A stretch of DNA of 64,000 nucleotides from Cyanobacteriota bacterium (GCA_046045965.1 JBJOKS010000002.1:32001-96000), one strand, 5' to 3'; counted from the stretch's first letter, positions 1 through 64,000 are shown. The notes: generated by a model from the letters alone, not told the origin. Program-made: numbers and translations.

Positions 1-1
1 T

Positions 2-2518
2 AATTACCGACATTCTATAGATTGTTTAAAAATTGTTCCTTCTCACTTATCTGCTTTATTATCAGGTTCACATCCCGAAAAACTTTTACCACGTCAGCGT
101 CTTATTCTGGGTGGCGAAGCTGCTACCTGGGATTTGATTAAACGAGTACGTGAATTAGTACCAGAATGCCAAATTTTTAATCACTATGGACCCACAGAAA
201 CTACCGTTGGTGTACTCACCTATCCGGTAGAAGAAGTTGCTAATGAACTGACATCAAATACTGTTCCTTTGGGTCGTCCTTTAGCTAATACCCAAATATA
301 TTTACTTGATAGTTATTATCAACCTGTTCCCTTGGGTGTAATGGGAGAAATATACATTGGTGGTGATAATGTGGCGAGAGGTTATATTAATCATCCAGAA
401 TTAACTAATGAGCGATTTATTCCCCATCCATTCAGTAGTAAACCCAATGCAAGACTGTATAAAACTGGGGATTTAGGACGCTATCAACCTGATGGTAATT
501 TAGAGTTTTTAGGTCGAATTGATGACCAAGTAAAATTGCATGGTTATCGCATTGAGTTAGGAGAAATTGAAGCTGTAATTCGCCAACATCCACAAGTTAC
601 AGAAGCAGTTATAGTGTTTAAAAATAATGATTCAATTAACAAGCAAATTATAGCTTATATTGTTTCTAAAGTACCTATAAAATCTGATGAATTGCGTGAT
701 TTTATTCAGCAAAAACTGCCTGAATATATGTTGCCTTCTCAGTTTGTTTTCTTGAAGGCTTTACCACTAACAGCGAATGGTAAAATTGACAAGAATGCTT
801 TACCAACAAAGAATGTTATTAAACCAGAATTACAAGTTGCTTTTGTTGCACCACGTACACCAGAAGAAATTGCTTTGGCTAAAATTTGGGCTGAACTTCT
901 TAATTTAGAGCAAGTTAGTATTCATGATAGTTTCTTTGAATTGGGGGGAGATTCGATTATTAGTATCCAGGCGATCGCCAAAGCTAACCAAGTCGGTTTA
1001 AGACTCACTCCCAAGCAAATTTTTGAACACCAAACTATTGCTAAATTAGCCTTAGTTGCAGATACTAGCACCAAGACAGAATCAGAACAAGGATTAGTAA
1101 TTGGTTCTGTACCTCTGACACCAATTCAACATAGTTTTTTTGCCGAAAATTTACCAGAAGCACATCATTGGAATCAATCATTTTTGCTGGAATTACAGCA
1201 AGATATTAAGCTGAATATTTTACAGCAAGCAATACAGTATTTACTGTCACACCATGACGCACTGCGCTTATGTTTTCGACCAACAGCTAATGGTTGGGAG
1301 TGTTTTAATACGGGTATGATATCAGAAATATCATTGACAAAATTTGATTTTTCCCAATTATCACCACAAGAACAAAAAGCAGCTATTGAAGACAAAGCCA
1401 CAGAATTACAGACAACTTTGGATTTATCAAATAGTAAATTAATGCAAGTAGCGTTATTTGATTTAGGTTCTCAAGAAAATAACCGCTTGCTGATCATCAT
1501 TCATCATCTAGCTGTTGATGGTGTATCCTGGCGAATTTTGTTGTCAGATTTGCAAACAGCTATAGAACAAATTCAGCAAAATCAAGAAATTAAATTGCCA
1601 GCAAAAACTACTTCTTTTAAACAATGGAGTGAACGTTTACAAGAATATGCAAACACAAAGACACTACACTCACAATTAGATTTCTGGTGTTCTGATTTAA
1701 GAAAACAAGCTTCTCCTTTACCAGTAGATTATACAGGGGGATTAAATACTGTATCTACAAGTAAAACTCTGTCTGTATTTCTTAATCAAACTGAAACACA
1801 AGCACTGCTGCAAGAAGTACCAGCCAAATACCATACACAAATAAACGATGTTTTTTTAACAGCACTAGCAAAAACTTTTGCAGAGTGGACAGGAGAAAAA
1901 ACACTGTTAATCAACTTAGAGGGACATGGACGAGAAGACATATTTAGTGATGTTGATTTATTTCGTACAGTCGGTTGGTTTACTACTATATTTCCCGTCC
2001 TGTTGAATTTAGAAAATAGTGCCACAGTTGGGGATGCTTTAAAAGCAATTAAAGAACAGCTACGTAGTATCCCAAATCGGGGTTTTGATTATGGTGTATT
2101 GCGTTATTTATGCAGCACTACTCAACATTTAGCTGCTATGCCTCAAGCAGAAATATGTTTCAACTATTTAGGACAATTTGACCAAGTATTACAAGAATCG
2201 GCTTTATTCAAATTAGCATCAGAATCAAGTGGTTTAGAGCGTAGCCTTGTAGGAAATCGCCGCCATTTATTTGATATTAATGGATTTGTGACAGGAAACT
2301 GTCTAAAATTCCATTGGACTTATAGCACAGCAATACATAAAGAAGAAACTGTATTAAGTCTTGCTCAAAATTTTGTCCAAGCACTACAAGAAATTATTAG
2401 CCATTGTCAATCGGCTGATGCAGGGGGTTACACCCCTTCTGATTTTTCTAAAGCAAAGGTAAGTCAAAAAGACCTTGACTTTTTACTAGCAAAAATTAAC
2501 CAAGGGAGTGAGAAATAA
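2..2518 (+). CDS. NRPS, 5'-truncated by window edge: partial A (Asp-type)-T-E
   Basis: The frame is open from base 2 (NYRHSIDCLKIVPSHL...ILGGE), so the true start lies upstream of the window. A motifs HYGPTETTVG and LYKTGD; T motif GGDSI; E-domain motifs HHLAVDGVSW, EGHGRE, RTVGWFT, FNYLGQ. Confidence 0.95.
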   Translation, partial: NYRHSIDCLKIVPSHLSALLSGSHPEKLLPRQRLILGGEAATWDLIKRVRELVPECQIFNHYGPTETTVGVLTYPVEEVANELTSNTVPLGRPLANTQIYLLDSYYQPVPLGVMGEIYIGGDNVARGYINHPELTNERFIPHPFSSKPNARLYKTGDLGRYQPDGNLEFLGRIDDQVKLHGYRIELGEIEAVIRQHPQVTEAVIVFKNNDSINKQIIAYIVSKVPIKSDELRDFIQQKLPEYMLPSQFVFLKALPLTANGKIDKNALPTKNVIKPELQVAFVAPRTPEEIALAKIWAELLNLEQVSIHDSFFELGGDSIISIQAIAKANQVGLRLTPKQIFEHQTIAKLALVADTSTKTESEQGLVIGSVPLTPIQHSFFAENLPEAHHWNQSFLLELQQDIKLNILQQAIQYLLSHHDALRLCFRPTANGWECFNTGMISEISLTKFDFSQLSPQEQKAAIEDKATELQTTLDLSNSKLMQVALFDLGSQENNRLLIIIHHLAVDGVSWRILLSDLQTAIEQIQQNQEIKLPAKTTSFKQWSERLQEYANTKTLHSQLDFWCSDLRKQASPLPVDYTGGLNTVSTSKTLSVFLNQTETQALLQEVPAKYHTQINDVFLTALAKTFAEWTGEKTLLINLEGHGREDIFSDVDLFRTVGWFTTIFPVLLNLENSATVGDALKAIKEQLRSIPNRGFDYGVLRYLCSTTQHLAAMPQAEICFNYLGQFDQVLQESALFKLASESSGLERSLVGNRRHLFDINGFVTGNCLKFHWTYSTAIHKEETVLSLAQNFVQALQEIISHCQSADAGGYTPSDFSKAKVSQKDLDFLLAKINQGSEK

Positions 2519-2523
2519 ACAAT

Positions 2524-5500
2524 ATGAAAGCTGACAACATTCAAGATATTTATGAACTTTCTCCACTACAACAGGGCATTCTCTTTCATAGTTTATATGC
2601 TCCAGAATCGGCTGTTTATTTTGTCCAGTTATGTTACTCACTCAAGGGCAATTTTAATGTTGTTGCTTTTGCACAAGCTTGGCAAGAAGTAGTCAACCGC
2701 CACACTGTTTTACGTACAGATTTTTATTGGGAAAATATAGAAAAACCTTTACAAATTGTGCATCGAGAAGTCAAAATCTCACTAATACAGCATGATTGGC
2801 GAGATATCAACCCAAATGAACAATCGCAGAAATTAGAGGAATTTTTGCAGCAAGATAGAGCATCCAATTTTGACCTGACACAACCATGTTTAATGCGGCT
2901 TCAGTTAATTCGCTGTACTAGTGATTCTTACTACTTTATTTGGAGTAAACACCATCTCATCTTAGATGGTTGGTCAACTGCTTTAGTATTAAAAGAAGTA
3001 GTAGAAACTTACCAATCACTTTGTCAAGGTGAAAATTTACCTTTAGTATTAGGTAGTTCCTTTGGCGATTATATTGGTTGGTTACAACAGCAAGATTTCA
3101 ACCAAGCTAAAACCTTTTGGCAACAGTCATTAAAGGGAGTGACAGCACCCACACCTTTGATTAATTTAAATGTTGGAAATTCATCAAACCAACATGAAAA
3201 ATATGATCAGCAAGTAATTAAACTTTCACAAACAACCACATCAGAATTACAAACTTTAGCTAGGAAAAATCAACTGACACTAAATACTTTAGTGCAAGGT
3301 GCATGGTCTTTACTTCTCAGCCGTTATAGTAGAGAAACAGATGTAATTTATGGTGTAACAGTCTCCGGTCGTCCAGCAGATTTTGTCAAAGCTGATTCTG
3401 TGGTGGGGATGTTTATTAATACCTTACCTGTGCGAGTGAAAGTTGATGCTCAAGAATCTTTAATATCTTGGTTGAAAAGATTACAAACACAACTAACAGA
3501 AATCAGACAATATGAATATAGCCCACTGGTAGAGGTACAAGGTTGCAGTGAATTACCGCGAGGTTTACCTTTATTTGAAAGCATATTAGTATTTGAGAAT
3601 TATCCCATTGATACTGTGTTAAAAAATGGGATTCAAAATTTAGAAATTCAGTCTATTAGTTCTGTTGATAATACTAACTATCCGCTAACTGTTAGTGTGA
3701 TTCCTGGTAATGAATTAGAAATTCATATAGATTATCAAAATAATCGTTTTGATTTTGCCACCATCAACCGAATGTTAGGACATTTTCAAACATTGTTACA
3801 AGGAATGGTGAATAATCCGCATATCCAACTAAAAGATTTACCACTGTTAACAGTTACAGAGAAACACAAGCTATTAGTAGATTGGAATAACCATAAAGTT
3901 GATTATCCTCAAAATCTGTGCATTCATCAGCTATTTGAACAAGTTGTAGCACAAACTCCTGATAGTGTAGCCGTAGAGTTTGTAGGAAAAAGCCTGACTT
4001 ATCAGCAATTAAATCAACAAGCGAATAAAGTAGCTCATTATTTACAGAAATTAGGAGTTATCCCCGACCAATTAATAGGTATTTGTGTAGAACGCTCATT
4101 AGAAATGGCGATCGCACTTTTAGGGATTTTAAAAGCTGGTGCTGCTTATGTACCACTAGATCCAGATCAACCACAACAACGCTTAGAGTTCATGTTGCAG
4201 GATGCGGGGTGTAGTGTCTTACTCACTCAAAAGCAACTGATTGAAAATATTTCCAACTATGCAGGAAAGGTAATATATCTAGATACAGAATGGGAATTAA
4301 TTGCTAACGAAAAAGAATCTAACCCAACCAGCAAAATACAACCAGAAAATTTAGCTTATCTAATTTACACCTCTGGTTCTACAGGTAAATCGAAAGGGGT
4401 AATGATTCAACATAACAACCTTATTAATGCCTACTATGCTTGGGAAAAAGCTTATCAACTGCGTTATCAAGTTCGTTGTCATTTGCAAATGGCCAGCTTT
4501 TCTTTTGATGTTTTTTCTGGTGATTTTATTCGGGCTTTGTGTTCTGGTGGTAAGTTAGTGCTGTGTCCACGGGAAATACTTCTAGAACCTCAACAACTAT
4601 ATGAATTGATGCGTCAACAAAAAATTGACTGCGCGGAATTTGTACCAGTAGTGTTAAGAAACCTTGTACATTACCTGGAGAAAAGCCAACAAAAACTCGA
4701 TTTTATGCGGTTGGTTATCTGTGGTTCTGATAGTTGGTATGGAGCAGAATATAGTAAATTCAGTAATTTTCTTAGTGAAGAAGCACGGTTAATTAACTCC
4801 TTTGGTGTGACTGAAGCTACCATTGATAGTTCATATTTTGAAAACACTAATGGAGAGTTAGCGTCTGAACAGTTAGTACCAATTGGTAGACCTTATGCTA
4901 ACAGCAAACTTTATATATTAGATGACAATTTACAACTAGTACCTATAGGGGTGATGGGTGAACTTTACATTGGTGGTGATGGTTTAGCCAGAGGCTATCA
5001 TAACCGTCCAGATTTAACAAATGAAAAGTTTATTCCCAATATTTTTAGTACAGAAACAAAAGCACGGCTATATAAAACTGGTGACTTAGTTCGCTATCTG
5101 AACGATGGGAATATTGAGTTTTTAGGTCGCATTGACAACCAAGTAAAAATTCGCGGTTTTCGGATTGAACTGGGAGAAATTGAAGCAATACTCAGTCAAC
5201 ATTCAGAAGTAAAAGAAACTGTGGTTGTTATTAGGGAAGATAACCCAGGTGATAAAAGATTAGTAACTTATATTGTTGCTAATGGCATTCTGCAAACTTC
5301 GGAAATTCGCAACTTTTTAAAAGATAAGCTGCCAGATTATATGATACCTTCAGCGTTTGTGCAGCTTGACACCCTACCACTTACACCAAATGGTAAAATT
5401 GACCGTCGAGCCTTACCAGCACCAGATAAAAGCAACTTAGAACTAGAAAATTCCTTTGTCGCACCTCGTACCGCAGTTGAGGAAATTTTAGCCGGAATTT

Positions 5501-5808
5501 GGGCAAAAATACTTCACATTGAGCGAGTAGGTATTCATGATAGTTTCTTTGAACTTGGTGGACATTCTTTATTAGCAACTCAAGTTATTTCTCGCATTCG
5601 TGAAACCTTCCGCATGGAATTACCTTTACGTTGTTTATTTGAGTCACCAACAGTAGAGAAATTAGCACAAAAAATTATTGCCCAAGAAGCCAAACCAGGA
5701 ATCACAGAAAAAATGGCTCAAATCCTCAAACAGCTTGAGGGTATGTCAGATGAAGAAGCAAAACAAGCATTACAAAACCGCAAAGCAGTAAAAGAGGTGA
5801 AAGCATAA
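2524..5808 (+). CDS. NRPS module C(DCL-type)-A-T, A predicted Orn-like
   Basis: HHLILDGWS; YTSGSTG; T motif GGHSL; manually read specificity code DVGEIGSID, matching the classical Orn code. Confidence 0.95.
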   Translation: MKADNIQDIYELSPLQQGILFHSLYAPESAVYFVQLCYSLKGNFNVVAFAQAWQEVVNRHTVLRTDFYWENIEKPLQIVHREVKISLIQHDWRDINPNEQSQKLEEFLQQDRASNFDLTQPCLMRLQLIRCTSDSYYFIWSKHHLILDGWSTALVLKEVVETYQSLCQGENLPLVLGSSFGDYIGWLQQQDFNQAKTFWQQSLKGVTAPTPLINLNVGNSSNQHEKYDQQVIKLSQTTTSELQTLARKNQLTLNTLVQGAWSLLLSRYSRETDVIYGVTVSGRPADFVKADSVVGMFINTLPVRVKVDAQESLISWLKRLQTQLTEIRQYEYSPLVEVQGCSELPRGLPLFESILVFENYPIDTVLKNGIQNLEIQSISSVDNTNYPLTVSVIPGNELEIHIDYQNNRFDFATINRMLGHFQTLLQGMVNNPHIQLKDLPLLTVTEKHKLLVDWNNHKVDYPQNLCIHQLFEQVVAQTPDSVAVEFVGKSLTYQQLNQQANKVAHYLQKLGVIPDQLIGICVERSLEMAIALLGILKAGAAYVPLDPDQPQQRLEFMLQDAGCSVLLTQKQLIENISNYAGKVIYLDTEWELIANEKESNPTSKIQPENLAYLIYTSGSTGKSKGVMIQHNNLINAYYAWEKAYQLRYQVRCHLQMASFSFDVFSGDFIRALCSGGKLVLCPREILLEPQQLYELMRQQKIDCAEFVPVVLRNLVHYLEKSQQKLDFMRLVICGSDSWYGAEYSKFSNFLSEEARLINSFGVTEATIDSSYFENTNGELASEQLVPIGRPYANSKLYILDDNLQLVPIGVMGELYIGGDGLARGYHNRPDLTNEKFIPNIFSTETKARLYKTGDLVRYLNDGNIEFLGRIDNQVKIRGFRIELGEIEAILSQHSEVKETVVVIREDNPGDKRLVTYIVANGILQTSEIRNFLKDKLPDYMIPSAFVQLDTLPLTPNGKIDRRALPAPDKSNLELENSFVAPRTAVEEILAGIWAKILHIERVGIHDSFFELGGHSLLATQVISRIRETFRMELPLRCLFESPTVEKLAQKIIAQEAKPGITEKMAQILKQLEGMSDEEAKQALQNRKAVKEVKA

Positions 5809-8800
5809 TGGATTTATCTGCTGAAAAACGGGATCTTTTGGCGTTATTACTGGAAGAAGAAGATATTGAATATACACCAGTTCAAACAATTTCGCCCAGA
5901 AAAAACACTGACAAATTAGAGCTTTCTTTTGCTCAGAAACGTTTGTGGATTTTAAATCAATTAGAGCCTGGTAATCCCTTTTATAATATTCCTGCTGCCC
6001 TCAAACTAACAGGTAAGCTAGATGTAGACGCTTTGGAATTGAGTTTTAATGAAATTATCCAGCGTCATGAGGTTTTACGTACTAAATTTAACGTTGTAGA
6101 TGGACAACCTATTTTAGAAATAGTCCCTCAGCAAACCATAATTTTACCAATAGTAGATTTAAGAGAAATTGCCTTAACAGAACGTGAAGCAAAGGTACAA
6201 AATTTAGCTGATACTGAATTTAGAAAACCTTTTAATCTTGCATCTGAACCACTTTTACGTAGTACTTTGTTGAAATTAGATAAAGCTGAATATATTTTAC
6301 TGTTGACAATGCACCATATTGTTAGTGATGGTTGGTCAACGGATATATTAGTGCGGGAAGTAGCAGCACTTTATGAATGTTTCACTCAAGGTAAACCTTC
6401 CCCGTTACCACAATTAACTATTCAATATACAGATTATGCTATTTGGCAACGGAAATGGTTACAGGGTGAAGTTTTAGAAACTCAACTCAATTACTGGAAG
6501 CAAAAACTGGCAGGTAATTTACCAATTTTAGAATTACCTACAGATAGACCACGCCCAAAGATTAAAACTTACCAAGGAGCAAAACAATATTTTCAACTAT
6601 CTCCCGAACTTTCTCAGGCTTTAAAAACCTTGAGCCAAAAGCAGGATTGTACTTTATTTATGACCCTGCTGGCAGCTTTCAAGGTGCTACTATATCGCTA
6701 CACAGGTCTGGAAGATATTATAATTGGTTCACCTATTGCTAATCGTAATCGGGCAGAAATTGAAAGCTTAATTGGCTTTTTTGTAAATACTTTGGTCTTG
6801 CGGACTGATTTATCAGAACATCCTACTTTTGTAGATTTACTCAATAGAGTCAGGGAAACCACTTTATCAGCCTATGCTCATCAAGATTTACCTTTTGATG
6901 TATTAGTAGAAGAATTACAACCACAAAGAAACTTGAGCCATACCCCCTTGTTTCAAGTAATGTTTGTTTTGCAAAATGCCCCAATTTCAGCAGTAGAGTT
7001 ATCAGGTTTAACTGTAGAACCTTTAACAAGTGAAGGTGGAAATGCTAAGTTTGATTTAACTCTGTTAGCAGAAGAAACTGATTCAGGAATTAGGGTAGGT
7101 TGGGAATACAACACCAATTTATTTAATGCTGAAACTATCACCCGCATAGGGAATAATTTTCAAACCTTGCTTGAAGGTATTGTTGCCAACCCCCAGCATA
7201 AAATTACAGAACTGCCTTTATTAACGCCAAAAGAACAACATCAATTATTAATAGATTGGAATAACAACCAATTAGAATATGATTTAGATAAATGTATTCA
7301 TCAACTATTTGCAGAGCAGGTAGAACGGACACCTGATGCTGTAGCAGTAGTATTTGAAAATCAACAATTAACTTATCGGGAATTGAATCATCAAGCAAAT
7401 CAATTGGCTTGCTATTTACAAAAAATAGGTGTTAAACCTGATATATTGGTAGGAATTTGTGTAGAGCGTTCCTTAGAAATGGTGGTAGGATTACTAGGGA
7501 TTCTCAAAGCTGGTGGTGCGTATCTCCCACTTGATCCTAATTATCCCCAAGAACGCTTAGAATTTATGGTCAAAGATGCCGATATATCGGTATTATTGAC
7601 TCAGAAAAAATTAGTTAATTTGCTTCCTCAACACCAAACAGAGATTGTTTGTTTAGATTCTTATGAAGTGATAAATTCTGATCCTCTCTGCGTCTTAGCA
7701 TCTCTGAGTGAAGTACATCCTGATAACTTAGCATATCTAATTTACACATCAGGTTCAACCGGAAAACCCAAAGGGGTGATGATTTCCCACCGCGCTCTTT
7801 GTAACCATACTTTATGGATGCAGTCAGAATTTCCCGTAACTGAATCAGACAAAGTTATGCAAAAAACGCCTTTTAGTTTTGATGCTTCTGTTTGGGAATT
7901 TTACGCACCATTAGTAACAGGTGGTAAGTTAATTTTAGCTAAACCAGATGGGCATAAAGATACAACTTATCTTGTAGATTTAATTGCTAAAGAAAACATT
8001 ACTATTTTGCAATTAGTTCCCTCTCTATTGCGAGTGCTGTTAGAGGAGAAAAATCTCAAAAATTGTCAAAGCTTGCGACGGGTATTTTGTGGGGGTGAAG
8101 TATTAAGCGTTGATTTACAAAATAAATTATTTCAGATTTTACCTGATGTAGAACTGTGTAATTTATATGGACCAACTGAAGGAACCATAGATACAACATA
8201 TTATAAATGTAAATACGAAGATAAACTTTCAATTGTGCCGATTGGGAGAGCGATCACTAATACCCAAGTATACCTTTTAGATAGACATCTTCAACCTGTT
8301 CCCATTGGTGTACCCGGTGAAATTTACATCGGTGGTGCAGGTTTAGCAAAGGGTTATCTTAATCGTCCAGATTTAACAGCAGAAAAATTTATATCTAATC
8401 CCTTTCTTACTGGAACAAAGCTATATAAAACAGGTGATTTAGCTCGTTATCTTGCAGATGGAAATATAGAGTTTATTGAGCGCATTGATGGTCAAGTTAA
8501 ACTACGGGGTTTTCGGATTGAACTGGGAGAAATAGAAACACAATTAAACCAGCACTTGCAAGTTAAACAAACTGTGGTTTTAGTTAGGGAAGATATACCA
8601 GGAGAAAAACGCTTAGTAGCTTATATTGTACCTAATCAAAAACACTCACCTACAGTTAGTGAACTGCGTAATTTCTTAAAGCAGAATTTACCTGACTATA
8701 TGATACCAACAGTGTTTATCTTGTTAGATAATCTGCCATTTTTACCCAATGGTAAAATAGACCGGAAAGCACTACCAGCACCAGATAACGCTAGACCTGA

Positions 8801-10481
8801 TTTACAAGCTGTTTTTGCTACATCACGCAATCCAACAGAAGAAATTTTAGTGCAAATATGGTCTGAAGTTCTCCGGTTAGACAATGTGGGAATTAACGAT
8901 AACTTTTTTGAGTTAGGTGGAGATTCAATTCTCAGTCTACAGGTGATTGCTAAAGCTAATCAGGCTGGTTTACAACTAACTCCTAAACAGATTTTTGAAT
9001 ATCAAACAATTGCCGATTTAGCATTAGTAGCAAGTACAAATACAAAAATTGCCACTGAACAAGGCATTGTTACAGGTTATCTCCCCTTAACTCCTATTCA
9101 ACATTGGTTTTTTGATCAAGAACTGCTTGATTCTCATCATTGGAATCAGTCAGTAATGTTAGAGGTTGATCACACTTGTAACCATATTTTATTAGAGCAG
9201 GTGGTAAAACAATTAATTCTGCATCATGATGCTTTACGCTTGCAGTTTGTGAGAACAGAATTTAGTTGGAAATCAATAATTAGTGAACCTGAAACCATAA
9301 CACCTTTTTCTATCATTGATTTATCACACCTACCTAAAAATGAGCATCAACAAACAATAGAGATTGAAGCTAATTCACTACAAGCTGGTCTTGACTTATC
9401 CCAGGGTAAAATAGTTCAGGTTGCTTTATTTAAACTGGGTGAAAGTCAACCTCATAGATTGTTAATTATCATTCACCATTTAGCAATTGATGGAGTTTCC
9501 TGGCGAATTTTACTTGAAGACCTGCAAACAGCTTACCAACAACTTGTTCAGGGTGAAAAAATCCAATTACCTGCTAAAACAACTTCAGTCAAACAGTGGG
9601 CGGAAAAATTGCAAGAATATGCTAACTCAGAAACTGTAAAATCAGAAATTAATTACTGGTTATATCAGCATAATCAAAATATTTCTCCTTTACCTGTTGA
9701 CTATTCTCATGGAGAAAATACTGTAGATTTAGCTTGTACAGTTTCAGTTACTCTCACCCAGGAAGAAACAACATCTTTATTACATGAAGTCCCTGTAACT
9801 TATCAAACACAAATTAATGATATTTTGTTAACTGCCCTGGTACAAACTTTTCAACAATGGACTGGTAACAGTTCACTGTTAGTAAATTTGGAAGGTCATG
9901 GACGAGAAGATATCCTAGAAAATGTTGACTTATCCCGTACTGTTGGCTGGTTTACTACCATCTTCCCAGTTTTATTGGATATCACAGCAGTTTTTGAACC
10001 AGGAATAGCATTAAAAACAGTTAAAGAACAATTGCGTAGTATTCCCCACAAAGGTATTAATTATGGAGTTTTGCGTTATCTCAGTGAAAAGTCAATTACT
10101 GAACAATTGCAAGCTTTACCCCAAGCAGAAATAACATTTAACTACTTGGGTCAATTTGACCAAATAATTTCTCAAACATCAACATTTAAACCTGCGGTTG
10201 AGTCTACAGGAAATAATCAAAGTCCAAGGGGCAAGCGTAACATTTTGCTAGAAATTAATAGCTTAATTGTAGGTGGACAGTTGCGGCTGAATTGGACTTA
10301 TAACAAAGCATTACATCAACCAGAAACAGTAGAAAAACTGGCGCAGGAATATCTTAAAAAATTGCGATCGCTCATTTTTCATTGTCTGTCACCTAACGCT
10401 GGTGGCTTTACACCCTCAGACTTTCCACAAATGAATTTTAGTCAAGCAGAACTTGACCAATTACTTACCGAACTTGATTAA
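5808..10481 (+). CDS. NRPS module C(LCL)-A-T-E, A predicted Gln
   Basis: LSFAQKRLW, MHHIVSDGWS; code read DAWQFGLID (Gln-type); GGDSI T motif followed by E domain HHLAIDGVSW; start overlaps the previous stop (TAATG). Confidence 0.95.
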   Translation: MDLSAEKRDLLALLLEEEDIEYTPVQTISPRKNTDKLELSFAQKRLWILNQLEPGNPFYNIPAALKLTGKLDVDALELSFNEIIQRHEVLRTKFNVVDGQPILEIVPQQTIILPIVDLREIALTEREAKVQNLADTEFRKPFNLASEPLLRSTLLKLDKAEYILLLTMHHIVSDGWSTDILVREVAALYECFTQGKPSPLPQLTIQYTDYAIWQRKWLQGEVLETQLNYWKQKLAGNLPILELPTDRPRPKIKTYQGAKQYFQLSPELSQALKTLSQKQDCTLFMTLLAAFKVLLYRYTGLEDIIIGSPIANRNRAEIESLIGFFVNTLVLRTDLSEHPTFVDLLNRVRETTLSAYAHQDLPFDVLVEELQPQRNLSHTPLFQVMFVLQNAPISAVELSGLTVEPLTSEGGNAKFDLTLLAEETDSGIRVGWEYNTNLFNAETITRIGNNFQTLLEGIVANPQHKITELPLLTPKEQHQLLIDWNNNQLEYDLDKCIHQLFAEQVERTPDAVAVVFENQQLTYRELNHQANQLACYLQKIGVKPDILVGICVERSLEMVVGLLGILKAGGAYLPLDPNYPQERLEFMVKDADISVLLTQKKLVNLLPQHQTEIVCLDSYEVINSDPLCVLASLSEVHPDNLAYLIYTSGSTGKPKGVMISHRALCNHTLWMQSEFPVTESDKVMQKTPFSFDASVWEFYAPLVTGGKLILAKPDGHKDTTYLVDLIAKENITILQLVPSLLRVLLEEKNLKNCQSLRRVFCGGEVLSVDLQNKLFQILPDVELCNLYGPTEGTIDTTYYKCKYEDKLSIVPIGRAITNTQVYLLDRHLQPVPIGVPGEIYIGGAGLAKGYLNRPDLTAEKFISNPFLTGTKLYKTGDLARYLADGNIEFIERIDGQVKLRGFRIELGEIETQLNQHLQVKQTVVLVREDIPGEKRLVAYIVPNQKHSPTVSELRNFLKQNLPDYMIPTVFILLDNLPFLPNGKIDRKALPAPDNARPDLQAVFATSRNPTEEILVQIWSEVLRLDNVGINDNFFELGGDSILSLQVIAKANQAGLQLTPKQIFEYQTIADLALVASTNTKIATEQGIVTGYLPLTPIQHWFFDQELLDSHHWNQSVMLEVDHTCNHILLEQVVKQLILHHDALRLQFVRTEFSWKSIISEPETITPFSIIDLSHLPKNEHQQTIEIEANSLQAGLDLSQGKIVQVALFKLGESQPHRLLIIIHHLAIDGVSWRILLEDLQTAYQQLVQGEKIQLPAKTTSVKQWAEKLQEYANSETVKSEINYWLYQHNQNISPLPVDYSHGENTVDLACTVSVTLTQEETTSLLHEVPVTYQTQINDILLTALVQTFQQWTGNSSLLVNLEGHGREDILENVDLSRTVGWFTTIFPVLLDITAVFEPGIALKTVKEQLRSIPHKGINYGVLRYLSEKSITEQLQALPQAEITFNYLGQFDQIISQTSTFKPAVESTGNNQSPRGKRNILLEINSLIVGGQLRLNWTYNKALHQPETVEKLAQEYLKKLRSLIFHCLSPNAGGFTPSDFPQMNFSQAELDQLLTELD

Positions 10482-10498
10482 ATAAAAGGTAACTATTC

Positions 10499-13400
10499 AT
10501 GAATAAAAAAAATATTGAAAATATTTATCCTCTTTCGCCTACCCAACAAGGCATACTTTTTCATACTCTCCGCGCACCAGAATCAGGAGTTTATGTAGTT
10601 CAAAGCTGTTACACATTTAGCCAATCTATTAACATCGCTGCTTTTAAACAAGCTTGGCAACAAGTCATCAATCAGCACCCAATTCTCCGCACTTCTTTTC
10701 ACTGGAAACAGCACAAAGAACCGTTTCAAGTAGTACATAAATCTGTAGAATTACCTTGGCATCAACAGGACTGGCAAAACTTATCTGTCACTGCACAGCC
10801 AGAAAAATTAACAGCATTCTTAGCAGCAGATCGCCAACAAGGATTTGATATTTCTCAACCATCTTTAATGCGGTTGATATTGATTCAAATAGCCCCAGAA
10901 ACTTACCATTTTATTTGGAGTAGCCATCATTTAATTTTAGATGGGTGGTCTACAGCTTTGGTACTAAATCAGGTTTTTCAAGCTTACGAAGCATTATGTA
11001 AAGGACAAGTTTTTCCATTACCACATTCTCGTCCATATCAAGATTATATTGCTTGGTTACAACAGCAAAATTTAGCGAAAGCAGAAGAATTTTGGCGGAA
11101 ACACCTCAAAGGTTTTACTGCACCGACTCAACTAAAAGTTAATACTTTTGCTAATTCAATTACAGGATGTGGGGAAAAATCAATTAAGCTATCATCAGCA
11201 ACAACCACAGCATTACAATCATTTGCACGCCAACAAAAATTAACCTTAAATACTTTAATTCAAGGAACTTGGGCTATCCTTCTCAGTCGTTATAGTGGTG
11301 AAAAAGATATTGTTTTTGGATCTACTTCTGCTGGTCGTCCACCTAAGTTAATTGGTTCAGAATCAATGGTAGGTTTATTTATTAACACCTTACCAGTGCG
11401 TGTACAAATATCTGGAAACGAATTATTAATTCCCTGGTTGCAAAAACTTCAGGCGCAACAAATAGAAGCCCAGCAATATGAATATAGTCCTCTAGTTCAA
11501 GTCCAAGGATGGAGTGAAGTTCCGAGAGATTTGCCTTTATTTGAAACAATTTTAGTATTTGAAAACTACCCTGTAGATGCTGCCTTAAAAGCAAAAGCTA
11601 CAGAGATGCAAATCCATGATATTCGGTCTGCGGAATCAACAAATTATTCCCTTACTCTCTCAGTAGGGACAAGTACAGAATTAAAGTTAGAGATTTTATA
11701 TGATCGTAGTCGTTTTCATGCAGAAACTATAACTAGCATTTTAGGACATCTGCAAACATTATTGGAGGGTATTGTTGCCAATCCTCACCAATCTCTATCT
11801 TCATTACCTTTATTGACATCAGCCGAAATACATCAACAATTGGTGGAATGGAATAATACCCAAAGCAGCTATCCTCAAAATAAGTGTATCCATCAATTAT
11901 TTGAGAAACAGGTAGAAAAAACACCAGATGCAGTAGCGGTGGTGTTTAAAAATGACCAAATCACCTATCAACAACTCAACCAAAAAGCGAATCAACTAGC
12001 ACATTTTTTACAAAAATTGGGTGTAAAACCAGAAATACCAGTTGCCATTTGTATGGAACGTTCCCTGGAAATGGTAATTGGTGTATTAGGAATATTAAAA
12101 GCAGGTGGTGCTTATGTTCCCCTTGATCCTGCTTATCCAAAAGAAAGATTGAAATATATGTTTACCGATGCGGCAATATCGGTAATGCTCACTCAAAATA
12201 AATTATTAGCAAAATTGAGTGAATATCAAGAAAAAATTATTTGTTTAGATACTGACTGGGAGAATATTTCTCAAGAAAGTCAAGCAAATCCCTCAATTAA
12301 TATACAAGCTAATAACTTAGCTTATATCATTTACACTTCTGGTTCTACAGGAAAACCAAAAGGAGTAATGATTGAACATCAATCGTTAATAAATTTTACC
12401 GAAGCTGCCAAAGTTAAATACCAAATTCAACCGGGAGAAAGAATCTTACAATTTGCATCCATTAGTTTTGATGCTGCTGTTGAAGAAATTTATCCTTGTT
12501 TAACATCTGGTGCAACATTGGTACTGCGTACAGATGAAATGCTGACTTCTCTGGCTAAATTTATGGAAAACTGCCGCAATTGGCAAATTACAGTTTTGGA
12601 TTTACCTACAGCATACTGGCATTTAATAGTTTCCGAATTAGCAAATCACAACTTAACTTTACCAGAGTCATTAAGATTAGTCATTATTGGTGGAGAAAGC
12701 GCAATTCCTGAAAAAGTTGCAATTTGGCAACAGCAAGTAGGTACTTATCCTCAGTTAATTAATACCTATGGTCCAACAGAAACAACCGTAGTTGCCACCT
12801 ATTGTAATTTAACTACAACACAAATAAATGGGCAAGAAGTACCAATTGGTTGCCCTATTAATAATGTTCAAATATATCTCTTAGACCAGGACTTACAACC
12901 CTTACCTGTGGGTATACCTGGTGAAATCTACATTGGTGGTGCAGGTTTAGCAAGGGGTTATTTACACCGTCCTGAATTAACAGATGAAAAGTTTACACCC
13001 AATCCTTTTTTACCTGATGCTAAACTATATAAAACAGGAGATTTAGCTCGTTATCTTCCCAACGGTAATATTCAATTTATTGGACGTATTGATACTCAAA
13101 TAAAACTGCGCGGTTTTCGGATTGAACTAGGAGAAATTGAATCTGTTTTAATTCAACATCCAAATATTCAAGAAGCAGTAGTTACAGCGAGACAAAATAC
13201 CTTAGTAGGCTACATAGTTGCTGATTCTCAAAATATACCCAGCAGCAGCGACATTCAAAACTTCCTCAAAGAAAAGTTGCCAGAATATATGATTCCTAAT
13301 GGATTTATATTCTTAGAAAATCTGCCACTAACAACTAATGGCAAAATTGACCATCAAGCCTTACCCGCAGCAGATACGTCTATAACAGAAAGGAAAAAGC

Positions 13401-14878
13401 TATTTAAAGAAGCACGAACTTCCTTAGAGAAGGAATTGCTAACAATCTGGCGGGAAATTTTGCATCGTCCCCAAATTAGCATTGATGAAAACTTTTTCGA
13501 TTTAGGTGGACATTCTTTATTAATAGTTCAGTTATTTGCCCGTATCCGTTCTGCTTTCCAAATAGATTTACCCCTACAGACTTTGTTTGAAGCACCAACT
13601 ATAGAAACTCTTGCAGCACAATTAGAAATAGCCCGTCAAGCTAAATTATCCTCAACAATTACTCTTACTAATTCTACCTTAGACCTCAAAACTGAAGCAG
13701 TTCTTGATCCCACAATTACAGTTGAGGGTAAATCAATTGAATATACAAATGAACCAACTTGTATATTTATCACAGGTGCAACAGGTTTCGTAGGTGCTTT
13801 TTTACTCGACGAACTTCTCAATCAAAGTCAAGCTGAAATTTATTGCTTGGTACGTGCTAATAATTTTGCAGAAGGTAAGCAAAAAATTTATCAAGCTTTA
13901 ACAGCATATTCAATTGGGAATGAATCACAAATTTCTCGAATTGTTCCAGTTTTAGGAGATTTATCTCAACCGCTTTTAGGTCTTTCCCCAGCACAGTTTA
14001 CAGCACTAGCTCAAAAAATAGATGTTATTTACCATAATGGTGCATGGGTACATCATACTTATCCATACTCCACACTCAAAACCGCTAATGTTTTAGGTAC
14101 GCAAGAAGTTTTAAGATTAGCTAGTGAAATTAAAATTAAACCTGTACATTTCATTTCGACTATTAGCGTTTTTTCTGCACCTATAGGTTCTGGAGTACAT
14201 CTAGTTCAAGAACAGTCTAACCTTGATGATTTTCCCATACCAGAAGGTGGTTATACCCAAAGTAAATGGGTTGCAGAACAGCTAATTAATATTGCAAGTA
14301 AACGTGGCTTACCAGTTTCTATTTATAGATTAGGGAGGGTATCAGGACATAGCAGAACAGGTGTATTTAATCCTAATGACTTTTTTTATCGCTTACTTAT
14401 TGGCTGCATTCAATTAGGAAAAGTCCCTAATGTAGACTATTTAGAAAATCTCGCTCCTGTAGATTATGTCAGCAAAGCAATAGTCAATTTATCCCAAAAA
14501 CAACAATCTTTAGGAAAAGCTTTTCACTTACTCAATTCTCATTATCTCGATTTAAATATGCTATTCAATAGCATTCGTGAATTTGGTTATCCAATACAAG
14601 CAATTTCTCAAGCACAGTGGTATGAAGAATTAGTAAAAATAGCAGAAAATTATCCAGACCATCCTTTATATCCATTGATACCATTTTTCATGCACTCTCA
14701 TCAAACTAAAAACTTAAAAGTATTAAAATTTGATTGTGAGCAAACATTAAATTCACTGGCTAACAGTTCCATTTTTTGTCCAAAAATAGATGGAAACCTC
14801 TGCAAAACTTATATCTCACACTTGATTAGTAGTGGTTTAGTCCAAAAACCACAAAAACTGCAAATTTCTGTAAATTAA
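10499..14878 (+). CDS. Terminal NRPS module C(DCL)-A-T-R (thioester reductase), A predicted basic residue (Lys-like)
   Basis: HHLILDGWS; code read DAEDIGTVV; GGHSL; C-terminal SDR-type reductase with ITGATGFVG and YTQSK motifs; no TE domain. Confidence 0.93.
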   Translation: MNKKNIENIYPLSPTQQGILFHTLRAPESGVYVVQSCYTFSQSINIAAFKQAWQQVINQHPILRTSFHWKQHKEPFQVVHKSVELPWHQQDWQNLSVTAQPEKLTAFLAADRQQGFDISQPSLMRLILIQIAPETYHFIWSSHHLILDGWSTALVLNQVFQAYEALCKGQVFPLPHSRPYQDYIAWLQQQNLAKAEEFWRKHLKGFTAPTQLKVNTFANSITGCGEKSIKLSSATTTALQSFARQQKLTLNTLIQGTWAILLSRYSGEKDIVFGSTSAGRPPKLIGSESMVGLFINTLPVRVQISGNELLIPWLQKLQAQQIEAQQYEYSPLVQVQGWSEVPRDLPLFETILVFENYPVDAALKAKATEMQIHDIRSAESTNYSLTLSVGTSTELKLEILYDRSRFHAETITSILGHLQTLLEGIVANPHQSLSSLPLLTSAEIHQQLVEWNNTQSSYPQNKCIHQLFEKQVEKTPDAVAVVFKNDQITYQQLNQKANQLAHFLQKLGVKPEIPVAICMERSLEMVIGVLGILKAGGAYVPLDPAYPKERLKYMFTDAAISVMLTQNKLLAKLSEYQEKIICLDTDWENISQESQANPSINIQANNLAYIIYTSGSTGKPKGVMIEHQSLINFTEAAKVKYQIQPGERILQFASISFDAAVEEIYPCLTSGATLVLRTDEMLTSLAKFMENCRNWQITVLDLPTAYWHLIVSELANHNLTLPESLRLVIIGGESAIPEKVAIWQQQVGTYPQLINTYGPTETTVVATYCNLTTTQINGQEVPIGCPINNVQIYLLDQDLQPLPVGIPGEIYIGGAGLARGYLHRPELTDEKFTPNPFLPDAKLYKTGDLARYLPNGNIQFIGRIDTQIKLRGFRIELGEIESVLIQHPNIQEAVVTARQNTLVGYIVADSQNIPSSSDIQNFLKEKLPEYMIPNGFIFLENLPLTTNGKIDHQALPAADTSITERKKLFKEARTSLEKELLTIWREILHRPQISIDENFFDLGGHSLLIVQLFARIRSAFQIDLPLQTLFEAPTIETLAAQLEIARQAKLSSTITLTNSTLDLKTEAVLDPTITVEGKSIEYTNEPTCIFITGATGFVGAFLLDELLNQSQAEIYCLVRANNFAEGKQKIYQALTAYSIGNESQISRIVPVLGDLSQPLLGLSPAQFTALAQKIDVIYHNGAWVHHTYPYSTLKTANVLGTQEVLRLASEIKIKPVHFISTISVFSAPIGSGVHLVQEQSNLDDFPIPEGGYTQSKWVAEQLINIASKRGLPVSIYRLGRVSGHSRTGVFNPNDFFYRLLIGCIQLGKVPNVDYLENLAPVDYVSKAIVNLSQKQQSLGKAFHLLNSHYLDLNMLFNSIREFGYPIQAISQAQWYEELVKIAENYPDHPLYPLIPFFMHSHQTKNLKVLKFDCEQTLNSLANSSIFCPKIDGNLCKTYISHLISSGLVQKPQKLQISVN

Positions 14879-14898
14879 TTCACATCCTCACAACTATC

Positions 14899-16323
14899 AT
14901 GAAGAAAAAATTTTTTAGCTTACAACAAACCTTATCTCCTACCGAGGTTGTACCTCAAAATACACCAGAAAGTTACTTGTCTCAATTCATTAAAAATTAT
15001 AATGCTAGGACAAAAACATCAAAACAAATTACACAAGACTATCGAGCTACTTTAGCTGATAGCCGCAATCCCTATGGGTTTAGTTTGCCTTTGAAAGAGC
15101 TTTGTTATCCCATTGTCGCGCAAAAATCTTTAGGTTCAAGAATTTGGGATGTTGACGGTAATGAATATATAGATTTGGTTATGGGATTAGGTATCAATCT
15201 TTTTGGACATAACCCACCTTTTATTAAACAAGCTTTACTTGAACAACTAGACCAAGGTATTCACATTGGACCACAAACAGAATTAGCTGGTGAAGTTGCG
15301 GAGTTAATCTCAGACCTGACAGGAATGGAAAGAGTAACTTTTAGTAATACAGGCACAGAAGCAGTAATGACAGCAATTCGTATTGCTAGAGCCGCAACAA
15401 AGCGTTATAAAATAGCCATCTTTTCTGGTTCATATCATGGTCATTCTGATGGAACTTTAGTAAAATTGCAAGAATTAGATGGAAAATTGCAAACAGTTCC
15501 TTTAACTTGTGGAGTTCCAAAAAGTATTGTTGAAAATGTGTTGATTTTGGATTATGGAAATCCTCAATCATTGGAAGTAATTAAAACTCATGGCAAAGAA
15601 TTAGCTGCTGTTTTAGTTGAACCTGTACAAGATGGTTGTCTCGATTTACAACCAAAAGAATTTCTGCATCAATTGCGGCAATTAACCACAGAGTTAGGTA
15701 TAGTTTTGATTTTCGATGAAATGATTACTGGGTTTAGAATTCATCCAGGTGGAGCGCAAGCATGGTTTGATGTTCAGGCAGATATAGCTACTTACGGAAA
15801 GATTGTTGGTGGAGGAATGCCAATTAGTGTGATTGCTGGTAAAGCTGTTTATATGGATAAAATTGATGGCGGTATGTGGAACTATGGAGATTCTTCTTTT
15901 CCCCAGGTAGAAACAACATTTTTTGCAGGTACATATTGTAAACATCCTTTATCTTTGGCAGCAGCAAAAGCTGTACTCAAGTATATGCAATCTCAAGGTT
16001 CTCAGTTGCAAACAAAATTGAATCAAAAAACAGCAGAGTTTGTAAAAACTTTAAATGATTATTTTGCAGTATTGGGTTTACCTATAAAAATGACACATTT
16101 TGGTTCTTTATTTGGTCCTGCTAGTTCTGGAGTGTCAGCCAGTTCCAATACAGATTCAGGAATAGGTTTAAGTTTATTAACCTATCATTTAATTCACAAA
16201 GGTATCTTGATTAGAGGTAGTAGCGGTTTTTTATCTACTGCTCATACCGATGAAGATATTAATTACATTATTCAAGCTGTTAAGGATAGTATCAGTGAAT
16301 TGGCTTCAGGAGGATTATTGTAA
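14899..16323 (+). CDS. Class III PLP aminotransferase (GSA-aminomutase-like, PKS/NRPS AMT type), stand-alone
   Basis: WDVDGNEYID, SNTGTEA, LIFDEMITGFR and PLP-lysine motif TYGKIVGGGMP. Confidence 0.9.
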   Translation: MKKKFFSLQQTLSPTEVVPQNTPESYLSQFIKNYNARTKTSKQITQDYRATLADSRNPYGFSLPLKELCYPIVAQKSLGSRIWDVDGNEYIDLVMGLGINLFGHNPPFIKQALLEQLDQGIHIGPQTELAGEVAELISDLTGMERVTFSNTGTEAVMTAIRIARAATKRYKIAIFSGSYHGHSDGTLVKLQELDGKLQTVPLTCGVPKSIVENVLILDYGNPQSLEVIKTHGKELAAVLVEPVQDGCLDLQPKEFLHQLRQLTTELGIVLIFDEMITGFRIHPGGAQAWFDVQADIATYGKIVGGGMPISVIAGKAVYMDKIDGGMWNYGDSSFPQVETTFFAGTYCKHPLSLAAAKAVLKYMQSQGSQLQTKLNQKTAEFVKTLNDYFAVLGLPIKMTHFGSLFGPASSGVSASSNTDSGIGLSLLTYHLIHKGILIRGSSGFLSTAHTDEDINYIIQAVKDSISELASGGLL

Positions 16324-16403
16324 TTGCAAAAATATTCTTGTGTAAAACTTTTGTATAAAAGTTGATGAATTTGGCAAAAAAATTATTTGAGGATACAAAA
16401 ATC

Positions 16404-17210
16404 ATGAAAATAACGCCTACTGAACGCATTAATCAACCATCAACAACAGAATTTTGGAATGAGTTTGTAGTTCCAGACAAACCAGTAATTATCACTGGAG
16501 TTGCTAATGAGTGGAAAGCTTGTGAACAGTGGACACCAGAGACATTTAAATCCATGTTTGGAGATGTAATTGCTCCTTTAAGAGCAAGTGATGATGAAAT
16601 AGAGGTATTCTTTGGTGGTTTGGCAGAAAAAAAACTCATTTCTATAGCTGATTATATAGACAGTATTTTGTCGGCAACTCAAGATGGTGAGAAACGGTTA
16701 TATTTAGGTAATATTCCCTTTGATTCTCCTATAGCTAAAGCCCATCTTGACAAAATCAGACCGGATTTTGAATTTCCTAATTATTTTCCAGACAATACTG
16801 GTAATGATTTACGTCTCTGGATTGGAGGAGCTAATCAAAAATCAACTATTCACAACGACAATTATCATAATCTTAATGCACAGATATTTGGTGAAAAAAC
16901 ATTTTTATTGTTTGCCCCAGAAGAGTATCAAAAATTATATGCTACAAAGATGGATGATGAATTATGGTCAAGTCCTATAGACCCGCAAAAGCCGAATTTA
17001 TCAAAATATCCATTATTTGATGATGTTACTGGATTAGAAGCTGTACTTACTCCAGGAGATATACTTTTTATTCCTGCTTTTTGGTGGCATCAAGCACGGT
17101 CAATTACACCAGCTATTAACGTTAATATGTGGGTTTATACTCATAAAATATGTGAAATTTGGGAACAACATCCTGTTTTGAGCGGAAATATGGCTAATGT
17201 TGTTTCGTAA
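16404..17210 (+). CDS. JmjC/cupin-8 Fe(II)/2-oxoglutarate hydroxylase
   Basis: KPVIITG, HxD (HND) and distal His (PAFWWHQ). ATG 16404 has a GAGGA RBS and is preferred over the track start at 16362. Confidence 0.85.
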   Translation: MKITPTERINQPSTTEFWNEFVVPDKPVIITGVANEWKACEQWTPETFKSMFGDVIAPLRASDDEIEVFFGGLAEKKLISIADYIDSILSATQDGEKRLYLGNIPFDSPIAKAHLDKIRPDFEFPNYFPDNTGNDLRLWIGGANQKSTIHNDNYHNLNAQIFGEKTFLLFAPEEYQKLYATKMDDELWSSPIDPQKPNLSKYPLFDDVTGLEAVLTPGDILFIPAFWWHQARSITPAINVNMWVYTHKICEIWEQHPVLSGNMANVVS

Positions 17211-17255
17211 AAGATAAACAACCAATAAATATCTCTGAAAAGTCCAAAAAATAAT

Positions 17256-17283
17256 GTAGAGGCGTTCCATGTACCGTCTCTAC
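17256..17283. repeat. REP-like palindrome GTAGAGGCG...CGTCTCTAC
   Basis: Imperfect inverted repeat in the intergenic gap, typical of cyanobacterial GTAG-type REPs. Confidence 0.6.
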
Positions 17284-17344
17284 GAAGTTTATGGAAATCT
17301 CTCATTTATAGTATGGTTTTTGCTACTTAGACAGGAGCAATAAT

Positions 17345-18679
17345 TTGCAAGTTCAAGAAATACAACAAACAAACTTACGCACATTTATTATCCTCTGGGC
17401 AACTCAGATATTGTCAGTGATTGGCTCAGAAATGACTTATTTTGCCATTACTATTTGGGCATGGAAGGTTACAGGACAAGCCACTTCTTTATCATTACTT
17501 CTGTTTTTTAACCAAATACCAAAATTAGTTACTGCGCTGTTTGTCGGTATTTTTGTTGATAAATGGAATCGCAAACGGTTAATGATTATCGGGGATACAG
17601 CAACGGGTATATCTACTATTGCTATCCTTTTACTATTTTTAACTAATCAACTAGAAATCTGGCATATCTACGTTGCCGCCGTTGTTATTGGACCTTTCCG
17701 TCATTTCCAATATTTTGCTTTTTCCACTTCTATTTCTACACTTGTACCAAAGCAGCATCTCACGCGAGCGGTGGTAATGACTGAACACATTGGGGAATTT
17801 ACTTCAAATATCATAGCACCAGGTTTAGCAGGAGCAATTTATTCTCTAATTGGTTTGCCAGGTATCCTAACAATTGATATTATCACTTTCCTCATAGCAG
17901 TTAGCGCCACTTGGTTGGTGCATATACCCCAACCTCTAGTAAGTGAAGTTAATCAAACTAAAGGTAAAATTTGGCAAGATTTAACTTTTGGTTATCGCTA
18001 TATTATTAAAAATTCTGGCTTATCAGTTCTCCTATTATTTTTAGTAATTTTTCATTTTATTGATGCCGTAACGATGGGTATACATTCACCTCTAATTTTG
18101 GCTCGCAGTGCTAATGATAGTGCTGTGTTTGCTGGTGTGCAATCTGCTATTGGTTTAGGTGGTTTAGTCGGTGCTTTATTATTAAGTATTTGGGGTGGTT
18201 TTAAACGGCGCATTCATGGTTTATTGTTAGGTACAATTTTTTACTATGGCATCATGATGGTATTTAGCTTAGTCAATTTACCTTCTATTTGGATGATTAC
18301 TGGGTTTATGGCTGCTGTATTTTGGCCGTGGATTACAAGTTCTAATCAAGTTATTTGGCTATCTAAAGTGCCACCAGATGTACAAGGAAGGGTGTTTAGC
18401 ACTCGTTATTTATTAACTTTAATAGCTTCACCTATTGGATTAGCGATCGCCGGTCCTTTAGCTGATAATTTTTTCCAACCAGCAATGATGTCTGAAGGTA
18501 TCCTCACACCAATATTTGGCAGTTTATTCGGTACAAGTTCTGGTGCTGGTTTGGCAGTTCAATATACTTTATTTTCTTTATTGGGTGCTGTTCTTGGTTT
18601 AGGCGGCTATACCTGGCGAAGATTGCGAAATGTAGAAACTATTGTGCCTGACTATGAAGACAAATATATCAAATCTTAA
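17345..18679 (+). CDS. MFS exporter (DHA3/EntS-like)
   Basis: About 12 hydrophobic segments; motif GIFVDKWNRKRLMI; VPPDVQGRVFS. Confidence 0.88.
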   Translation: MQVQEIQQTNLRTFIILWATQILSVIGSEMTYFAITIWAWKVTGQATSLSLLLFFNQIPKLVTALFVGIFVDKWNRKRLMIIGDTATGISTIAILLLFLTNQLEIWHIYVAAVVIGPFRHFQYFAFSTSISTLVPKQHLTRAVVMTEHIGEFTSNIIAPGLAGAIYSLIGLPGILTIDIITFLIAVSATWLVHIPQPLVSEVNQTKGKIWQDLTFGYRYIIKNSGLSVLLLFLVIFHFIDAVTMGIHSPLILARSANDSAVFAGVQSAIGLGGLVGALLLSIWGGFKRRIHGLLLGTIFYYGIMMVFSLVNLPSIWMITGFMAAVFWPWITSSNQVIWLSKVPPDVQGRVFSTRYLLTLIASPIGLAIAGPLADNFFQPAMMSEGILTPIFGSLFGTSSGAGLAVQYTLFSLLGAVLGLGGYTWRRLRNVETIVPDYEDKYIKS

Positions 18680-18784
18680 CTCTTGGTTAATTTGCCCCAA
18701 GCCAAATCCTCAAGCACATTTGCGTTTATTTTGCTTTCCTTAGTATAAATTGCGAATCTCCACTAACTACTATCAAAAATCTGA

Positions 18785-19489
18785 ATGAACGACAGACTCA
18801 GTAACAGCTTTATTACCAGTTCAGAACCATTCACAAAGACCCCCATTTTATCAGGAGAAAATCTCGGTAAAAAAATCCAAAATCAATGGTTATGGCGAAA
18901 CTTAAATTTTGAACTTTTATCAGGAGAAAGCGTTGCTGTAGTTGGTGCTTCTGGTTCTGGGAAGAGTCAGCTATTAAGAGCGATCGCTCATCTTGATTCT
19001 ATCCAATCAGGAAAATTTTTGTGGCAAGGAAAACCTATTGATTCTCAATATATACCCCGCTATCGCTCTCAAGTTATATATCTTCATCAACGTCCTGCAC
19101 TTTGGGAAGGAACTGTAGAAGATAACCTCAAACAAGTTTATCGTTTAGCAATCCATCGTCATCAAGTTTACAACCAACAATTAATTATTGACTATTTACA
19201 AATTTTACATAAACCTATTGATTTTTTACACCGTCCTGTGAGTGCAATTTCTGGAGGAGAAGCGCAAATTGTGGCTTTTTTACGTGCTTTGCAACTTTCA
19301 CCCCTAGTCTTATTACTCGATGAACCTACCGCTTCATTAGATGCAGAAACAGCCTCTTGTTTAGAAGCTTTAGTAACAGCTTGGCAAAAACAAGACCCAC
19401 AAAGAGCATATCTTTGGACAAGTCATAATCCCACTCAGTTGGAACGTATTACTAATCGTACAATTCAAATCACAGGGAACAGGGAATAG
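18785..19489 (+). CDS. ABC ATPase, FetA/YbbL-like
   Basis: Walker A GASGSGKS, ISGGE signature, LLLDEPT; paired with a FetB-like permease. Confidence 0.8.
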   Translation: MNDRLSNSFITSSEPFTKTPILSGENLGKKIQNQWLWRNLNFELLSGESVAVVGASGSGKSQLLRAIAHLDSIQSGKFLWQGKPIDSQYIPRYRSQVIYLHQRPALWEGTVEDNLKQVYRLAIHRHQVYNQQLIIDYLQILHKPIDFLHRPVSAISGGEAQIVAFLRALQLSPLVLLLDEPTASLDAETASCLEALVTAWQKQDPQRAYLWTSHNPTQLERITNRTIQITGNRE

Positions 19490-19554
19490 GGAAAACAATG
19501 TACCTTAAAAAAACAAGACTTTAAACTTTATTTTTTTGTAAAAATTCCATAATC

Positions 19555-20352
19555 ATGACTAAAAGTTATATTCCTATTAGTTACGCTCAACTAGCATTAG
19601 CAGCTTTATTTATTCTCATTAATATAGCTCTTTCATGGATTTTAAATTTAGGATTGGGAAAAAATCTATTAATTGCTTCCCTGCGAATGGTGGTGCAATT
19701 ACTCATGGTGGGATATATCCTGCAATGGGTATTCACTTTACGTAACCCGGTATTAATAATATGTGTAGCTTTGGCTATGACAATTATGGCGGTGATATCG
19801 AGTGTTAATCGTACTCGTCGGCGGTTTAATAGTATTTACTGGAATAATTTTATTTCTTTATTATGTGGTTCATTTTTAGTTACAGGCTTCACTGTTAGCG
19901 GCATTATTCAAGTAAAACCTTGGTATGATCCTCAGTATTTAATTCCTTTATTGGGCATGATTTTAGGTAATGCTTTAACAGGAACTTCTCTAACTTTAGA
20001 ACGCTTTACAGAAGATTTAATTAATCGTCGTGAACAAATTGAAGCATTGTTAACTTTGGGTGCAACTCGTTGGGAAGCTGCCCATCAAACTATTAGAGAA
20101 GCTTTAAGAGTTGGGATGATTCCTACTATTAATTCGATGATGGTGATGGGGTTAGTCAGTTTACCAGGAATGATGACAGGACAAATTCTAGCTGGTGCAA
20201 GTCCAACTGATGCTATCCGCTATCAAATTGTGATTATTTTTGCTCAAGCATCGGGAACAGCTATCTCCACAATGGGGGTTGTGTTACTGGCATTTTTGGC
20301 ATTATTTAATCAAAAACATCAAATGACAGATGCTTTATCCAAACAACCTTAG
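19555..20352 (+). CDS. fetB: Iron-export ABC permease FetB/YbbM-like
   Basis: RMVVQL, IPLLGMILGN, GLVSLPGMMTGQILAG and YQIVI motifs of the UPF0014 family. Confidence 0.85.
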   Translation: MTKSYIPISYAQLALAALFILINIALSWILNLGLGKNLLIASLRMVVQLLMVGYILQWVFTLRNPVLIICVALAMTIMAVISSVNRTRRRFNSIYWNNFISLLCGSFLVTGFTVSGIIQVKPWYDPQYLIPLLGMILGNALTGTSLTLERFTEDLINRREQIEALLTLGATRWEAAHQTIREALRVGMIPTINSMMVMGLVSLPGMMTGQILAGASPTDAIRYQIVIIFAQASGTAISTMGVVLLAFLALFNQKHQMTDALSKQP

Positions 20353-20410
20353 TCATAATTTTGATGGTATATTTATACAAATGTTGCAAGTTTTAGAACT
20401 ATTTAATATT

Positions 20411-20434
20411 GGACGGGCTAGAAGCCCATCCCAC
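20411..20434. repeat. REP-like hairpin between convergent genes, possible terminator
   Basis: GGACGGGCT-AGA-AGCCCATCC stem-loop. Confidence 0.5.
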
Positions 20435-20463
20435 AAGATTAAATTATTCGGATTATCAACCTA

Positions 20464-22581
20464 TCAAAATACTTTTCTTCCTTCTAAATGCTGATTAATT
20501 TCCGGTTTTGTTCGCCACACAGGATGCAACTTTTTCTCTGCAAATAATGGCAATTGATCACTAATATGAGATGAACCTGGTTGAGTTGCATTGCCATAAC
20601 TATTTAATGCCATTGCTCGAACTGGTTGAGAAAATTCTACTGCTGCTACAAAAGAGTCACCACCGACAGATTGAAAACGTCCCTCTGCGGGAGCAAAATC
20701 TACAACTCTAAATGTTCCCAAATATCCATCAGACCCATTAGCAGGTAAATCTAAATTACCCACTCGCAAACGGAAAACTTCTCCCCAACTAACATCTAAA
20801 CTACCGTAGGTTGCTTTTATTTCTTTGGTAACTTTTTCTAATAATTCTACCGCCGCTTGGGGGTTTGCTAAACCATCAGGTGTAGTTAGGGGTTGGTTTT
20901 CATTCCAAGGTTGACTAAATGCTGTATCAAAATCTAATTTATCTGCCCAAGCTGCAAATAAAACCGCACCTTTACTATTAGCATTAGCTTGTCTATCCCA
21001 TTTTTTAAGAACTTCAGTCGCTTGTTTTGCTAATTCATTTCCTTGTTGTGCAGCCGGAATTAAATCATCAAGAATTCGGTCTGCAAATTCCATGCGGGTA
21101 GAATGTTTATAAGCAATCATTTCCTCAAAGGAAATACTTTCATCTTCTGCTAACATTTTGGCAGAACGTTGAGCGCGAAAATACATTGGTCCCCGTGGTG
21201 CTATGTATGATGGATAATTATCTGCTTTGATAGCAATAGGAAAAGTAGTTGTCCAAGGTGCATCATTAGCATTTTGTAACCAACCACTGGATGGATCAAT
21301 TACTTTTGGTAAGTCTTGATAAGGGTGAAATTTAGTCCATAAAGTTTTGGATGTGTCTCCAGGAATTACACCTTGCCAATATTTAAAATCTCCTTCTTTT
21401 CGCACGGGAACTAAACCGTTAAATAGGTGCATAATATGTCCTTCCTGGTCGGCATACATGATGGTAAACATGGGAAGTTGCAACCGTTGTACTACTTTTT
21501 CAAATGCGGTGAGATTTTGCGCTTTTGACATATCCCACCACTGTTCTAATATGCCTGGTCTATCTTGACCGACTACCCTAAGTGCAACTGCTTTACTGTT
21601 TTTTTCGCTAATTACAGGACCATGAATAGAGTTTTTGATTGTTAATAGTTGCTCTCGAAAAGAGCCATTTTTTTGTTTGACTTTTAAGAAAAAATTGTTG
21701 GTTTGAAAAGGAAGAACTTTGTTATCGAAAAGATAACCATCTTTTTGTAATTTCAGTTCGTAGACATCCCAACCATCATGGGTGTTAACGGTGTGAGTCC
21801 AACCTAAATTATCATTGAAGGCGATCGCTAACACAGGAATACCTACCAATGTCGCCCCATAAGCATCAATTCCTGGTGCGGTAATTTGCGCTTCATACCA
21901 TAAAAATAAATCTCCCCAAGGCAAATGAGGGTTTGCTAATAACATTGCTTTATTATTAGCAGAATGTTTTGGTGCGATCGCCCAACCATTAGAACCAGGA
22001 GCAGATTTTTTATCATTAATATTAGCAATTCTGCCAGGATCAACTATAAAGGTATATAACAAAACTCTTTGCAAATGACTCAGTACATCCTGGGGTGTCA
22101 CAGGTAAAACCACCTTTACCTGATCATCAATTAAATCAGGATTTTCCTGAGCATAATTATTAATACCCGTTGCAAAAGCATCTAAATAACTGCGAAATTC
22201 AGGACTTTGCTTTTCATACCAAGAATTAGCTCGTTTAGGTACATCCATTGTTAGTACCCATTTATCGGAATCTAAATACTTTTCTCCCCAATATTCAGAT
22301 GCTTTTCCTCTAGCTTGTCCATAAAGACGTAACAGCAAATTACCATGACTTTGCATTTGCGCCCAACCAAAGGCTTTAAAAGCATTCTCGGATTTATTAG
22401 CATAAATATGAGGAATACCGTAAGTATCCCACAGTATTTCTGTTGTTTTGGGAACTGTACTAAAACTTGGAATATTCACCACCAAAGCAAAGATGATACC
22501 AATTAAAAAAGTTAGAAATCTGCGTGATTTTTGTCGCCAGTTTAAAGAATAATTAAACTGATTTATTGCAGTAATAAACAT
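20464..22581 (-). CDS. Ntn-hydrolase acylase (penicillin/GL-7-ACA acylase, PvdQ-like), exported
   Basis: N-terminal hydrophobic signal; WDTYGIPHIYA; autoproteolytic GSNGW (Ser nucleophile); ANPHL; QNAN. Confidence 0.9.
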   Translation of the reverse strand: MFITAINQFNYSLNWRQKSRRFLTFLIGIIFALVVNIPSFSTVPKTTEILWDTYGIPHIYANKSENAFKAFGWAQMQSHGNLLLRLYGQARGKASEYWGEKYLDSDKWVLTMDVPKRANSWYEKQSPEFRSYLDAFATGINNYAQENPDLIDDQVKVVLPVTPQDVLSHLQRVLLYTFIVDPGRIANINDKKSAPGSNGWAIAPKHSANNKAMLLANPHLPWGDLFLWYEAQITAPGIDAYGATLVGIPVLAIAFNDNLGWTHTVNTHDGWDVYELKLQKDGYLFDNKVLPFQTNNFFLKVKQKNGSFREQLLTIKNSIHGPVISEKNSKAVALRVVGQDRPGILEQWWDMSKAQNLTAFEKVVQRLQLPMFTIMYADQEGHIMHLFNGLVPVRKEGDFKYWQGVIPGDTSKTLWTKFHPYQDLPKVIDPSSGWLQNANDAPWTTTFPIAIKADNYPSYIAPRGPMYFRAQRSAKMLAEDESISFEEMIAYKHSTRMEFADRILDDLIPAAQQGNELAKQATEVLKKWDRQANANSKGAVLFAAWADKLDFDTAFSQPWNENQPLTTPDGLANPQAAVELLEKVTKEIKATYGSLDVSWGEVFRLRVGNLDLPANGSDGYLGTFRVVDFAPAEGRFQSVGGDSFVAAVEFSQPVRAMALNSYGNATQPGSSHISDQLPLFAEKKLHPVWRTKPEINQHLEGRKVF

Positions 22582-22631
22582 GGTATTTTTTTGTTAAAAA
22601 ACTCTCAATATTTTGATTTTAAGAATATTCA

Positions 22632-23420
22632 CTATTTACCCTTGCGTCCTATAGGTACACACATAGGAGTACCCACAACGGGATCATCAACAACACGACA
22701 ATCTAACCCAAATACCTCTTTTACCATTTCCTCATTCATGACTTCTTGTGGTTCTCCAGCAGTAAAAATTCTGCCTTGTTTTACAGCAATTAAATAATCA
22801 GCATAACGACAAGCTTGATTTAAATCATGTAACACCATGACAATAGTTCTCTGCTGAAATTTGTTCAACTCATACAACAAATCTAAAACTTCTATTTGAT
22901 GTGCTAAATCTAAAAAAGTAGTCGGTTCATCTAACAGTAAAATATCTGTATCTTGAGCTAATGCCATAGCAATCCAAGCACGTTGTCTTTGTCCACCAGA
23001 TAAAGTATCTAATGCTCGTTCTGAAAACTTGACTAAATCTGTAATTTCTAAAGCCTGTTGCACAATTTTTTCATCTTTTTCTGACCATTGTTGTAACCAA
23101 CTTTGATAAGGATAACGACCTTGAGCGACTAAATCTTTAACTGTTAAACCTTCTGGTGCTACTGGACTTTGGGGTAAAATTCCTAATTGTTGAGCTACTT
23201 CTTTTGTGGAAAGTTTAAAAATAGATTCTCCATCCAGATATACAGCACCATTACTAGGTTTAAGTAATCTAGCCAAACCTCTTAATAAAGTTGATTTGCC
23301 ACAGCCATTAGCACCAACTAAAACACTAATTTTTCCCAGAGGAATTACTAAATTTAAATCACGAATAATGGTAGTACCATCATAAGCTAAAGTTAAACTT
23401 TTCGTTGATAATCCTTTCAT
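22632..23420 (-). CDS. fecE: Fe-siderophore ABC ATPase (FecE/FhuC)
   Basis: [33 protein letters not shown]. Confidence 0.9.
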
Positions 23421-23426
23421 GAAAAT

Positions 23427-23525
23427 TTGGTAATTGGTAATTGGTAATTAATAATGTATTCGCTATTTTCTATGCTTTCTTCACTGTCACCTGTCACCTG
23501 TCACCTGTCACCTGTCACCTGTCAC
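23427..23525. repeat. STRR heptamer tracts (TTGGTAA)x3 and (CTGTCAC)x6
   Basis: Read directly at 23427-23447 and 23484-23525. Confidence 0.9.
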
Positions 23526-24599
23526 CTATTTCTTCCGATTACGAATTAATAAATACAAAAAATAAGGAGCGCCTACACCAGCAGTAACAACTCCACAGGG
23601 AATTTCAATAGGTGCAAATAAAGTTCTTCCTAATAAGTCGGCAACAGTAACAATCATTCCCCCTAATAGTGCTGATGTGGGAATTAAACCTTGATGATTT
23701 GTACCTACTAACTGTCTGCCTAAATGGGGTGAAATTAAACCGACAAAACCGATCATTCCCGCAGTAGCTACTGATGCACCAGCTAAAGCAACTCCTACTA
23801 ATAGTAATAAACTACGTTGAATTTCTACAGACGTTCCTAAACTTCTAGCAACATCATCTCCTAAATTTAAAGTGTCTAAATGTCTGGCTAAAAGTAAAGA
23901 CATGGGGATAAAAATAATTAACCAAGGTAAAAATGAAAATACCTGTTCCCAAGTTCGTCCGTAAACGCTACCAGCTAACCAAACTAAAGCATCATTAACG
24001 TTGTAAATTTCGCCGAAAGTAATCATTAAACTGGTAAAGGCGCTGGCGATCGCTGATAAACCCACACCCATTAAAATTAATAAAATTGGTGAACTACCAT
24101 TATTCCAAGCTAACCAATAAATTAAAGTCGCCATTAACAAAGCACCACCAAAAGCAGATAAAGGTAAGGTGTAAATTGGTGCTGAAGGAAATAAAACAAT
24201 CACTGTCACTGCTGCCAAACTTGCCCCAGAATTGATCCCAATAATACCAGGATCAGCTAAAGGATTGCGTGTTAAACCTTGGAAGATAGTTCCAGAAATT
24301 GCTAATGCTACTCCCACCATAAAAGCCACTACGGTACGAGGTAAACGCAGGGTGTAAATAACAAATAAATGATCAGGGTTTCCTGTATTTACTCCCAATA
24401 AAGTTTTAATAATATCCACTGGTGAAATAGGATATTCACCCCTACCCACATTCATCACTATCGCTACACCAATTATTGCTAATAAAAATAACAGCATTAT
24501 TGGTACACGGCGATCTATCCGAAAAGATATCGCTGAGGAACGTATCACCAATATATTGGATTTTGAAAGTGTTGCTGTATAGTCTTCTCTTCTTTCCAT
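23526..24599 (-). CDS. fecD: Fe-siderophore ABC permease (FecD-like)
   Basis: LRLPR, RNPLADPGIIG, LGDDVA, IGFVGL motifs of the FecCD family. Confidence 0.88.
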   Translation of the reverse strand: MERREDYTATLSKSNILVIRSSAISFRIDRRVPIMLLFLLAIIGVAIVMNVGRGEYPISPVDIIKTLLGVNTGNPDHLFVIYTLRLPRTVVAFMVGVALAISGTIFQGLTRNPLADPGIIGINSGASLAAVTVIVLFPSAPIYTLPLSAFGGALLMATLIYWLAWNNGSSPILLILMGVGLSAIASAFTSLMITFGEIYNVNDALVWLAGSVYGRTWEQVFSFLPWLIIFIPMSLLLARHLDTLNLGDDVARSLGTSVEIQRSLLLLVGVALAGASVATAGMIGFVGLISPHLGRQLVGTNHQGLIPTSALLGGMIVTVADLLGRTLFAPIEIPCGVVTAGVGAPYFLYLLIRNRKK

Positions 24600-24606
24600 C
24601 TAGTTC

Positions 24607-24645
24607 AATTTTGGATTTTAGATTTTGGATTTTAGATTTTGGATT
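24607..24645. repeat. STRR-like TTTTGGA/TTTTAGA heptamer tract
   Basis: Read directly between fecC and fecD. Confidence 0.75.
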
Positions 24646-24697
24646 CCAAAAATGTGTTTTTTTCAACAATTGTCAATTATCAATTGATAATTAACTT

Positions 24698-25705
24698 TCA
24701 TTTCTTCACCTTTGATTTAGCCAAATAAACAAAAAAGGGAGCGCCCACCAATGCTGTCATTACACCTACTGGTAATTCCTGGGGTTTAAGCAGGATACGG
24801 GCAGAAATATCTGCTATTAATAGTAAAGTTGCCCCGACGACAGCAGAATAAGGCAAAATCCAGAGATAATTGGTTTTAATGAAAAATCGAACAGTGTGAG
24901 GAACGACTAAACCAAGAAAACCAATGGGTCCTGCAAGGGCTACGGAACTTCCTGCTAGTAAAACTACGCTAATAGCAGTAAGAATTTTAATCCAGGCTGT
25001 TTTTTGACCTAAACCTTTAGCTACATCTTCGCCTAAACTCATGGTGGTAATTTGTTTACCTAAAGCCAAGGCTATTATTAATCCCAATGTGACAAAAGGT
25101 AGAGCCGAAAAAAGAATATTGGCATCTCTACCAGATAATGAACCAGCTAACCAAAATCTAATTTCTTCTAGTGTGCGTTGACTGATGATCAAAATAGCAG
25201 TTGTCAGGGAAGAAATTAAAGCTGTGAGTGCTGCACCTGCGACTGTAATATTGAGTGGGGTAGCGCCTCCTTTTCCCAGTGAACCCAGGAAGTAGACTAA
25301 AATCGCTGTTATTCCCGCACCCAAAAAAGCCGCAATAGTTAAAGTAGTAACTGAGGAAGTACCAAATACAAAAATGGTGGCAACTACGGAAAGTGCAGCA
25401 CCAGATTCAATCCCCAAAATACCGGGATCTGCTAAGGGGTTACGGGTTAAACCTTGCATTAATGCCCCTGATACTGCTAGGGAAGCACCGACTAAAATCG
25501 CAATGAGCGATCGCGGTAATCTGACTGTTTGAATAACTAAGTGTTGATATGAACCGTCAAAGCTGACAAAGGATGTCAAAATCTGATCTATTGGTATTTC
25601 TGCCGATCCTAATGTGACACTAGATACTAAACAAACTAGCAACAGCACTAAACACACAATTAAGCTAAATACAGGTTTAGCCGCCGAATTAATCAACATC
25701 CTCAA
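24698..25705 (-). CDS. fecC: Fe-siderophore ABC permease (FecC-like)
   Basis: VRLPR, RNPLADPGILG, FWLAGSL, PIGFLGL. Confidence 0.88.
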   Translation of the reverse strand: MRMLINSAAKPVFSLIVCLVLLLVCLVSSVTLGSAEIPIDQILTSFVSFDGSYQHLVIQTVRLPRSLIAILVGASLAVSGALMQGLTRNPLADPGILGIESGAALSVVATIFVFGTSSVTTLTIAAFLGAGITAILVYFLGSLGKGGATPLNITVAGAALTALISSLTTAILIISQRTLEEIRFWLAGSLSGRDANILFSALPFVTLGLIIALALGKQITTMSLGEDVAKGLGQKTAWIKILTAISVVLLAGSSVALAGPIGFLGLVVPHTVRFFIKTNYLWILPYSAVVGATLLLIADISARILLKPQELPVGVMTALVGAPFFVYLAKSKVKK

Positions 25706-25724
25706 CTCCTGACTGCTTTGAAAA

Positions 25725-26123
25725 CTATTTCCGTGTGGCTATTCCTAACTTCACTCCTTCTACCTGTCGCACTTTATCCATCACTGCTACTACTTGTCCG
25801 TGATTAACAGCTTCATCGGCATTAAGAATCACCATTAAAGGTTTTTCTGGTTCTACTTTTTCTCTCACCTGGGCTGCTAATTGCTCTAAACTAACCGCTT
25901 CTTTATTCAAAAATATCTTGCCAGTATTATCAATAGTTAATGTTACCTGTGCCGGACGATCTGTTTTCGCCGTAGCAGCTTGAGGTAAATTAACTGGTAA
26001 ACCCTCAGAACGAGTTAAATACAACGTTGACATGATGAAAAATGTCAAAATTGCAAAGATTACATCAATCATTGGCACAATGTTAATCTGTGCTGGTATT
26101 TCCGGCTCATCTTGTAGACGCAT
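25725..26123 (-). CDS. exbD: Biopolymer transport ExbD
   Basis: INIVPMIDVIFAIL TM motif; VNLP; ADEAV. Confidence 0.92.
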   Translation of the reverse strand: MRLQDEPEIPAQINIVPMIDVIFAILTFFIMSTLYLTRSEGLPVNLPQAATAKTDRPAQVTLTIDNTGKIFLNKEAVSLEQLAAQVREKVEPEKPLMVILNADEAVNHGQVVAVMDKVRQVEGVKLGIATRK

Positions 26124-26760
26124 AGGTTTTTTCTCCTCTTTCGTAGCGACGACGATATAGTAGTTCTAAATGACCACCATATTCTTGAATCAAAGCAATT
26201 TGTCTTTGATAAAATCCCCGGAAAGTATTAGCAAAAACCAGTGTAAAAATTGCCACAATTAAACCTGTAGCGGTAGAAACCAACGCTTCACTAATACCGC
26301 TAGTTACACCCGCTGCTTTTGTTCCTCCAACATCACCGATATTCAGAGAAGCAAAAGAACCAATTAACCCCAATACAGTACCGAGTAACCCTAACAGGGG
26401 CGCGAGGGCAATAATGGTATCAAAAATTGTATTAAATCGTTTAAACAACGGTATTTCTGCTTGGGCTTCACTCTCCAAGGCCAAGCGAAATTCTTCTGGA
26501 TTTGGTTCTTCTAACTCTAAAGCTGTCAAAAAAATCCGTGCAATTGGTAAATCTGCATTCTTTCGCAGTGTATCAATTGTACTGACCACATTGTCTTGAC
26601 GATAGAGATTCAACACATTTCTGACTACCCGTTGCTGACGGGTACTGATTGTTACCCAAAATTTTATCCGTTCGATAATTAGCCCTACTGCCAAAACAGA
26701 AGACAGTAGTAGGGGCCACATGACCACACCACCTGCGGTAAACAGATTTTTGATATCCAT
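26107..26760 (-). CDS. exbB: Biopolymer transport ExbB (MotA/TolQ/ExbB family)
   Basis: APLLGLLGTVLG, GISEALVSTATGL. Confidence 0.92.
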   Translation of the reverse strand: MDIKNLFTAGGVVMWPLLLSSVLAVGLIIERIKFWVTISTRQQRVVRNVLNLYRQDNVVSTIDTLRKNADLPIARIFLTALELEEPNPEEFRLALESEAQAEIPLFKRFNTIFDTIIALAPLLGLLGTVLGLIGSFASLNIGDVGGTKAAGVTSGISEALVSTATGLIVAIFTLVFANTFRGFYQRQIALIQEYGGHLELLYRRRYERGEKTYASTR

Positions 26761-26814
26761 GTCCGATTTTCAAGCCTTGCGATGAAATTTCCTGACTATT
26801 TTAGCGAGTATATC

Positions 26815-26864
26815 TGATATCACTTCTCAAGTTATTAAATTAAAGCAAATGAGAATATATGTCA
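26815..26864. promoter_or_regulatory. Two Fur-box-like 7-1-7 sites in the divergent exbB/tonB promoter region
   Basis: TGATATCACTTCTCA (26815-26829) and TGAGAATATATGTCA (26850-26864), each 10/14 against TGATAATnATTATCA; iron-uptake context. Confidence 0.5.
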
Positions 26865-27045
26865 ATGTTTTGCCACATCTTTAGGGAATAATACAGTCTC
26901 TGCTGGGATAAAAATCGCTGTAATTATTTGCTAGTAAGAGATTTAGGGTAAAATCCGCAAATACAAGAACTCAAAGTTATTGATTGACTTTTGCATATAA
27001 TTTCTGTTATTCTTCCAAAGTTACTGAAAATTGGTAGCAATAAAT

Positions 27046-28611
27046 ATGAGTTTTTCCAGCACAGCCATAGAGCAGCGAGAAAAAGAATTAAAGACACTGA
27101 CAACCTTTTTGACTTATAGCTTGATTGGCTCTTTGGCTATACATATTGGGTTGCTGGCTTCTGGTATTGGTAGTCTACTTACAAAAGTACCAGAAGAAGA
27201 ACCAGTGGAAATCACTTTTGTTGAGACTCCACCGGAAGAAGACATAAAACCAATAGAAGCACCGGAAGAGGAAATAAAACCTAAAGTTGTTGATAATTCG
27301 CGGATTTTCACAAGTTCGAGTAATTCTCATACCTCTCCAACGATATTTGTGCCGCAACCACAAAAAAGTGCAGTGGTTTCAGCGCCACCTCCTGTCATTC
27401 AAAAACAGCAAGTGCAACCTCCTGTAGTTCCTGCTCCGAAAATAGAACCTCTCAAACCTTTACCTTCTATCACAAAGGAAACTGTATCACCTCAAAAAGT
27501 AGATACTCAGCCTCAAGCAGTTTCTCAGCCAAAAAATATCGTTACAAATACTGCTAGTCAACCCTTAACTACAGAGACATCTGCTGTTCCAACATCCTCA
27601 CAACCCAGTTCTGATTTAAGGAATGTGTTGGCAGGAATTAGAGATGGGAGAGCAAGTCAACAAGTTACACAATCATCTCCAGATACTTCCGGTGGTGGTG
27701 GAAATACGGGAGAGAAAACCACAGGAACACGCATTCCTCGTAGCTTTGACAATAGTGGCGGTGGGAATAATGAACCAGCAAATACTACCAAAGTTGCAAC
27801 AGCACCTACAACACCAAAAATAAATAACCCTAATACAAACTCTAATACAAACTCTAATACAAATTCTGGTAGCGGTAGTGGTCGTGCTGCTTGTCGGGAG
27901 TGTAATACAAATTATCCAGAGTGGGCAAGGAGAAGAGGAGTAGAGGGTAGAGTTGAAGTAGCTGTTGATACGGATGATAAAGGTAATGTTACTAAAGTCA
28001 GGTTGTTGAGATCCAGCGGTAACGAAAAATTAGATGCAGAACATTTAGAGCGAGCGCAAAAGTGGAAACTCAAACCCAGTGCAGAGGGTAGACAAGGTGT
28101 TAGTATTGGTACAGAATATGCGATCGCAGGTTCTCAACGACATCGCCAATTGCAAGAACGCAAGAAACAAAGAGAAACAGAACGAAGGAATAGTGCATCT
28201 ACCAACAACGCGAGTAATTCTGCCAGTGAAACACCAAGACGCAGAAGAAGATTGGTAACATCCGTTAGTGACAATATTCCTAGAGAAGCAAACACAGAAA
28301 CCAGAAAAATTCGCCGCAGAAGAAATGCAGCAGCATCAACTGTATCTACTTCTACTTCATCAACAGCTAGTAGACAGCGTTTGGGAGAAGCCCTCAGAAG
28401 AAGAAGAAGAAGAGAGCAAGCAGCAACTAATACTTCTGCATCTTCAGGACAAACAGCAAGAAGAAGACGAAGATGGGAAATAACCCCAGCTTCCTCAGTC
28501 AGTACCAATAGTAGCAGCAGTTCTCAACCTACCAGACGGCGGCGACGTTTGGAACAACCTACGCCTTCAGAGCAAAATCAACAACCATCACAATCAAGTG
28601 ATAGTAATTAG
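27046..28611 (+). CDS. tonB: TonB energy transducer with long Arg/Ser-rich C-terminal extension
   Basis: N-terminal TM with SxxxH (SLAIH), Pro/Glu-rich spacer, TonB-C motif YPEWARRRGVEGRVEV...SSG. ATG 27046 preferred over TTG 27031. Confidence 0.85.
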   Translation: MSFSSTAIEQREKELKTLTTFLTYSLIGSLAIHIGLLASGIGSLLTKVPEEEPVEITFVETPPEEDIKPIEAPEEEIKPKVVDNSRIFTSSSNSHTSPTIFVPQPQKSAVVSAPPPVIQKQQVQPPVVPAPKIEPLKPLPSITKETVSPQKVDTQPQAVSQPKNIVTNTASQPLTTETSAVPTSSQPSSDLRNVLAGIRDGRASQQVTQSSPDTSGGGGNTGEKTTGTRIPRSFDNSGGGNNEPANTTKVATAPTTPKINNPNTNSNTNSNTNSGSGSGRAACRECNTNYPEWARRRGVEGRVEVAVDTDDKGNVTKVRLLRSSGNEKLDAEHLERAQKWKLKPSAEGRQGVSIGTEYAIAGSQRHRQLQERKKQRETERRNSASTNNASNSASETPRRRRRLVTSVSDNIPREANTETRKIRRRRNAAASTVSTSTSSTASRQRLGEALRRRRRREQAATNTSASSGQTARRRRRWEITPASSVSTNSSSSSQPTRRRRRLEQPTPSEQNQQPSQSSDSN

Positions 28612-28643
28612 AAGGGGTGTGGTTAAAAGTAGTTGGTAATTGA

Positions 28644-28686
28644 GCGATGACCCTCCCGCGCGGGCTTCGCCCGCCGTAGGCATCGC
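28644..28686. repeat. Small GC-rich dispersed repeat bounded by HIP1 halves (GCGAT...ATCGC), with hairpin
   Basis: GCGATGACCCTCCCGCGCGGGCTTCGCCCGCCGTAGGCATCGC; internal GCGGGC-TTC-GCCCGC stem. Confidence 0.6.
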
Positions 28687-29247
28687 CAATGGTTTATTGC
28701 GCTAATCAACCCACATTCTGCACTTCAAAAAGTAGTATAGTTAGTTTTTAAAAGCTATTTCAACAACAATATTTAATGTGTGTAATCAGTTATCAAAAAG
28801 ATAACCGATGACATCGTAAAACTAGAGAGAAAAACTAAGTTAATAAATAATATTTTTGACAAGTAGTAGGTAGAAATTGCAAGATATGACAACGCGACTC
28901 AGTATTTGTAGAGTTTATCCATGACTCTACCTATTTTATTTTTATCATCATTTAAATATAGTGATCCGATTTGATTTATGTCCGCGTAGCGTAGCATAAG
29001 CCATATTTTTCGTAGAGGCAAGGAACAGGGAACTCTGTTTATTATACAATTGGTTGACAGATTTTAAATGTCTGCCATCCATAATAAACGAAGTTCCCAT
29101 GTTACCTACCATTGACGCTAAAATTAAACTTCCTTGGGTTGATGCTGGGGGGTGAGAATTTGTCAAATAGGCTTGACCTTTGATGCCTGAAGTTTTTCAC
29201 AATCTAAAATCTAAAATCCAAAATTGTAGATAAGCAGGAGTAGACAC

Positions 29248-30042
29248 TTGAAAAAGGCTGGGTTTCCAGGAAAACCGCAAAACTCATCATCAGGACCCGG
29301 TGATGATATTCCAGCGGCTTTACGCGATACTCCTGAGAGCGGGTCTAAGCTGCGCGTGCAACCGCTAGTTTTGGTGATTGGGGGATTAGTAGGATTTATG
29401 GTGATGGCTGTAGGTAGTGGTTTTTTATTTTTTCTGACAGCACCTAACAAAAATGCTGATTCTCAACCAAAACCAGCTAGTTCTATACCAGCAGCAACTA
29501 ATACCCCAGCTAATAATAATGATACGGTTTTGGGACATCTAGCATATCCAGAAGCACCAGAATCAGAACTTTTACCAATTACCGCCGATGGCCGGATCAA
29601 AATGCGACAAGCAGCCGCCCAAAGGTTTCAGCAAATGGCACAAGCAGCCAGAAGCGCAGGTGTAATTTTAGTGCCAATTTCTGGTTTTCGTTCAGTGAAA
29701 GAACAGGAACAGTTGTTTTTTACTATTGGCGCTCAACGAAATCAAACCCCCGCCCAAAGAGCCGCCCTCAGCGCCCCTCCTGGTCATAGCGAACATCATA
29801 CAGGCTATGCAGTAGATATAGGAGATGGAGCAGTACCAGCAACTAACCTACAAGCTAATTTTGAGAATACAAAGGCTTTTGTATGGATGCAAGCTAACGC
29901 AGCCCGGTTTGGTTTTGAATTGTCTTTTCCCAGGGATAACGCTCAAGGTGTGAGTTATGAACCTTGGCATTGGCGTTTTGTAGGCGATCGCAACAGCTTA
30001 GAAACATTCTACAAAGCCAGAAATATCAAACCTGTACAGTGA
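29248..30042 (+). CDS. D-Ala-D-Ala carboxypeptidase, M15B (VanY-like), membrane-anchored
   Basis: SGFRS, SEHHTGYAVD (SxHxxGxAxD), EPWHW. Confidence 0.9.
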   Translation: MKKAGFPGKPQNSSSGPGDDIPAALRDTPESGSKLRVQPLVLVIGGLVGFMVMAVGSGFLFFLTAPNKNADSQPKPASSIPAATNTPANNNDTVLGHLAYPEAPESELLPITADGRIKMRQAAAQRFQQMAQAARSAGVILVPISGFRSVKEQEQLFFTIGAQRNQTPAQRAALSAPPGHSEHHTGYAVDIGDGAVPATNLQANFENTKAFVWMQANAARFGFELSFPRDNAQGVSYEPWHWRFVGDRNSLETFYKARNIKPVQ

Positions 30043-30155
30043 CTGGGGACTGGGGACTGGGGACTGGGCATTGGTAAAAATCTTTTCTTCCCCTGCCTCC
30101 CCTGCCTCCCCTGCCTCCCCTGCTCCCTGCTACCTGCTACCTGCTCCCTGCTCCA
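30041..30155. repeat. STRR1-type (GACTGGG)x4 plus CCCCTGCCT/CTGCTMC tracts
   Basis: Read directly between convergent genes. Confidence 0.85.
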
Positions 30156-30157
30156 TC

Positions 30158-31978
30158 TCATCTGCCACCTGTCACCTGTTTCTGATACTTCCCTGGATAC
30201 TTGCGGGCAAAATAATCCTCCATAATTTCCAGGATCATGGGTGCTGCAACACTACCGCCACCACCCCCGGAATGTTCACCAAAAGCCACAACTAAAATTT
30301 CTGGTTTATCATTATCTGGTGCATAAGCGCCAAACCAAGCGTGATTTTGTTTAGCTCTACCCTTCCAAGCTTCCGCTGTCCCACTCTTACCAGCTACAGG
30401 GGGAAGAGTTGGTTTATTCAAAACTTTACCTGTACCTTCAGATATTACTTTCCGCAAGCCATCACGAAGGATTTTGATAGTTATCGGCTTCATATTTAAA
30501 GATTCGCGCCACTTTTTTGCATCGCCATTGTCTTTAAGCAAATGTGGTTGCACCCGATATCCACCATTAGCTGGTACAGCAAACATCACAGCCACTTGTA
30601 AAGGTGTAGTTTGTAAAGCACCTTGACCAATAGTCATATTAATAGTATCGCCTATAGTCCAAGGCATTTTCCAGGCTTTGCGTTTCCAGGTGTCATCGGG
30701 AACTAAACCTTTTGCTTCTTCTGTGGAAAAATCAAAGCCAGTTTTTTCACCAAAGCCATACTTACGAGTCCATTCAATTAAAGCAGGTCCACCTATACCT
30801 TTACCAATTTGATAAAAGAAAGTATCACTACTCCACTGCATAGCCCCAACAAAACCCAAGGGACCAAATCCTGCATGATTCCATTCACCAAATCTTGTGC
30901 CACCAATTGTTAAAGAACCATAGGTTTGTAGCACTACGTTAGGAGAAAACTTACCTGATTCTATGCCCGCTGTCGTGGTAACAATTTTAAATGTACTAGC
31001 TGGAGGAAAAGCACTTAAAGCCCGATTCACCAAAGGATGTTCAGCACCTTGGACGCTTTCCCAGTCTTTTTGAGAGAGTTTTTGCTTAGAAAAAATATTC
31101 GGGTCAAAGGTGGGATGGGATACCATCGCTAAAACTTCACCGTTGTTAGGGTTGAGTGCGATGATTGACCCATTGCGTTTACCTAAAGCTTTTTCCGCTG
31201 CTTTTTGGATGTCTAAATCTATAGTCAAGTGTAAATCATTACCAGGTTTTGCCTGTTTTTCTCCCAATACCCGCAGTGGTCTACCAGCACCATCCACTTC
31301 TACTTGCTGACCTCCCCATTCACCCCGCAGGGTTTTTTCATAGGCTTTTTCCACACCCATTTGGCCAATGACATCACCAAGACGATAGCCTTCAGATTTG
31401 CGTTTTTTTAACTGTTCTGCTGTTAGTTCACGGGTATAGCCGAGTATATGGGCTAATTGCCTACCATCTGGATAATAACGTACTGCTTCTGTATTGATTT
31501 CTACATTTGGTAATTCGGTTTCATATTCTTTTAAGGCTGTAACTTGGGCTTCATTTAAATCACGAGCAATGCGAATCAGAGAAGAAGAATTAGCCCCTGC
31601 TTGTTCTAGTTTCTTTTCCATCTCCTCTTGCGGAATATCGAGGATTTGGGATAGACGCGGACCGACAACAGACCATGAGGGCTTAGTATGTGCCATTGGC
31701 CACAAATGAACAGAGCGCGGATAACGAGTAGTAGCTAACAATTTGCCATTCCGGTCAAAAATGTTGCCTCTTTCCGGTTGTTTGGGAATCATGCGAATCC
31801 GGTTAGACTCTGCGCGTTGCCGCAGTTTGGGACCTTCAATAATTTGCAAATAGGCTAAACGAGCGCCTATTCCAGAAGTCATCAGCAAAGTGAATAGGAT
31901 TAAAAATAGCGACTGGGAACCACGCCCAACCGTGCGTGTATTTTTTTGATTACTAAGTAATGGTGGTAATATAGCCAT
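30158..31978 (-). CDS. mrdA: Penicillin-binding protein 2 (class B)
   Basis: RGNIFDRNG, RYYP, GVEK; transpeptidase motifs STFK, SSD and KSG. Confidence 0.92.
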   Translation of the reverse strand: MAILPPLLSNQKNTRTVGRGSQSLFLILFTLLMTSGIGARLAYLQIIEGPKLRQRAESNRIRMIPKQPERGNIFDRNGKLLATTRYPRSVHLWPMAHTKPSWSVVGPRLSQILDIPQEEMEKKLEQAGANSSSLIRIARDLNEAQVTALKEYETELPNVEINTEAVRYYPDGRQLAHILGYTRELTAEQLKKRKSEGYRLGDVIGQMGVEKAYEKTLRGEWGGQQVEVDGAGRPLRVLGEKQAKPGNDLHLTIDLDIQKAAEKALGKRNGSIIALNPNNGEVLAMVSHPTFDPNIFSKQKLSQKDWESVQGAEHPLVNRALSAFPPASTFKIVTTTAGIESGKFSPNVVLQTYGSLTIGGTRFGEWNHAGFGPLGFVGAMQWSSDTFFYQIGKGIGGPALIEWTRKYGFGEKTGFDFSTEEAKGLVPDDTWKRKAWKMPWTIGDTINMTIGQGALQTTPLQVAVMFAVPANGGYRVQPHLLKDNGDAKKWRESLNMKPITIKILRDGLRKVISEGTGKVLNKPTLPPVAGKSGTAEAWKGRAKQNHAWFGAYAPDNDKPEILVVAFGEHSGGGGGSVAAPMILEIMEDYFARKYPGKYQKQVTGGR

Positions 31979-32210
31979 AAGATTAATAAGGAAGTATGAA
32001 ATTTATATTATCTGTAAACAATGGTTTATCACCCCTATCCGGCATCGAGTCGAAAACAATGGCAAGTATTGGGTTTATATTTTTAATAAGTATCTTTTTA
32101 ACAAGGGTGTGATTGCCGGATACAATAAACAAAAGTGTGATTTGTAGTCTAATTCATAGCCTACATAGCTAAACCAGGTTTCACAAAATCAAGGCATTCT
32201 ACTGAAGACT

Positions 32211-33359
32211 ATGGCTCAAACTGTGATGCAAACTCAGAGGGGTGTAACTAATTTCCAGCCGCTTGATGTTGAACTGCGGAACGTATTCAAGTTTTTCAAC
32301 CAAGAACCAGCAGTACATGGTGTGGACTTAGATGTGAGACAGGGGGAGTTCTTTAGTATTTTAGGACCTTCTGGTTGTGGTAAGACAACTATACTCCGGT
32401 TGATTGCCGGGTTTGAACAGGTTGATGCTGGCAAGTTGCTGATTCAAGGACAGTCGATGACTAATGTTCCTCCTTATAGGAGACCTGTAAATACTGTATT
32501 TCAAAGCTATGCGCTGTTTAATCACTTGAATGTGTGGGATAACATTGCTTTTGGATTACGGTTAAAAAAAATCTCTAAATCAGAACTTAATAGCAGAGTC
32601 ACGGAAGCTTTAAAGCTGGTGAAAATGGAAAGTTTGCGATCGCGTTTACCTTCTCAGCTTTCTGGTGGTCAGCAACAACGAGTTGCTTTAGCTAGAGCTT
32701 TGGTTAACCGTCCCGCTGTCTTACTCCTAGATGAACCCTTGGGAGCTTTAGATTTAAAACTGCGTAAGGAAATGCAGGTGGAGCTATGCAATCTCCACAA
32801 AGAGTTAGGATTGACCTTTATCATGGTGACTCATGATCAAGAGGAAGCACTCAGTTTATCTGATCGGATCGCAGTGATGAATCAGGGCAAAATTGAACAA
32901 GTTGGTACTCCCAGCACCATTTACGAACGTCCGCAAACCGCTTTTGTGGCTGATTTTATTGGTGATACCAATTTATTTAGCGGGGAAATTACTACAATTG
33001 ATACCGAGTGTGTCAAGGTTTTGACTAAAACCGGACTGTCCATTGTTGCTGCTCGTACAGAAGATACACCCTGGGAATTATTACAAGCGGTAGTATTGAG
33101 TGTCCGTCCTGAAAAAATTCAGATTTCTCTTTATCATCCCAATCTACCAACAAACTGCTTTGAAGGTAGGCTCGTTAATGTTATGTATTTGGGTACTCAT
33201 GTTAATTATGTCGTGGAATTAGCCAATGGCATAAATGTTAATGTTTTACAACCTAACACCTTTGGTAGTTTACCAGACCGGAATACACCTATTTACATTT
33301 GGTGGGCAGAAACTGACTGTTTAGCTATTAGTCAAACATCAAAGGTGAATCAACAATAA
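32211..33359 (+). CDS. potA: Polyamine ABC ATPase
   Basis: [20 protein letters not shown]-like C-terminus. Confidence 0.9.
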
Positions 33360-33362
33360 ACC

Positions 33363-34460
33363 ATGATGATGAAAATAACAAGGAGAAGGGAATTTATCAA
33401 AAAAATGGCGTTGCTTTCTAGCTTGTCTTTAAGTAGTTGTGGCTGGAGATTAGCTAATGTGAGCGCCAATAATTTTACTAGTTCTGGTAAAAGTGATGAA
33501 TTGTATATATATACATGGAGTCAATATACCGATCAAGAACTACTATCTACATTTACTACCCAAACTGGTATCAAAGTTTTGGCAGATGTTTTTGATTCTA
33601 ATGATGTGATGCTGGCTAAATTACAAGCAGGAGGTGGTGGTGCTTATAGCATTATCTATCCATCTGACTATATGGTGCAGAAGATGGTAGAGAAAAATTT
33701 GTTAATAGAAATCAATCATGAAAATTTGCTCGGTTTAGAAAATTTATTTCCCCAATTTAAAAATCCTAGCTATGACCCTAATAACCGTTATAGTCTGCCT
33801 TTTAATTGGGGAACAACGGGGTTAGTTTACAACTCTGAAAAAATGGCAACTCCACCTGAAGATTGGGAATATCTTTGGCAAAACCAAGATCAACTTTATA
33901 AGCGGATGACTGTATTAAATGATGTGCGGGAGGTGATGGGGGCAACATTAAAGATGCTAGGTTATTCTTATAATTCGCAAAATGAGATGGAAATTAAAGC
34001 AGCTTATGAAAAATTGCGGTCTTTAAAACCAGCGATCGCCGCTTTTGACACCGATGCTTGGCAAAACCAAATGCTGGCAGGAGATTTATTATTAGCTATG
34101 TGTTATTCTGCCGATGGCGTGAAAATATCCAAGGAAAATCCTAAACTGAAATATGTGATTCCTCGCAGTGGTTCTTCTCTATGGACAGATACTATTGTCA
34201 TTCCCAAAACCGCCCCTAATATCCCTGGAGCTTATAGCTGGATTAACTTGTTACTGCAACCAGATGTAGCCGCCGAAATCAGCAAAAGATTGAAAATTGC
34301 TACTCCAAATAATGCTGGCTTTGAGCAATTACCAAAAGAAATTCAAAATAATACTAACTTATTTCCTCCTGAATCAGTTTTAAATAAATGTGAACGCCTC
34401 ACTCCTGTAGGTGATTTTGAAGAAGTTTATGAGCGATATTGGACTCAATTACTAGCATAA
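33363..34460 (+). CDS. potD: Polyamine-binding lipoprotein
   Basis: Lipobox-like LSSC; YTWSQY, PSDY, WGTTG, DVRE motifs. Confidence 0.9.
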   Translation: MMMKITRRREFIKKMALLSSLSLSSCGWRLANVSANNFTSSGKSDELYIYTWSQYTDQELLSTFTTQTGIKVLADVFDSNDVMLAKLQAGGGGAYSIIYPSDYMVQKMVEKNLLIEINHENLLGLENLFPQFKNPSYDPNNRYSLPFNWGTTGLVYNSEKMATPPEDWEYLWQNQDQLYKRMTVLNDVREVMGATLKMLGYSYNSQNEMEIKAAYEKLRSLKPAIAAFDTDAWQNQMLAGDLLLAMCYSADGVKISKENPKLKYVIPRSGSSLWTDTIVIPKTAPNIPGAYSWINLLLQPDVAAEISKRLKIATPNNAGFEQLPKEIQNNTNLFPPESVLNKCERLTPVGDFEEVYERYWTQLLA

Positions 34461-34494
34461 AATATCTAAAAAAATGGCTGTTAATTGATTTTTT

Positions 34495-34536
34495 CCAATT
34501 ACCAATTACCAATTACCAATTACCAATTACCAATTA
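34495..34536. repeat. STRR (CCAATTA)x6
   Basis: Read directly. Confidence 0.9.
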
Positions 34537-34589
34537 CCAGCCCAAACAGATAAGATAGAAAATTTCAAATCACAAATTGGTATCAAGCT

Positions 34590-35504
34590 GTGTCTATTCA
34601 AATTCCTAATTCCCCGGTAAAATCGAGCGATATTGTCAAAAAAACGCAATGGTATCACTATCCTTTCAAATGGATGCCACCATTAGCCTTACTAGCACCA
34701 TCTGGGATTTGGTTATTACTGTTATTATTACTGCCCACATTTATCATTTTTCAACTGAGTTTAGTAACGGATATCCGACCAGGGGATATTGTCAATCCTA
34801 ACGGTGTTGACAACTATATCCGTATTCTGGAACCGCTTTACTTACGAGTTATATTTAATTCTCTATTTTTGGCAATTAATACGACCATTATTTGTTTATT
34901 TTTGGGTTTTCCTGTGGCTTATTGGATTGCTCAAATGTCACCAAAACGCTGGCGAAATTTATTATTATTAGGCTTTGTTTTGCCTTTATGGACTTCTTCT
35001 TTACTGCGTTCTTATGCTTGGATTACTATTCTCCGTCCCACGGGATTATTGAATAGTATACTCACCAGTGTAGGTTTACCAGCTTTGGAATTACTCAATC
35101 GTACTCCTGCGGTATTAATTAGCATGAGTTATAGTTTATTACCCTATATGGTTTTAGTATTGTATGCTTCTTTAGAAAAATTAGATCGACGTTTATTAGA
35201 AGCTGCTGCTGATTTAGGTGCAAACCCAGTACAAACTTTTCGGAGAGTGACAGTACCACAAGTTTTTCCGGGTATTGCTGCTGGTTCTTTGTTGGTATTT
35301 ATTACCGCATTGGGGGATTTTATTGATCCAGAATTATTGGGTGGTGCTTCGAGTATGACTGCTGCAAGGTTGGTTTATAATCAGTTTCTCGGTGCTACTC
35401 AAAATTGGGGTTTTGGTTCTGCTTTGAGTATGACTTTGATTTTGGTGGTGAGTGTTGCGATCTCACTCGTGATTAAATTTGGTGAGGTGACACCGAAGAA
35501 GTAA
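34590..35504 (+). CDS. potB: Polyamine ABC permease
   Basis: LPLWTSSLLRSYAW; EAA motif LLEAAADLGA. Confidence 0.9.
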   Translation: MSIQIPNSPVKSSDIVKKTQWYHYPFKWMPPLALLAPSGIWLLLLLLLPTFIIFQLSLVTDIRPGDIVNPNGVDNYIRILEPLYLRVIFNSLFLAINTTIICLFLGFPVAYWIAQMSPKRWRNLLLLGFVLPLWTSSLLRSYAWITILRPTGLLNSILTSVGLPALELLNRTPAVLISMSYSLLPYMVLVLYASLEKLDRRLLEAAADLGANPVQTFRRVTVPQVFPGIAAGSLLVFITALGDFIDPELLGGASSMTAARLVYNQFLGATQNWGFGSALSMTLILVVSVAISLVIKFGEVTPKK

Positions 35505-35508
35505 TTCA

Positions 35509-36630
35509 TCAACTATCTATCTTTGATATCTGTAATTTTCTACTGGTGGGATTAATAATAGAAACACCCAATTCTTGAGTAATTTTTAAAGCTTGTTCAT
35601 AACACTGAGAAGATAAATGAGCAAGATTCATTTTTTGATATAATTCTGATAATGCTTCCAGTACCTCAGATTCTGCTCGACGACATTCCATTTCTCTAAA
35701 AATACTTAAAGCTGATTGTAAATGATCTTCTGCTTCTTGATACCGATTCATCCGCATTAAAGTTTTACCAATATTACAAGTTCCCCACGCTTCTTGAGTT
35801 CTATAACCAATTTTTTGGGCAACTTCTAAACCTTGTTTATTGTAATCTAATGCTTTGACATAATCCTCCATACAAATATACACCAATCCTAAACTTGTTA
35901 ATACTATAGATTCTTGTTCAGGATCACCAATTTCTCTCACATTTATTAACTCATTCTGATAACATTCCAGAGCTTGAGGATATTGTCCTAAATATATATA
36001 AGCTAAACCTAATCTGGTATTTAAAATGTTTTGTAGATGACGATTTTTAAGTTGATATGCAATAGTTAAACCTTGTTCATAAAAATCAATGGCAGTATCA
36101 TAATTGCTCTGCATTAAATACACATTACCTAAATTATTTAAAAGTTGAGCTTGGTTAGGTTGATCATTGATTTCTTGAGCTATTTCTAATCCTTTTTCAT
36201 AACATTGAAAACACTCAGAATATTTACTAATACTATAATAAACATTGCCTAAACCACATAAATAGGCTAATTCAGTTACAGGATCTAAATTTCCCAGGAG
36301 ATTTTTATATACTTGAATAAGTTCAGAATAATATCCCCAAATACCCAATTGTTGATGAAATTGTTGTTGAATTGGTGGAGTTAAAGACATAGATAAAATA
36401 TCACTAGCTGGTTTCCAAGCGTGAGCATCACAAAGATGATAAAGTGCTTGTAAATAGCCTTCTAATTTTTGCCGATGACTAGCATTAATATTAGTTTGGT
36501 AATCTGTTAACCAGTTAATTACAGCTATATAATGATCTAATTGTTCTGGGGGAACTTGTTGTACAAGATTAGATGGTTGAATGCCTATATTTTCTAGGAT
36601 GATCGATCCTGGTAATAAAGAAATTTCCAT
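35509..36630 (-). CDS. Tetratricopeptide-repeat protein (about 6 TPRs)
   Basis: Repeated LGNVY/LGLAY/LGLVY ... A..YEQGL.IA units of about 40 aa. Confidence 0.88.
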   Translation of the reverse strand: MEISLLPGSIILENIGIQPSNLVQQVPPEQLDHYIAVINWLTDYQTNINASHRQKLEGYLQALYHLCDAHAWKPASDILSMSLTPPIQQQFHQQLGIWGYYSELIQVYKNLLGNLDPVTELAYLCGLGNVYYSISKYSECFQCYEKGLEIAQEINDQPNQAQLLNNLGNVYLMQSNYDTAIDFYEQGLTIAYQLKNRHLQNILNTRLGLAYIYLGQYPQALECYQNELINVREIGDPEQESIVLTSLGLVYICMEDYVKALDYNKQGLEVAQKIGYRTQEAWGTCNIGKTLMRMNRYQEAEDHLQSALSIFREMECRRAESEVLEALSELYQKMNLAHLSSQCYEQALKITQELGVSIINPTSRKLQISKIDS

Positions 36631-36657
36631 ATTATGCCTTTTTTTATTCCTTTGGTG

Positions 36658-38139
36658 TTAAGATTTTTGTAATAACTTTTCATGATGAGCTATAGCAACA
36701 CTTCTAACTAAATTGTGCATTCCTATCAGTTTCCAGCCATTATTTTGATCAAAGGTGACTTCAACTAAATAACGATCTTCTAAAGTTTGTAGTGCGATTT
36801 TTTGCTGTTCTTCAGTACATTGCCTATACTGTAAATGTCTCAACCACCAACTTTGTTGCACTGGAACACGATATACTGAACCTGTGCAAAGCAAAATATA
36901 GGCATGATGGGCATGATCTGATAATCTTTTGAAAGTTTGCTCTAGTCTACTTTGGACTTTTATGCGTAGCTCGATAGAATACCGATCTAATTTCCATTGA
37001 TCATTTGTTGATTTTATCATACCTTGACTAGCTTCTGCTAAAGCTTTTTCTACTTCTTCAATTTCCTGACTATACTGTTGCCAATAAGCGGAAACTTGGG
37101 ATGAAAAATCATTGATAATTTCTCCTGAAATGGTTCTTAATGCTAAAGGATGTCCTTTATATGCTTTACCTATTCTTAACAGCAATTTCATTTCCACAGA
37201 TGGCAAATTAGCACCTAAACCAACTTTATTAAATAAAGTCAATTGTTCCGTTTCTGTGAGTCCATCAACTCTCTGACAGTGCCAGAAATTGGGATAGCGC
37301 GATGCTGCTTCTAGCAGTTGACGTGGTAACTCTTGAGAGGTAATAATAAAACGACTTTTACAGGTTTCTGTTGATAGCAAACTTGCGAAAAATTGACACC
37401 ACCATTCATCAATAAAATCACTCCATCCAGTATTTTCATCTCCCATCAGTGCCAATTCCAAAGAGTCAATTAAGATTAACTGTGGATGATGACAAAAATA
37501 TGTAACTAAATGCTGGAGTAAAGACTGTGGTTGTTTTCGTTCTTCTGGTGAAACCTGTTCTCCTGCATTTTCTAACCACTTTACCGCGACACTTACGAAG
37601 TCTGAAGACGTGTTTTTGTCATCAAAGTTTTTTCGACACAATTTTTCTGGATTATGATCAAACTTGCTACTTAATTCCAGACTTAACCTTTCTGCTAATG
37701 CTGTTTTACCAATTCCTGTTAGTCCAACTAAGAGCAGTAAACGACAACAACCTTGTAAACTTTGAGTGAGATTGGTAATTAAATCATCTCTTCCTGTCCA
37801 CCCACTATCATAAACAAAAAATTCAGTTATTAAACTTGCTGGATTGGATTTTTCTGATTTTTCTGATGTATCTGTGGGTATATTTTGGGGAATTAATTCT
37901 GGTTTGTATTGATAGAATAAAGTTATTAATTCCTGTCGTTTGGAAAGACGCTCTCCATCGAGGTTTTTTAATTCAAAAGCTTTACATATAGATTCAATAT
38001 GTTTTCTTACAGTGGTTCTACTTATGTAAAGAGATTCCGCAATTTGTTGGTCTTTTTCACCACATAAGAATTTATCTAATACTCGTCGCTGTTGACGGGT
38101 TAGTGCGTCAAGTGCTGTCTGGAACTTATCAATATCCAC
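36658..38139 (-). CDS. STAND (NB-ARC-like) ATPase with N-terminal LuxR-type HTH
   Basis: HTH LTRQQRRVL...QQIAESLYISRTTVRKHI; Walker A GLTGIGKT; Walker B LILIDSLE; FIITSQ; GHPLAL; MHN (MHD-like). No fused sensor repeats. Confidence 0.85.
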   Translation of the reverse strand: MDIDKFQTALDALTRQQRRVLDKFLCGEKDQQIAESLYISRTTVRKHIESICKAFELKNLDGERLSKRQELITLFYQYKPELIPQNIPTDTSEKSEKSNPASLITEFFVYDSGWTGRDDLITNLTQSLQGCCRLLLLVGLTGIGKTALAERLSLELSSKFDHNPEKLCRKNFDDKNTSSDFVSVAVKWLENAGEQVSPEERKQPQSLLQHLVTYFCHHPQLILIDSLELALMGDENTGWSDFIDEWWCQFFASLLSTETCKSRFIITSQELPRQLLEAASRYPNFWHCQRVDGLTETEQLTLFNKVGLGANLPSVEMKLLLRIGKAYKGHPLALRTISGEIINDFSSQVSAYWQQYSQEIEEVEKALAEASQGMIKSTNDQWKLDRYSIELRIKVQSRLEQTFKRLSDHAHHAYILLCTGSVYRVPVQQSWWLRHLQYRQCTEEQQKIALQTLEDRYLVEVTFDQNNGWKLIGMHNLVRSVAIAHHEKLLQKS

Positions 38140-38355
38140 TGTGTCTCTTGGGTTGATGATTATATTGTGTATATTTTTAGGTTAATCAATATTATACACA
38201 GTTGTGAATTTTTCTACACAGTTACAAAAAATAATAAATTACTTAGTATGCTGTATATGTAGGTAATGCCTAATTAATGTCGTATTTGTTACGGTAATTA
38301 TTTGTATTATTATGTATGGCGATGTGTTATTGAATAGCGATCGCTCTGCTTAGAC

Positions 38356-38447
38356 ATCGCTATTCTCGTGGGTTTGGTATAGGTGTCAAAAAATTTTTTC
38401 CCTATTTGCAACACAGGATCAAGAAGGAGCGTATATAAAGTAAGCCT
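38356..38447 (+). repeat. Left copy of ~92 bp direct repeat (3' end of CPBP gene plus promoter)
   Basis: About 91% identical by eye to 50894-50986; first 27 nt encode IAILVGLV*, the exact C-terminus of ORF 50309-50920. Confidence 0.9.
38407..38435 (+). promoter_or_regulatory. ECF-like promoter copy 1: TGCAAC-N17-CGTATA
   Basis: -35 at 38407-38412, -10 at 38430-38435. Confidence 0.75.
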
Positions 38448-38500
38448 ATTCTGTCCTAGCTTGTCTGATACAGATGTCAAAAAAAATTTTTTGAGTTTTT

Positions 38501-38529
38501 TGCAACATGAGGTGAATCTAGTGCGTATA
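38501..38529 (+). promoter_or_regulatory. ECF-like promoter copy 2: TGCAAC-N17-CGTATA
   Basis: -35 at 38501-38506, -10 at 38524-38529; upstream of the membrane-gene array. Confidence 0.78.
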
Positions 38530-38616
38530 TAGATTGTGGACGATATCAAACATCTGCATCCAGTTCAACAAGATACCTTGTTACTCCTAGAACATTCGTT
38601 TTAATTGCCTAACACT

Positions 38617-39348
38617 ATGTCAAATTCCATACCACCAGAAAATCAAACTTCTGATGAACTAACTAATAGAGATGATTTAGATTCTCCCTCAGCGGTTAAT
38701 TTTCCTACTTCCAATTCAAAACATCCACAGTTAGTAGTAGAAACTAGCAAAAACGCTGTTTTAGATGTCTGGAGTGCTTTAAAACTGATTTGGAATGATC
38801 CCAATAATGGACTACAAACGGCAATTAATAGTTTAGGAGATAGTCGAATTTTCTATGCGGGAATTGCCCTTTGTATTCTGTTTGTGTTATCTGTTTGGAT
38901 GGCAGCATTAAAAACTCTAGAATCTCTTGCACCGTTGTTTTCTTTCGGTGGTTTATTTGGTGCAAGTTATAGTACCCAGTTAAGTTTTTCAGAACAATTG
39001 CGAGTTATTTTAGCTGCGACAATTCCCGTATTAGGGATGATAGCAGTTTTGTGGATCACCCGCAAAATATTTAAAGGTTCTGGGAATTATCAACAATTCA
39101 CATTTGTTACAGGTTTTTGTTTTGCTCCTATTACCTTTTTGCTATTAATGCTGTGGTTATTAGGCAGTAATGCAGCAGAATTAATGGCGTTAATTTCTGT
39201 ATTTTGCTGGACTACATTTGTTTTATTTTTGAATACAGCACTAATAGGAGTGTTGGGTTTATCTTCTCGCAATGCACTATTACTTGTGCCGCTAGTTTTA
39301 GTGGCTGATTTTTTCATCACTAGAGTTGGTATTGATATTTTGTATTGA
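38617..39348 (+). CDS. Multi-pass membrane protein, Yip1-like
   Basis: About 5 TM segments; WITRKIFKGSGNYQQ loop resembling Yip1. ATG 38617 preferred over TTG 38605. Confidence 0.6.
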   Translation: MSNSIPPENQTSDELTNRDDLDSPSAVNFPTSNSKHPQLVVETSKNAVLDVWSALKLIWNDPNNGLQTAINSLGDSRIFYAGIALCILFVLSVWMAALKTLESLAPLFSFGGLFGASYSTQLSFSEQLRVILAATIPVLGMIAVLWITRKIFKGSGNYQQFTFVTGFCFAPITFLLLMLWLLGSNAAELMALISVFCWTTFVLFLNTALIGVLGLSSRNALLLVPLVLVADFFITRVGIDILY

Positions 39349-39369
39349 AACCAATTTGGGAATAATTAG

Positions 39370-39414
39370 CAACCTGTTGTACTTCAACCTGTTGTACTTC
39401 AACCTGTTGTACTT
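39370..39414. repeat. 15 bp tandem repeat (CAACCTGTTGTACTT)x3
   Basis: Read directly in the intergenic gap before the LemA gene. Confidence 0.9.
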
Positions 39415-39447
39415 CGTTATCATCAACGTTTTCATAAGGAGTCTATC

Positions 39448-40005
39448 ATGGGTCAAATATTTGTTTTTTTCCTGGCCATGCTGGGATTGTTAGGATATTT
39501 AGTATCGAAAATTTACAATGAAATGAATAGACTTAATTCCAGAGTGAACAGAAACTTTTCTGGAATAGATACACAATTATCCAGAAGACACGCTGTTATT
39601 AAAAAGTTGGTTAGTAGTGTTGGTGCAGAACAAAAAAACGTTATTAAACAGTTTGAAGAGTTGACTAATTTAGTGGAAAAAGCCAATTTACAACGGGGAA
39701 ATCAACAGGCTTTTCTTGATACAGAAAATCAGATATCAAGAATGTGGAATCAAATATTAAACTTACCACAACTCAAAAGTATACGCGGGTTTCAAGACCT
39801 CAATAAACAAATTGCTGAAATAGAAGAAGAAATTGCAGCAGCCAGAAGAACATATAACGATAGTGTTGAAAGATTTAACACTTATTTAGTGAGTTTTCCG
39901 GCTGGATTTATTGCACAACTTCTTTTCAAACAGTTTCAAGAAAAGGCTTATTTTCAAGCAACTGCTGAAGAAAGACAAGATTCTGATATAGATTTTAATT
40001 TTTAG
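39448..40005 (+). CDS. lemA: LemA family protein
   Basis: N-terminal TM; YN.M..L...V...FSGIDTQLSRR; IEEEIAAARRTYNDSV..FN....FP; AAGGAG RBS. Confidence 0.88.
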   Translation: MGQIFVFFLAMLGLLGYLVSKIYNEMNRLNSRVNRNFSGIDTQLSRRHAVIKKLVSSVGAEQKNVIKQFEELTNLVEKANLQRGNQQAFLDTENQISRMWNQILNLPQLKSIRGFQDLNKQIAEIEEEIAAARRTYNDSVERFNTYLVSFPAGFIAQLLFKQFQEKAYFQATAEERQDSDIDFNF

Positions 40006-40046
40006 GTTGCTGTTGTCATCAAAAATGAAATAGAGGTAGATAGAAC

Positions 40047-41282
40047 ATGGATGAAAAACATAGTTATGCAGTTGAGAGCTTCTTTACTGGTAATGCTTTC
40101 AATACTAGACTGATGGAAGTGGAAACTGCTAGACAGGAAAAAGTTAAAAATCAGTTAATTTTTGGGGGATTAATTTTAACTGCACGGATTGTAATTGGTA
40201 TTTTGGGTTGTAGTATTTTGACTTTCATAATCCTATTTTTTGTAGATTCAGGATTTTCTCATATTCTGGCTTCTCTAGTAGGTTCAGGTGTTATTTATGG
40301 GCTAATGCGTGGTATTGATTGGGCTAAAAGTCGTATTAATTTTTTTGTGAAAAAACATAACAATCTACTGTTTTATCTTCGTAAAGATGCAATTGAAGGC
40401 TTTGTAAAAATTATTTTTCCCAATGCAGAACAGATAATATTTGAACCACAGATTTCATCTAAGAATCAGATGCAACCGATATTAGCTAATTTGTTCTACA
40501 ACAAGCTTTATAAATATACAGAGAAAAACACGCTTTCATTTACAATTAATAAACGACCTTTTTACATAGCAGATGTAGAACCTGTATATATACTTAATTC
40601 CCAGAAAGAGTCTATTGAGATTGATAAATTTATGGATAGATATAATAGACAAACTGTGTGTTACTTTAAAGGCATTGCTTATCAAATGGAATATGAAAAA
40701 GAAAATCTCAATAGTAATTTTCTAACATTAATGATTCCTAAAAAAGCTGCACCTAGTCCCACAAAAAAAATCAGAGAAGACCGTAAAACAATTACAGTTA
40801 GTAAAGATTATCCTAGATTGGAACTTTTGAGTAGGGATAAACGCCGCCCAGAAAGATTTATCCAGCGTGGTTATGAGGAATATAGTGTAGAAAACATAGA
40901 AATGGAAGATAACTTCTATGTCTTTACAAACAATGAAAACGCTTCCAGAAAACTACTATCCTATCGGTTTATGGAGAAGATTGCAGAAATTACATCACCA
41001 AAAAAAGAAGAAATATCTCGACCAAAAGTAGTACAATTACTTTTAGGTAATCAGGAAAATACTCCTAATTTCTGGATGCAATTTATCAATATGACTCGCG
41101 GAAATAATAAACCATTACAGAAACTTACAGTTGTAACTACAAATAATAATTTGACTTTTTTTGAGCTAACAGGAGAAAAATCTTGTCAATTAGATAACTT
41201 TCTACACAACTTTCAAAAATTGGAGAACAGATTAAATTCAATAATTACTGCATTAAATGTAGTACCAACCACTGGAAATTGA
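40047..41282 (+). CDS. Membrane protein, DUF3137-like
   Basis: Two N-terminal TMs; VENIEMEDNFYVFTNNENASRKLLSYRFMEKI resembles the DUF3137 core; follows lemA. Confidence 0.55.
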   Translation: MDEKHSYAVESFFTGNAFNTRLMEVETARQEKVKNQLIFGGLILTARIVIGILGCSILTFIILFFVDSGFSHILASLVGSGVIYGLMRGIDWAKSRINFFVKKHNNLLFYLRKDAIEGFVKIIFPNAEQIIFEPQISSKNQMQPILANLFYNKLYKYTEKNTLSFTINKRPFYIADVEPVYILNSQKESIEIDKFMDRYNRQTVCYFKGIAYQMEYEKENLNSNFLTLMIPKKAAPSPTKKIREDRKTITVSKDYPRLELLSRDKRRPERFIQRGYEEYSVENIEMEDNFYVFTNNENASRKLLSYRFMEKIAEITSPKKEEISRPKVVQLLLGNQENTPNFWMQFINMTRGNNKPLQKLTVVTTNNNLTFFELTGEKSCQLDNFLHNFQKLENRLNSIITALNVVPTTGN

Positions 41283-41288
41283 TATGGA

Positions 41289-42035
41289 GTGATAACTATG
41301 GATTTGAATCTTCAAAATATTAATCTCTATATCTCAGAATCTGATGTGGTAAGAACTATCATTAATCAGCGTCTTCAGGAACTAAAATTGCAAGAACCCC
41401 GATTAAAATTAGTTTTTCCACGTGCAACACTCGCTTTTATTTGGTTATTTATGATCCTAGCATCTTCTGTTATGTTGGGAATTTCTGTAATTAGTTTTTC
41501 TCTCAATTTAATAGTGATATCCAAGGTATATTATGACTTTGGTATTTTTCTAGGATGTTTATTGTTAATACCTTTAATAGTTTCTTGGAGAAAATATTTA
41601 CAAACAACAAAAAACCACAAAAAGCAATTGCGTTTATCAAGAACAGAACCTATTAATATAATGGAGATAGAACACTATTTTTCTGAACAAAAAAGTAATT
41701 TTATCAGAACATATCAGGAATATGTAAAAAATGTGCATAAAAAGATAGAGAATATAGAAAAAAATCAGCATCTCAGTTCAACCACAGCAGATGAAGTGCA
41801 AAGTTTACAAAATAGAATTTCTCAAGCTATTGATAGACTAGAAATACTGAAAAATGATTACTTTTCACGGTTAGATAATGTGGAATTGGAATTAAAAAAT
41901 AGGCTGATTGACCATAAAAGCGATCAGGAAATAGAAGTAGTTATAGAGTCTCAAATTTTAGTAGAAAGATTAGAAGAAGAGGTAGAAGCTATTAATTATT
42001 ATTTACAAGCTGTGGATGAAATTGGTTGGAGATAA
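41289..42035 (+). CDS. Hypothetical protein, 2 TM plus coiled coil
   Basis: Two hydrophobic helices followed by a heptad-rich charged C-terminus. Confidence 0.7.
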   Translation: MITMDLNLQNINLYISESDVVRTIINQRLQELKLQEPRLKLVFPRATLAFIWLFMILASSVMLGISVISFSLNLIVISKVYYDFGIFLGCLLLIPLIVSWRKYLQTTKNHKKQLRLSRTEPINIMEIEHYFSEQKSNFIRTYQEYVKNVHKKIENIEKNQHLSSTTADEVQSLQNRISQAIDRLEILKNDYFSRLDNVELELKNRLIDHKSDQEIEVVIESQILVERLEEEVEAINYYLQAVDEIGWR

Positions 42036-42096
42036 TTTGCTGTTAGATTTTATCTAAAATTCAAATTTTGTCAACAAAAAATGAGGTAAAAATTTT

Positions 42097-42363
42097 ATGG
42101 GTTGTCTTGCTATTTTCCTAAATTTATTGTTTCCTGGGTTGGGAACTCTGTTATTTACCAATAAAAAAGTTGCAGGATTTATTCAGTTGTTGTTATGTAT
42201 TATTAACGATATCCTGATTTTAGGAACTCTAGGAATTTGGCTTTTCTTTGGTCTGTTCATTCATATAGGATTTTTTGCCTGGGCGTTAGCATCTACCATT
42301 GGTTTTATGAGTGAACGAGCAGCGAAAAAAGCAATTCAAGAAGAGAGGGAACGTCAAGGTTAA
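42097..42363 (+). CDS. Small membrane protein (TM2-like PGLG motif)
   Basis: LNLLFPGLG plus 2-3 TMs; GAGG RBS. Confidence 0.7.
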   Translation: MGCLAIFLNLLFPGLGTLLFTNKKVAGFIQLLLCIINDILILGTLGIWLFFGLFIHIGFFAWALASTIGFMSERAAKKAIQEERERQG

Positions 42364-42484
42364 TTTATGGCAAATTTACCCCATCGCATTCTAATCTAGC
42401 AATAATTTAATATCACGTTTGGTATTTACAAACAACAAAAGGCAGATTTGCCTGTCGTGATGAGATTATAAAAAGGAGAAAATA

Positions 42485-43585
42485 ATGAAGAGATTGACTG
42501 GATACCTCCTGATACTATCATTGTTAGCTAGTTGTGGAAAAAGCCCAGAACAAGCAAGAAAAGACCTGTTTGCAATGGGTTTACAATTTGATAAAAATAC
42601 TTTTTACCAAGTTACATATAAATGCGATCTCCTACCGATTGATGACTTTTTGATAGGAGGAATGGAACCAGGATATGGTTTACTAGGGGCATCTGAAGGT
42701 GGCTGTGTTCAAATTGTCAAGAAGTTAGTTAGTAAAACTAAAGATAAATCCTACTTAGCTAATGCTCTTTATGCTGCTGTAGATCAAGAGCCTCAACCTC
42801 AATACACAGAAATTATTAAGATTTTACTTAATGCAGGAGTAGACCCTAACATTAGTATTGAAAATAAACAATCTTATCTTACTGTTGCAGCAGAGCGAAA
42901 TAATCTGGAAGTAGTGGAATTATTAATTAATAAAGGAGCTAATCCTCAAGATATTGATGGTGTAAACTCCTCAGCTTTAGTTGCTGCTGCTGCTAAGAGC
43001 GAAGAAATCACAAAAATTTTACTTGATAAAGGGGCAAACCCTAGTTCTGTAGGATGTGGTGACAACCATTGCACAGCTTTATCGCAAGCTGTTTTATCAG
43101 GAAATCAAGCGACTGTGAAGTTGTTATTAGATAAGGGAGCAGTGGTTAAAGATGGTAAAGATGGTAACTCTCTGTCATTAGAACAAGCAGTATATATATC
43201 TAATCCAGACCTGATCAAATTATTAGTCAATGCAGGGGCTGATCCCAATCAAAAAGGTTCTTGGAATCATTCTTTACTTGTCGGTGTGGTCAAAAGATAT
43301 GACGTGAATCTACCAATCCTCAAAGCTCTTTTGGAAGCAGGAGCAAAACCTAATGAGGAAGATGGCAACTCTTTGGCTTTGTCTGAAGTAGTACGATATA
43401 GGCAAAATGCTGAAGCAGTAGAACTTTTATTAAAACATGGTGCTAATCCAAATACAATTTCATCGGTTTTTATCAATACACCTAGAACTGTATTGGATGA
43501 GGCTTCAAGTGAAATCGCTGTAATTTTAAAGAAGTATGGAGCAGTTTCTGGTAATCAGCTTAATAAATCAAAACCACAAAGTTAG
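42485..43585 (+). CDS. Ankyrin-repeat lipoprotein
   Basis: Lipobox LLASC; about 7 repeats of L..A....V.LLL..GA.PN; AGGAG RBS. Confidence 0.88.
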   Translation: MKRLTGYLLILSLLASCGKSPEQARKDLFAMGLQFDKNTFYQVTYKCDLLPIDDFLIGGMEPGYGLLGASEGGCVQIVKKLVSKTKDKSYLANALYAAVDQEPQPQYTEIIKILLNAGVDPNISIENKQSYLTVAAERNNLEVVELLINKGANPQDIDGVNSSALVAAAAKSEEITKILLDKGANPSSVGCGDNHCTALSQAVLSGNQATVKLLLDKGAVVKDGKDGNSLSLEQAVYISNPDLIKLLVNAGADPNQKGSWNHSLLVGVVKRYDVNLPILKALLEAGAKPNEEDGNSLALSEVVRYRQNAEAVELLLKHGANPNTISSVFINTPRTVLDEASSEIAVILKKYGAVSGNQLNKSKPQS

Positions 43586-43685
43586 TTTGGTAACAATTTT
43601 AGCAGAAGTGTAGAATGCTAAAAAAACTACCATAAAAATTGCCAAATATTCAAATTATCCAAATAGCCAACACAAGGATTAGTAT

Positions 43686-44165
43686 ATGCAGGTAAATCAA
43701 ATAATTGCTACTGGGTTAATTATCACCAATATTATTTTCTTGTTTTCATCAGTAGCAGAAGCACAAAACACAAAATTTACTGTTGAATGTAATGCAGCTT
43801 TACAAAGGGCAAAAAAACAAATTCAAAAAAATAGAAAAGTCAAAGTTGTTCATACAGATCAAGAAGATATTTCTCAACATTACAAACATGACAAAAGCTA
43901 TCCTCAAAATCGTCCATTTTCCTATGAGTTTGGTTTGAGAGGAGCAGCGACAGAATCTATCTTAAATTCTGATAAGTTATTAACTATAATTGCCAAAGAC
44001 ATTATAGATAATTGTCCATCAATTAGCATGATTAAATTTGGAGAATATGCAACTGATCATGGTGGGGCTATCGGTTTATTGAGAAATAACAAAGTTGAAC
44101 CTTTTGAATGTGTCGATCCAGGAGAAAACATCAAATTAAGTTGGGGACAAATCGTTTGCATTTAG
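43686..44165 (+). CDS. Secreted hypothetical protein
   Basis: Signal peptide ending AEA; four Cys. Confidence 0.7.
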   Translation: MQVNQIIATGLIITNIIFLFSSVAEAQNTKFTVECNAALQRAKKQIQKNRKVKVVHTDQEDISQHYKHDKSYPQNRPFSYEFGLRGAATESILNSDKLLTIIAKDIIDNCPSISMIKFGEYATDHGGAIGLLRNNKVEPFECVDPGENIKLSWGQIVCI

Positions 44166-44208
44166 ATAACAGATAATAGCTAACAAAACTTATTTATTTG
44201 GACAAAAA

Positions 44209-44742
44209 ATGAAAACCTTGTTTATCAACTTCACAATAACAACTGCATTAATTACAGTTATGTCACCTTTAGCATTTGCAGCACCAAAATCAGGATCAAA
44301 ACTTCCTTCAGGTGCTTATTATACTCCAGGAAGTATGTTTAATAATTCTTGGAGAGAGATTTTAAATCGTAATGGAAAAATTTGCATCAAAATAATTGAT
44401 GGACCTCCTAGTAATACAAAAGGACTAGAAGAAATAATGATTAGTAGTGTATCAAATCGAGGAGGTAAACTTTATATTGATGGTAAAAATCAGGAAATTC
44501 AGATAGACAGAGTAAGTAGAAAAAATCCACAGTATGAATTTTTAAGTCCCAGTGACTTTAACAGTATTCTAGCTGCTTTTGGTGATAATACTGGTGGTGC
44601 TGCTGCTTGGGTATTGTTTACAGGAAATAATTCTGATTCTCGTACTACTCCAGAGCAAAATAAGAGAATGCAGGAATGTATAAATACTAAAGGTAAGTAT
44701 GTCCGCAAAATCAAAGGTAGAATGCTGCAAGGACAATTTTAG
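44209..44742 (+). CDS. Secreted hypothetical protein
   Basis: Signal peptide ending AFA. Confidence 0.7.
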   Translation: MKTLFINFTITTALITVMSPLAFAAPKSGSKLPSGAYYTPGSMFNNSWREILNRNGKICIKIIDGPPSNTKGLEEIMISSVSNRGGKLYIDGKNQEIQIDRVSRKNPQYEFLSPSDFNSILAAFGDNTGGAAAWVLFTGNNSDSRTTPEQNKRMQECINTKGKYVRKIKGRMLQGQF

Positions 44743-44833
44743 ATAATAAAAGAATTGAACAAAATGCAAAGAAATTTTAGCCAGTTAACAAGATTTTTGA
44801 TAATGACTTTTGTTAAAATACAGGACTAAATTT

Positions 44834-45340
44834 ATGAAATTTTCCCAGCTTAAAAACATCATTCTATGCTTCATATCTTGGTTTGGCTGGTTAGCATATA
44901 TCATCTGGAGTTTGTGTTATCTGATCTTGATGATATCTGTAGGTGTAGTCATACTAATTATACCCATCATAGCTTATATATTTTTTGCCATTACTTCTGT
45001 TATGTCCAGACTGGTACTAGGAGCGATAGGAATTGGTGATAATTACACTAACTATAATAGCCAATTTGAACTTACTCCCAGCGATAGTATAGGCTATACT
45101 CTGACGAAAGCTATAACATCTATTGTTCGCTTTATCTTTAAGCTAATTTTTGTACTACCTCTTAAATTATTTATTGGTAGTTATACAGGTATGTCAATGG
45201 AAACCCCTATAGCTGAAATTCCGGGTTATATATTAGAAAGTATTAGCTATTTACGTCCTCCACATCGTTTCAGCTTTTACAGTGGTATTATCAGTTTTCC
45301 ATTGATAATTGCAGTCTATTTTTATTTTACTAAAACCTGA
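44834..45340 (+). CDS. Hypothetical membrane protein
   Basis: Several TM segments; ATG 44834 preferred over TTG 44810. Confidence 0.65.
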   Translation: MKFSQLKNIILCFISWFGWLAYIIWSLCYLILMISVGVVILIIPIIAYIFFAITSVMSRLVLGAIGIGDNYTNYNSQFELTPSDSIGYTLTKAITSIVRFIFKLIFVLPLKLFIGSYTGMSMETPIAEIPGYILESISYLRPPHRFSFYSGIISFPLIIAVYFYFTKT

Positions 45341-45356
45341 AAATTTTTCCCCTTTT

Positions 45357-45385
45357 TGCAACACGGAATGAATCTGGTTCGTATA
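45357..45385 (+). promoter_or_regulatory. ECF-like promoter copy 3: TGCAAC-N17-CGTATA
   Basis: -35 at 45357-45362, -10 at 45380-45385; downstream leader identical to copy 2. Confidence 0.78.
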
Positions 45386-45448
45386 TAGATTGTGGACGAT
45401 ATCAAACGTCAATCAATCTGTAAATACAATAATGGGAGGAATAATTAC

Positions 45449-45997
45449 ATGAAAACCAAAATACTATTCAACATGAGCGTGGTTTTAATACTAATTGGTG
45501 TTAATTTACTGCCAGTTTATGCTCAAAAAGACAATAATCGGAGTTATATTGGACTCCGCTACCTTGGTCCCCGTCTTCCTTACACCCTTCCAGTGTACCT
45601 TGACCACCCCAAGGGTATTCAATATTTTGGTAGCTGGACAGTTGACGATGCTGAATATCCAAAACTACCCATATATGGAATCAGTCGTGTTAAAAAGGGA
45701 AACCAGGAAATGTTATGGTTGGAAATGGTTGTAGATAGAGACAGAAAAGGAAATCCAAGTAAATGGTTAGTTCTAGATGTATTCAATGTTCCTAAAACGG
45801 ACAAATCCTCAACTTTTGCCTATTCTTGTCAACGTAATGGTGTTGGTGATCCGGGAATAATTGTGATCGCTAAACTTCAAAATTCCCAAGATTTAAGGCA
45901 AATTCAAAAAGCTTGGCGTGCTAATCAGAAAACAAGAAAGTTTGAACCAATTAGTACCAAAGGTATAGTTTGTCAAAACCTGGATCTTTATCCTTAA
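45449..45997 (+). CDS. Secreted hypothetical protein
   Basis: ATG 45449 with GGGAGGA RBS; signal peptide ending VYA; C-terminal KAWRAN..T.KFEPISTKGIVC. Confidence 0.75.
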   Translation: MKTKILFNMSVVLILIGVNLLPVYAQKDNNRSYIGLRYLGPRLPYTLPVYLDHPKGIQYFGSWTVDDAEYPKLPIYGISRVKKGNQEMLWLEMVVDRDRKGNPSKWLVLDVFNVPKTDKSSTFAYSCQRNGVGDPGIIVIAKLQNSQDLRQIQKAWRANQKTRKFEPISTKGIVCQNLDLYP

Positions 45998-46061
45998 TAC
46001 AGCAATAATAATTCAATTTTTATTAATAGGGATGGTGTAGATTAAATACTAACTCTATAAG

Positions 46062-46256
46062 TCAGCCTCTGGAAACTGCTCTATCGCTAATTTCATCCAT
46101 CAATTTACCAAGAAAATCAACTTCCTCATTCAGATCCTCTCGTAAAAATAAACTAACCAGCGTTACCAAAGATTGCTTTTTCCGTTCTGTTGCTTTTTGA
46201 TAGGCTTGAGCAACTTTAGGACTCACTTTGATTGTAATTTCTTCACTAATCTGCAT
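46062..46256 (-). pseudogene. Probable truncated orphan antitoxin-like small gene
   Basis: ITIKVSPKVAQAY...LMDEISDRAVSRG resembles small cyanobacterial TA antitoxins but ends abruptly; no toxin adjacent. Confidence 0.45.
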
Positions 46257-46323
46257 AGTCAAGACTTGTTGATAGTATTGGTATTATTATATCGGATCAG
46301 GGCGATTGCAGCGATCGCTCTCC

Positions 46324-46363
46324 AAAAAATTATCAACAAATATAAAAAACTATCAACAAATAT
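46324..46363 (+). repeat. 20 bp tandem repeat AAAAAAYTATCAACAAATAT x2 abutting promoter copy 4
   Basis: One mismatch between the copies; inverted core TTGTTGATAG at 46266-46275. Confidence 0.85.
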
Positions 46364-46364
46364 T

Positions 46365-46393
46365 TGCAACACGAGTTAATTATTTTTCGTATA
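46365..46393 (+). promoter_or_regulatory. ECF-like promoter copy 4 (autoregulatory position): TGCAAC-N17-CGTATA
   Basis: -35 at 46365-46370, -10 at 46388-46393; 54 bp before the preferred sigma ATG. Confidence 0.78.
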
Positions 46394-46447
46394 AATAGTA
46401 GAGATATTGTATACTTAATGATGTTATTACTACAATGTCATAAGTCT

Positions 46448-47110
46448 ATGGATGATTTCAACCTCCACCTGCAATCTCTCATTCAAGAAGCTTGCACGTA
46501 CCCCAAAAACACCCCCCAGCATCGTAAAGCAATTAACAATTTGCTCCGATCTCTCCTGAAATCAGGACGTATTTGGAGGCCACCAGCAGGGAATGATAAC
46601 AACAAGGATATTTATGAAGAAGCATTACAAAAAACTCTGATTGATTTAGACAATAAAACATTATTTGAGAAATACGATCCAAATCAAGGTTCATTCCTAC
46701 CTTGGTTTAACAGATGTTTAGAAAACAAGTACAAAGATGAAATAAGAAAAGTTAAGCGTTATCAAAAGCGGATACAGTCTGTCTTAGAAAATGATGAAAT
46801 TTATATTGATCCATCAGAGCAAATTGTTTCTACCATAGATGCAACCTTACTCACTCCAATTTGGGAATCATTTGTACAATGGATTAAAGAAGATCCTGAT
46901 AATATTCTGAAAGATTGTCACATCAGAAATAACCCAAAAGCTAACTGTCAATTATTTGCTGAATTGAACCGTATCCAAGGAAAAAAATGGAAAGAAATAG
47001 CTGATGAAGTTGGATCACCGCAGGGTTCGTTGAGATCCCATTGGAATAGAAAATGTGAACCATTGCTGCAAAAATGGTTAGAAGAAAATCAAAAATTATT
47101 GGGAGAATAA
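46448..47110 (+). CDS. ECF-like sigma-70 family factor (HetZ-related type)
   Basis: Sigma2-like DIYEEALQKTL...KYDPNQGSFLPWFNRCLENKYKDEIRK; sigma4 HTH GKKWKEIADEVGSPQGSLRSHWNR. The track start at 46364 overlaps the -35 box, so ATG 46448 is preferred. Confidence 0.8.
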   Translation: MDDFNLHLQSLIQEACTYPKNTPQHRKAINNLLRSLLKSGRIWRPPAGNDNNKDIYEEALQKTLIDLDNKTLFEKYDPNQGSFLPWFNRCLENKYKDEIRKVKRYQKRIQSVLENDEIYIDPSEQIVSTIDATLLTPIWESFVQWIKEDPDNILKDCHIRNNPKANCQLFAELNRIQGKKWKEIADEVGSPQGSLRSHWNRKCEPLLQKWLEENQKLLGE

Positions 47111-47114
47111 AACT

Positions 47115-48047
47115 ATGAATAATAAACTAGATAAACTAAATGTATTACATGATCTAGCTATTCCCTTTCCCATTAGTGCATCATTTCGTCACCAAGCTAG
47201 AACATACTCAGCACAATATTTTACACCAAATCTTCAACAAAGAATTTATTTGAATACCTTAGCTGTATTTGTTGCTGATGCTTATTTGCGGATGCTCGGT
47301 TTTAAGACTAATCTCAATCAACCAGAAAGATGGAATCCCATCCTTCGTTTATGGAGTGAAGCTAACGAATTAGAATTATTAGGATTGGGTAATTTAGAAT
47401 GTTGTGTGATTGCAAAAGATCAGGAAACATTAATTTTACCATCTGATACTGTTAGTAATAACATCGGCTATTTATTTATAGAAATTGCTGATTCAGAAAA
47501 ACAAGCCGTCTTAATAGGTTTTTTACCTGATTTTGATACTGAAGCTGCTAATGAAGAAGTAAAAATCACCGATTTACAATCTATGGATGATTTAATTGAT
47601 TATTTATCTCAAAAAGAAACATCTTCCCTAGCAGCAACAGCAGCAATTGATGAGCTATCCCTAGAATTTGCTGAAAAAAAAATTACTTATTTAAGAAATT
47701 GGTTGAATAATATTTATGAGGGAGATTGGCAACCCTCAATGCGCGATCTGAAAAATGCTACCTGCAACAAAAATATCTCCCTAGCAGGACAAATATTTAA
47801 AATGCAGCTTTCCGTTTCTCAAAACAGTGAGGAATTAGTTACTGTTAGAGTCATTGTCCAGAGTGAAAATACTCTTTTACCTATGGGTATGCAGGTGAGT
47901 GTACCAGACGAATCTGATATTTATACAGAAACAGTTGATCAACCTGCGGATTTGATATCTATACCCCTAGAATTATCTCCAGGTGATGAATTTTGGGTAG
48001 AATTGCGGTTAGGAGAAACCTTTGTTAGAGAATATTTCATTGCTTAA
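47115..48047 (+). CDS. DUF1822 family protein (candidate anti-sigma factor)
   Basis: YLNTLAV..A..YL..LG, LGNLEC, IGYLFIEI, LIGF and L.NWL......WQ motifs; 4 bp after the sigma stop. Confidence 0.78.
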   Translation: MNNKLDKLNVLHDLAIPFPISASFRHQARTYSAQYFTPNLQQRIYLNTLAVFVADAYLRMLGFKTNLNQPERWNPILRLWSEANELELLGLGNLECCVIAKDQETLILPSDTVSNNIGYLFIEIADSEKQAVLIGFLPDFDTEAANEEVKITDLQSMDDLIDYLSQKETSSLAATAAIDELSLEFAEKKITYLRNWLNNIYEGDWQPSMRDLKNATCNKNISLAGQIFKMQLSVSQNSEELVTVRVIVQSENTLLPMGMQVSVPDESDIYTETVDQPADLISIPLELSPGDEFWVELRLGETFVREYFIA

Positions 48048-48059
48048 ACAGGAGTTTCT

Positions 48060-50306
48060 ATGACTTGGAAAATCTCCTTTAAAATTGGTGGTAGAGTACA
48101 ACTGAATAATTCTGAACTTTTACCAGTCACCCTTGCTATTTATGATCAAGATGGACAAATAGAAGAACTGGTTTCTTTTCTTTCTCCTCTCCCACAATCT
48201 TTATCAAATAAGTTTAAAGATTGGCAAGATTATATTGGTTTACAAGGAGATAGAAAAGTTCCAAAAAATCGGGAAAATCGGACTTCTGGAGTAATTAATC
48301 TCACAGAATTAGCCAATTCTTTGAAAGCAGAATTAAACAAATGGTTAGGTAGAGATGGTTGGGTTGATGAAAATGGAAAACCAGATCCCCGTGTGAGTTT
48401 AGTTTTAGAAAAATTCCGGGAGAAAATAACTCAAAAAGATGAAGTTCAGATTATTGTCCAAACAGAAGATCGACAATTGCGGGGTCTTCCTTGGCAAGAA
48501 TGGGATACTTTGGCAGGGTATACTAGCAGTGGTGTAGAAGTTGCTATTAGTGCGACTAATTTTAAACGGTTGACGCAAAAGCAAACCCCACAATTAAAAG
48601 CAACTGCTCGGATATTGGTGGTATTTGGTGATGAAAAACTTGATTTTGCAGAAGAAATCAGTTTTATTAAAAGTTTGGAACAACATGGTGGTGATCCCCA
48701 TATCCTTAGACAACCTACACGCAAACAGTTAGAAGAGAAATTACAAGATAGTCAAGGTTGGCACATTTTCTTTTTTGCTGGCCATAGTGAAAGCGATCGC
48801 AATGGACGTATTGGACGGATTCAAATTAATCCCGCCGATGGGGAAGAAGGAATTATTGAAATTGCTGAATTGAAAGATTTATTAGCAGGTACAATTCAGA
48901 AAAAGTTACAAATAGCTATCTTTAATTCTTGTGATGGTTTGGGATTAGCAAATCAATTAACTGAGCTATCTTTGCCTTATTGTATTGTTATGCGCGAAAG
49001 GGTTGAATCTACCGTAGCTAGAGAATTATTAAGGCATTTTTTGGAGGCATTTGTACAAGATCGCTCTTTATTTGCATCTATGAATTATGCCAGACAACAG
49101 TTACAAAAGAAATTTGAACCCGGTAAAAGTTGGCTTCCTGTAATTGTTGCTAACCCCTTAGCGAAAGAAGTAACTTGGAATCGTTTATTTTCTGAAAGAA
49201 GGTTATCTTGGCAATGGGAAATATTTTTAGGAATGATAGCGATCGCCATGCTTATTTGCCTACCTCTTGGTATATTCACTGAATTTAATGGACGGGAAAC
49301 TTTAACACTTTACGCTCAACTTTATCCGCACATTACAGTTTATCCTTCCCTGTTTCTTTGGATGTCTCTATTTGCAGCTTATAGAGCGCATTGTATGATT
49401 AGAGTGCAAACACGCTCTTTTTTAATTTTAACATTGGTGACAATTTTTATGACTTTCGCTGCATTATTTTTTGAGCTTAATGGCGATCGCATGATGTTAT
49501 TAGAATTTAATTACCAAGCGATGACAACAATTAAAGCTGAAAATCTTGAAAAACTCTATTCAGATTGGGGAACTTCACAAGCAGAGATTAAAAATATTCC
49601 CCAGGGAATTTTTAATATTCATCAATCTTTTGATAATCAAGGAAATTTAATCATTAAAAAATCAGAGTTAGAACCAGCTATAAAACGATTGCAAAAAAGC
49701 AATAATAAAACTGCATTTCAAGGACTTTTTAGAATTGCTACATCTTATCAAGTGTGGCAACAAAATTATCAAGCATTTTCTCTAAATAGATGGTTTTACG
49801 CTCTAAATTTTCTCAGTATTGTTGCTTGTGGTATGCAGATTTTAGCACTGGTTTCCAATATTCTGTTTGTTCCAGATTCTATTTTTAATAAAAATAAATA
49901 CTTGACATATTTGATTATCTGTGAGTTGGGTATTCTCCTATGGTTGCCTTTTCAAAGTTACACCATAGAACATACCAAAAGTCTCTTATTCTCATATAAT
50001 TTTCGAGGTTCTCTAGCTGGAATGAATGTGATTATTTATGCGATTATTACTATACTGTTTTTTACCACTATTAGCAGTATCTATAAAAGTGCTACCAAAA
50101 AATATCAACCTATTTTGTTGTCATTTTTATTAGGTAGTTTAGGTTTGACTTTACTGAGTAGTATTTTTGGTGTTTCTTTGATTGATCATCTATTTGGGAT
50201 CAGCAGTACCGATCCTTTGACTCCTTGGTTTGCAAGTATCGTTTTTTCTGCTCCTTTATTTTTCTTACTTGTGCGTTGGATTGATTTACGAGTAGGTGAT
50301 GATTAA
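48060..50306 (+). CDS. CHAT (caspase/HetF-like) protease with C-terminal multi-pass membrane sensor domain
   Basis: LPWQEW; catalytic His242 in FFFAGHS and Cys291 in IFNSCDG; IVMRE; then about 7 TMs with a ~110 aa loop. Confidence 0.88.
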   Translation: MTWKISFKIGGRVQLNNSELLPVTLAIYDQDGQIEELVSFLSPLPQSLSNKFKDWQDYIGLQGDRKVPKNRENRTSGVINLTELANSLKAELNKWLGRDGWVDENGKPDPRVSLVLEKFREKITQKDEVQIIVQTEDRQLRGLPWQEWDTLAGYTSSGVEVAISATNFKRLTQKQTPQLKATARILVVFGDEKLDFAEEISFIKSLEQHGGDPHILRQPTRKQLEEKLQDSQGWHIFFFAGHSESDRNGRIGRIQINPADGEEGIIEIAELKDLLAGTIQKKLQIAIFNSCDGLGLANQLTELSLPYCIVMRERVESTVARELLRHFLEAFVQDRSLFASMNYARQQLQKKFEPGKSWLPVIVANPLAKEVTWNRLFSERRLSWQWEIFLGMIAIAMLICLPLGIFTEFNGRETLTLYAQLYPHITVYPSLFLWMSLFAAYRAHCMIRVQTRSFLILTLVTIFMTFAALFFELNGDRMMLLEFNYQAMTTIKAENLEKLYSDWGTSQAEIKNIPQGIFNIHQSFDNQGNLIIKKSELEPAIKRLQKSNNKTAFQGLFRIATSYQVWQQNYQAFSLNRWFYALNFLSIVACGMQILALVSNILFVPDSIFNKNKYLTYLIICELGILLWLPFQSYTIEHTKSLLFSYNFRGSLAGMNVIIYAIITILFFTTISSIYKSATKKYQPILLSFLLGSLGLTLLSSIFGVSLIDHLFGISSTDPLTPWFASIVFSAPLFFLLVRWIDLRVGDD

Positions 50307-50308
50307 AT

Positions 50309-50920
50309 ATGGAAAATCAGCAATTATATCAAGAACGAAAAAAAGTAATTCTGATTGTATTTTTTGCCTACATTCTGCCAGTTTTACTTGTGTTTTTAGA
50401 ATTAATTCCTTTTTCCTGGCGGTTTTATGTGCTAATTTTGGCGGCTATATTGGTAGTAGGAATCGCCTACCTATACCGATTTTCTCCTGTAGAATTGGGA
50501 TTTACAAACAATAACTTGGGAAAATCTTTGACAGCGATAGCCATACCAACATTAATTTTTGCTGGGTTGATGTTTGTTTATTATTTGACTCATGGATCGC
50601 GCATAGACAACTCAGCATATCAATGGATATTTTACCTTTTCTTTGTGGGTGTATCTTCTCCCATACAAGAATTTTTATATCGCGGGTTTTTATTTGCTAT
50701 TTTTAAGAGAGCAAAATTTGCCCCTTGGGTACAGATTATACTTTCTACCTTACTTTACAGTTTTGTGCATCTGATTTATAGAGATATACCCACGCTGGTA
50801 TTTACATTTATTATTGGTATATTTTGGGGCTGGAACTACGCCAAGTTTGGTAATTTATATAGTGTCATTATTAGTCATTCTTTATTAGGAGCGATCGCTA
50901 TTCTCGTGGGTTTGGTATAA
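50309..50920 (+). CDS. CPBP (CAAX/Abi) family intramembrane glutamic protease
   Basis: QEFLYRG (EExxxR variant), FVH, HSLLG; multiple TMs. Confidence 0.85.
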   Translation: MENQQLYQERKKVILIVFFAYILPVLLVFLELIPFSWRFYVLILAAILVVGIAYLYRFSPVELGFTNNNLGKSLTAIAIPTLIFAGLMFVYYLTHGSRIDNSAYQWIFYLFFVGVSSPIQEFLYRGFLFAIFKRAKFAPWVQIILSTLLYSFVHLIYRDIPTLVFTFIIGIFWGWNYAKFGNLYSVIISHSLLGAIAILVGLV

Positions 50921-50986
50921 GTGTCAAAAAAATTTTTTTACTATTTGCAACACAGGATAAACAGAGAGCGTATATAAAGTAAGCCT
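50894..50986 (+). repeat. Right copy of ~92 bp direct repeat, beginning inside HIP1 (50891-50898)
   Basis: Matches 38356-38447. Confidence 0.9.
50946..50974 (+). promoter_or_regulatory. ECF-like promoter copy 5: TGCAAC-N17-CGTATA
   Basis: -35 at 50946-50951, -10 at 50969-50974. Confidence 0.75.
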
Positions 50987-51073
50987 GTTTAAGAAATTAC
51001 ATCTCAAATAATTAGATGATTTCTTTAAGAGGTTATCTGCAAAGTTTTCGACGAATATAAAAAAGGTGACATC

Positions 51074-51139
51074 ATGACTATTACTGGTGATTCTAAAAAT
51101 AACCTGACTTGCATCTCTGCTCCTCAAAAAACACAATAA
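51074..51139 (+). other. 21 aa small ORF or truncated gene start downstream of promoter 5
   Basis: AAGGTG RBS then MTITGDSKNNLTCISAPQKTQ*. Confidence 0.35.
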
Positions 51140-51144
51140 TAATT

Positions 51145-51179
51145 TTGTAGGGGTAAAGCACTTTGCTAAACCCTTACAA
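51145..51179. repeat. REP-like hairpin TTGTAGGGG...CCCTTACAA, possible terminator
   Basis: Imperfect inverted repeat just beyond the cheA-like stop. Confidence 0.55.
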
Positions 51180-51193
51180 TTACCAACCATAAA

Positions 51194-54100
51194 TTATTTA
51201 CCAGCCGCTATTAACCCCTGATTCAAACTACCACTATTACTGTTTGCTAAACTTTCCACAGTAGAAAGAAGTTCATGCTCTAAATAAGGCTTAGTTAAAT
51301 AACCAGTTGCACCCAATTCTTGAGCTAACTGACGATGTTTTTCAGAACTACGAGAAGTGAGAATCACAACTGGTTTGTTAGACCAATCTTTATGTTGACG
51401 GATATGGCTTAATAATTCAAATCCATTCATCCGAGGCATTTCCAAATCAGAAATGATCACTTCAATTTCTGGATGTAACTCCAATTGTTCAATTGCTTCT
51501 ATTCCATTTTGGGCTGAAAATACTTGATAGCCATACTTTTGCAAAGTCATAACAATAGTTTGTCGGACACTAATAGCGTCATCTATGATTAAAACTACTT
51601 TTGGTAATTTTGGTGTTATCCCTGCATAGGAATTTGGTAGAGACTCGATAGTATTTACAGCAGCAGATGCAGCCAGTAGCGGTGTAGATGATATAGATAT
51701 ATGATCATCCGACATAGGCAAAGCTTGTTTCTGTAACCCAGAATTTGTGGGTAGAGTCCTAACATCAAGTGTGGCTTGCATCTGTTGAGAATCTATCAAC
51801 ATAGTGCCATCAATCACTAAAATCAGGTTGCCATTAGCTAAACTACTACAACCATAAATGTATTTTGGTGGAGTAATGGCACTGCCTAAAGGTCTAATTA
51901 CTAACTCTTGTTCCCCGATAATTTGGTCAACTTCTAAACCTAAAATTCCCTGATTGCGTCTAAGCAGAAGCACAGGATTTTTCATGATTTCTGTATCAGC
52001 ACTTTTGGGGATATTATTTATATAATTGCTGCCAACAATTGAACCATTGTAATACACCAAACTTTCCAGTTTTATGAGGTTAACAACCATTTCTTCCTCA
52101 CCGGAATGCCAATATAAAATTTGTTTGCCTTCAAAATCTTTGATTTGCTGTTCAGAGGGAATTAGTATTTTCTCGATACTATCTAGCAGTAAGGCATAAA
52201 CAACACCCCCGGACTGGACTAGCATTAGTTTATCTGTGGTCATAGAAAAGGGGATTTTAAGTATAAATGTTGTTCCTTGATTGGGCGATGATTGCACTGA
52301 AATCACGCCATTAAGAGATTGCAACTGAGTACGGACAATATCTAATCCCATACCACGTCCAGAAATTTCGCTCACCTTAGCAACGGTGGAAAATCCAGGT
52401 GAAAACATGAAATCAATCAGTTCGGATTCAGTTTGGTGATAATAGCCTTGAGTGTGATTATCATCTGGTATGAGATTAAGTTCAATAGCTCTCCTACGAA
52501 TACTTTCTAAATTTAAACCTTGACCATCATCTCTAACTTCAATAATAGTTTGATTTCCTTGATGATAGGCACAAATTTCTATTAAACCTTGTGGTTTTTT
52601 GCCAAGTTCACGGCGCATTTCTGGAGATTCAATGCCATGATCAAAAGCATTACGAACTAATTGCAATAGCGGATCATATAGTTTTTCGGCAATGGCTTTA
52701 TCTATGGGAACTTGTGTACCAGTGAGTTTTAATTCTACACTTTTTGCGTAAACATTGGCTAGATTGCTGACCATTAGCGGAAAGCGATTTAAGATAGTTC
52801 CTAAAGGCAGCATTCTGGCATCTGCTAGGTTATCTATAATGCTCAAAGTTAAATTATATTTTTTCTCACTAATTTGAGCAGATTGTTTAATTAGTAAGTC
52901 CAGAGATTCAGATGTTTCTTGTAGTTGTAGTGTTTCCTCTAGTGCTTCATGTAATGTCAGATTAAATTCTGTATAGACATCCATTTCTAGAGCATCAAAT
53001 TGGACAGCCGAAACTTTTTGGCTGGTTTCTATAGAAAAATTATTTCCCTGTAAAGGTAAATCACGTAATTGTTGTAAAACTGCTTGATGTCGGCTTAATT
53101 TCTGACTTAATTGCTCAATTAATTCTATAATCTGTTCATCATATAAAGTGCGTCGTTTTTGGTAAATGAGTAGTTCTCCTGTCAAGTAATTGAGGCGTTC
53201 TAATCCCTCCACGTCTACACGCACAAAGGAAGATTGTCGGGAATTCTTGTTGGGGGATAGTGAGGATTTATCTTCTGCTTCTCTATTTTTGGTTTCGGTA
53301 TCATCGGTAATCACTTCATAGTTTGAATCAGGAGTATTGGCAAATACCTGATTGCTGACAACTGATGATGTCACACTTTCTAAATAATTATCATTTTTAA
53401 TTTTTTCGGCGGTATGGGTTAACAGATCTTGCTCGGCTGTTTCTGGGATGGTGTCTCCTCCCCATATTTCTTCTACTAGATTATAGTCAGTGGGAGTAAC
53501 TACGGGGGGGGATATTTCTTTAATAACTAATAATTCTTGTAACTTGGGACTGTCAAGCCATTTTTTTTCTGACTCTGTAACAGGAGGATAATTTTTATAT
53601 TCTTTGCCTAATTTGCGGATTTGTTTTCTCAGGGCGCTGATAATTGATATAGCATTATCATTCTTTTTAACTGCATACTCAAATTCAGCTACAGCTAGGA
53701 TAATTATTAAGATCACACCCCGACGATAAAGGCAAAGGTTCTGCTGATCTTTTTCATCTTTAATAAAATCTAGAAATTGATTGAGCCAAATTTCTACATA
53801 ATCTTCGGAATCATCTTGATGATATGGAGGAATTAATAAATCTAAACTCAGTTCTGATTCGGGTATTCTTCTCTGGTGATTAAACCAGCCCAAAATATAG
53901 CGAATTACTTTTAAGTAAAATTTAGCATTTGCTGGTTTTAAAGGCTCATTACCTCTGTCACCAGACGTAATTAAAAACTGGTAAAATTCAGTGGTGATGC
54001 TGAAGAATTTGTTAGCAAAAGAGTTATTTGTATGAGTAATTCCCGTCTCATTTTTGGGAACTGTTACTAAAGAGCTAGTAGTTGGTGTAACAGGTGATTC

Positions 54101-54907
54101 ATCTGTTACTACTTCTTTGGCTACTGTTGTTAGGGCTTGCAAAGCAACAGAAGCTGAACCTCCGGATGTGCGATCGCCCGCTAAAACTGCTTTTTGTGCC
54201 GCTTGTAAATCAGCTAAGGCAATTTCTGCTATTTGATGTACTTCCTGTGGTTGAGCTACAAGTGCAGCCATTATTGTCTGAGACAGTTGTTTTAACCCAG
54301 GTAGATTTAAAGATTCAGCTAACCCTAGAAATACCTCGATTTGAGAGTTTAAAAACTCGCTTAATTCCTGATCTTTTAGGGAATTATTAATAGCTTCAGC
54401 AATACTTTCTATCCGTTGGGCAACTCCTACTTCAAAAATAGATTGCACAATATCAAATCCTAATTCTTCAGAAGTAGGAATATGATCTTCAGCCCCAAAA
54501 GCATCACCTAATTTTGTTTGTAGTTGGGCAAATGCAGAAGTTGCTCTTTGCAGAATTTCATCACTATTAATATTATTTGATGTCAACTCAGCGGTGACAG
54601 CTAACTGAAGACATTCGTAAGCTTCTAGCAGGAGGGTTTGCAATTCAGTATCTATAACTACGTCTGGACTGTATAAAGCTTTAAATATGTCTTCTAAAGA
54701 ATGGGCTATCATTTTGATTGTATCTAGCCCAACTGTAGCTGCTCCCCCTTTAATTGTATGGGTTGCCCGCATTAAGTTATGCACTTTATTGGTGCTATGG
54801 TCTTCTAAGAAGCTAAATAAATCCTGTTCAATTGTTTGTAATAATTCTGGTGCTTCTGCCAAAAAGTAGGCATAGCCTTGTTCGCGAATTTCAGTGTCTG
54901 TAATCAT
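51194..54907 (-). CDS. cheA: Hybrid CheA-like kinase (Hpt-HATPase-CheW-REC), PixL/PtxE type
   Basis: Hpt LMRATHTIKGGA; VRNAFDHGIE, DDGQG, PGFST, GRGMGLD; C-terminal receiver IDD...SDLEMPRMNG...KP. Confidence 0.92.
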   Translation of the reverse strand: MITDTEIREQGYAYFLAEAPELLQTIEQDLFSFLEDHSTNKVHNLMRATHTIKGGAATVGLDTIKMIAHSLEDIFKALYSPDVVIDTELQTLLLEAYECLQLAVTAELTSNNINSDEILQRATSAFAQLQTKLGDAFGAEDHIPTSEELGFDIVQSIFEVGVAQRIESIAEAINNSLKDQELSEFLNSQIEVFLGLAESLNLPGLKQLSQTIMAALVAQPQEVHQIAEIALADLQAAQKAVLAGDRTSGGSASVALQALTTVAKEVVTDESPVTPTTSSLVTVPKNETGITHTNNSFANKFFSITTEFYQFLITSGDRGNEPLKPANAKFYLKVIRYILGWFNHQRRIPESELSLDLLIPPYHQDDSEDYVEIWLNQFLDFIKDEKDQQNLCLYRRGVILIIILAVAEFEYAVKKNDNAISIISALRKQIRKLGKEYKNYPPVTESEKKWLDSPKLQELLVIKEISPPVVTPTDYNLVEEIWGGDTIPETAEQDLLTHTAEKIKNDNYLESVTSSVVSNQVFANTPDSNYEVITDDTETKNREAEDKSSLSPNKNSRQSSFVRVDVEGLERLNYLTGELLIYQKRRTLYDEQIIELIEQLSQKLSRHQAVLQQLRDLPLQGNNFSIETSQKVSAVQFDALEMDVYTEFNLTLHEALEETLQLQETSESLDLLIKQSAQISEKKYNLTLSIIDNLADARMLPLGTILNRFPLMVSNLANVYAKSVELKLTGTQVPIDKAIAEKLYDPLLQLVRNAFDHGIESPEMRRELGKKPQGLIEICAYHQGNQTIIEVRDDGQGLNLESIRRRAIELNLIPDDNHTQGYYHQTESELIDFMFSPGFSTVAKVSEISGRGMGLDIVRTQLQSLNGVISVQSSPNQGTTFILKIPFSMTTDKLMLVQSGGVVYALLLDSIEKILIPSEQQIKDFEGKQILYWHSGEEEMVVNLIKLESLVYYNGSIVGSNYINNIPKSADTEIMKNPVLLLRRNQGILGLEVDQIIGEQELVIRPLGSAITPPKYIYGCSSLANGNLILVIDGTMLIDSQQMQATLDVRTLPTNSGLQKQALPMSDDHISISSTPLLAASAAVNTIESLPNSYAGITPKLPKVVLIIDDAISVRQTIVMTLQKYGYQVFSAQNGIEAIEQLELHPEIEVIISDLEMPRMNGFELLSHIRQHKDWSNKPVVILTSRSSEKHRQLAQELGATGYLTKPYLEHELLSTVESLANSNSGSLNQGLIAAGK

Positions 54908-54908
54908 A

Positions 54909-55118
54909 AGAGTCAGGAGTCAGGAGTCAGGAGGCATGAGGCAGGAGGCAGGAGGCAGGGGAGGCAGGGGAGGCAGGGGAGGCAGAAGGCAGGAGGCAGG
55001 GGAGGCAGGAGGCAGGAGGCAGGGGAGGCAGGAAGCAGGGGAGGCAGGGGAGGCAGGGGAAGAATTATATATAACCTGTACCTAGTACCCAGTACCCAGT
55101 CTCCAGTCCCCAGTCCCC
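54909..55118. repeat. Compound STRR tract (GAGTCAG, GAGGCAG/GGGGAGGCA, CCCCAGT)
   Basis: Read directly between the MCP and cheA genes. Confidence 0.9.
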
Positions 55119-55123
55119 ATCTT

Positions 55124-58100
55124 TTATTTGACTTTGAACTTACCAGCGGTTGTTAATAGAGATTGAGCCATTCCTGATAAGTTTTGGAAGACTGTGGCAA
55201 TTTCTTGAGATTCACCAAAGGTCTTATTGGCAATTGCAGCTACATCATTCATTGATGCTGTCACTGTTACCGATTGATCCATTTGTGTTTGAGTGGCTTC
55301 AGTAATGCGCTCAATGAGTTGACTAATTTCCGCAGTAGCCGAAACGATAGCGTTCAAGTTTTGGCGAGTTTCACTAACTAAATTAGTTCCTTCTACTACT
55401 TGCTGAATTCCTGTTTCCATTGCTAGAGCAACTTCCCCAGTTTCAGCTTGAATTTCTTGGACTAATTTTTCAATTTCAATGGTAGCTGCTGCGGACTGAC
55501 GAGACAAAGAACGAACTTCATCCGCTACCACTGCAAAGCCTTTACCATATTCACCGGCGCGAGTAGCTTCGATGGCAGCATTCAAAGCCAGTACGTTGGT
55601 TTGTGAGGCAAAGTTGCTGATCAAATTTACCACTTTGGAGATTTTTTGTGATGATTCACTCAGGCGTTTAATCTTTTTGCTAGTTTGAGCGACGGTTTCA
55701 CGAATGGCCTGAATAGCATTTACTGTTTGGTTCATGGCTGTATCACCAGAATCTACAGTTTTGTTGGCTTGTTGTACCGCTATTTGTACTAATTGAGCAT
55801 TGGCTACTACAGCTTGGGTAGAATCTACCATCTGTTGTAGATCCCGTAAGGCTTGAGTGATTTCGTCGGACTGTTCTTTTGCTAAATCAGTCAATCCTAC
55901 TAGGGAAGAATTACTGTTGATAGAGGTTTGGGCAACTTGTTGGGAAGCGGTTTGTACCTGAATAACGATTTGCTGTAGTGCTTGCAGAGTACCATTATAG
56001 GCATCGGCAATTGTTCCTAATTCGTCTTCGGTAATGGGGGCGCGAACTGTTAAATCACCACTGAGGGCGGGACTTATGGATCTGAGTAATTGAATAGAGC
56101 GTTGTTGCAGTAATTCTTTAGCAGCTTTTTCTCTTTGGGCGGCTTCTGAAAGCTTGGCAGATTGAGTTTGCAGTTGTTTTAAGTATTCTGTTTGCTGCAA
56201 AGCTAGTCCTAATTGATCGCCAATACGTGACAGTAAGTTAATTTCTGTTTCTTCCCATTCACGAGGTGCGGAGTTTTGATAAGCTGCCAGTAAACCCCAG
56301 AGTTTATCTCCAAATAAGATGGGAGTAATGATGTATCCTCTAGCTTCATATTTTTCAATGATTTCTATGTAGCAGGGATCAAGGGTGGCTTTATAAATGT
56401 CGTTGACTACTAAGGTGTCACCTTTTTTATAACGCCCACCTTCATTGTCTTGGAGACAGGGATCATTTAAGACGGTTCTAATACCGGGTCCGACGAGTTT
56501 CACCCAACCACTAGCTACTGATTCGGCTACAAATTCACCTCCCCAATCAGATGTAAATTGATAAACGGCTGCGCGATCGCATTTTAGTAGTTGTCTTACT
56601 TCTTGGGTGGTGGTTTTGAAGATTTCGTCTACATCTAAAGATTGGCGAATGCGGTTGACTATCTTGGTGATGGCTTTTTCTTGTTCAGCGATCTGCGCTA
56701 GTTTCTCAGATTTAGATTTTACTTGTTCTATATAATCAATCTGAGATTTCGCTAGACTAATTTGCAAGCCAATCTGCTCTAAAAAGTTGACTTCTCTGGT
56801 TTGCCATTCACGAGTTCCAGTGTTTTGATAAGCTGCCAGTAATCCCCACAATTTTTCTCCATAGAAGATGGGAACTATGACGTAAGCTTTGGCTTCAATC
56901 TGCTCTAAAATCTCTAGGTGACATTGAGCGTGTCCGGCTTGATAAATGTCGTTAACAACAAAGTTTTCACCTTTAGCATATCTACCGCCTTGGGTTTCTT
57001 GCAAGTGGCTATCTTCCCAGACCATTTTAAAGTCAGGGGTGACAACTTTTATCCAGCCACTAGCAACTGATTCAGCTATAAATTGTCCACTCCAATTCGG
57101 ATGAAATTGATAAATACCAACGCGATCGCACCGCAAAGCTTGACGGATTTCTTGAGTAGCGGCTTTGAAGATATCTTCTAAATCCAAAGATTGACGGATG
57201 CGGCTGACTATTTTGTTGAGGGTTTTTTCCTGTTCCGCAATCTGACTGATTTCCTGAGATTGCAATTTCACTTGATTTATATAATCAATCTGTGATTTCG
57301 CTAAACTAAATTGCAAGCCAATCTGCTCTAAAAATTTGATTTCTCTTGCTTGCCATGCACGAGTTCCAGTGTTTTGATAAGCTGCTAGTAATCCCCACAA
57401 TTTTTCTCCATAAAAGATGGGAACTATGATGTAAGCTTTGGCTTCTACTTGCTCTAAAATTTCCAGGTGACATTGAGAATGACCGGCTTGATAAATGTCA
57501 TTAACTGCTAAGTATTCGCCTTTAGCATATCTACCGCCTTGGGTTTCTTGTAGGTGGCTATCTTCCCAAACCATTTTGAAGTCAGAAGTTGCAACTTTCA
57601 TCCAGCCACTAGCTACTGATTCGGCTATAAATTGTCCACTCCAATCAGGTTTAAATTGATAAACCGCAACGCGATCGCATTTGAGAGCTTGACGAACCTC
57701 TTGCGTAGCTGTTTTGAAGATGTCTTCTAAATCGAAGGATTGGCGAATGCGGTTGACTATTTTGTTGACTGTTTTTTCTTGTTCAGCAATCTGACTGATT
57801 TCCTGGGATTGCAATTTTACTTGTTCTATATAATCTAACTGTGATTTAGCTAGACTAAATTGCAAGCCTATTTGTTGTAAAAAGTTGATTTCTGATGCTT
57901 TCCATTCACGGGGTCTGGTATTTTGATAAGCTGCCAACAAGCCCCATAGTTTTTCGCCAAAGAATATCGGCACAATCACATAAGCTTTGGCTTCAAATTG
58001 TTCTAAAATTGCGATATGGCAAGGGGCAAGTCCCATTTTATAGGTGTCATTCACCACAAAGGTTTCCCCTTTGACATATCTACCGCCTTTGGTATCTTGT

Positions 58101-60085
58101 AAGTAGGTGTCATCTAAGACGGTTTTGATATTTGGTCCGACTAATTTTGTCCAACCAGTACCCACTGATTCAGATACAAATTCTCCACCCCAATCTGGTT
58201 TAAATTGATAAACGGCAACGCGATCGCATTTTATGGCTTGGCGCACTTCTTGAGTGGTAGTTATGAATATCTCGTCTACATCTCTGGCTTGACGAATGTG
58301 GTTGACTATTGTGTTGATACTTTTTTCTTGTTCAGCTATTTGTGCTAGTTCATCAGTTTTTGATCTGACTGTTTCTAGATAATCAATTTGTGATTTAGCT
58401 AGGTTAAACTGCAAGGCAATTTGAGTCAAAAAGTTGACTTCTGAACTTTGCCATTCACGGGGTTCAGAATTTTGATAAGCTGCCAATAATCCCCACAATT
58501 GATCACCAAAGAAGATGGGAACATTGATATAAGCTTTGGCTTCAAATGTTTCTAATAGCTCCAAGTAGCATGGTGTAATATTTTCTTGATAGATGTCATT
58601 CACCCACAAACTTTCGCCTTTAGCAAACCTCGCTCCTTTGGTTTCTTGAAAATAGGTATCTTCAACTAAGGTATTGATATCTGCACCGACAAGTTTTACC
58701 CATCCAGTTCCTACTGATTCAGCAACAAAATTACCACTCCAATCTGGGTTAAAGCGATAGATAGCGACGCGATCGCATTTGAGTGCTTGACGAGCTTCTT
58801 GTGTGGTAGTTTTGAAGATTTCTTCTAATTCTGAGGATTGACGAATGCGGTTAACTATCTTGGTTAGAGCTTTTTCTTGTTTAGCAATCTGTGCTAGTTG
58901 ATCAGATTGTTTCTGCACTTTTTCCAAGTATTCTCCTTGGGAAATAGCTACACCAAATTGCAAGCCTATTTGTGTTAAAAAGCTCACTTCCCAGTCTTGC
59001 CATTCCCTCGCACCGGTATTTTGATAAGCTGCTAGTAATCCCCATAATTTTTCCCCGGAGAAGATGGGAGCAATGACATAAGCTTTGGCTTCAAATTGTT
59101 CTAAGATGTCAATATGGCATTGAGCAAGACCGATTTTATAGGTGTCATTAACAACAAATGTTTCTCCTTTGGCATATCGTCCACCTTTGGTTTCTTGGAG
59201 GTGGGTATCTTCCCAAACCATTTTAAAGTCAGGGGTGACGATTTTTGTCCAATTGTTACCCACTGATTCGGAAACAAATTTACCACTCCAATCTGCCTCG
59301 AAACGATACACACCGACGCGATCGCATTTTAGTAATTGTCTGACTTCTTGAGTCGTAGTTTGAAAGATTTTATCTACATCTGGCTGTTGTAGAATCTTGC
59401 TGATAACTTTAGCTACTGATTGCTTTGCCAATACTGACTGTTGCAGTTCTTTTTGTAATTTAAAATTCTGCAATCTGTAGGTAATTTCTGTGGTTATTTG
59501 CGAGAGTAGAGTAATTTCTGCCTCTTGCCATCGATGTTCTGATCCACAACTATGAATTACCAATAATCCCCATACTCTACTATTGACAAGAATTGGTAGA
59601 CTTAAACTAGCTTTTACTTGAAATTTATCCAGTAGTTGTTTTTGATAGGGAGTAACTTGAATTTGATTAATATCGTCTATGGTTACTGGTTCTATGTAAT
59701 CTTGATCTGTATATAAACCAAACAAAATCGCTGGCAGATTTTCCCCTAAAGATGGTGTCCAACCTGTGGTTCTTGATTCTGCTAAAACTGTACCAGCATC
59801 AGAGTTAGTAAATTGATAAATCAAAGCGCGATCGCCACCAATTTTATCCCTAACTTGCGCTACAGTTACCTTTAGTAAAGAATCCAGATCCGGGGCTTGT
59901 GCCATCTGTGATGTTATGTATTGAAAGCGTTGCCTCCAGACTTTAAATTCCTGAGAAATAGCATTAGAGGTAGATAGATCATTGCGGGCAAAATTCTCTA
60001 TTGTGCTGCCATTTTGTTGATCTGATTTCTCGACTTCAGCAAAGATATTTCCTCTGTCTTCATTACTTTGATATAAAGTTGTCAT
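55124..60085 (-). CDS. Soluble photoreceptor MCP with 7 GAF domains (6 cyanobacteriochrome-type), PixJ/PtxD-like
   Basis: Six GAFs with D(T/S/P)x(L/F)Q..GG.(Y/F) and C(H/Y) bilin motifs plus one Cys-less N-terminal GAF; MCP hairpin [31 protein letters not shown]. Confidence 0.93.
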   Translation of the reverse strand: [1653 protein letters not shown]

Positions 60086-60178
60086 TTGCCTAACCTCAAT
60101 AATTTTTTAGTTACTAATAATTTCAAGTTTTGATCCAGAAATTAAATTTTTCAATGCTAAGATGCAAATTACCTGTTA

Positions 60179-60658
60179 TTAGTGATGACTACTCCACATT
60201 GGTGATTGGATAATTGCCAGCGCATCTAAATTGAAAATCATTTGCTCTGAACCATTAGTAATGTATCCCTGCAAAAAAGGTGACATTGCTGGATAAAATA
60301 GGTCAGGAGAGGGAATCTTCATTTGCTCAGTATCCAACCACTCAATATCTGTCAATTGGCGCACCATCAACCCCAAATATTTACCCTCGTGTTCTAGCAC
60401 AATTGCCATCATTTTAGTGAGTAAATTTGAACCCTGCAAAAGAGGTGGATAACCTAACATTTCTTCTAAATCAACTAACCACAGCATCTCGCCACGCCAA
60501 CTATATATACCTAAAACGCAATTTGGCATCTGTGGAACTACGCAAATTTCGCTTAATGATATCCGTAATACTTCTGAGATATGCTGTAAGGAAATTACGG
60601 CTTGATCCCGCACTCCTAAATTAAAACTTAAGAATTTTTGTTTGGTTTCCAAGGTCAA
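60179..60658 (-). CDS. cheW: CheW adaptor
   Basis: VPQMPNCVLGIYSWRGEMLWLVDL. Confidence 0.9.
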   Translation of the reverse strand: MTLETKQKFLSFNLGVRDQAVISLQHISEVLRISLSEICVVPQMPNCVLGIYSWRGEMLWLVDLEEMLGYPPLLQGSNLLTKMMAIVLEHEGKYLGLMVRQLTDIEWLDTEQMKIPSPDLFYPAMSPFLQGYITNGSEQMIFNLDALAIIQSPMWSSHH

Positions 60659-60898
60659 TTTCCTTTTTAATTAGATGATTTTTTAGCCACTATTTCATGA
60701 TTAAAGCTCAATATAAATAGTGACTATTGATTTTTTGGGAATTTGGGAATTAATGAAGTATTTTAGTAAGTATTCAGGATATACAAGGAATCAAAGTTTT
60801 TCGAGTCGAGCTTGATAATTTCTGAAAAAACTTGCTCATCTATATTCTTGATGCAAACAAATATTCTGACTCTTGACTCCTGAATTCTTACATATTTT

Positions 60899-61264
60899 CT
60901 AATTGTTGATCAATGTTTTCAAAGTTTTTTCTAATTCTTCCTTATCTACTGGTTTTGATAGGTAGGCTTTAGCGCCTAACATATTACCCCAAATCTTATC
61001 TACTTCACTGTTTTTAGTAGAGCAGAAAACCACAGGTATTTTGCTAGTATTAGGGTTATTTTGTAGTTCTCGGCAAATTTCAAACCCGCTTTTACCTGGT
61101 AAAATTACATCTAACAATATAACATCAGGTTTATTTGCATCTATTTTTTGTTGTGCTTCTTCACTGCTGGTAGCAGAAATTACAGAATATCCTGCCTGCC
61201 GCAAGTAACGGCTGATAATTTCCATATCGGTTAAACCATCTTCAACCACTAAAACAGTACTCAT
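60899..61264 (-). CDS. cheY: Single-domain CheY-like response regulator
   Basis: VVED, LLDVILPGKSG, KP. Confidence 0.92.
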   Translation of the reverse strand: MSTVLVVEDGLTDMEIISRYLRQAGYSVISATSSEEAQQKIDANKPDVILLDVILPGKSGFEICRELQNNPNTSKIPVVFCSTKNSEVDKIWGNMLGAKAYLSKPVDKEELEKTLKTLINN

Positions 61265-61590
61265 GGTAACTACCTGTTAAATTATTTTTTCAATTTGGAA
61301 ACAAAGACTTAGATATGTAATCAGACAGTTGAATATAGCACGAGTCTGTATTCTTATTATATCTTGAACCATTGTATAGATATTTCCATCAGGAAACTTG
61401 CGTGTTCAACATAAATTTACATCATCCAGCTTCATGCTTGAAGTAATATTAAAAACTCCTAAAAAAGTTCAACTGAGAATGGATCACAATCTGACTGCAA
61501 GTGTGTTGTCATTAGAGGTAGATTTTATTAACTAATTTGTCTCTGTGTAAAGTAAACATCAGCCTAAGTAGAAGCTTATTCAATAGAAGC

Positions 61591-62787
61591 TTATAAATTA
61601 GCTATATTTCTCACCGTTGAGTTAGCCTGTACAGGTAGATATTTACGTATTACACCTATGACTCGATCAGCCACTATTGGTTTAGAGATAAAATCTGTTG
61701 AACCAACTACCTTAGCACGCACTCGATCCAAAAGACCATCGTTGCCAGTTAAGATAATTACTGGTGTATTAGCAAAAGCAGGAATACGCCGTAATTGAGT
61801 ACAGATTTCATAACCACTGGCTACAGGCATAATCAAATCCAAGAAAATTAAATCTGGTTTTTCTTGAATCAAAACTGGTAATGCTTGTATGGCATCTTGT
61901 ACCTGAGTAAATCTAAATCCATGAGAGGTGATAATATCCTCTAGCATTTTACACACCAAAGGACTATCATCCACACAAGCTATCATTGGTGCAATTTGAT
62001 TAATGCGATTTCTAGGTTGTCTGGTGGTGGAGTTGTCTGCATCGGTAATTTGCAGAGGTAAATCAGGTACTTCTACCAGCTCAATAATTCCTTTCAGGAT
62101 GTAAGGAAGCAAGGAACGAGAAACAGGCATTACATCCTGCTTCATTTTGACTGCCAATTCTCGCAAAGTGTATTTGCCATTAATTAAATTGACAAAGTTT
62201 TTATACACAGATGCACTAACCATCTGTTGCAGTTGTTCTGGTCTCCGCAAGACTGGTGATGAGTTAGGAGAAATATTGGCTAAACCGACTTGTGACCAGA
62301 TCGCCCATGAGTCTTGCATCTGTTTGATTGACATATCTGCACTTGTGAAGCTCATGGGCATATCTAAGATCACTTCCTGACTTAGATTACAAGTTACAGA
62401 GGCAAAATCAACCTCCTGCGCTAAATCAAAAAATAGTTCTGCAATTGTGTTTTCGACAATAGCTTGAATTTGTTCTCGTTGGATTTTTTGCCTTTTGTAT
62501 AGGATATCCAAAATATTATAATCCCAGTAATCAATGGCAAAATCCTCATATCGACAGCGAATCTTTTCTAAGTCAATATCGGGGCAATATTGAGCCATTT
62601 GTCTACGCCAGCGTCTGAAAGGATGAGTCCCACCTGTTGCCCAAACGATTCGGCCGAGGCGATAGTAGAAAGCCCATTGACGGCCTTTGGAACTCTTAAT
62701 ATTTAGTCTTCCATTGTATTGTAATTGAGTACAGGTTTTAAACTCATTCAGTAAGTTGTGAGATTCTATGAGTTCTGAGTTGGTCAT
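61591..62787 (-). CDS. PatA-family response regulator (PATAN plus REC), PixG-like
   Basis: N-terminal W.FYYRLGRIVWATGG.HPFRRWRR; C-terminal receiver VDD...LDLIMP...KP. Confidence 0.9.
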   Translation of the reverse strand: MTNSELIESHNLLNEFKTCTQLQYNGRLNIKSSKGRQWAFYYRLGRIVWATGGTHPFRRWRRQMAQYCPDIDLEKIRCRYEDFAIDYWDYNILDILYKRQKIQREQIQAIVENTIAELFFDLAQEVDFASVTCNLSQEVILDMPMSFTSADMSIKQMQDSWAIWSQVGLANISPNSSPVLRRPEQLQQMVSASVYKNFVNLINGKYTLRELAVKMKQDVMPVSRSLLPYILKGIIELVEVPDLPLQITDADNSTTRQPRNRINQIAPMIACVDDSPLVCKMLEDIITSHGFRFTQVQDAIQALPVLIQEKPDLIFLDLIMPVASGYEICTQLRRIPAFANTPVIILTGNDGLLDRVRAKVVGSTDFISKPIVADRVIGVIRKYLPVQANSTVRNIANL

Positions 62788-63296
62788 ACTTTGTTCCTTG
62801 TCATCAATAAGTCAGCCTCTAGAGAATCTAATATTAGCCAAACATGAGCCAGTAGTTGTCTGAAAATTGACAAAAATCAAAATATATGTGGCCTCAATGC
62901 TATAAATAGAATCCTTTGTTTTTCTATACTATTTTTGTACAGCACTTGTTTAGTCTTAATTAAGAGTATCTAAAAAGATGAGTTAGGAAATGATCCATTT
63001 AATACGTTACATCCTGTTGATTTTTTTGATGATAGTTGGTTGACTATCTGGATTGCCTAAACAGAATATTTAGGATTTAGGTATTGAGACGGGAATTACA
63101 CTTAGAAACTATTTTACGCACGATTCCCTATTAAGTTATCCGTAAAATTCCTGAATTTACATGAGGCAAAATTCAGGGTTTTGCGTATTTGCGTAATTTT
63201 TCCTTGATTACTTAATTATTATAATAATCTATACTTTGTATAGTTTTAATATTTTTTAACAAAATTAACCAAAGACGACAGAGAATTATAAGTATA

Positions 63297-63412
63297 TAGG
63301 ACTGACGCATAAGTCACGGAATAATGAACCCCGTTCGGCGTTCGCGTAGCGGTGCGTATCAGCCGTTCCCCCAGGGTAGGAGCGAGGATCACACGTTCGC
63401 GGAGCGTGACTA
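63297..63412. repeat. GC-rich small dispersed-repeat/MITE-like remnant
   Basis: TAGGACTGACGCA end; two CGTTCGCG(T/G)AGCG units in AT-rich intergenic DNA. Confidence 0.45.
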
Positions 63413-63602
63413 TAGTTTGCTTGGTGACGCAGGAGTTAGAGGAAAGAAGTCGTGGTATTGTAAAATATAGCTAAAAGAACATCACCAAAGTGCGGAAAAA
63501 TTGATATATCCAGTCCAAAAATTTTGAATATGACTTGAATTTTGTAGGTTTTGGAGTATTTATAAATTTTATTGATATCAAAGTTGGGTTACAAAATAAA
63601 AA

Positions 63603-63620
63603 AGTCCGCAGGTGCGGACT
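63603..63620. repeat. Hairpin AGTCCGC-AGGT-GCGGACT (REP-like or terminator)
   Basis: Perfect 7 bp stem preceded by an A-run. Confidence 0.5.
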
Positions 63621-64000
63621 ATGGACATTGGATAAGGTTAAGTTGTCACCAAGAGAGCCTACAAGATGTTAGACTTATTAATATTTTTGCTGAGTAAATA
63701 TAAAAAATCAAGTCTTTGAATGTAATGCTAAAGACATAACTCCAGGCATTATGTCTGAGCAATAACATATTTTAATTTCTCAAATATATTTATTTACTAT
63801 TATAAGTAGTTGCTAAAAATATCAACTTGATATATTGCTGACGTTAAATGACTAAAACAGCAGACAAAATTAAAGTAATTGTGTCTGGAATTTTTCTATG
63901 AGACTTAGATAATGAAAGACCCCACAAGTTATTACTTATGAGGTCTAAAGATTTTTAGGAACAGTTGAGAACAATACCAAGACTATTATCAGTAAGAGCA

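Follow-up and report, generated by a model that had tools for sequence, protein, structure and literature searches.

The question raised by this locus is whether four adjoining cyanobacterial genes, encoding a divergent sigma factor, a DUF1822 protein, a membrane-anchored CHAT protease and a CPBP protein, form a single signalling device. The window analysed is a stretch of 64,000 nucleotides, and its relevant features are displayed in Table 1. The intergenic gaps of 4, 12 and 2 bp match those of the tight four-gene operon described in an earlier sequence-only reading; for the sigma gene, a longer ORF starting at TTG overlaps the promoter. With a probability of roughly 0.6, the module is a protease-gated sigma switch. 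DUF1822 would hold the ECF-like sigma inactive, as modelling of the pair suggests. A signal, presumably perceived by the membrane region, would cause the CHAT protease to cut DUF1822, likely after Arg210, and degradation of the resulting N-fragment would release the sigma. The freed sigma would then transcribe its own operon and nearby exported-protein genes from TGCAAC-N17-CGTA sites, while the CPBP protein may partner the protease in the membrane without catalytic activity of its own.

Table 1. Features of the locus, in coordinates of the window
Feature	Position	Strand	Remarks
P1 in copy of CPBP 3' end (reads ..AILVGLV*)	38356..38450 (P1, 38407-38435)	+	direct repeat of 50894-50989, at opposite island end
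P2, second promoter ahead of cargo operon	38501..38529	+	
Predicted cargo operon	38605..45340	+	nine genes
P3, promoter copy related to P2	45357..45385	+	repeat D5, 83%
Secreted-type protein behind P3	45392..45997	+	no Pfam family
P4, predicted autoregulatory ECF-type promoter	46365..46393	+	-35 TGCAAC, 17 nt, -10 CGTATA; ahead of sigma gene
ECF-like sigma gene, divergent	46448..47110	+	220 aa from ATG; region 2 at ~aa 54-104; region 4 helix-turn-helix at ~aa 181-204
DUF1822 gene	47115..48047	+	310 aa; predicted soluble anti-sigma factor
DUF1822 N-domain core, aa 38-173	47226..47633	+	predicted PD-(D/E)XK nuclease fold, degenerate active site (E85, E95, C97)
DUF1822 C-domain, aa 206-310	47730..48044	+	predicted beta-sandwich outside sigma interface
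Arg210 codon	47742..47744	+	candidate P1 cleavage residue (W205-QPSM-R210-D)
CHAT-TM gene	48060-50306	+	748 aa
Cytoplasmic protease module, aa 1-378	48060..49193	+	pseudo-protease lobe ('EACC2') and CHAT domain
His242 and Cys291 codons	48783-48785; 48930-48932	+	CHAT domain
Membrane region, aa 384-744	49209..50291	+	6-8 TM helices, 100-aa loop (aa 475-575); candidate sensor
CPBP/Abi-family membrane protein gene	50309..50920	+	203 aa; likely non-catalytic (Q120-E121-x3-R125; H190-x3-G194)
P5 promoter copy	50946..50974	+	directly after CPBP stop

The sigma factor is recognised at the margin of general models. It scores 20.5 bits against Sigma70_r2 of Pfam, below the cut-off of 24, and matches TIGR02937 over aa 28-206 with an E-value of 5.9e-9, yet with 35.8 bits against a cut-off of 42.9. 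The match to the RpoE structure 2q1z is weak (E 0.024), and the CASP-sigma model NF041236 gives 22.4 bits where 100 are required. The profile of the long DUF1822-linked sigma group matches at E 1.8e-5, against 0.086 when reversed. None of the HetZ-family models matches the sigma at E 0.01, and the hetZ gene of the same genome sits elsewhere, on C54. As in group-4 ECF factors, a bipartite promoter lies 5' of the sigma gene and a co-transcribed anti-sigma candidate adjoins it.

Within the window, TGCAAC-N17-CGTATA is found 5 times, while 100 shuffles give no match; the 5.29-Mb genome holds no further exact copy, and the five best matches of a genome-wide matrix scan also lie inside this locus. 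Five functional promoters had been proposed. All five sites exist, including the operon's own copy P4, but they represent only three independent sequences and one is without a target gene. The segment 38356-38450 duplicates 50894-50989 with the last CPBP codons included (repeats D1, 89%, and D3, 95%), and 38484-38554 duplicates 45340-45410. Downstream of the site at 50946 comes the 3' end of a convergent cheA-like ORF (51194-54907), and the next co-oriented ORF is 3.9 kb off. Five functional promoters are therefore unsupported. Among related loci, TGCA[AG][ACT]-N17-CGTA occurs no more than 250 nt upstream of the sigma gene in 23 of the 25 that bear a sigma. A matrix trained on these 23 sites, with a background of about 1 match per Mb per strand, finds 62 matches across all 25 loci (474 kb), every one on the operon strand and 39 of them outside the training set. 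In the locus where the sigma is deleted (L020) the matrix finds no sites, and where the sigma is replaced (L030-L034) no plus-strand match is left. The -35 element is TGCAAC at 18/18 sites of six close-clade loci and [T]GCAG/ACAG at 43/44 sites of the other 19, a variation that agrees with the change in the sigma-4 helix between clades. The presence of the motif in 25/25 sigma-bearing orthologous loci and its tracking of this helix bear out the assignment of the locus sigma as its reader; on such comparative evidence, it is highly likely that the sigma recognises TGCAAC-N17-CGTA.

The DUF1822 protein (Pfam match, E 1.3e-59) was expected to be soluble and two-domained, and it can be seen that no segment reaches a Kyte-Doolittle hydropathy of at least 1.6 and that the single-chain model contains two domains. 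Fold searches with this model indicate a PD-(D/E)XK nuclease-fold domain and a beta-sandwich, with no TPR. The predicted N-domain has the PD-(D/E)XK core fold; the D...(D/E)xK catalytic triad is absent when residues are aligned to the motif by secondary structure, and position 97 is C in 60, R in 24, Q in 4 and H in 2 of 92 orthologues. Structure prediction of the sigma-DUF1822 pair, suggested earlier as a check of the anti-sigma role, yielded an interface with an ipSAE of 0.78 against 0.00 for the best of three controls. This clears a mark that 116 of 157 solved complexes attain, compared with 2 of 215 mismatched pairs. Runs share at least 86% of contacts, with partner pLDDT of at least 78. 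Because no DUF1822 relative was found among PDB sequences, a pass due to memorised structures is unlikely. In the model, DUF1822 residues 14-168 bind sigma residues 54-68 and 192-211, in regions 2 and 4. We take these to be the region 2 helix that binds core polymerase and the helix that recognises the -35 element, an assignment in which the RpoE match was also used. In five loci (L030-L034) where the sigma is replaced, DUF1822 is reduced to the Arg linker and C-domain, so the C-domain is retained when the N-domain is swapped. The complex model and the joint loss of N-domain and sigma argue that DUF1822 is probably the anti-sigma factor of the locus sigma.

The CHAT domain (Pfam, E 1.5e-10) carries the previously noted His242 and Cys291, which are invariant in 70/70 aligned proteins. 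The protease model adopts a two-lobed Csx29/separase fold, with an alpha+beta lobe at aa 1-178 and CHAT at ~180-375, and the protease profile of this family matches the HetF N-lobe plus CHAT at E 1e-26; no TPR domain was matched in the Pfam scan. The reported fusion to a multi-TM domain with a large loop was also recovered, with eight long helices in the model and six by hydropathy. Hydropathy misses aa 428-445, and if this segment did not cross, the large loop would be cytoplasmic. Conservation is lowest in the loop (0.69, compared with 0.73-0.86). The membrane region matches no Pfam family and occurs in 37/389 family genomes. The chance that the signal is extracytoplasmic is about even.

The acidic/Ala linker of DUF1822, regarded earlier as the likely cut region, is real but unconserved, with residues 162-191 spanning 12-34 aa in 92 orthologues; the invariant Arg210 is the likelier site. 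This residue is R in 92/92 orthologues, while positions 208, 209 and 211 vary, and an [FLM]R[SNG] linker column is found throughout the DUF1822 family. Likewise, 140 of up to 145 family members retain Arg117 of PatU. By analogy with known CHAT proteases, it is rather likely that DUF1822 is the substrate; that the cut falls at R210, as conservation suggests, has perhaps an even chance. In the single-chain model R210 falls within a predicted strand (206-210), and therefore its conservation may be structural. Fewer residues separate it from the preceding Trp than in most of the family. The Arg column is gapped in 13/66 aligned DUF1822 proteins, 11 of which form a helical-insert class mostly beside a CHAT gene, and one subfamily (L073, L074, L080, L082, L083, L092) keeps the R[SG] linker without an adjoining protease. 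Moreover, Arg210 sits outside the sigma-binding domain; Csx30 poses the same puzzle of cut site versus sigma-binding domain.

The CPBP protein belongs to the Rce1-like family PF02517 (E 1.6e-14, 54.4 bits against a cut-off of 22.4). In this family catalysis relies on the first Glu of EExxxR, and the oxyanion hole is formed by the Asn of HxxxB (PMC13692083). QExxxR and HxxxG occur in all 31 aligned copies; with Gln in place of the catalytic Glu and Gly in place of the Asn/Asp, the active protease assumed earlier is not supported, and a non-catalytic accessory role is quite probable from these residues. The protein accompanies this membrane domain in both sigma-bearing and sigma-less variants; none was found among 80 further DUF1822 loci. 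The group B Streptococcus proteins Abx1 and CflP are non-catalytic CPBPs that tune sensor kinases (PMC13692083). They too lack the first Glu of EExxxR and act on a membrane sensor; their partner is a histidine kinase, whereas partnership with the CHAT protease is suggested here by gene order.

Neither the gene triad nor this type of system is new, although the locus had been put forward as a candidate new system. Loci of EACC2-caspase, ECF sigma and DUF1822 were catalogued computationally by Kaur, Iyer, Burroughs and Aravind (eLife 2021, PMC8195603), with the same triad and the same variable C-terminus, multi-TM forms included. The present locus has the defining features given in that paper, namely an EACC2-type lobe, assigned here by architecture and by our own profile over 58 modules, a variable multi-TM C-terminus and adjoining ECF sigma and DUF1822 genes. 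In section 9 the authors suggest that the caspase is activated as an autopeptidase and describe DUF1822 as a TPR protein; that section mentions neither an anti-sigma role nor a cut site or promoter. The TPR assignment was rejected, as the model predicts a nuclease fold and beta-sandwich instead.

A CRISPR-independent transmembrane chain of CHAT protease, anti-sigma and ECF sigma has been shown in parts for HetF, PatU3 and HetZ of Anabaena PCC 7120 (PMC9457339; PMC13342950). HetF, a CHAT protease independent of CRISPR, has a TM domain and TPRs in the periplasm; it cuts PatU3, a heterocyst regulator that inhibits the ECF-type sigma HetZ, at R117/S118, and its isolated CHAT domain is active in vitro (same sources). 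The locus protease is not orthologous to HetF (23.8 bits against a cut-off of 1200 on model NF045509), HetZ shows no significant match to the sigma profiles, and no PatU match was found to the DUF1822 N-domain. HetZ is a developmental regulator, whereas the present genes make up one operon within a patchily distributed island whose cargo is local. The DUF1822 C-domain does resemble PatU, weakly: hhalign gives E 7e-4 to 1e-3 (probability 22-27%; reversed 0.035-0.04). On the C-domain profile, 46/145 PatU tails exceed 5 bits, against 7 reversed, 1 shuffled and 2/445 other ORFs, and the reverse-direction search gives 5/81 against 0. The top matches of an Atlas fold search are PatU at 0.80, a lead only. 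DUF1822 and PatU3 appear to have one domain in common, as well as the predicted cleavage site.

In type III-E CASP, Csx29 cuts the separate sigma inhibitor Csx30 (PMC10028731). Csx29 has TPRs and is activated by Cas7-11/RNA, whereas the locus protease has a membrane region instead and no TPR. Csx30 is absent from the fold-search rows for DUF1822; no cas family was found among the scanned window proteins and no CRISPR array in 36000-52000. DdvA of Myxococcus xanthus is a TPR-CHAT anti-sigma proposed to self-cleave (PMC11506125). In DdvA/DdvS the CHAT domain is periplasmic, within the anti-sigma itself, and RseP is a second protease, whereas here the CHAT domain is predicted to be cytoplasmic and the anti-sigma a separate soluble protein. 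To these precedents the present analysis adds the sigma-DUF1822 model, the predicted DUF1822 folds, the Arg210 candidate, the weak resemblance of the C-domain to that of PatU, the link of motif to sigma, and a CPBP without the Glu.

A triad family with variable sensor domains had been predicted, and a neighbourhood survey bears this out. Among 80 sampled DUF1822 loci, a sigma-like gene lies upstream in 76 and an EACC2+CHAT gene downstream in 56; in a scan that covered 49 of 72 downstream genes, the C-terminal regions elsewhere are CHASE2, Peripla_BP_6, PBP, nSTAND1-WD40, TPR or pentapeptide. The nine cargo genes here encode, in order, a Yip1-like protein, LemA, DUF3137, two membrane proteins, an ankyrin protein with a signal-like N-terminus, two secreted-type proteins and a further membrane protein. 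A hydrophobic N-terminal stretch is present in 53/65 promoter-linked ORFs, compared with 34% of 426 non-core ORFs, in keeping with the local cargo as output.

Other arrangements of the same components must be weighed. The sigma might be freed without DUF1822 cleavage, with CHAT cleaving itself or merely docking the C-domain, as would fit the autopeptidase proposal of Kaur et al. (PMC8195603, section 9), the DdvA proposal (PMC11506125), the position of Arg210 outside the sigma-binding domain and the DUF1822 class that lies beside CHAT genes without an Arg linker. This is unlikely: HetF and Csx29 each cut a separate sigma inhibitor, and the Arg linker and C-domain remain with the protease gene despite the swap of N-domain and regulator. 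Somewhat less likely still is a scheme in which CHAT cuts the anti-sigma but input arrives through CPBP or the cell interior, or a constitutive protease sets a basal level. The travelling of CPBP with this membrane domain (0/80 elsewhere), the tuning of kinases by Abx1 and CflP, the uncertain loop topology and the in vitro activity of isolated HetF CHAT would all suit it. However, family members carry extracellular ligand-binding domains at the same position (CHASE2, Peripla_BP_6, PBP), and the cargo is, by its sequences, mostly exported.

The predicted nuclease fold of the DUF1822 N-domain raises the idea of a defence effector, in which cleavage frees the nuclease and the sigma is antitoxin or amplifier. 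Family-wide remnants of D..E-x-R/K (position 85 = D in 39/81, 95 = E in 56, 97 = R in 57 and K in 15) and the patchy, partly plasmid-borne distribution lend it something; yet the catalytic Lys position is Cys in 60/92 orthologues, with Lys not among the four commonest residues, the helix position that visual comparison pairs with the motif-I Glu is Asn in 74/81, and the cargo resembles secreted and membrane proteins, not defence enzymes. This reading is improbable. Slightly less weight still falls on a host group-4 sigma as reader of the motif, with the locus sigma a bystander. Many ECF promoters have AAC/CGT elements, which, like the divergence of the locus sigma, would allow it. Against this, the genome's five best matrix matches are confined to this locus, the motif disappears with the sigma (L020, L030-L035), and the -35 variant follows the sigma clade. 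The protease-gated switch is accordingly preferred to all of these.

In relatives, cargo begins at the position equivalent to P5. Two points weaken the promoter evidence: the sites spread through duplication, and the correspondence between -35 variant and sigma-4 helix represents a single evolutionary event.

The four-gene module is real and conserved. It consists of an ECF-like sigma, a DUF1822 protein predicted to be the anti-sigma, a CHAT-TM protein (EACC2 lobe, CHAT and membrane region) and a CPBP protein. The claim of a tight operon is borne out by the ORF coordinates, which leave intergenic gaps of 4, 12 and 2 bp. The DUF1822, CHAT and Rce1-like domains of the operon proteins exceed their Pfam cut-offs, and the sigma is recognisable in the domain search with a score below cut-off. 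The sequence-only reading presented the module as a new signalling system; it is a member of the EACC2-caspase neighbourhoods described in Kaur 2021 (PMC8195603), and the concept is not new. The module likely works like the HetF/PatU3/sigma-HetZ heterocyst switch, though it is not its orthologue.

Features of the window and of related loci
Feature	Coordinates	Strand	Remark
NRPS cluster	1-28611		with aminotransferase, cupin, MFS, penicillin-amidase-like gene, FecCD, ExbB, TonB
LuxR-type HTH-STAND ATPase fusion (493 aa) and TPR protein (373 aa)	35509-38139	-	divergent from P1/P2
Intergenic stretch	38170-38539		also present behind the CPBP gene in relatives L004 and L006
Promoter site P1	38407	+	
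Promoter site P2	38501	+	
15-nt tandem repeat	39370-39415		three exact copies, between Yip1-like and lemA genes
Promoter site P3	45357	+	
Promoter site P4	46365	+	
Sigma	46448-47110	+	
DUF1822	47115-48047	+	
CHAT-TM	48060-50306	+	
CPBP	50309-50920	+	
Promoter site P5	50946	+	
Chemotaxis-like cluster	51194-62787	-	CheA-like and multi-GAF chemoreceptor (both by eye), response regulator
Second sigma/DUF1822/CHAT triad (L001), same genome	G000:C5:73901-84938		226, 343 and 1859 aa; linker GGYRS
Giant RTX protein with Hint domain, relatives	L004:8918-16198; L017:12170-19057; L158:9170 onward		directly behind promoter motif
CHAT-TM/CPBP fusion, relative	L036:7439-9637		deletion joins CHAT-TM gene in frame to CPBP C-terminus

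The membrane region of CHAT-TM forms a family of 83 proteins in a large database. It was found in 37 of the 389 genomes of the host's family, in none of the three other genomes of the genus, and on 3 plasmids; a copy of the operon lies on plasmid C of Trichormus variabilis ATCC 29413 (AVA_RS28195-28180). Besides the window, 36 loci were compared, 4 from a related-locus search and 32 from a genome search. In 24 of them, a full-length sigma of this clade is followed by DUF1822, CHAT-TM and CPBP, with CHAT split in two of these (L005 and L029) and CPBP fused and shortened in a third (L036). Most of the sigma is gone in L020, the sigma is broken in L021, and four further loci (L028, L037-L039) are fragmentary. 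In the distantly related L035, a stand-alone duplicate of the membrane region (367 aa) follows the CHAT gene and CPBP is absent. In five loci (L030-L034), the sigma is swapped for a protein of 179-185 aa and DUF1822 is reduced to a short new head plus its C-domain. The DUF1822 head in this sigma-less sister system resembles TRADD-N; judged by eye, it may make up a split TRADD-N fold together with the tail of the protein that replaces the sigma. The proposal that CPBP is an active protease, and the further candidate of a PrsW-like site-1 protease, fail on the same residue: the catalytic Glu is missing in all 31 copies. The description of DUF1822 as a TPR protein is unsupported for the window's protein.

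Five TGCAAC-N17-CGTATA promoters had been proposed, and five matches do occur in the window, compared to none in 100 shuffles, with no further match in the 5.29-Mb assembly (92% complete). These represent only three sequences, and one site is targetless. Positions 38356-38450 repeat 50894-50989, the final CPBP codons included, and P2 and P3 (38501 and 45357) have 71 nt in common at 83%. The targetless site is the one that follows the CPBP gene; in many relatives, the genes behind the promoter sites (the cargo) begin there. The island, with a GC content of 33-34% versus 37-38% in the flanks, therefore looks rearranged. No joint of an excised circle was seen in the assembled contigs of four RNA runs; these contigs span the island just as they do the flanking DNA, may stem from DNA, and are evidence of expression neither way. 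Sigma-70 promoters and terminators were not more numerous than in shuffled sequence.

A promoter matrix trained on 23 sites upstream of sigma genes identified 62 sites in 474 kb of sigma-bearing loci (25, counting the window), 39 of them outside the training set. All 62 have the orientation of the operon and counted as intergenic, with a genomic background of approximately 1 per Mb per strand. Where this sigma is lacking, in the seven loci L020 and L030-L035, there was no plus-strand match and one weak minus-strand match; one or two sites remain in the decayed loci L021, L028 and L037-L039. A regulon spread across the genome was set aside: at a threshold of at least 16 bits the matrix has 16 matches genome-wide, the top 5 all within the locus, and among the 11 others 9 depart from the TGCA or CGTA core. 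Among the six loci closest to the window, the -35 element is TGCAAC at 18/18 sites and the sigma-4 helix reads [QS]GSLR[SP]HW (printed for 5 of the 6). The remaining loci carry G at that -35 position (43 of 44 sites), with the helix RG[AV][VI][TS]SHW (printed for 12 of the 19). This covariation fits a cognate pair, as one evolutionary event and not as independent evidence.

The genes behind the promoter sites vary by species. A hydrophobic N-terminal stretch is present in 53 of the 65 promoter-linked ORFs, versus 34% of the 426 non-core ORFs, among which the targets themselves are counted. Domain scans, one of them covering 27 proteins (two of them non-cargo), named LemA, Yip1-like, ankyrin, CsgG, COP23, trypsin-like, M48 and TPR-CHAT proteases, DUF4833, WD40 and RTX/Hint.

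Modules of DUF1822, CHAT and sigma are common in cyanobacteria. DUF1822 matches were found in 98 of 151 sampled genomes of the phylum, with a maximum of 11 per genome; 49 of the 98 are weak single matches in one small-genome family. Among 80 hand-picked DUF1822 loci, a sigma-like gene is upstream in 76, forming two similarity groups of 38, and many of these genes score with no NCBIfam model. An EACC2+CHAT gene is downstream in 56, and in some loci a trypsin-like, C14 or M48 protease replaces it.

The acidic/Ala linker of DUF1822, considered as the cleavable region, is the less likely cut site because its length (12-34 aa) and sequence vary, whereas Arg210 is invariant in 92/92 orthologues (4 distant alignment rows left out) between variable positions 208, 209 and 211. 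In a diverse DUF1822 set (the 66 of 82 sequences with the chosen anchor), one linker column contains 44 Arg, 6 Lys and 13 gaps in the context [FLM]R[SNG]. The window's protein has a gap in this column because its linker is shorter, and Arg210 was equated with the column by position. According to PMC9457339, PatU3 is cut by HetF at R117/S118; of up to 145 PatU sequences, 140 have the equivalent Arg. With regard to Arg specificity of the S1 pocket, the one observation is that 'MSERIP' of HetF aligns with 'MRERVE' of the window's CHAT protein. Against a cut at Arg210, the residue sits in a predicted strand. Against an Arg cut motif in general, 11 helical-insert DUF1822 proteins do not have it, and a subfamily without an adjacent protease still does. 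In that subfamily (L073, L074, L080, L082, L083, L092), which has a sigma of 390-450 aa and keeps an R[SG] linker, the protease that cuts DUF1822 may have its gene at another place in the genome.

PatU had been named as the expected match before the Atlas was searched; with DUF1822 clusters excluded, the top two hits were clusters of PatU. Both scored 0.80, which is also attained by shuffled proteins in a third of cases. The profile of the DUF1822 C-domain scored above 5 bits for 46 of 145 PatU tails, compared to 7 reversed tails, 1 shuffled tail and 2 of 445 unrelated ORFs, and the reverse search with a PatU profile matched 5 of 81 DUF1822 proteins versus 0 controls. Comparison by hhalign gave E values of 7e-4 to 1e-3 with a probability of 22-27%. 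On balance, a common origin of the two C-domains is favoured with moderate confidence. A broader reading, to which we assign a probability of roughly 0.4, is that DUF1822 and PatU belong together in a single superfamily of sigma inhibitors open to cleavage. Its members would combine an exchangeable head that binds the regulator (a dead PD-(D/E)XK nuclease fold here, TRADD-N in the sister loci, a helical domain in PatU) with a constant Arg-cut linker and a beta-sandwich docking on CHAT proteases. If so, HetF/PatU3/sigma-HetZ would be a domesticated member of a large cyanobacterial set of receptor-protease sigma switches, and the window locus a variant in which the receptor-caspase is polytopic, the CPBP serves as a protease-dead co-receptor and the promoter code can be read. 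Should the PatU link hold, the origin of the heterocyst commitment switch would be explained and a domain of unknown function given a function. Homology of HetZ to the window sigma was rejected, since E values of 0.04-0.09 for the single sequence against profiles were no better than those of reversed controls. No hetF above cut-off was found in the window's 92% complete genome, which does carry hetZ-patU (C54); since hetF occurs in each of the three congeners, the absence is probably an assembly gap.

In the literature searched, with most subscription journals outside reach, there was no statement of DUF1822 as an anti-sigma, nuclease fold or PatU relative, and no bench test of DUF1822/CHAT/sigma modules; the accessible part of PMC13342950 does not mention HetF, CHAT or DUF. 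Within that literature, DUF1822 turned up in 2 papers and EACC2, in the sense of a domain, in one. The additions made here, namely the binding model, fold, predicted cut site, PatU link, promoter code and dead CPBP, make the module directly testable. The ingredients lie in one locus: promoter, sigma, predicted inhibitor surface, predicted cut residue and catalytic Cys. Cyanobacterial engineering, too, would gain useful parts from orthogonal pairs of sigma and promoter under the control of membrane receptor-proteases.

Several neighbouring features were also observed. The second triad on C5 is followed by two small proteins that carry leader-like repeats, then by a peptidase-type ABC exporter and an HlyD-like gene (the last three identified by eye), and a bacteriocin-like output is possible. 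The NRPS cluster of the window is likely responsible for siderophore synthesis and uptake. Finally, P5 could drive an antisense RNA against the 3' end of cheA.
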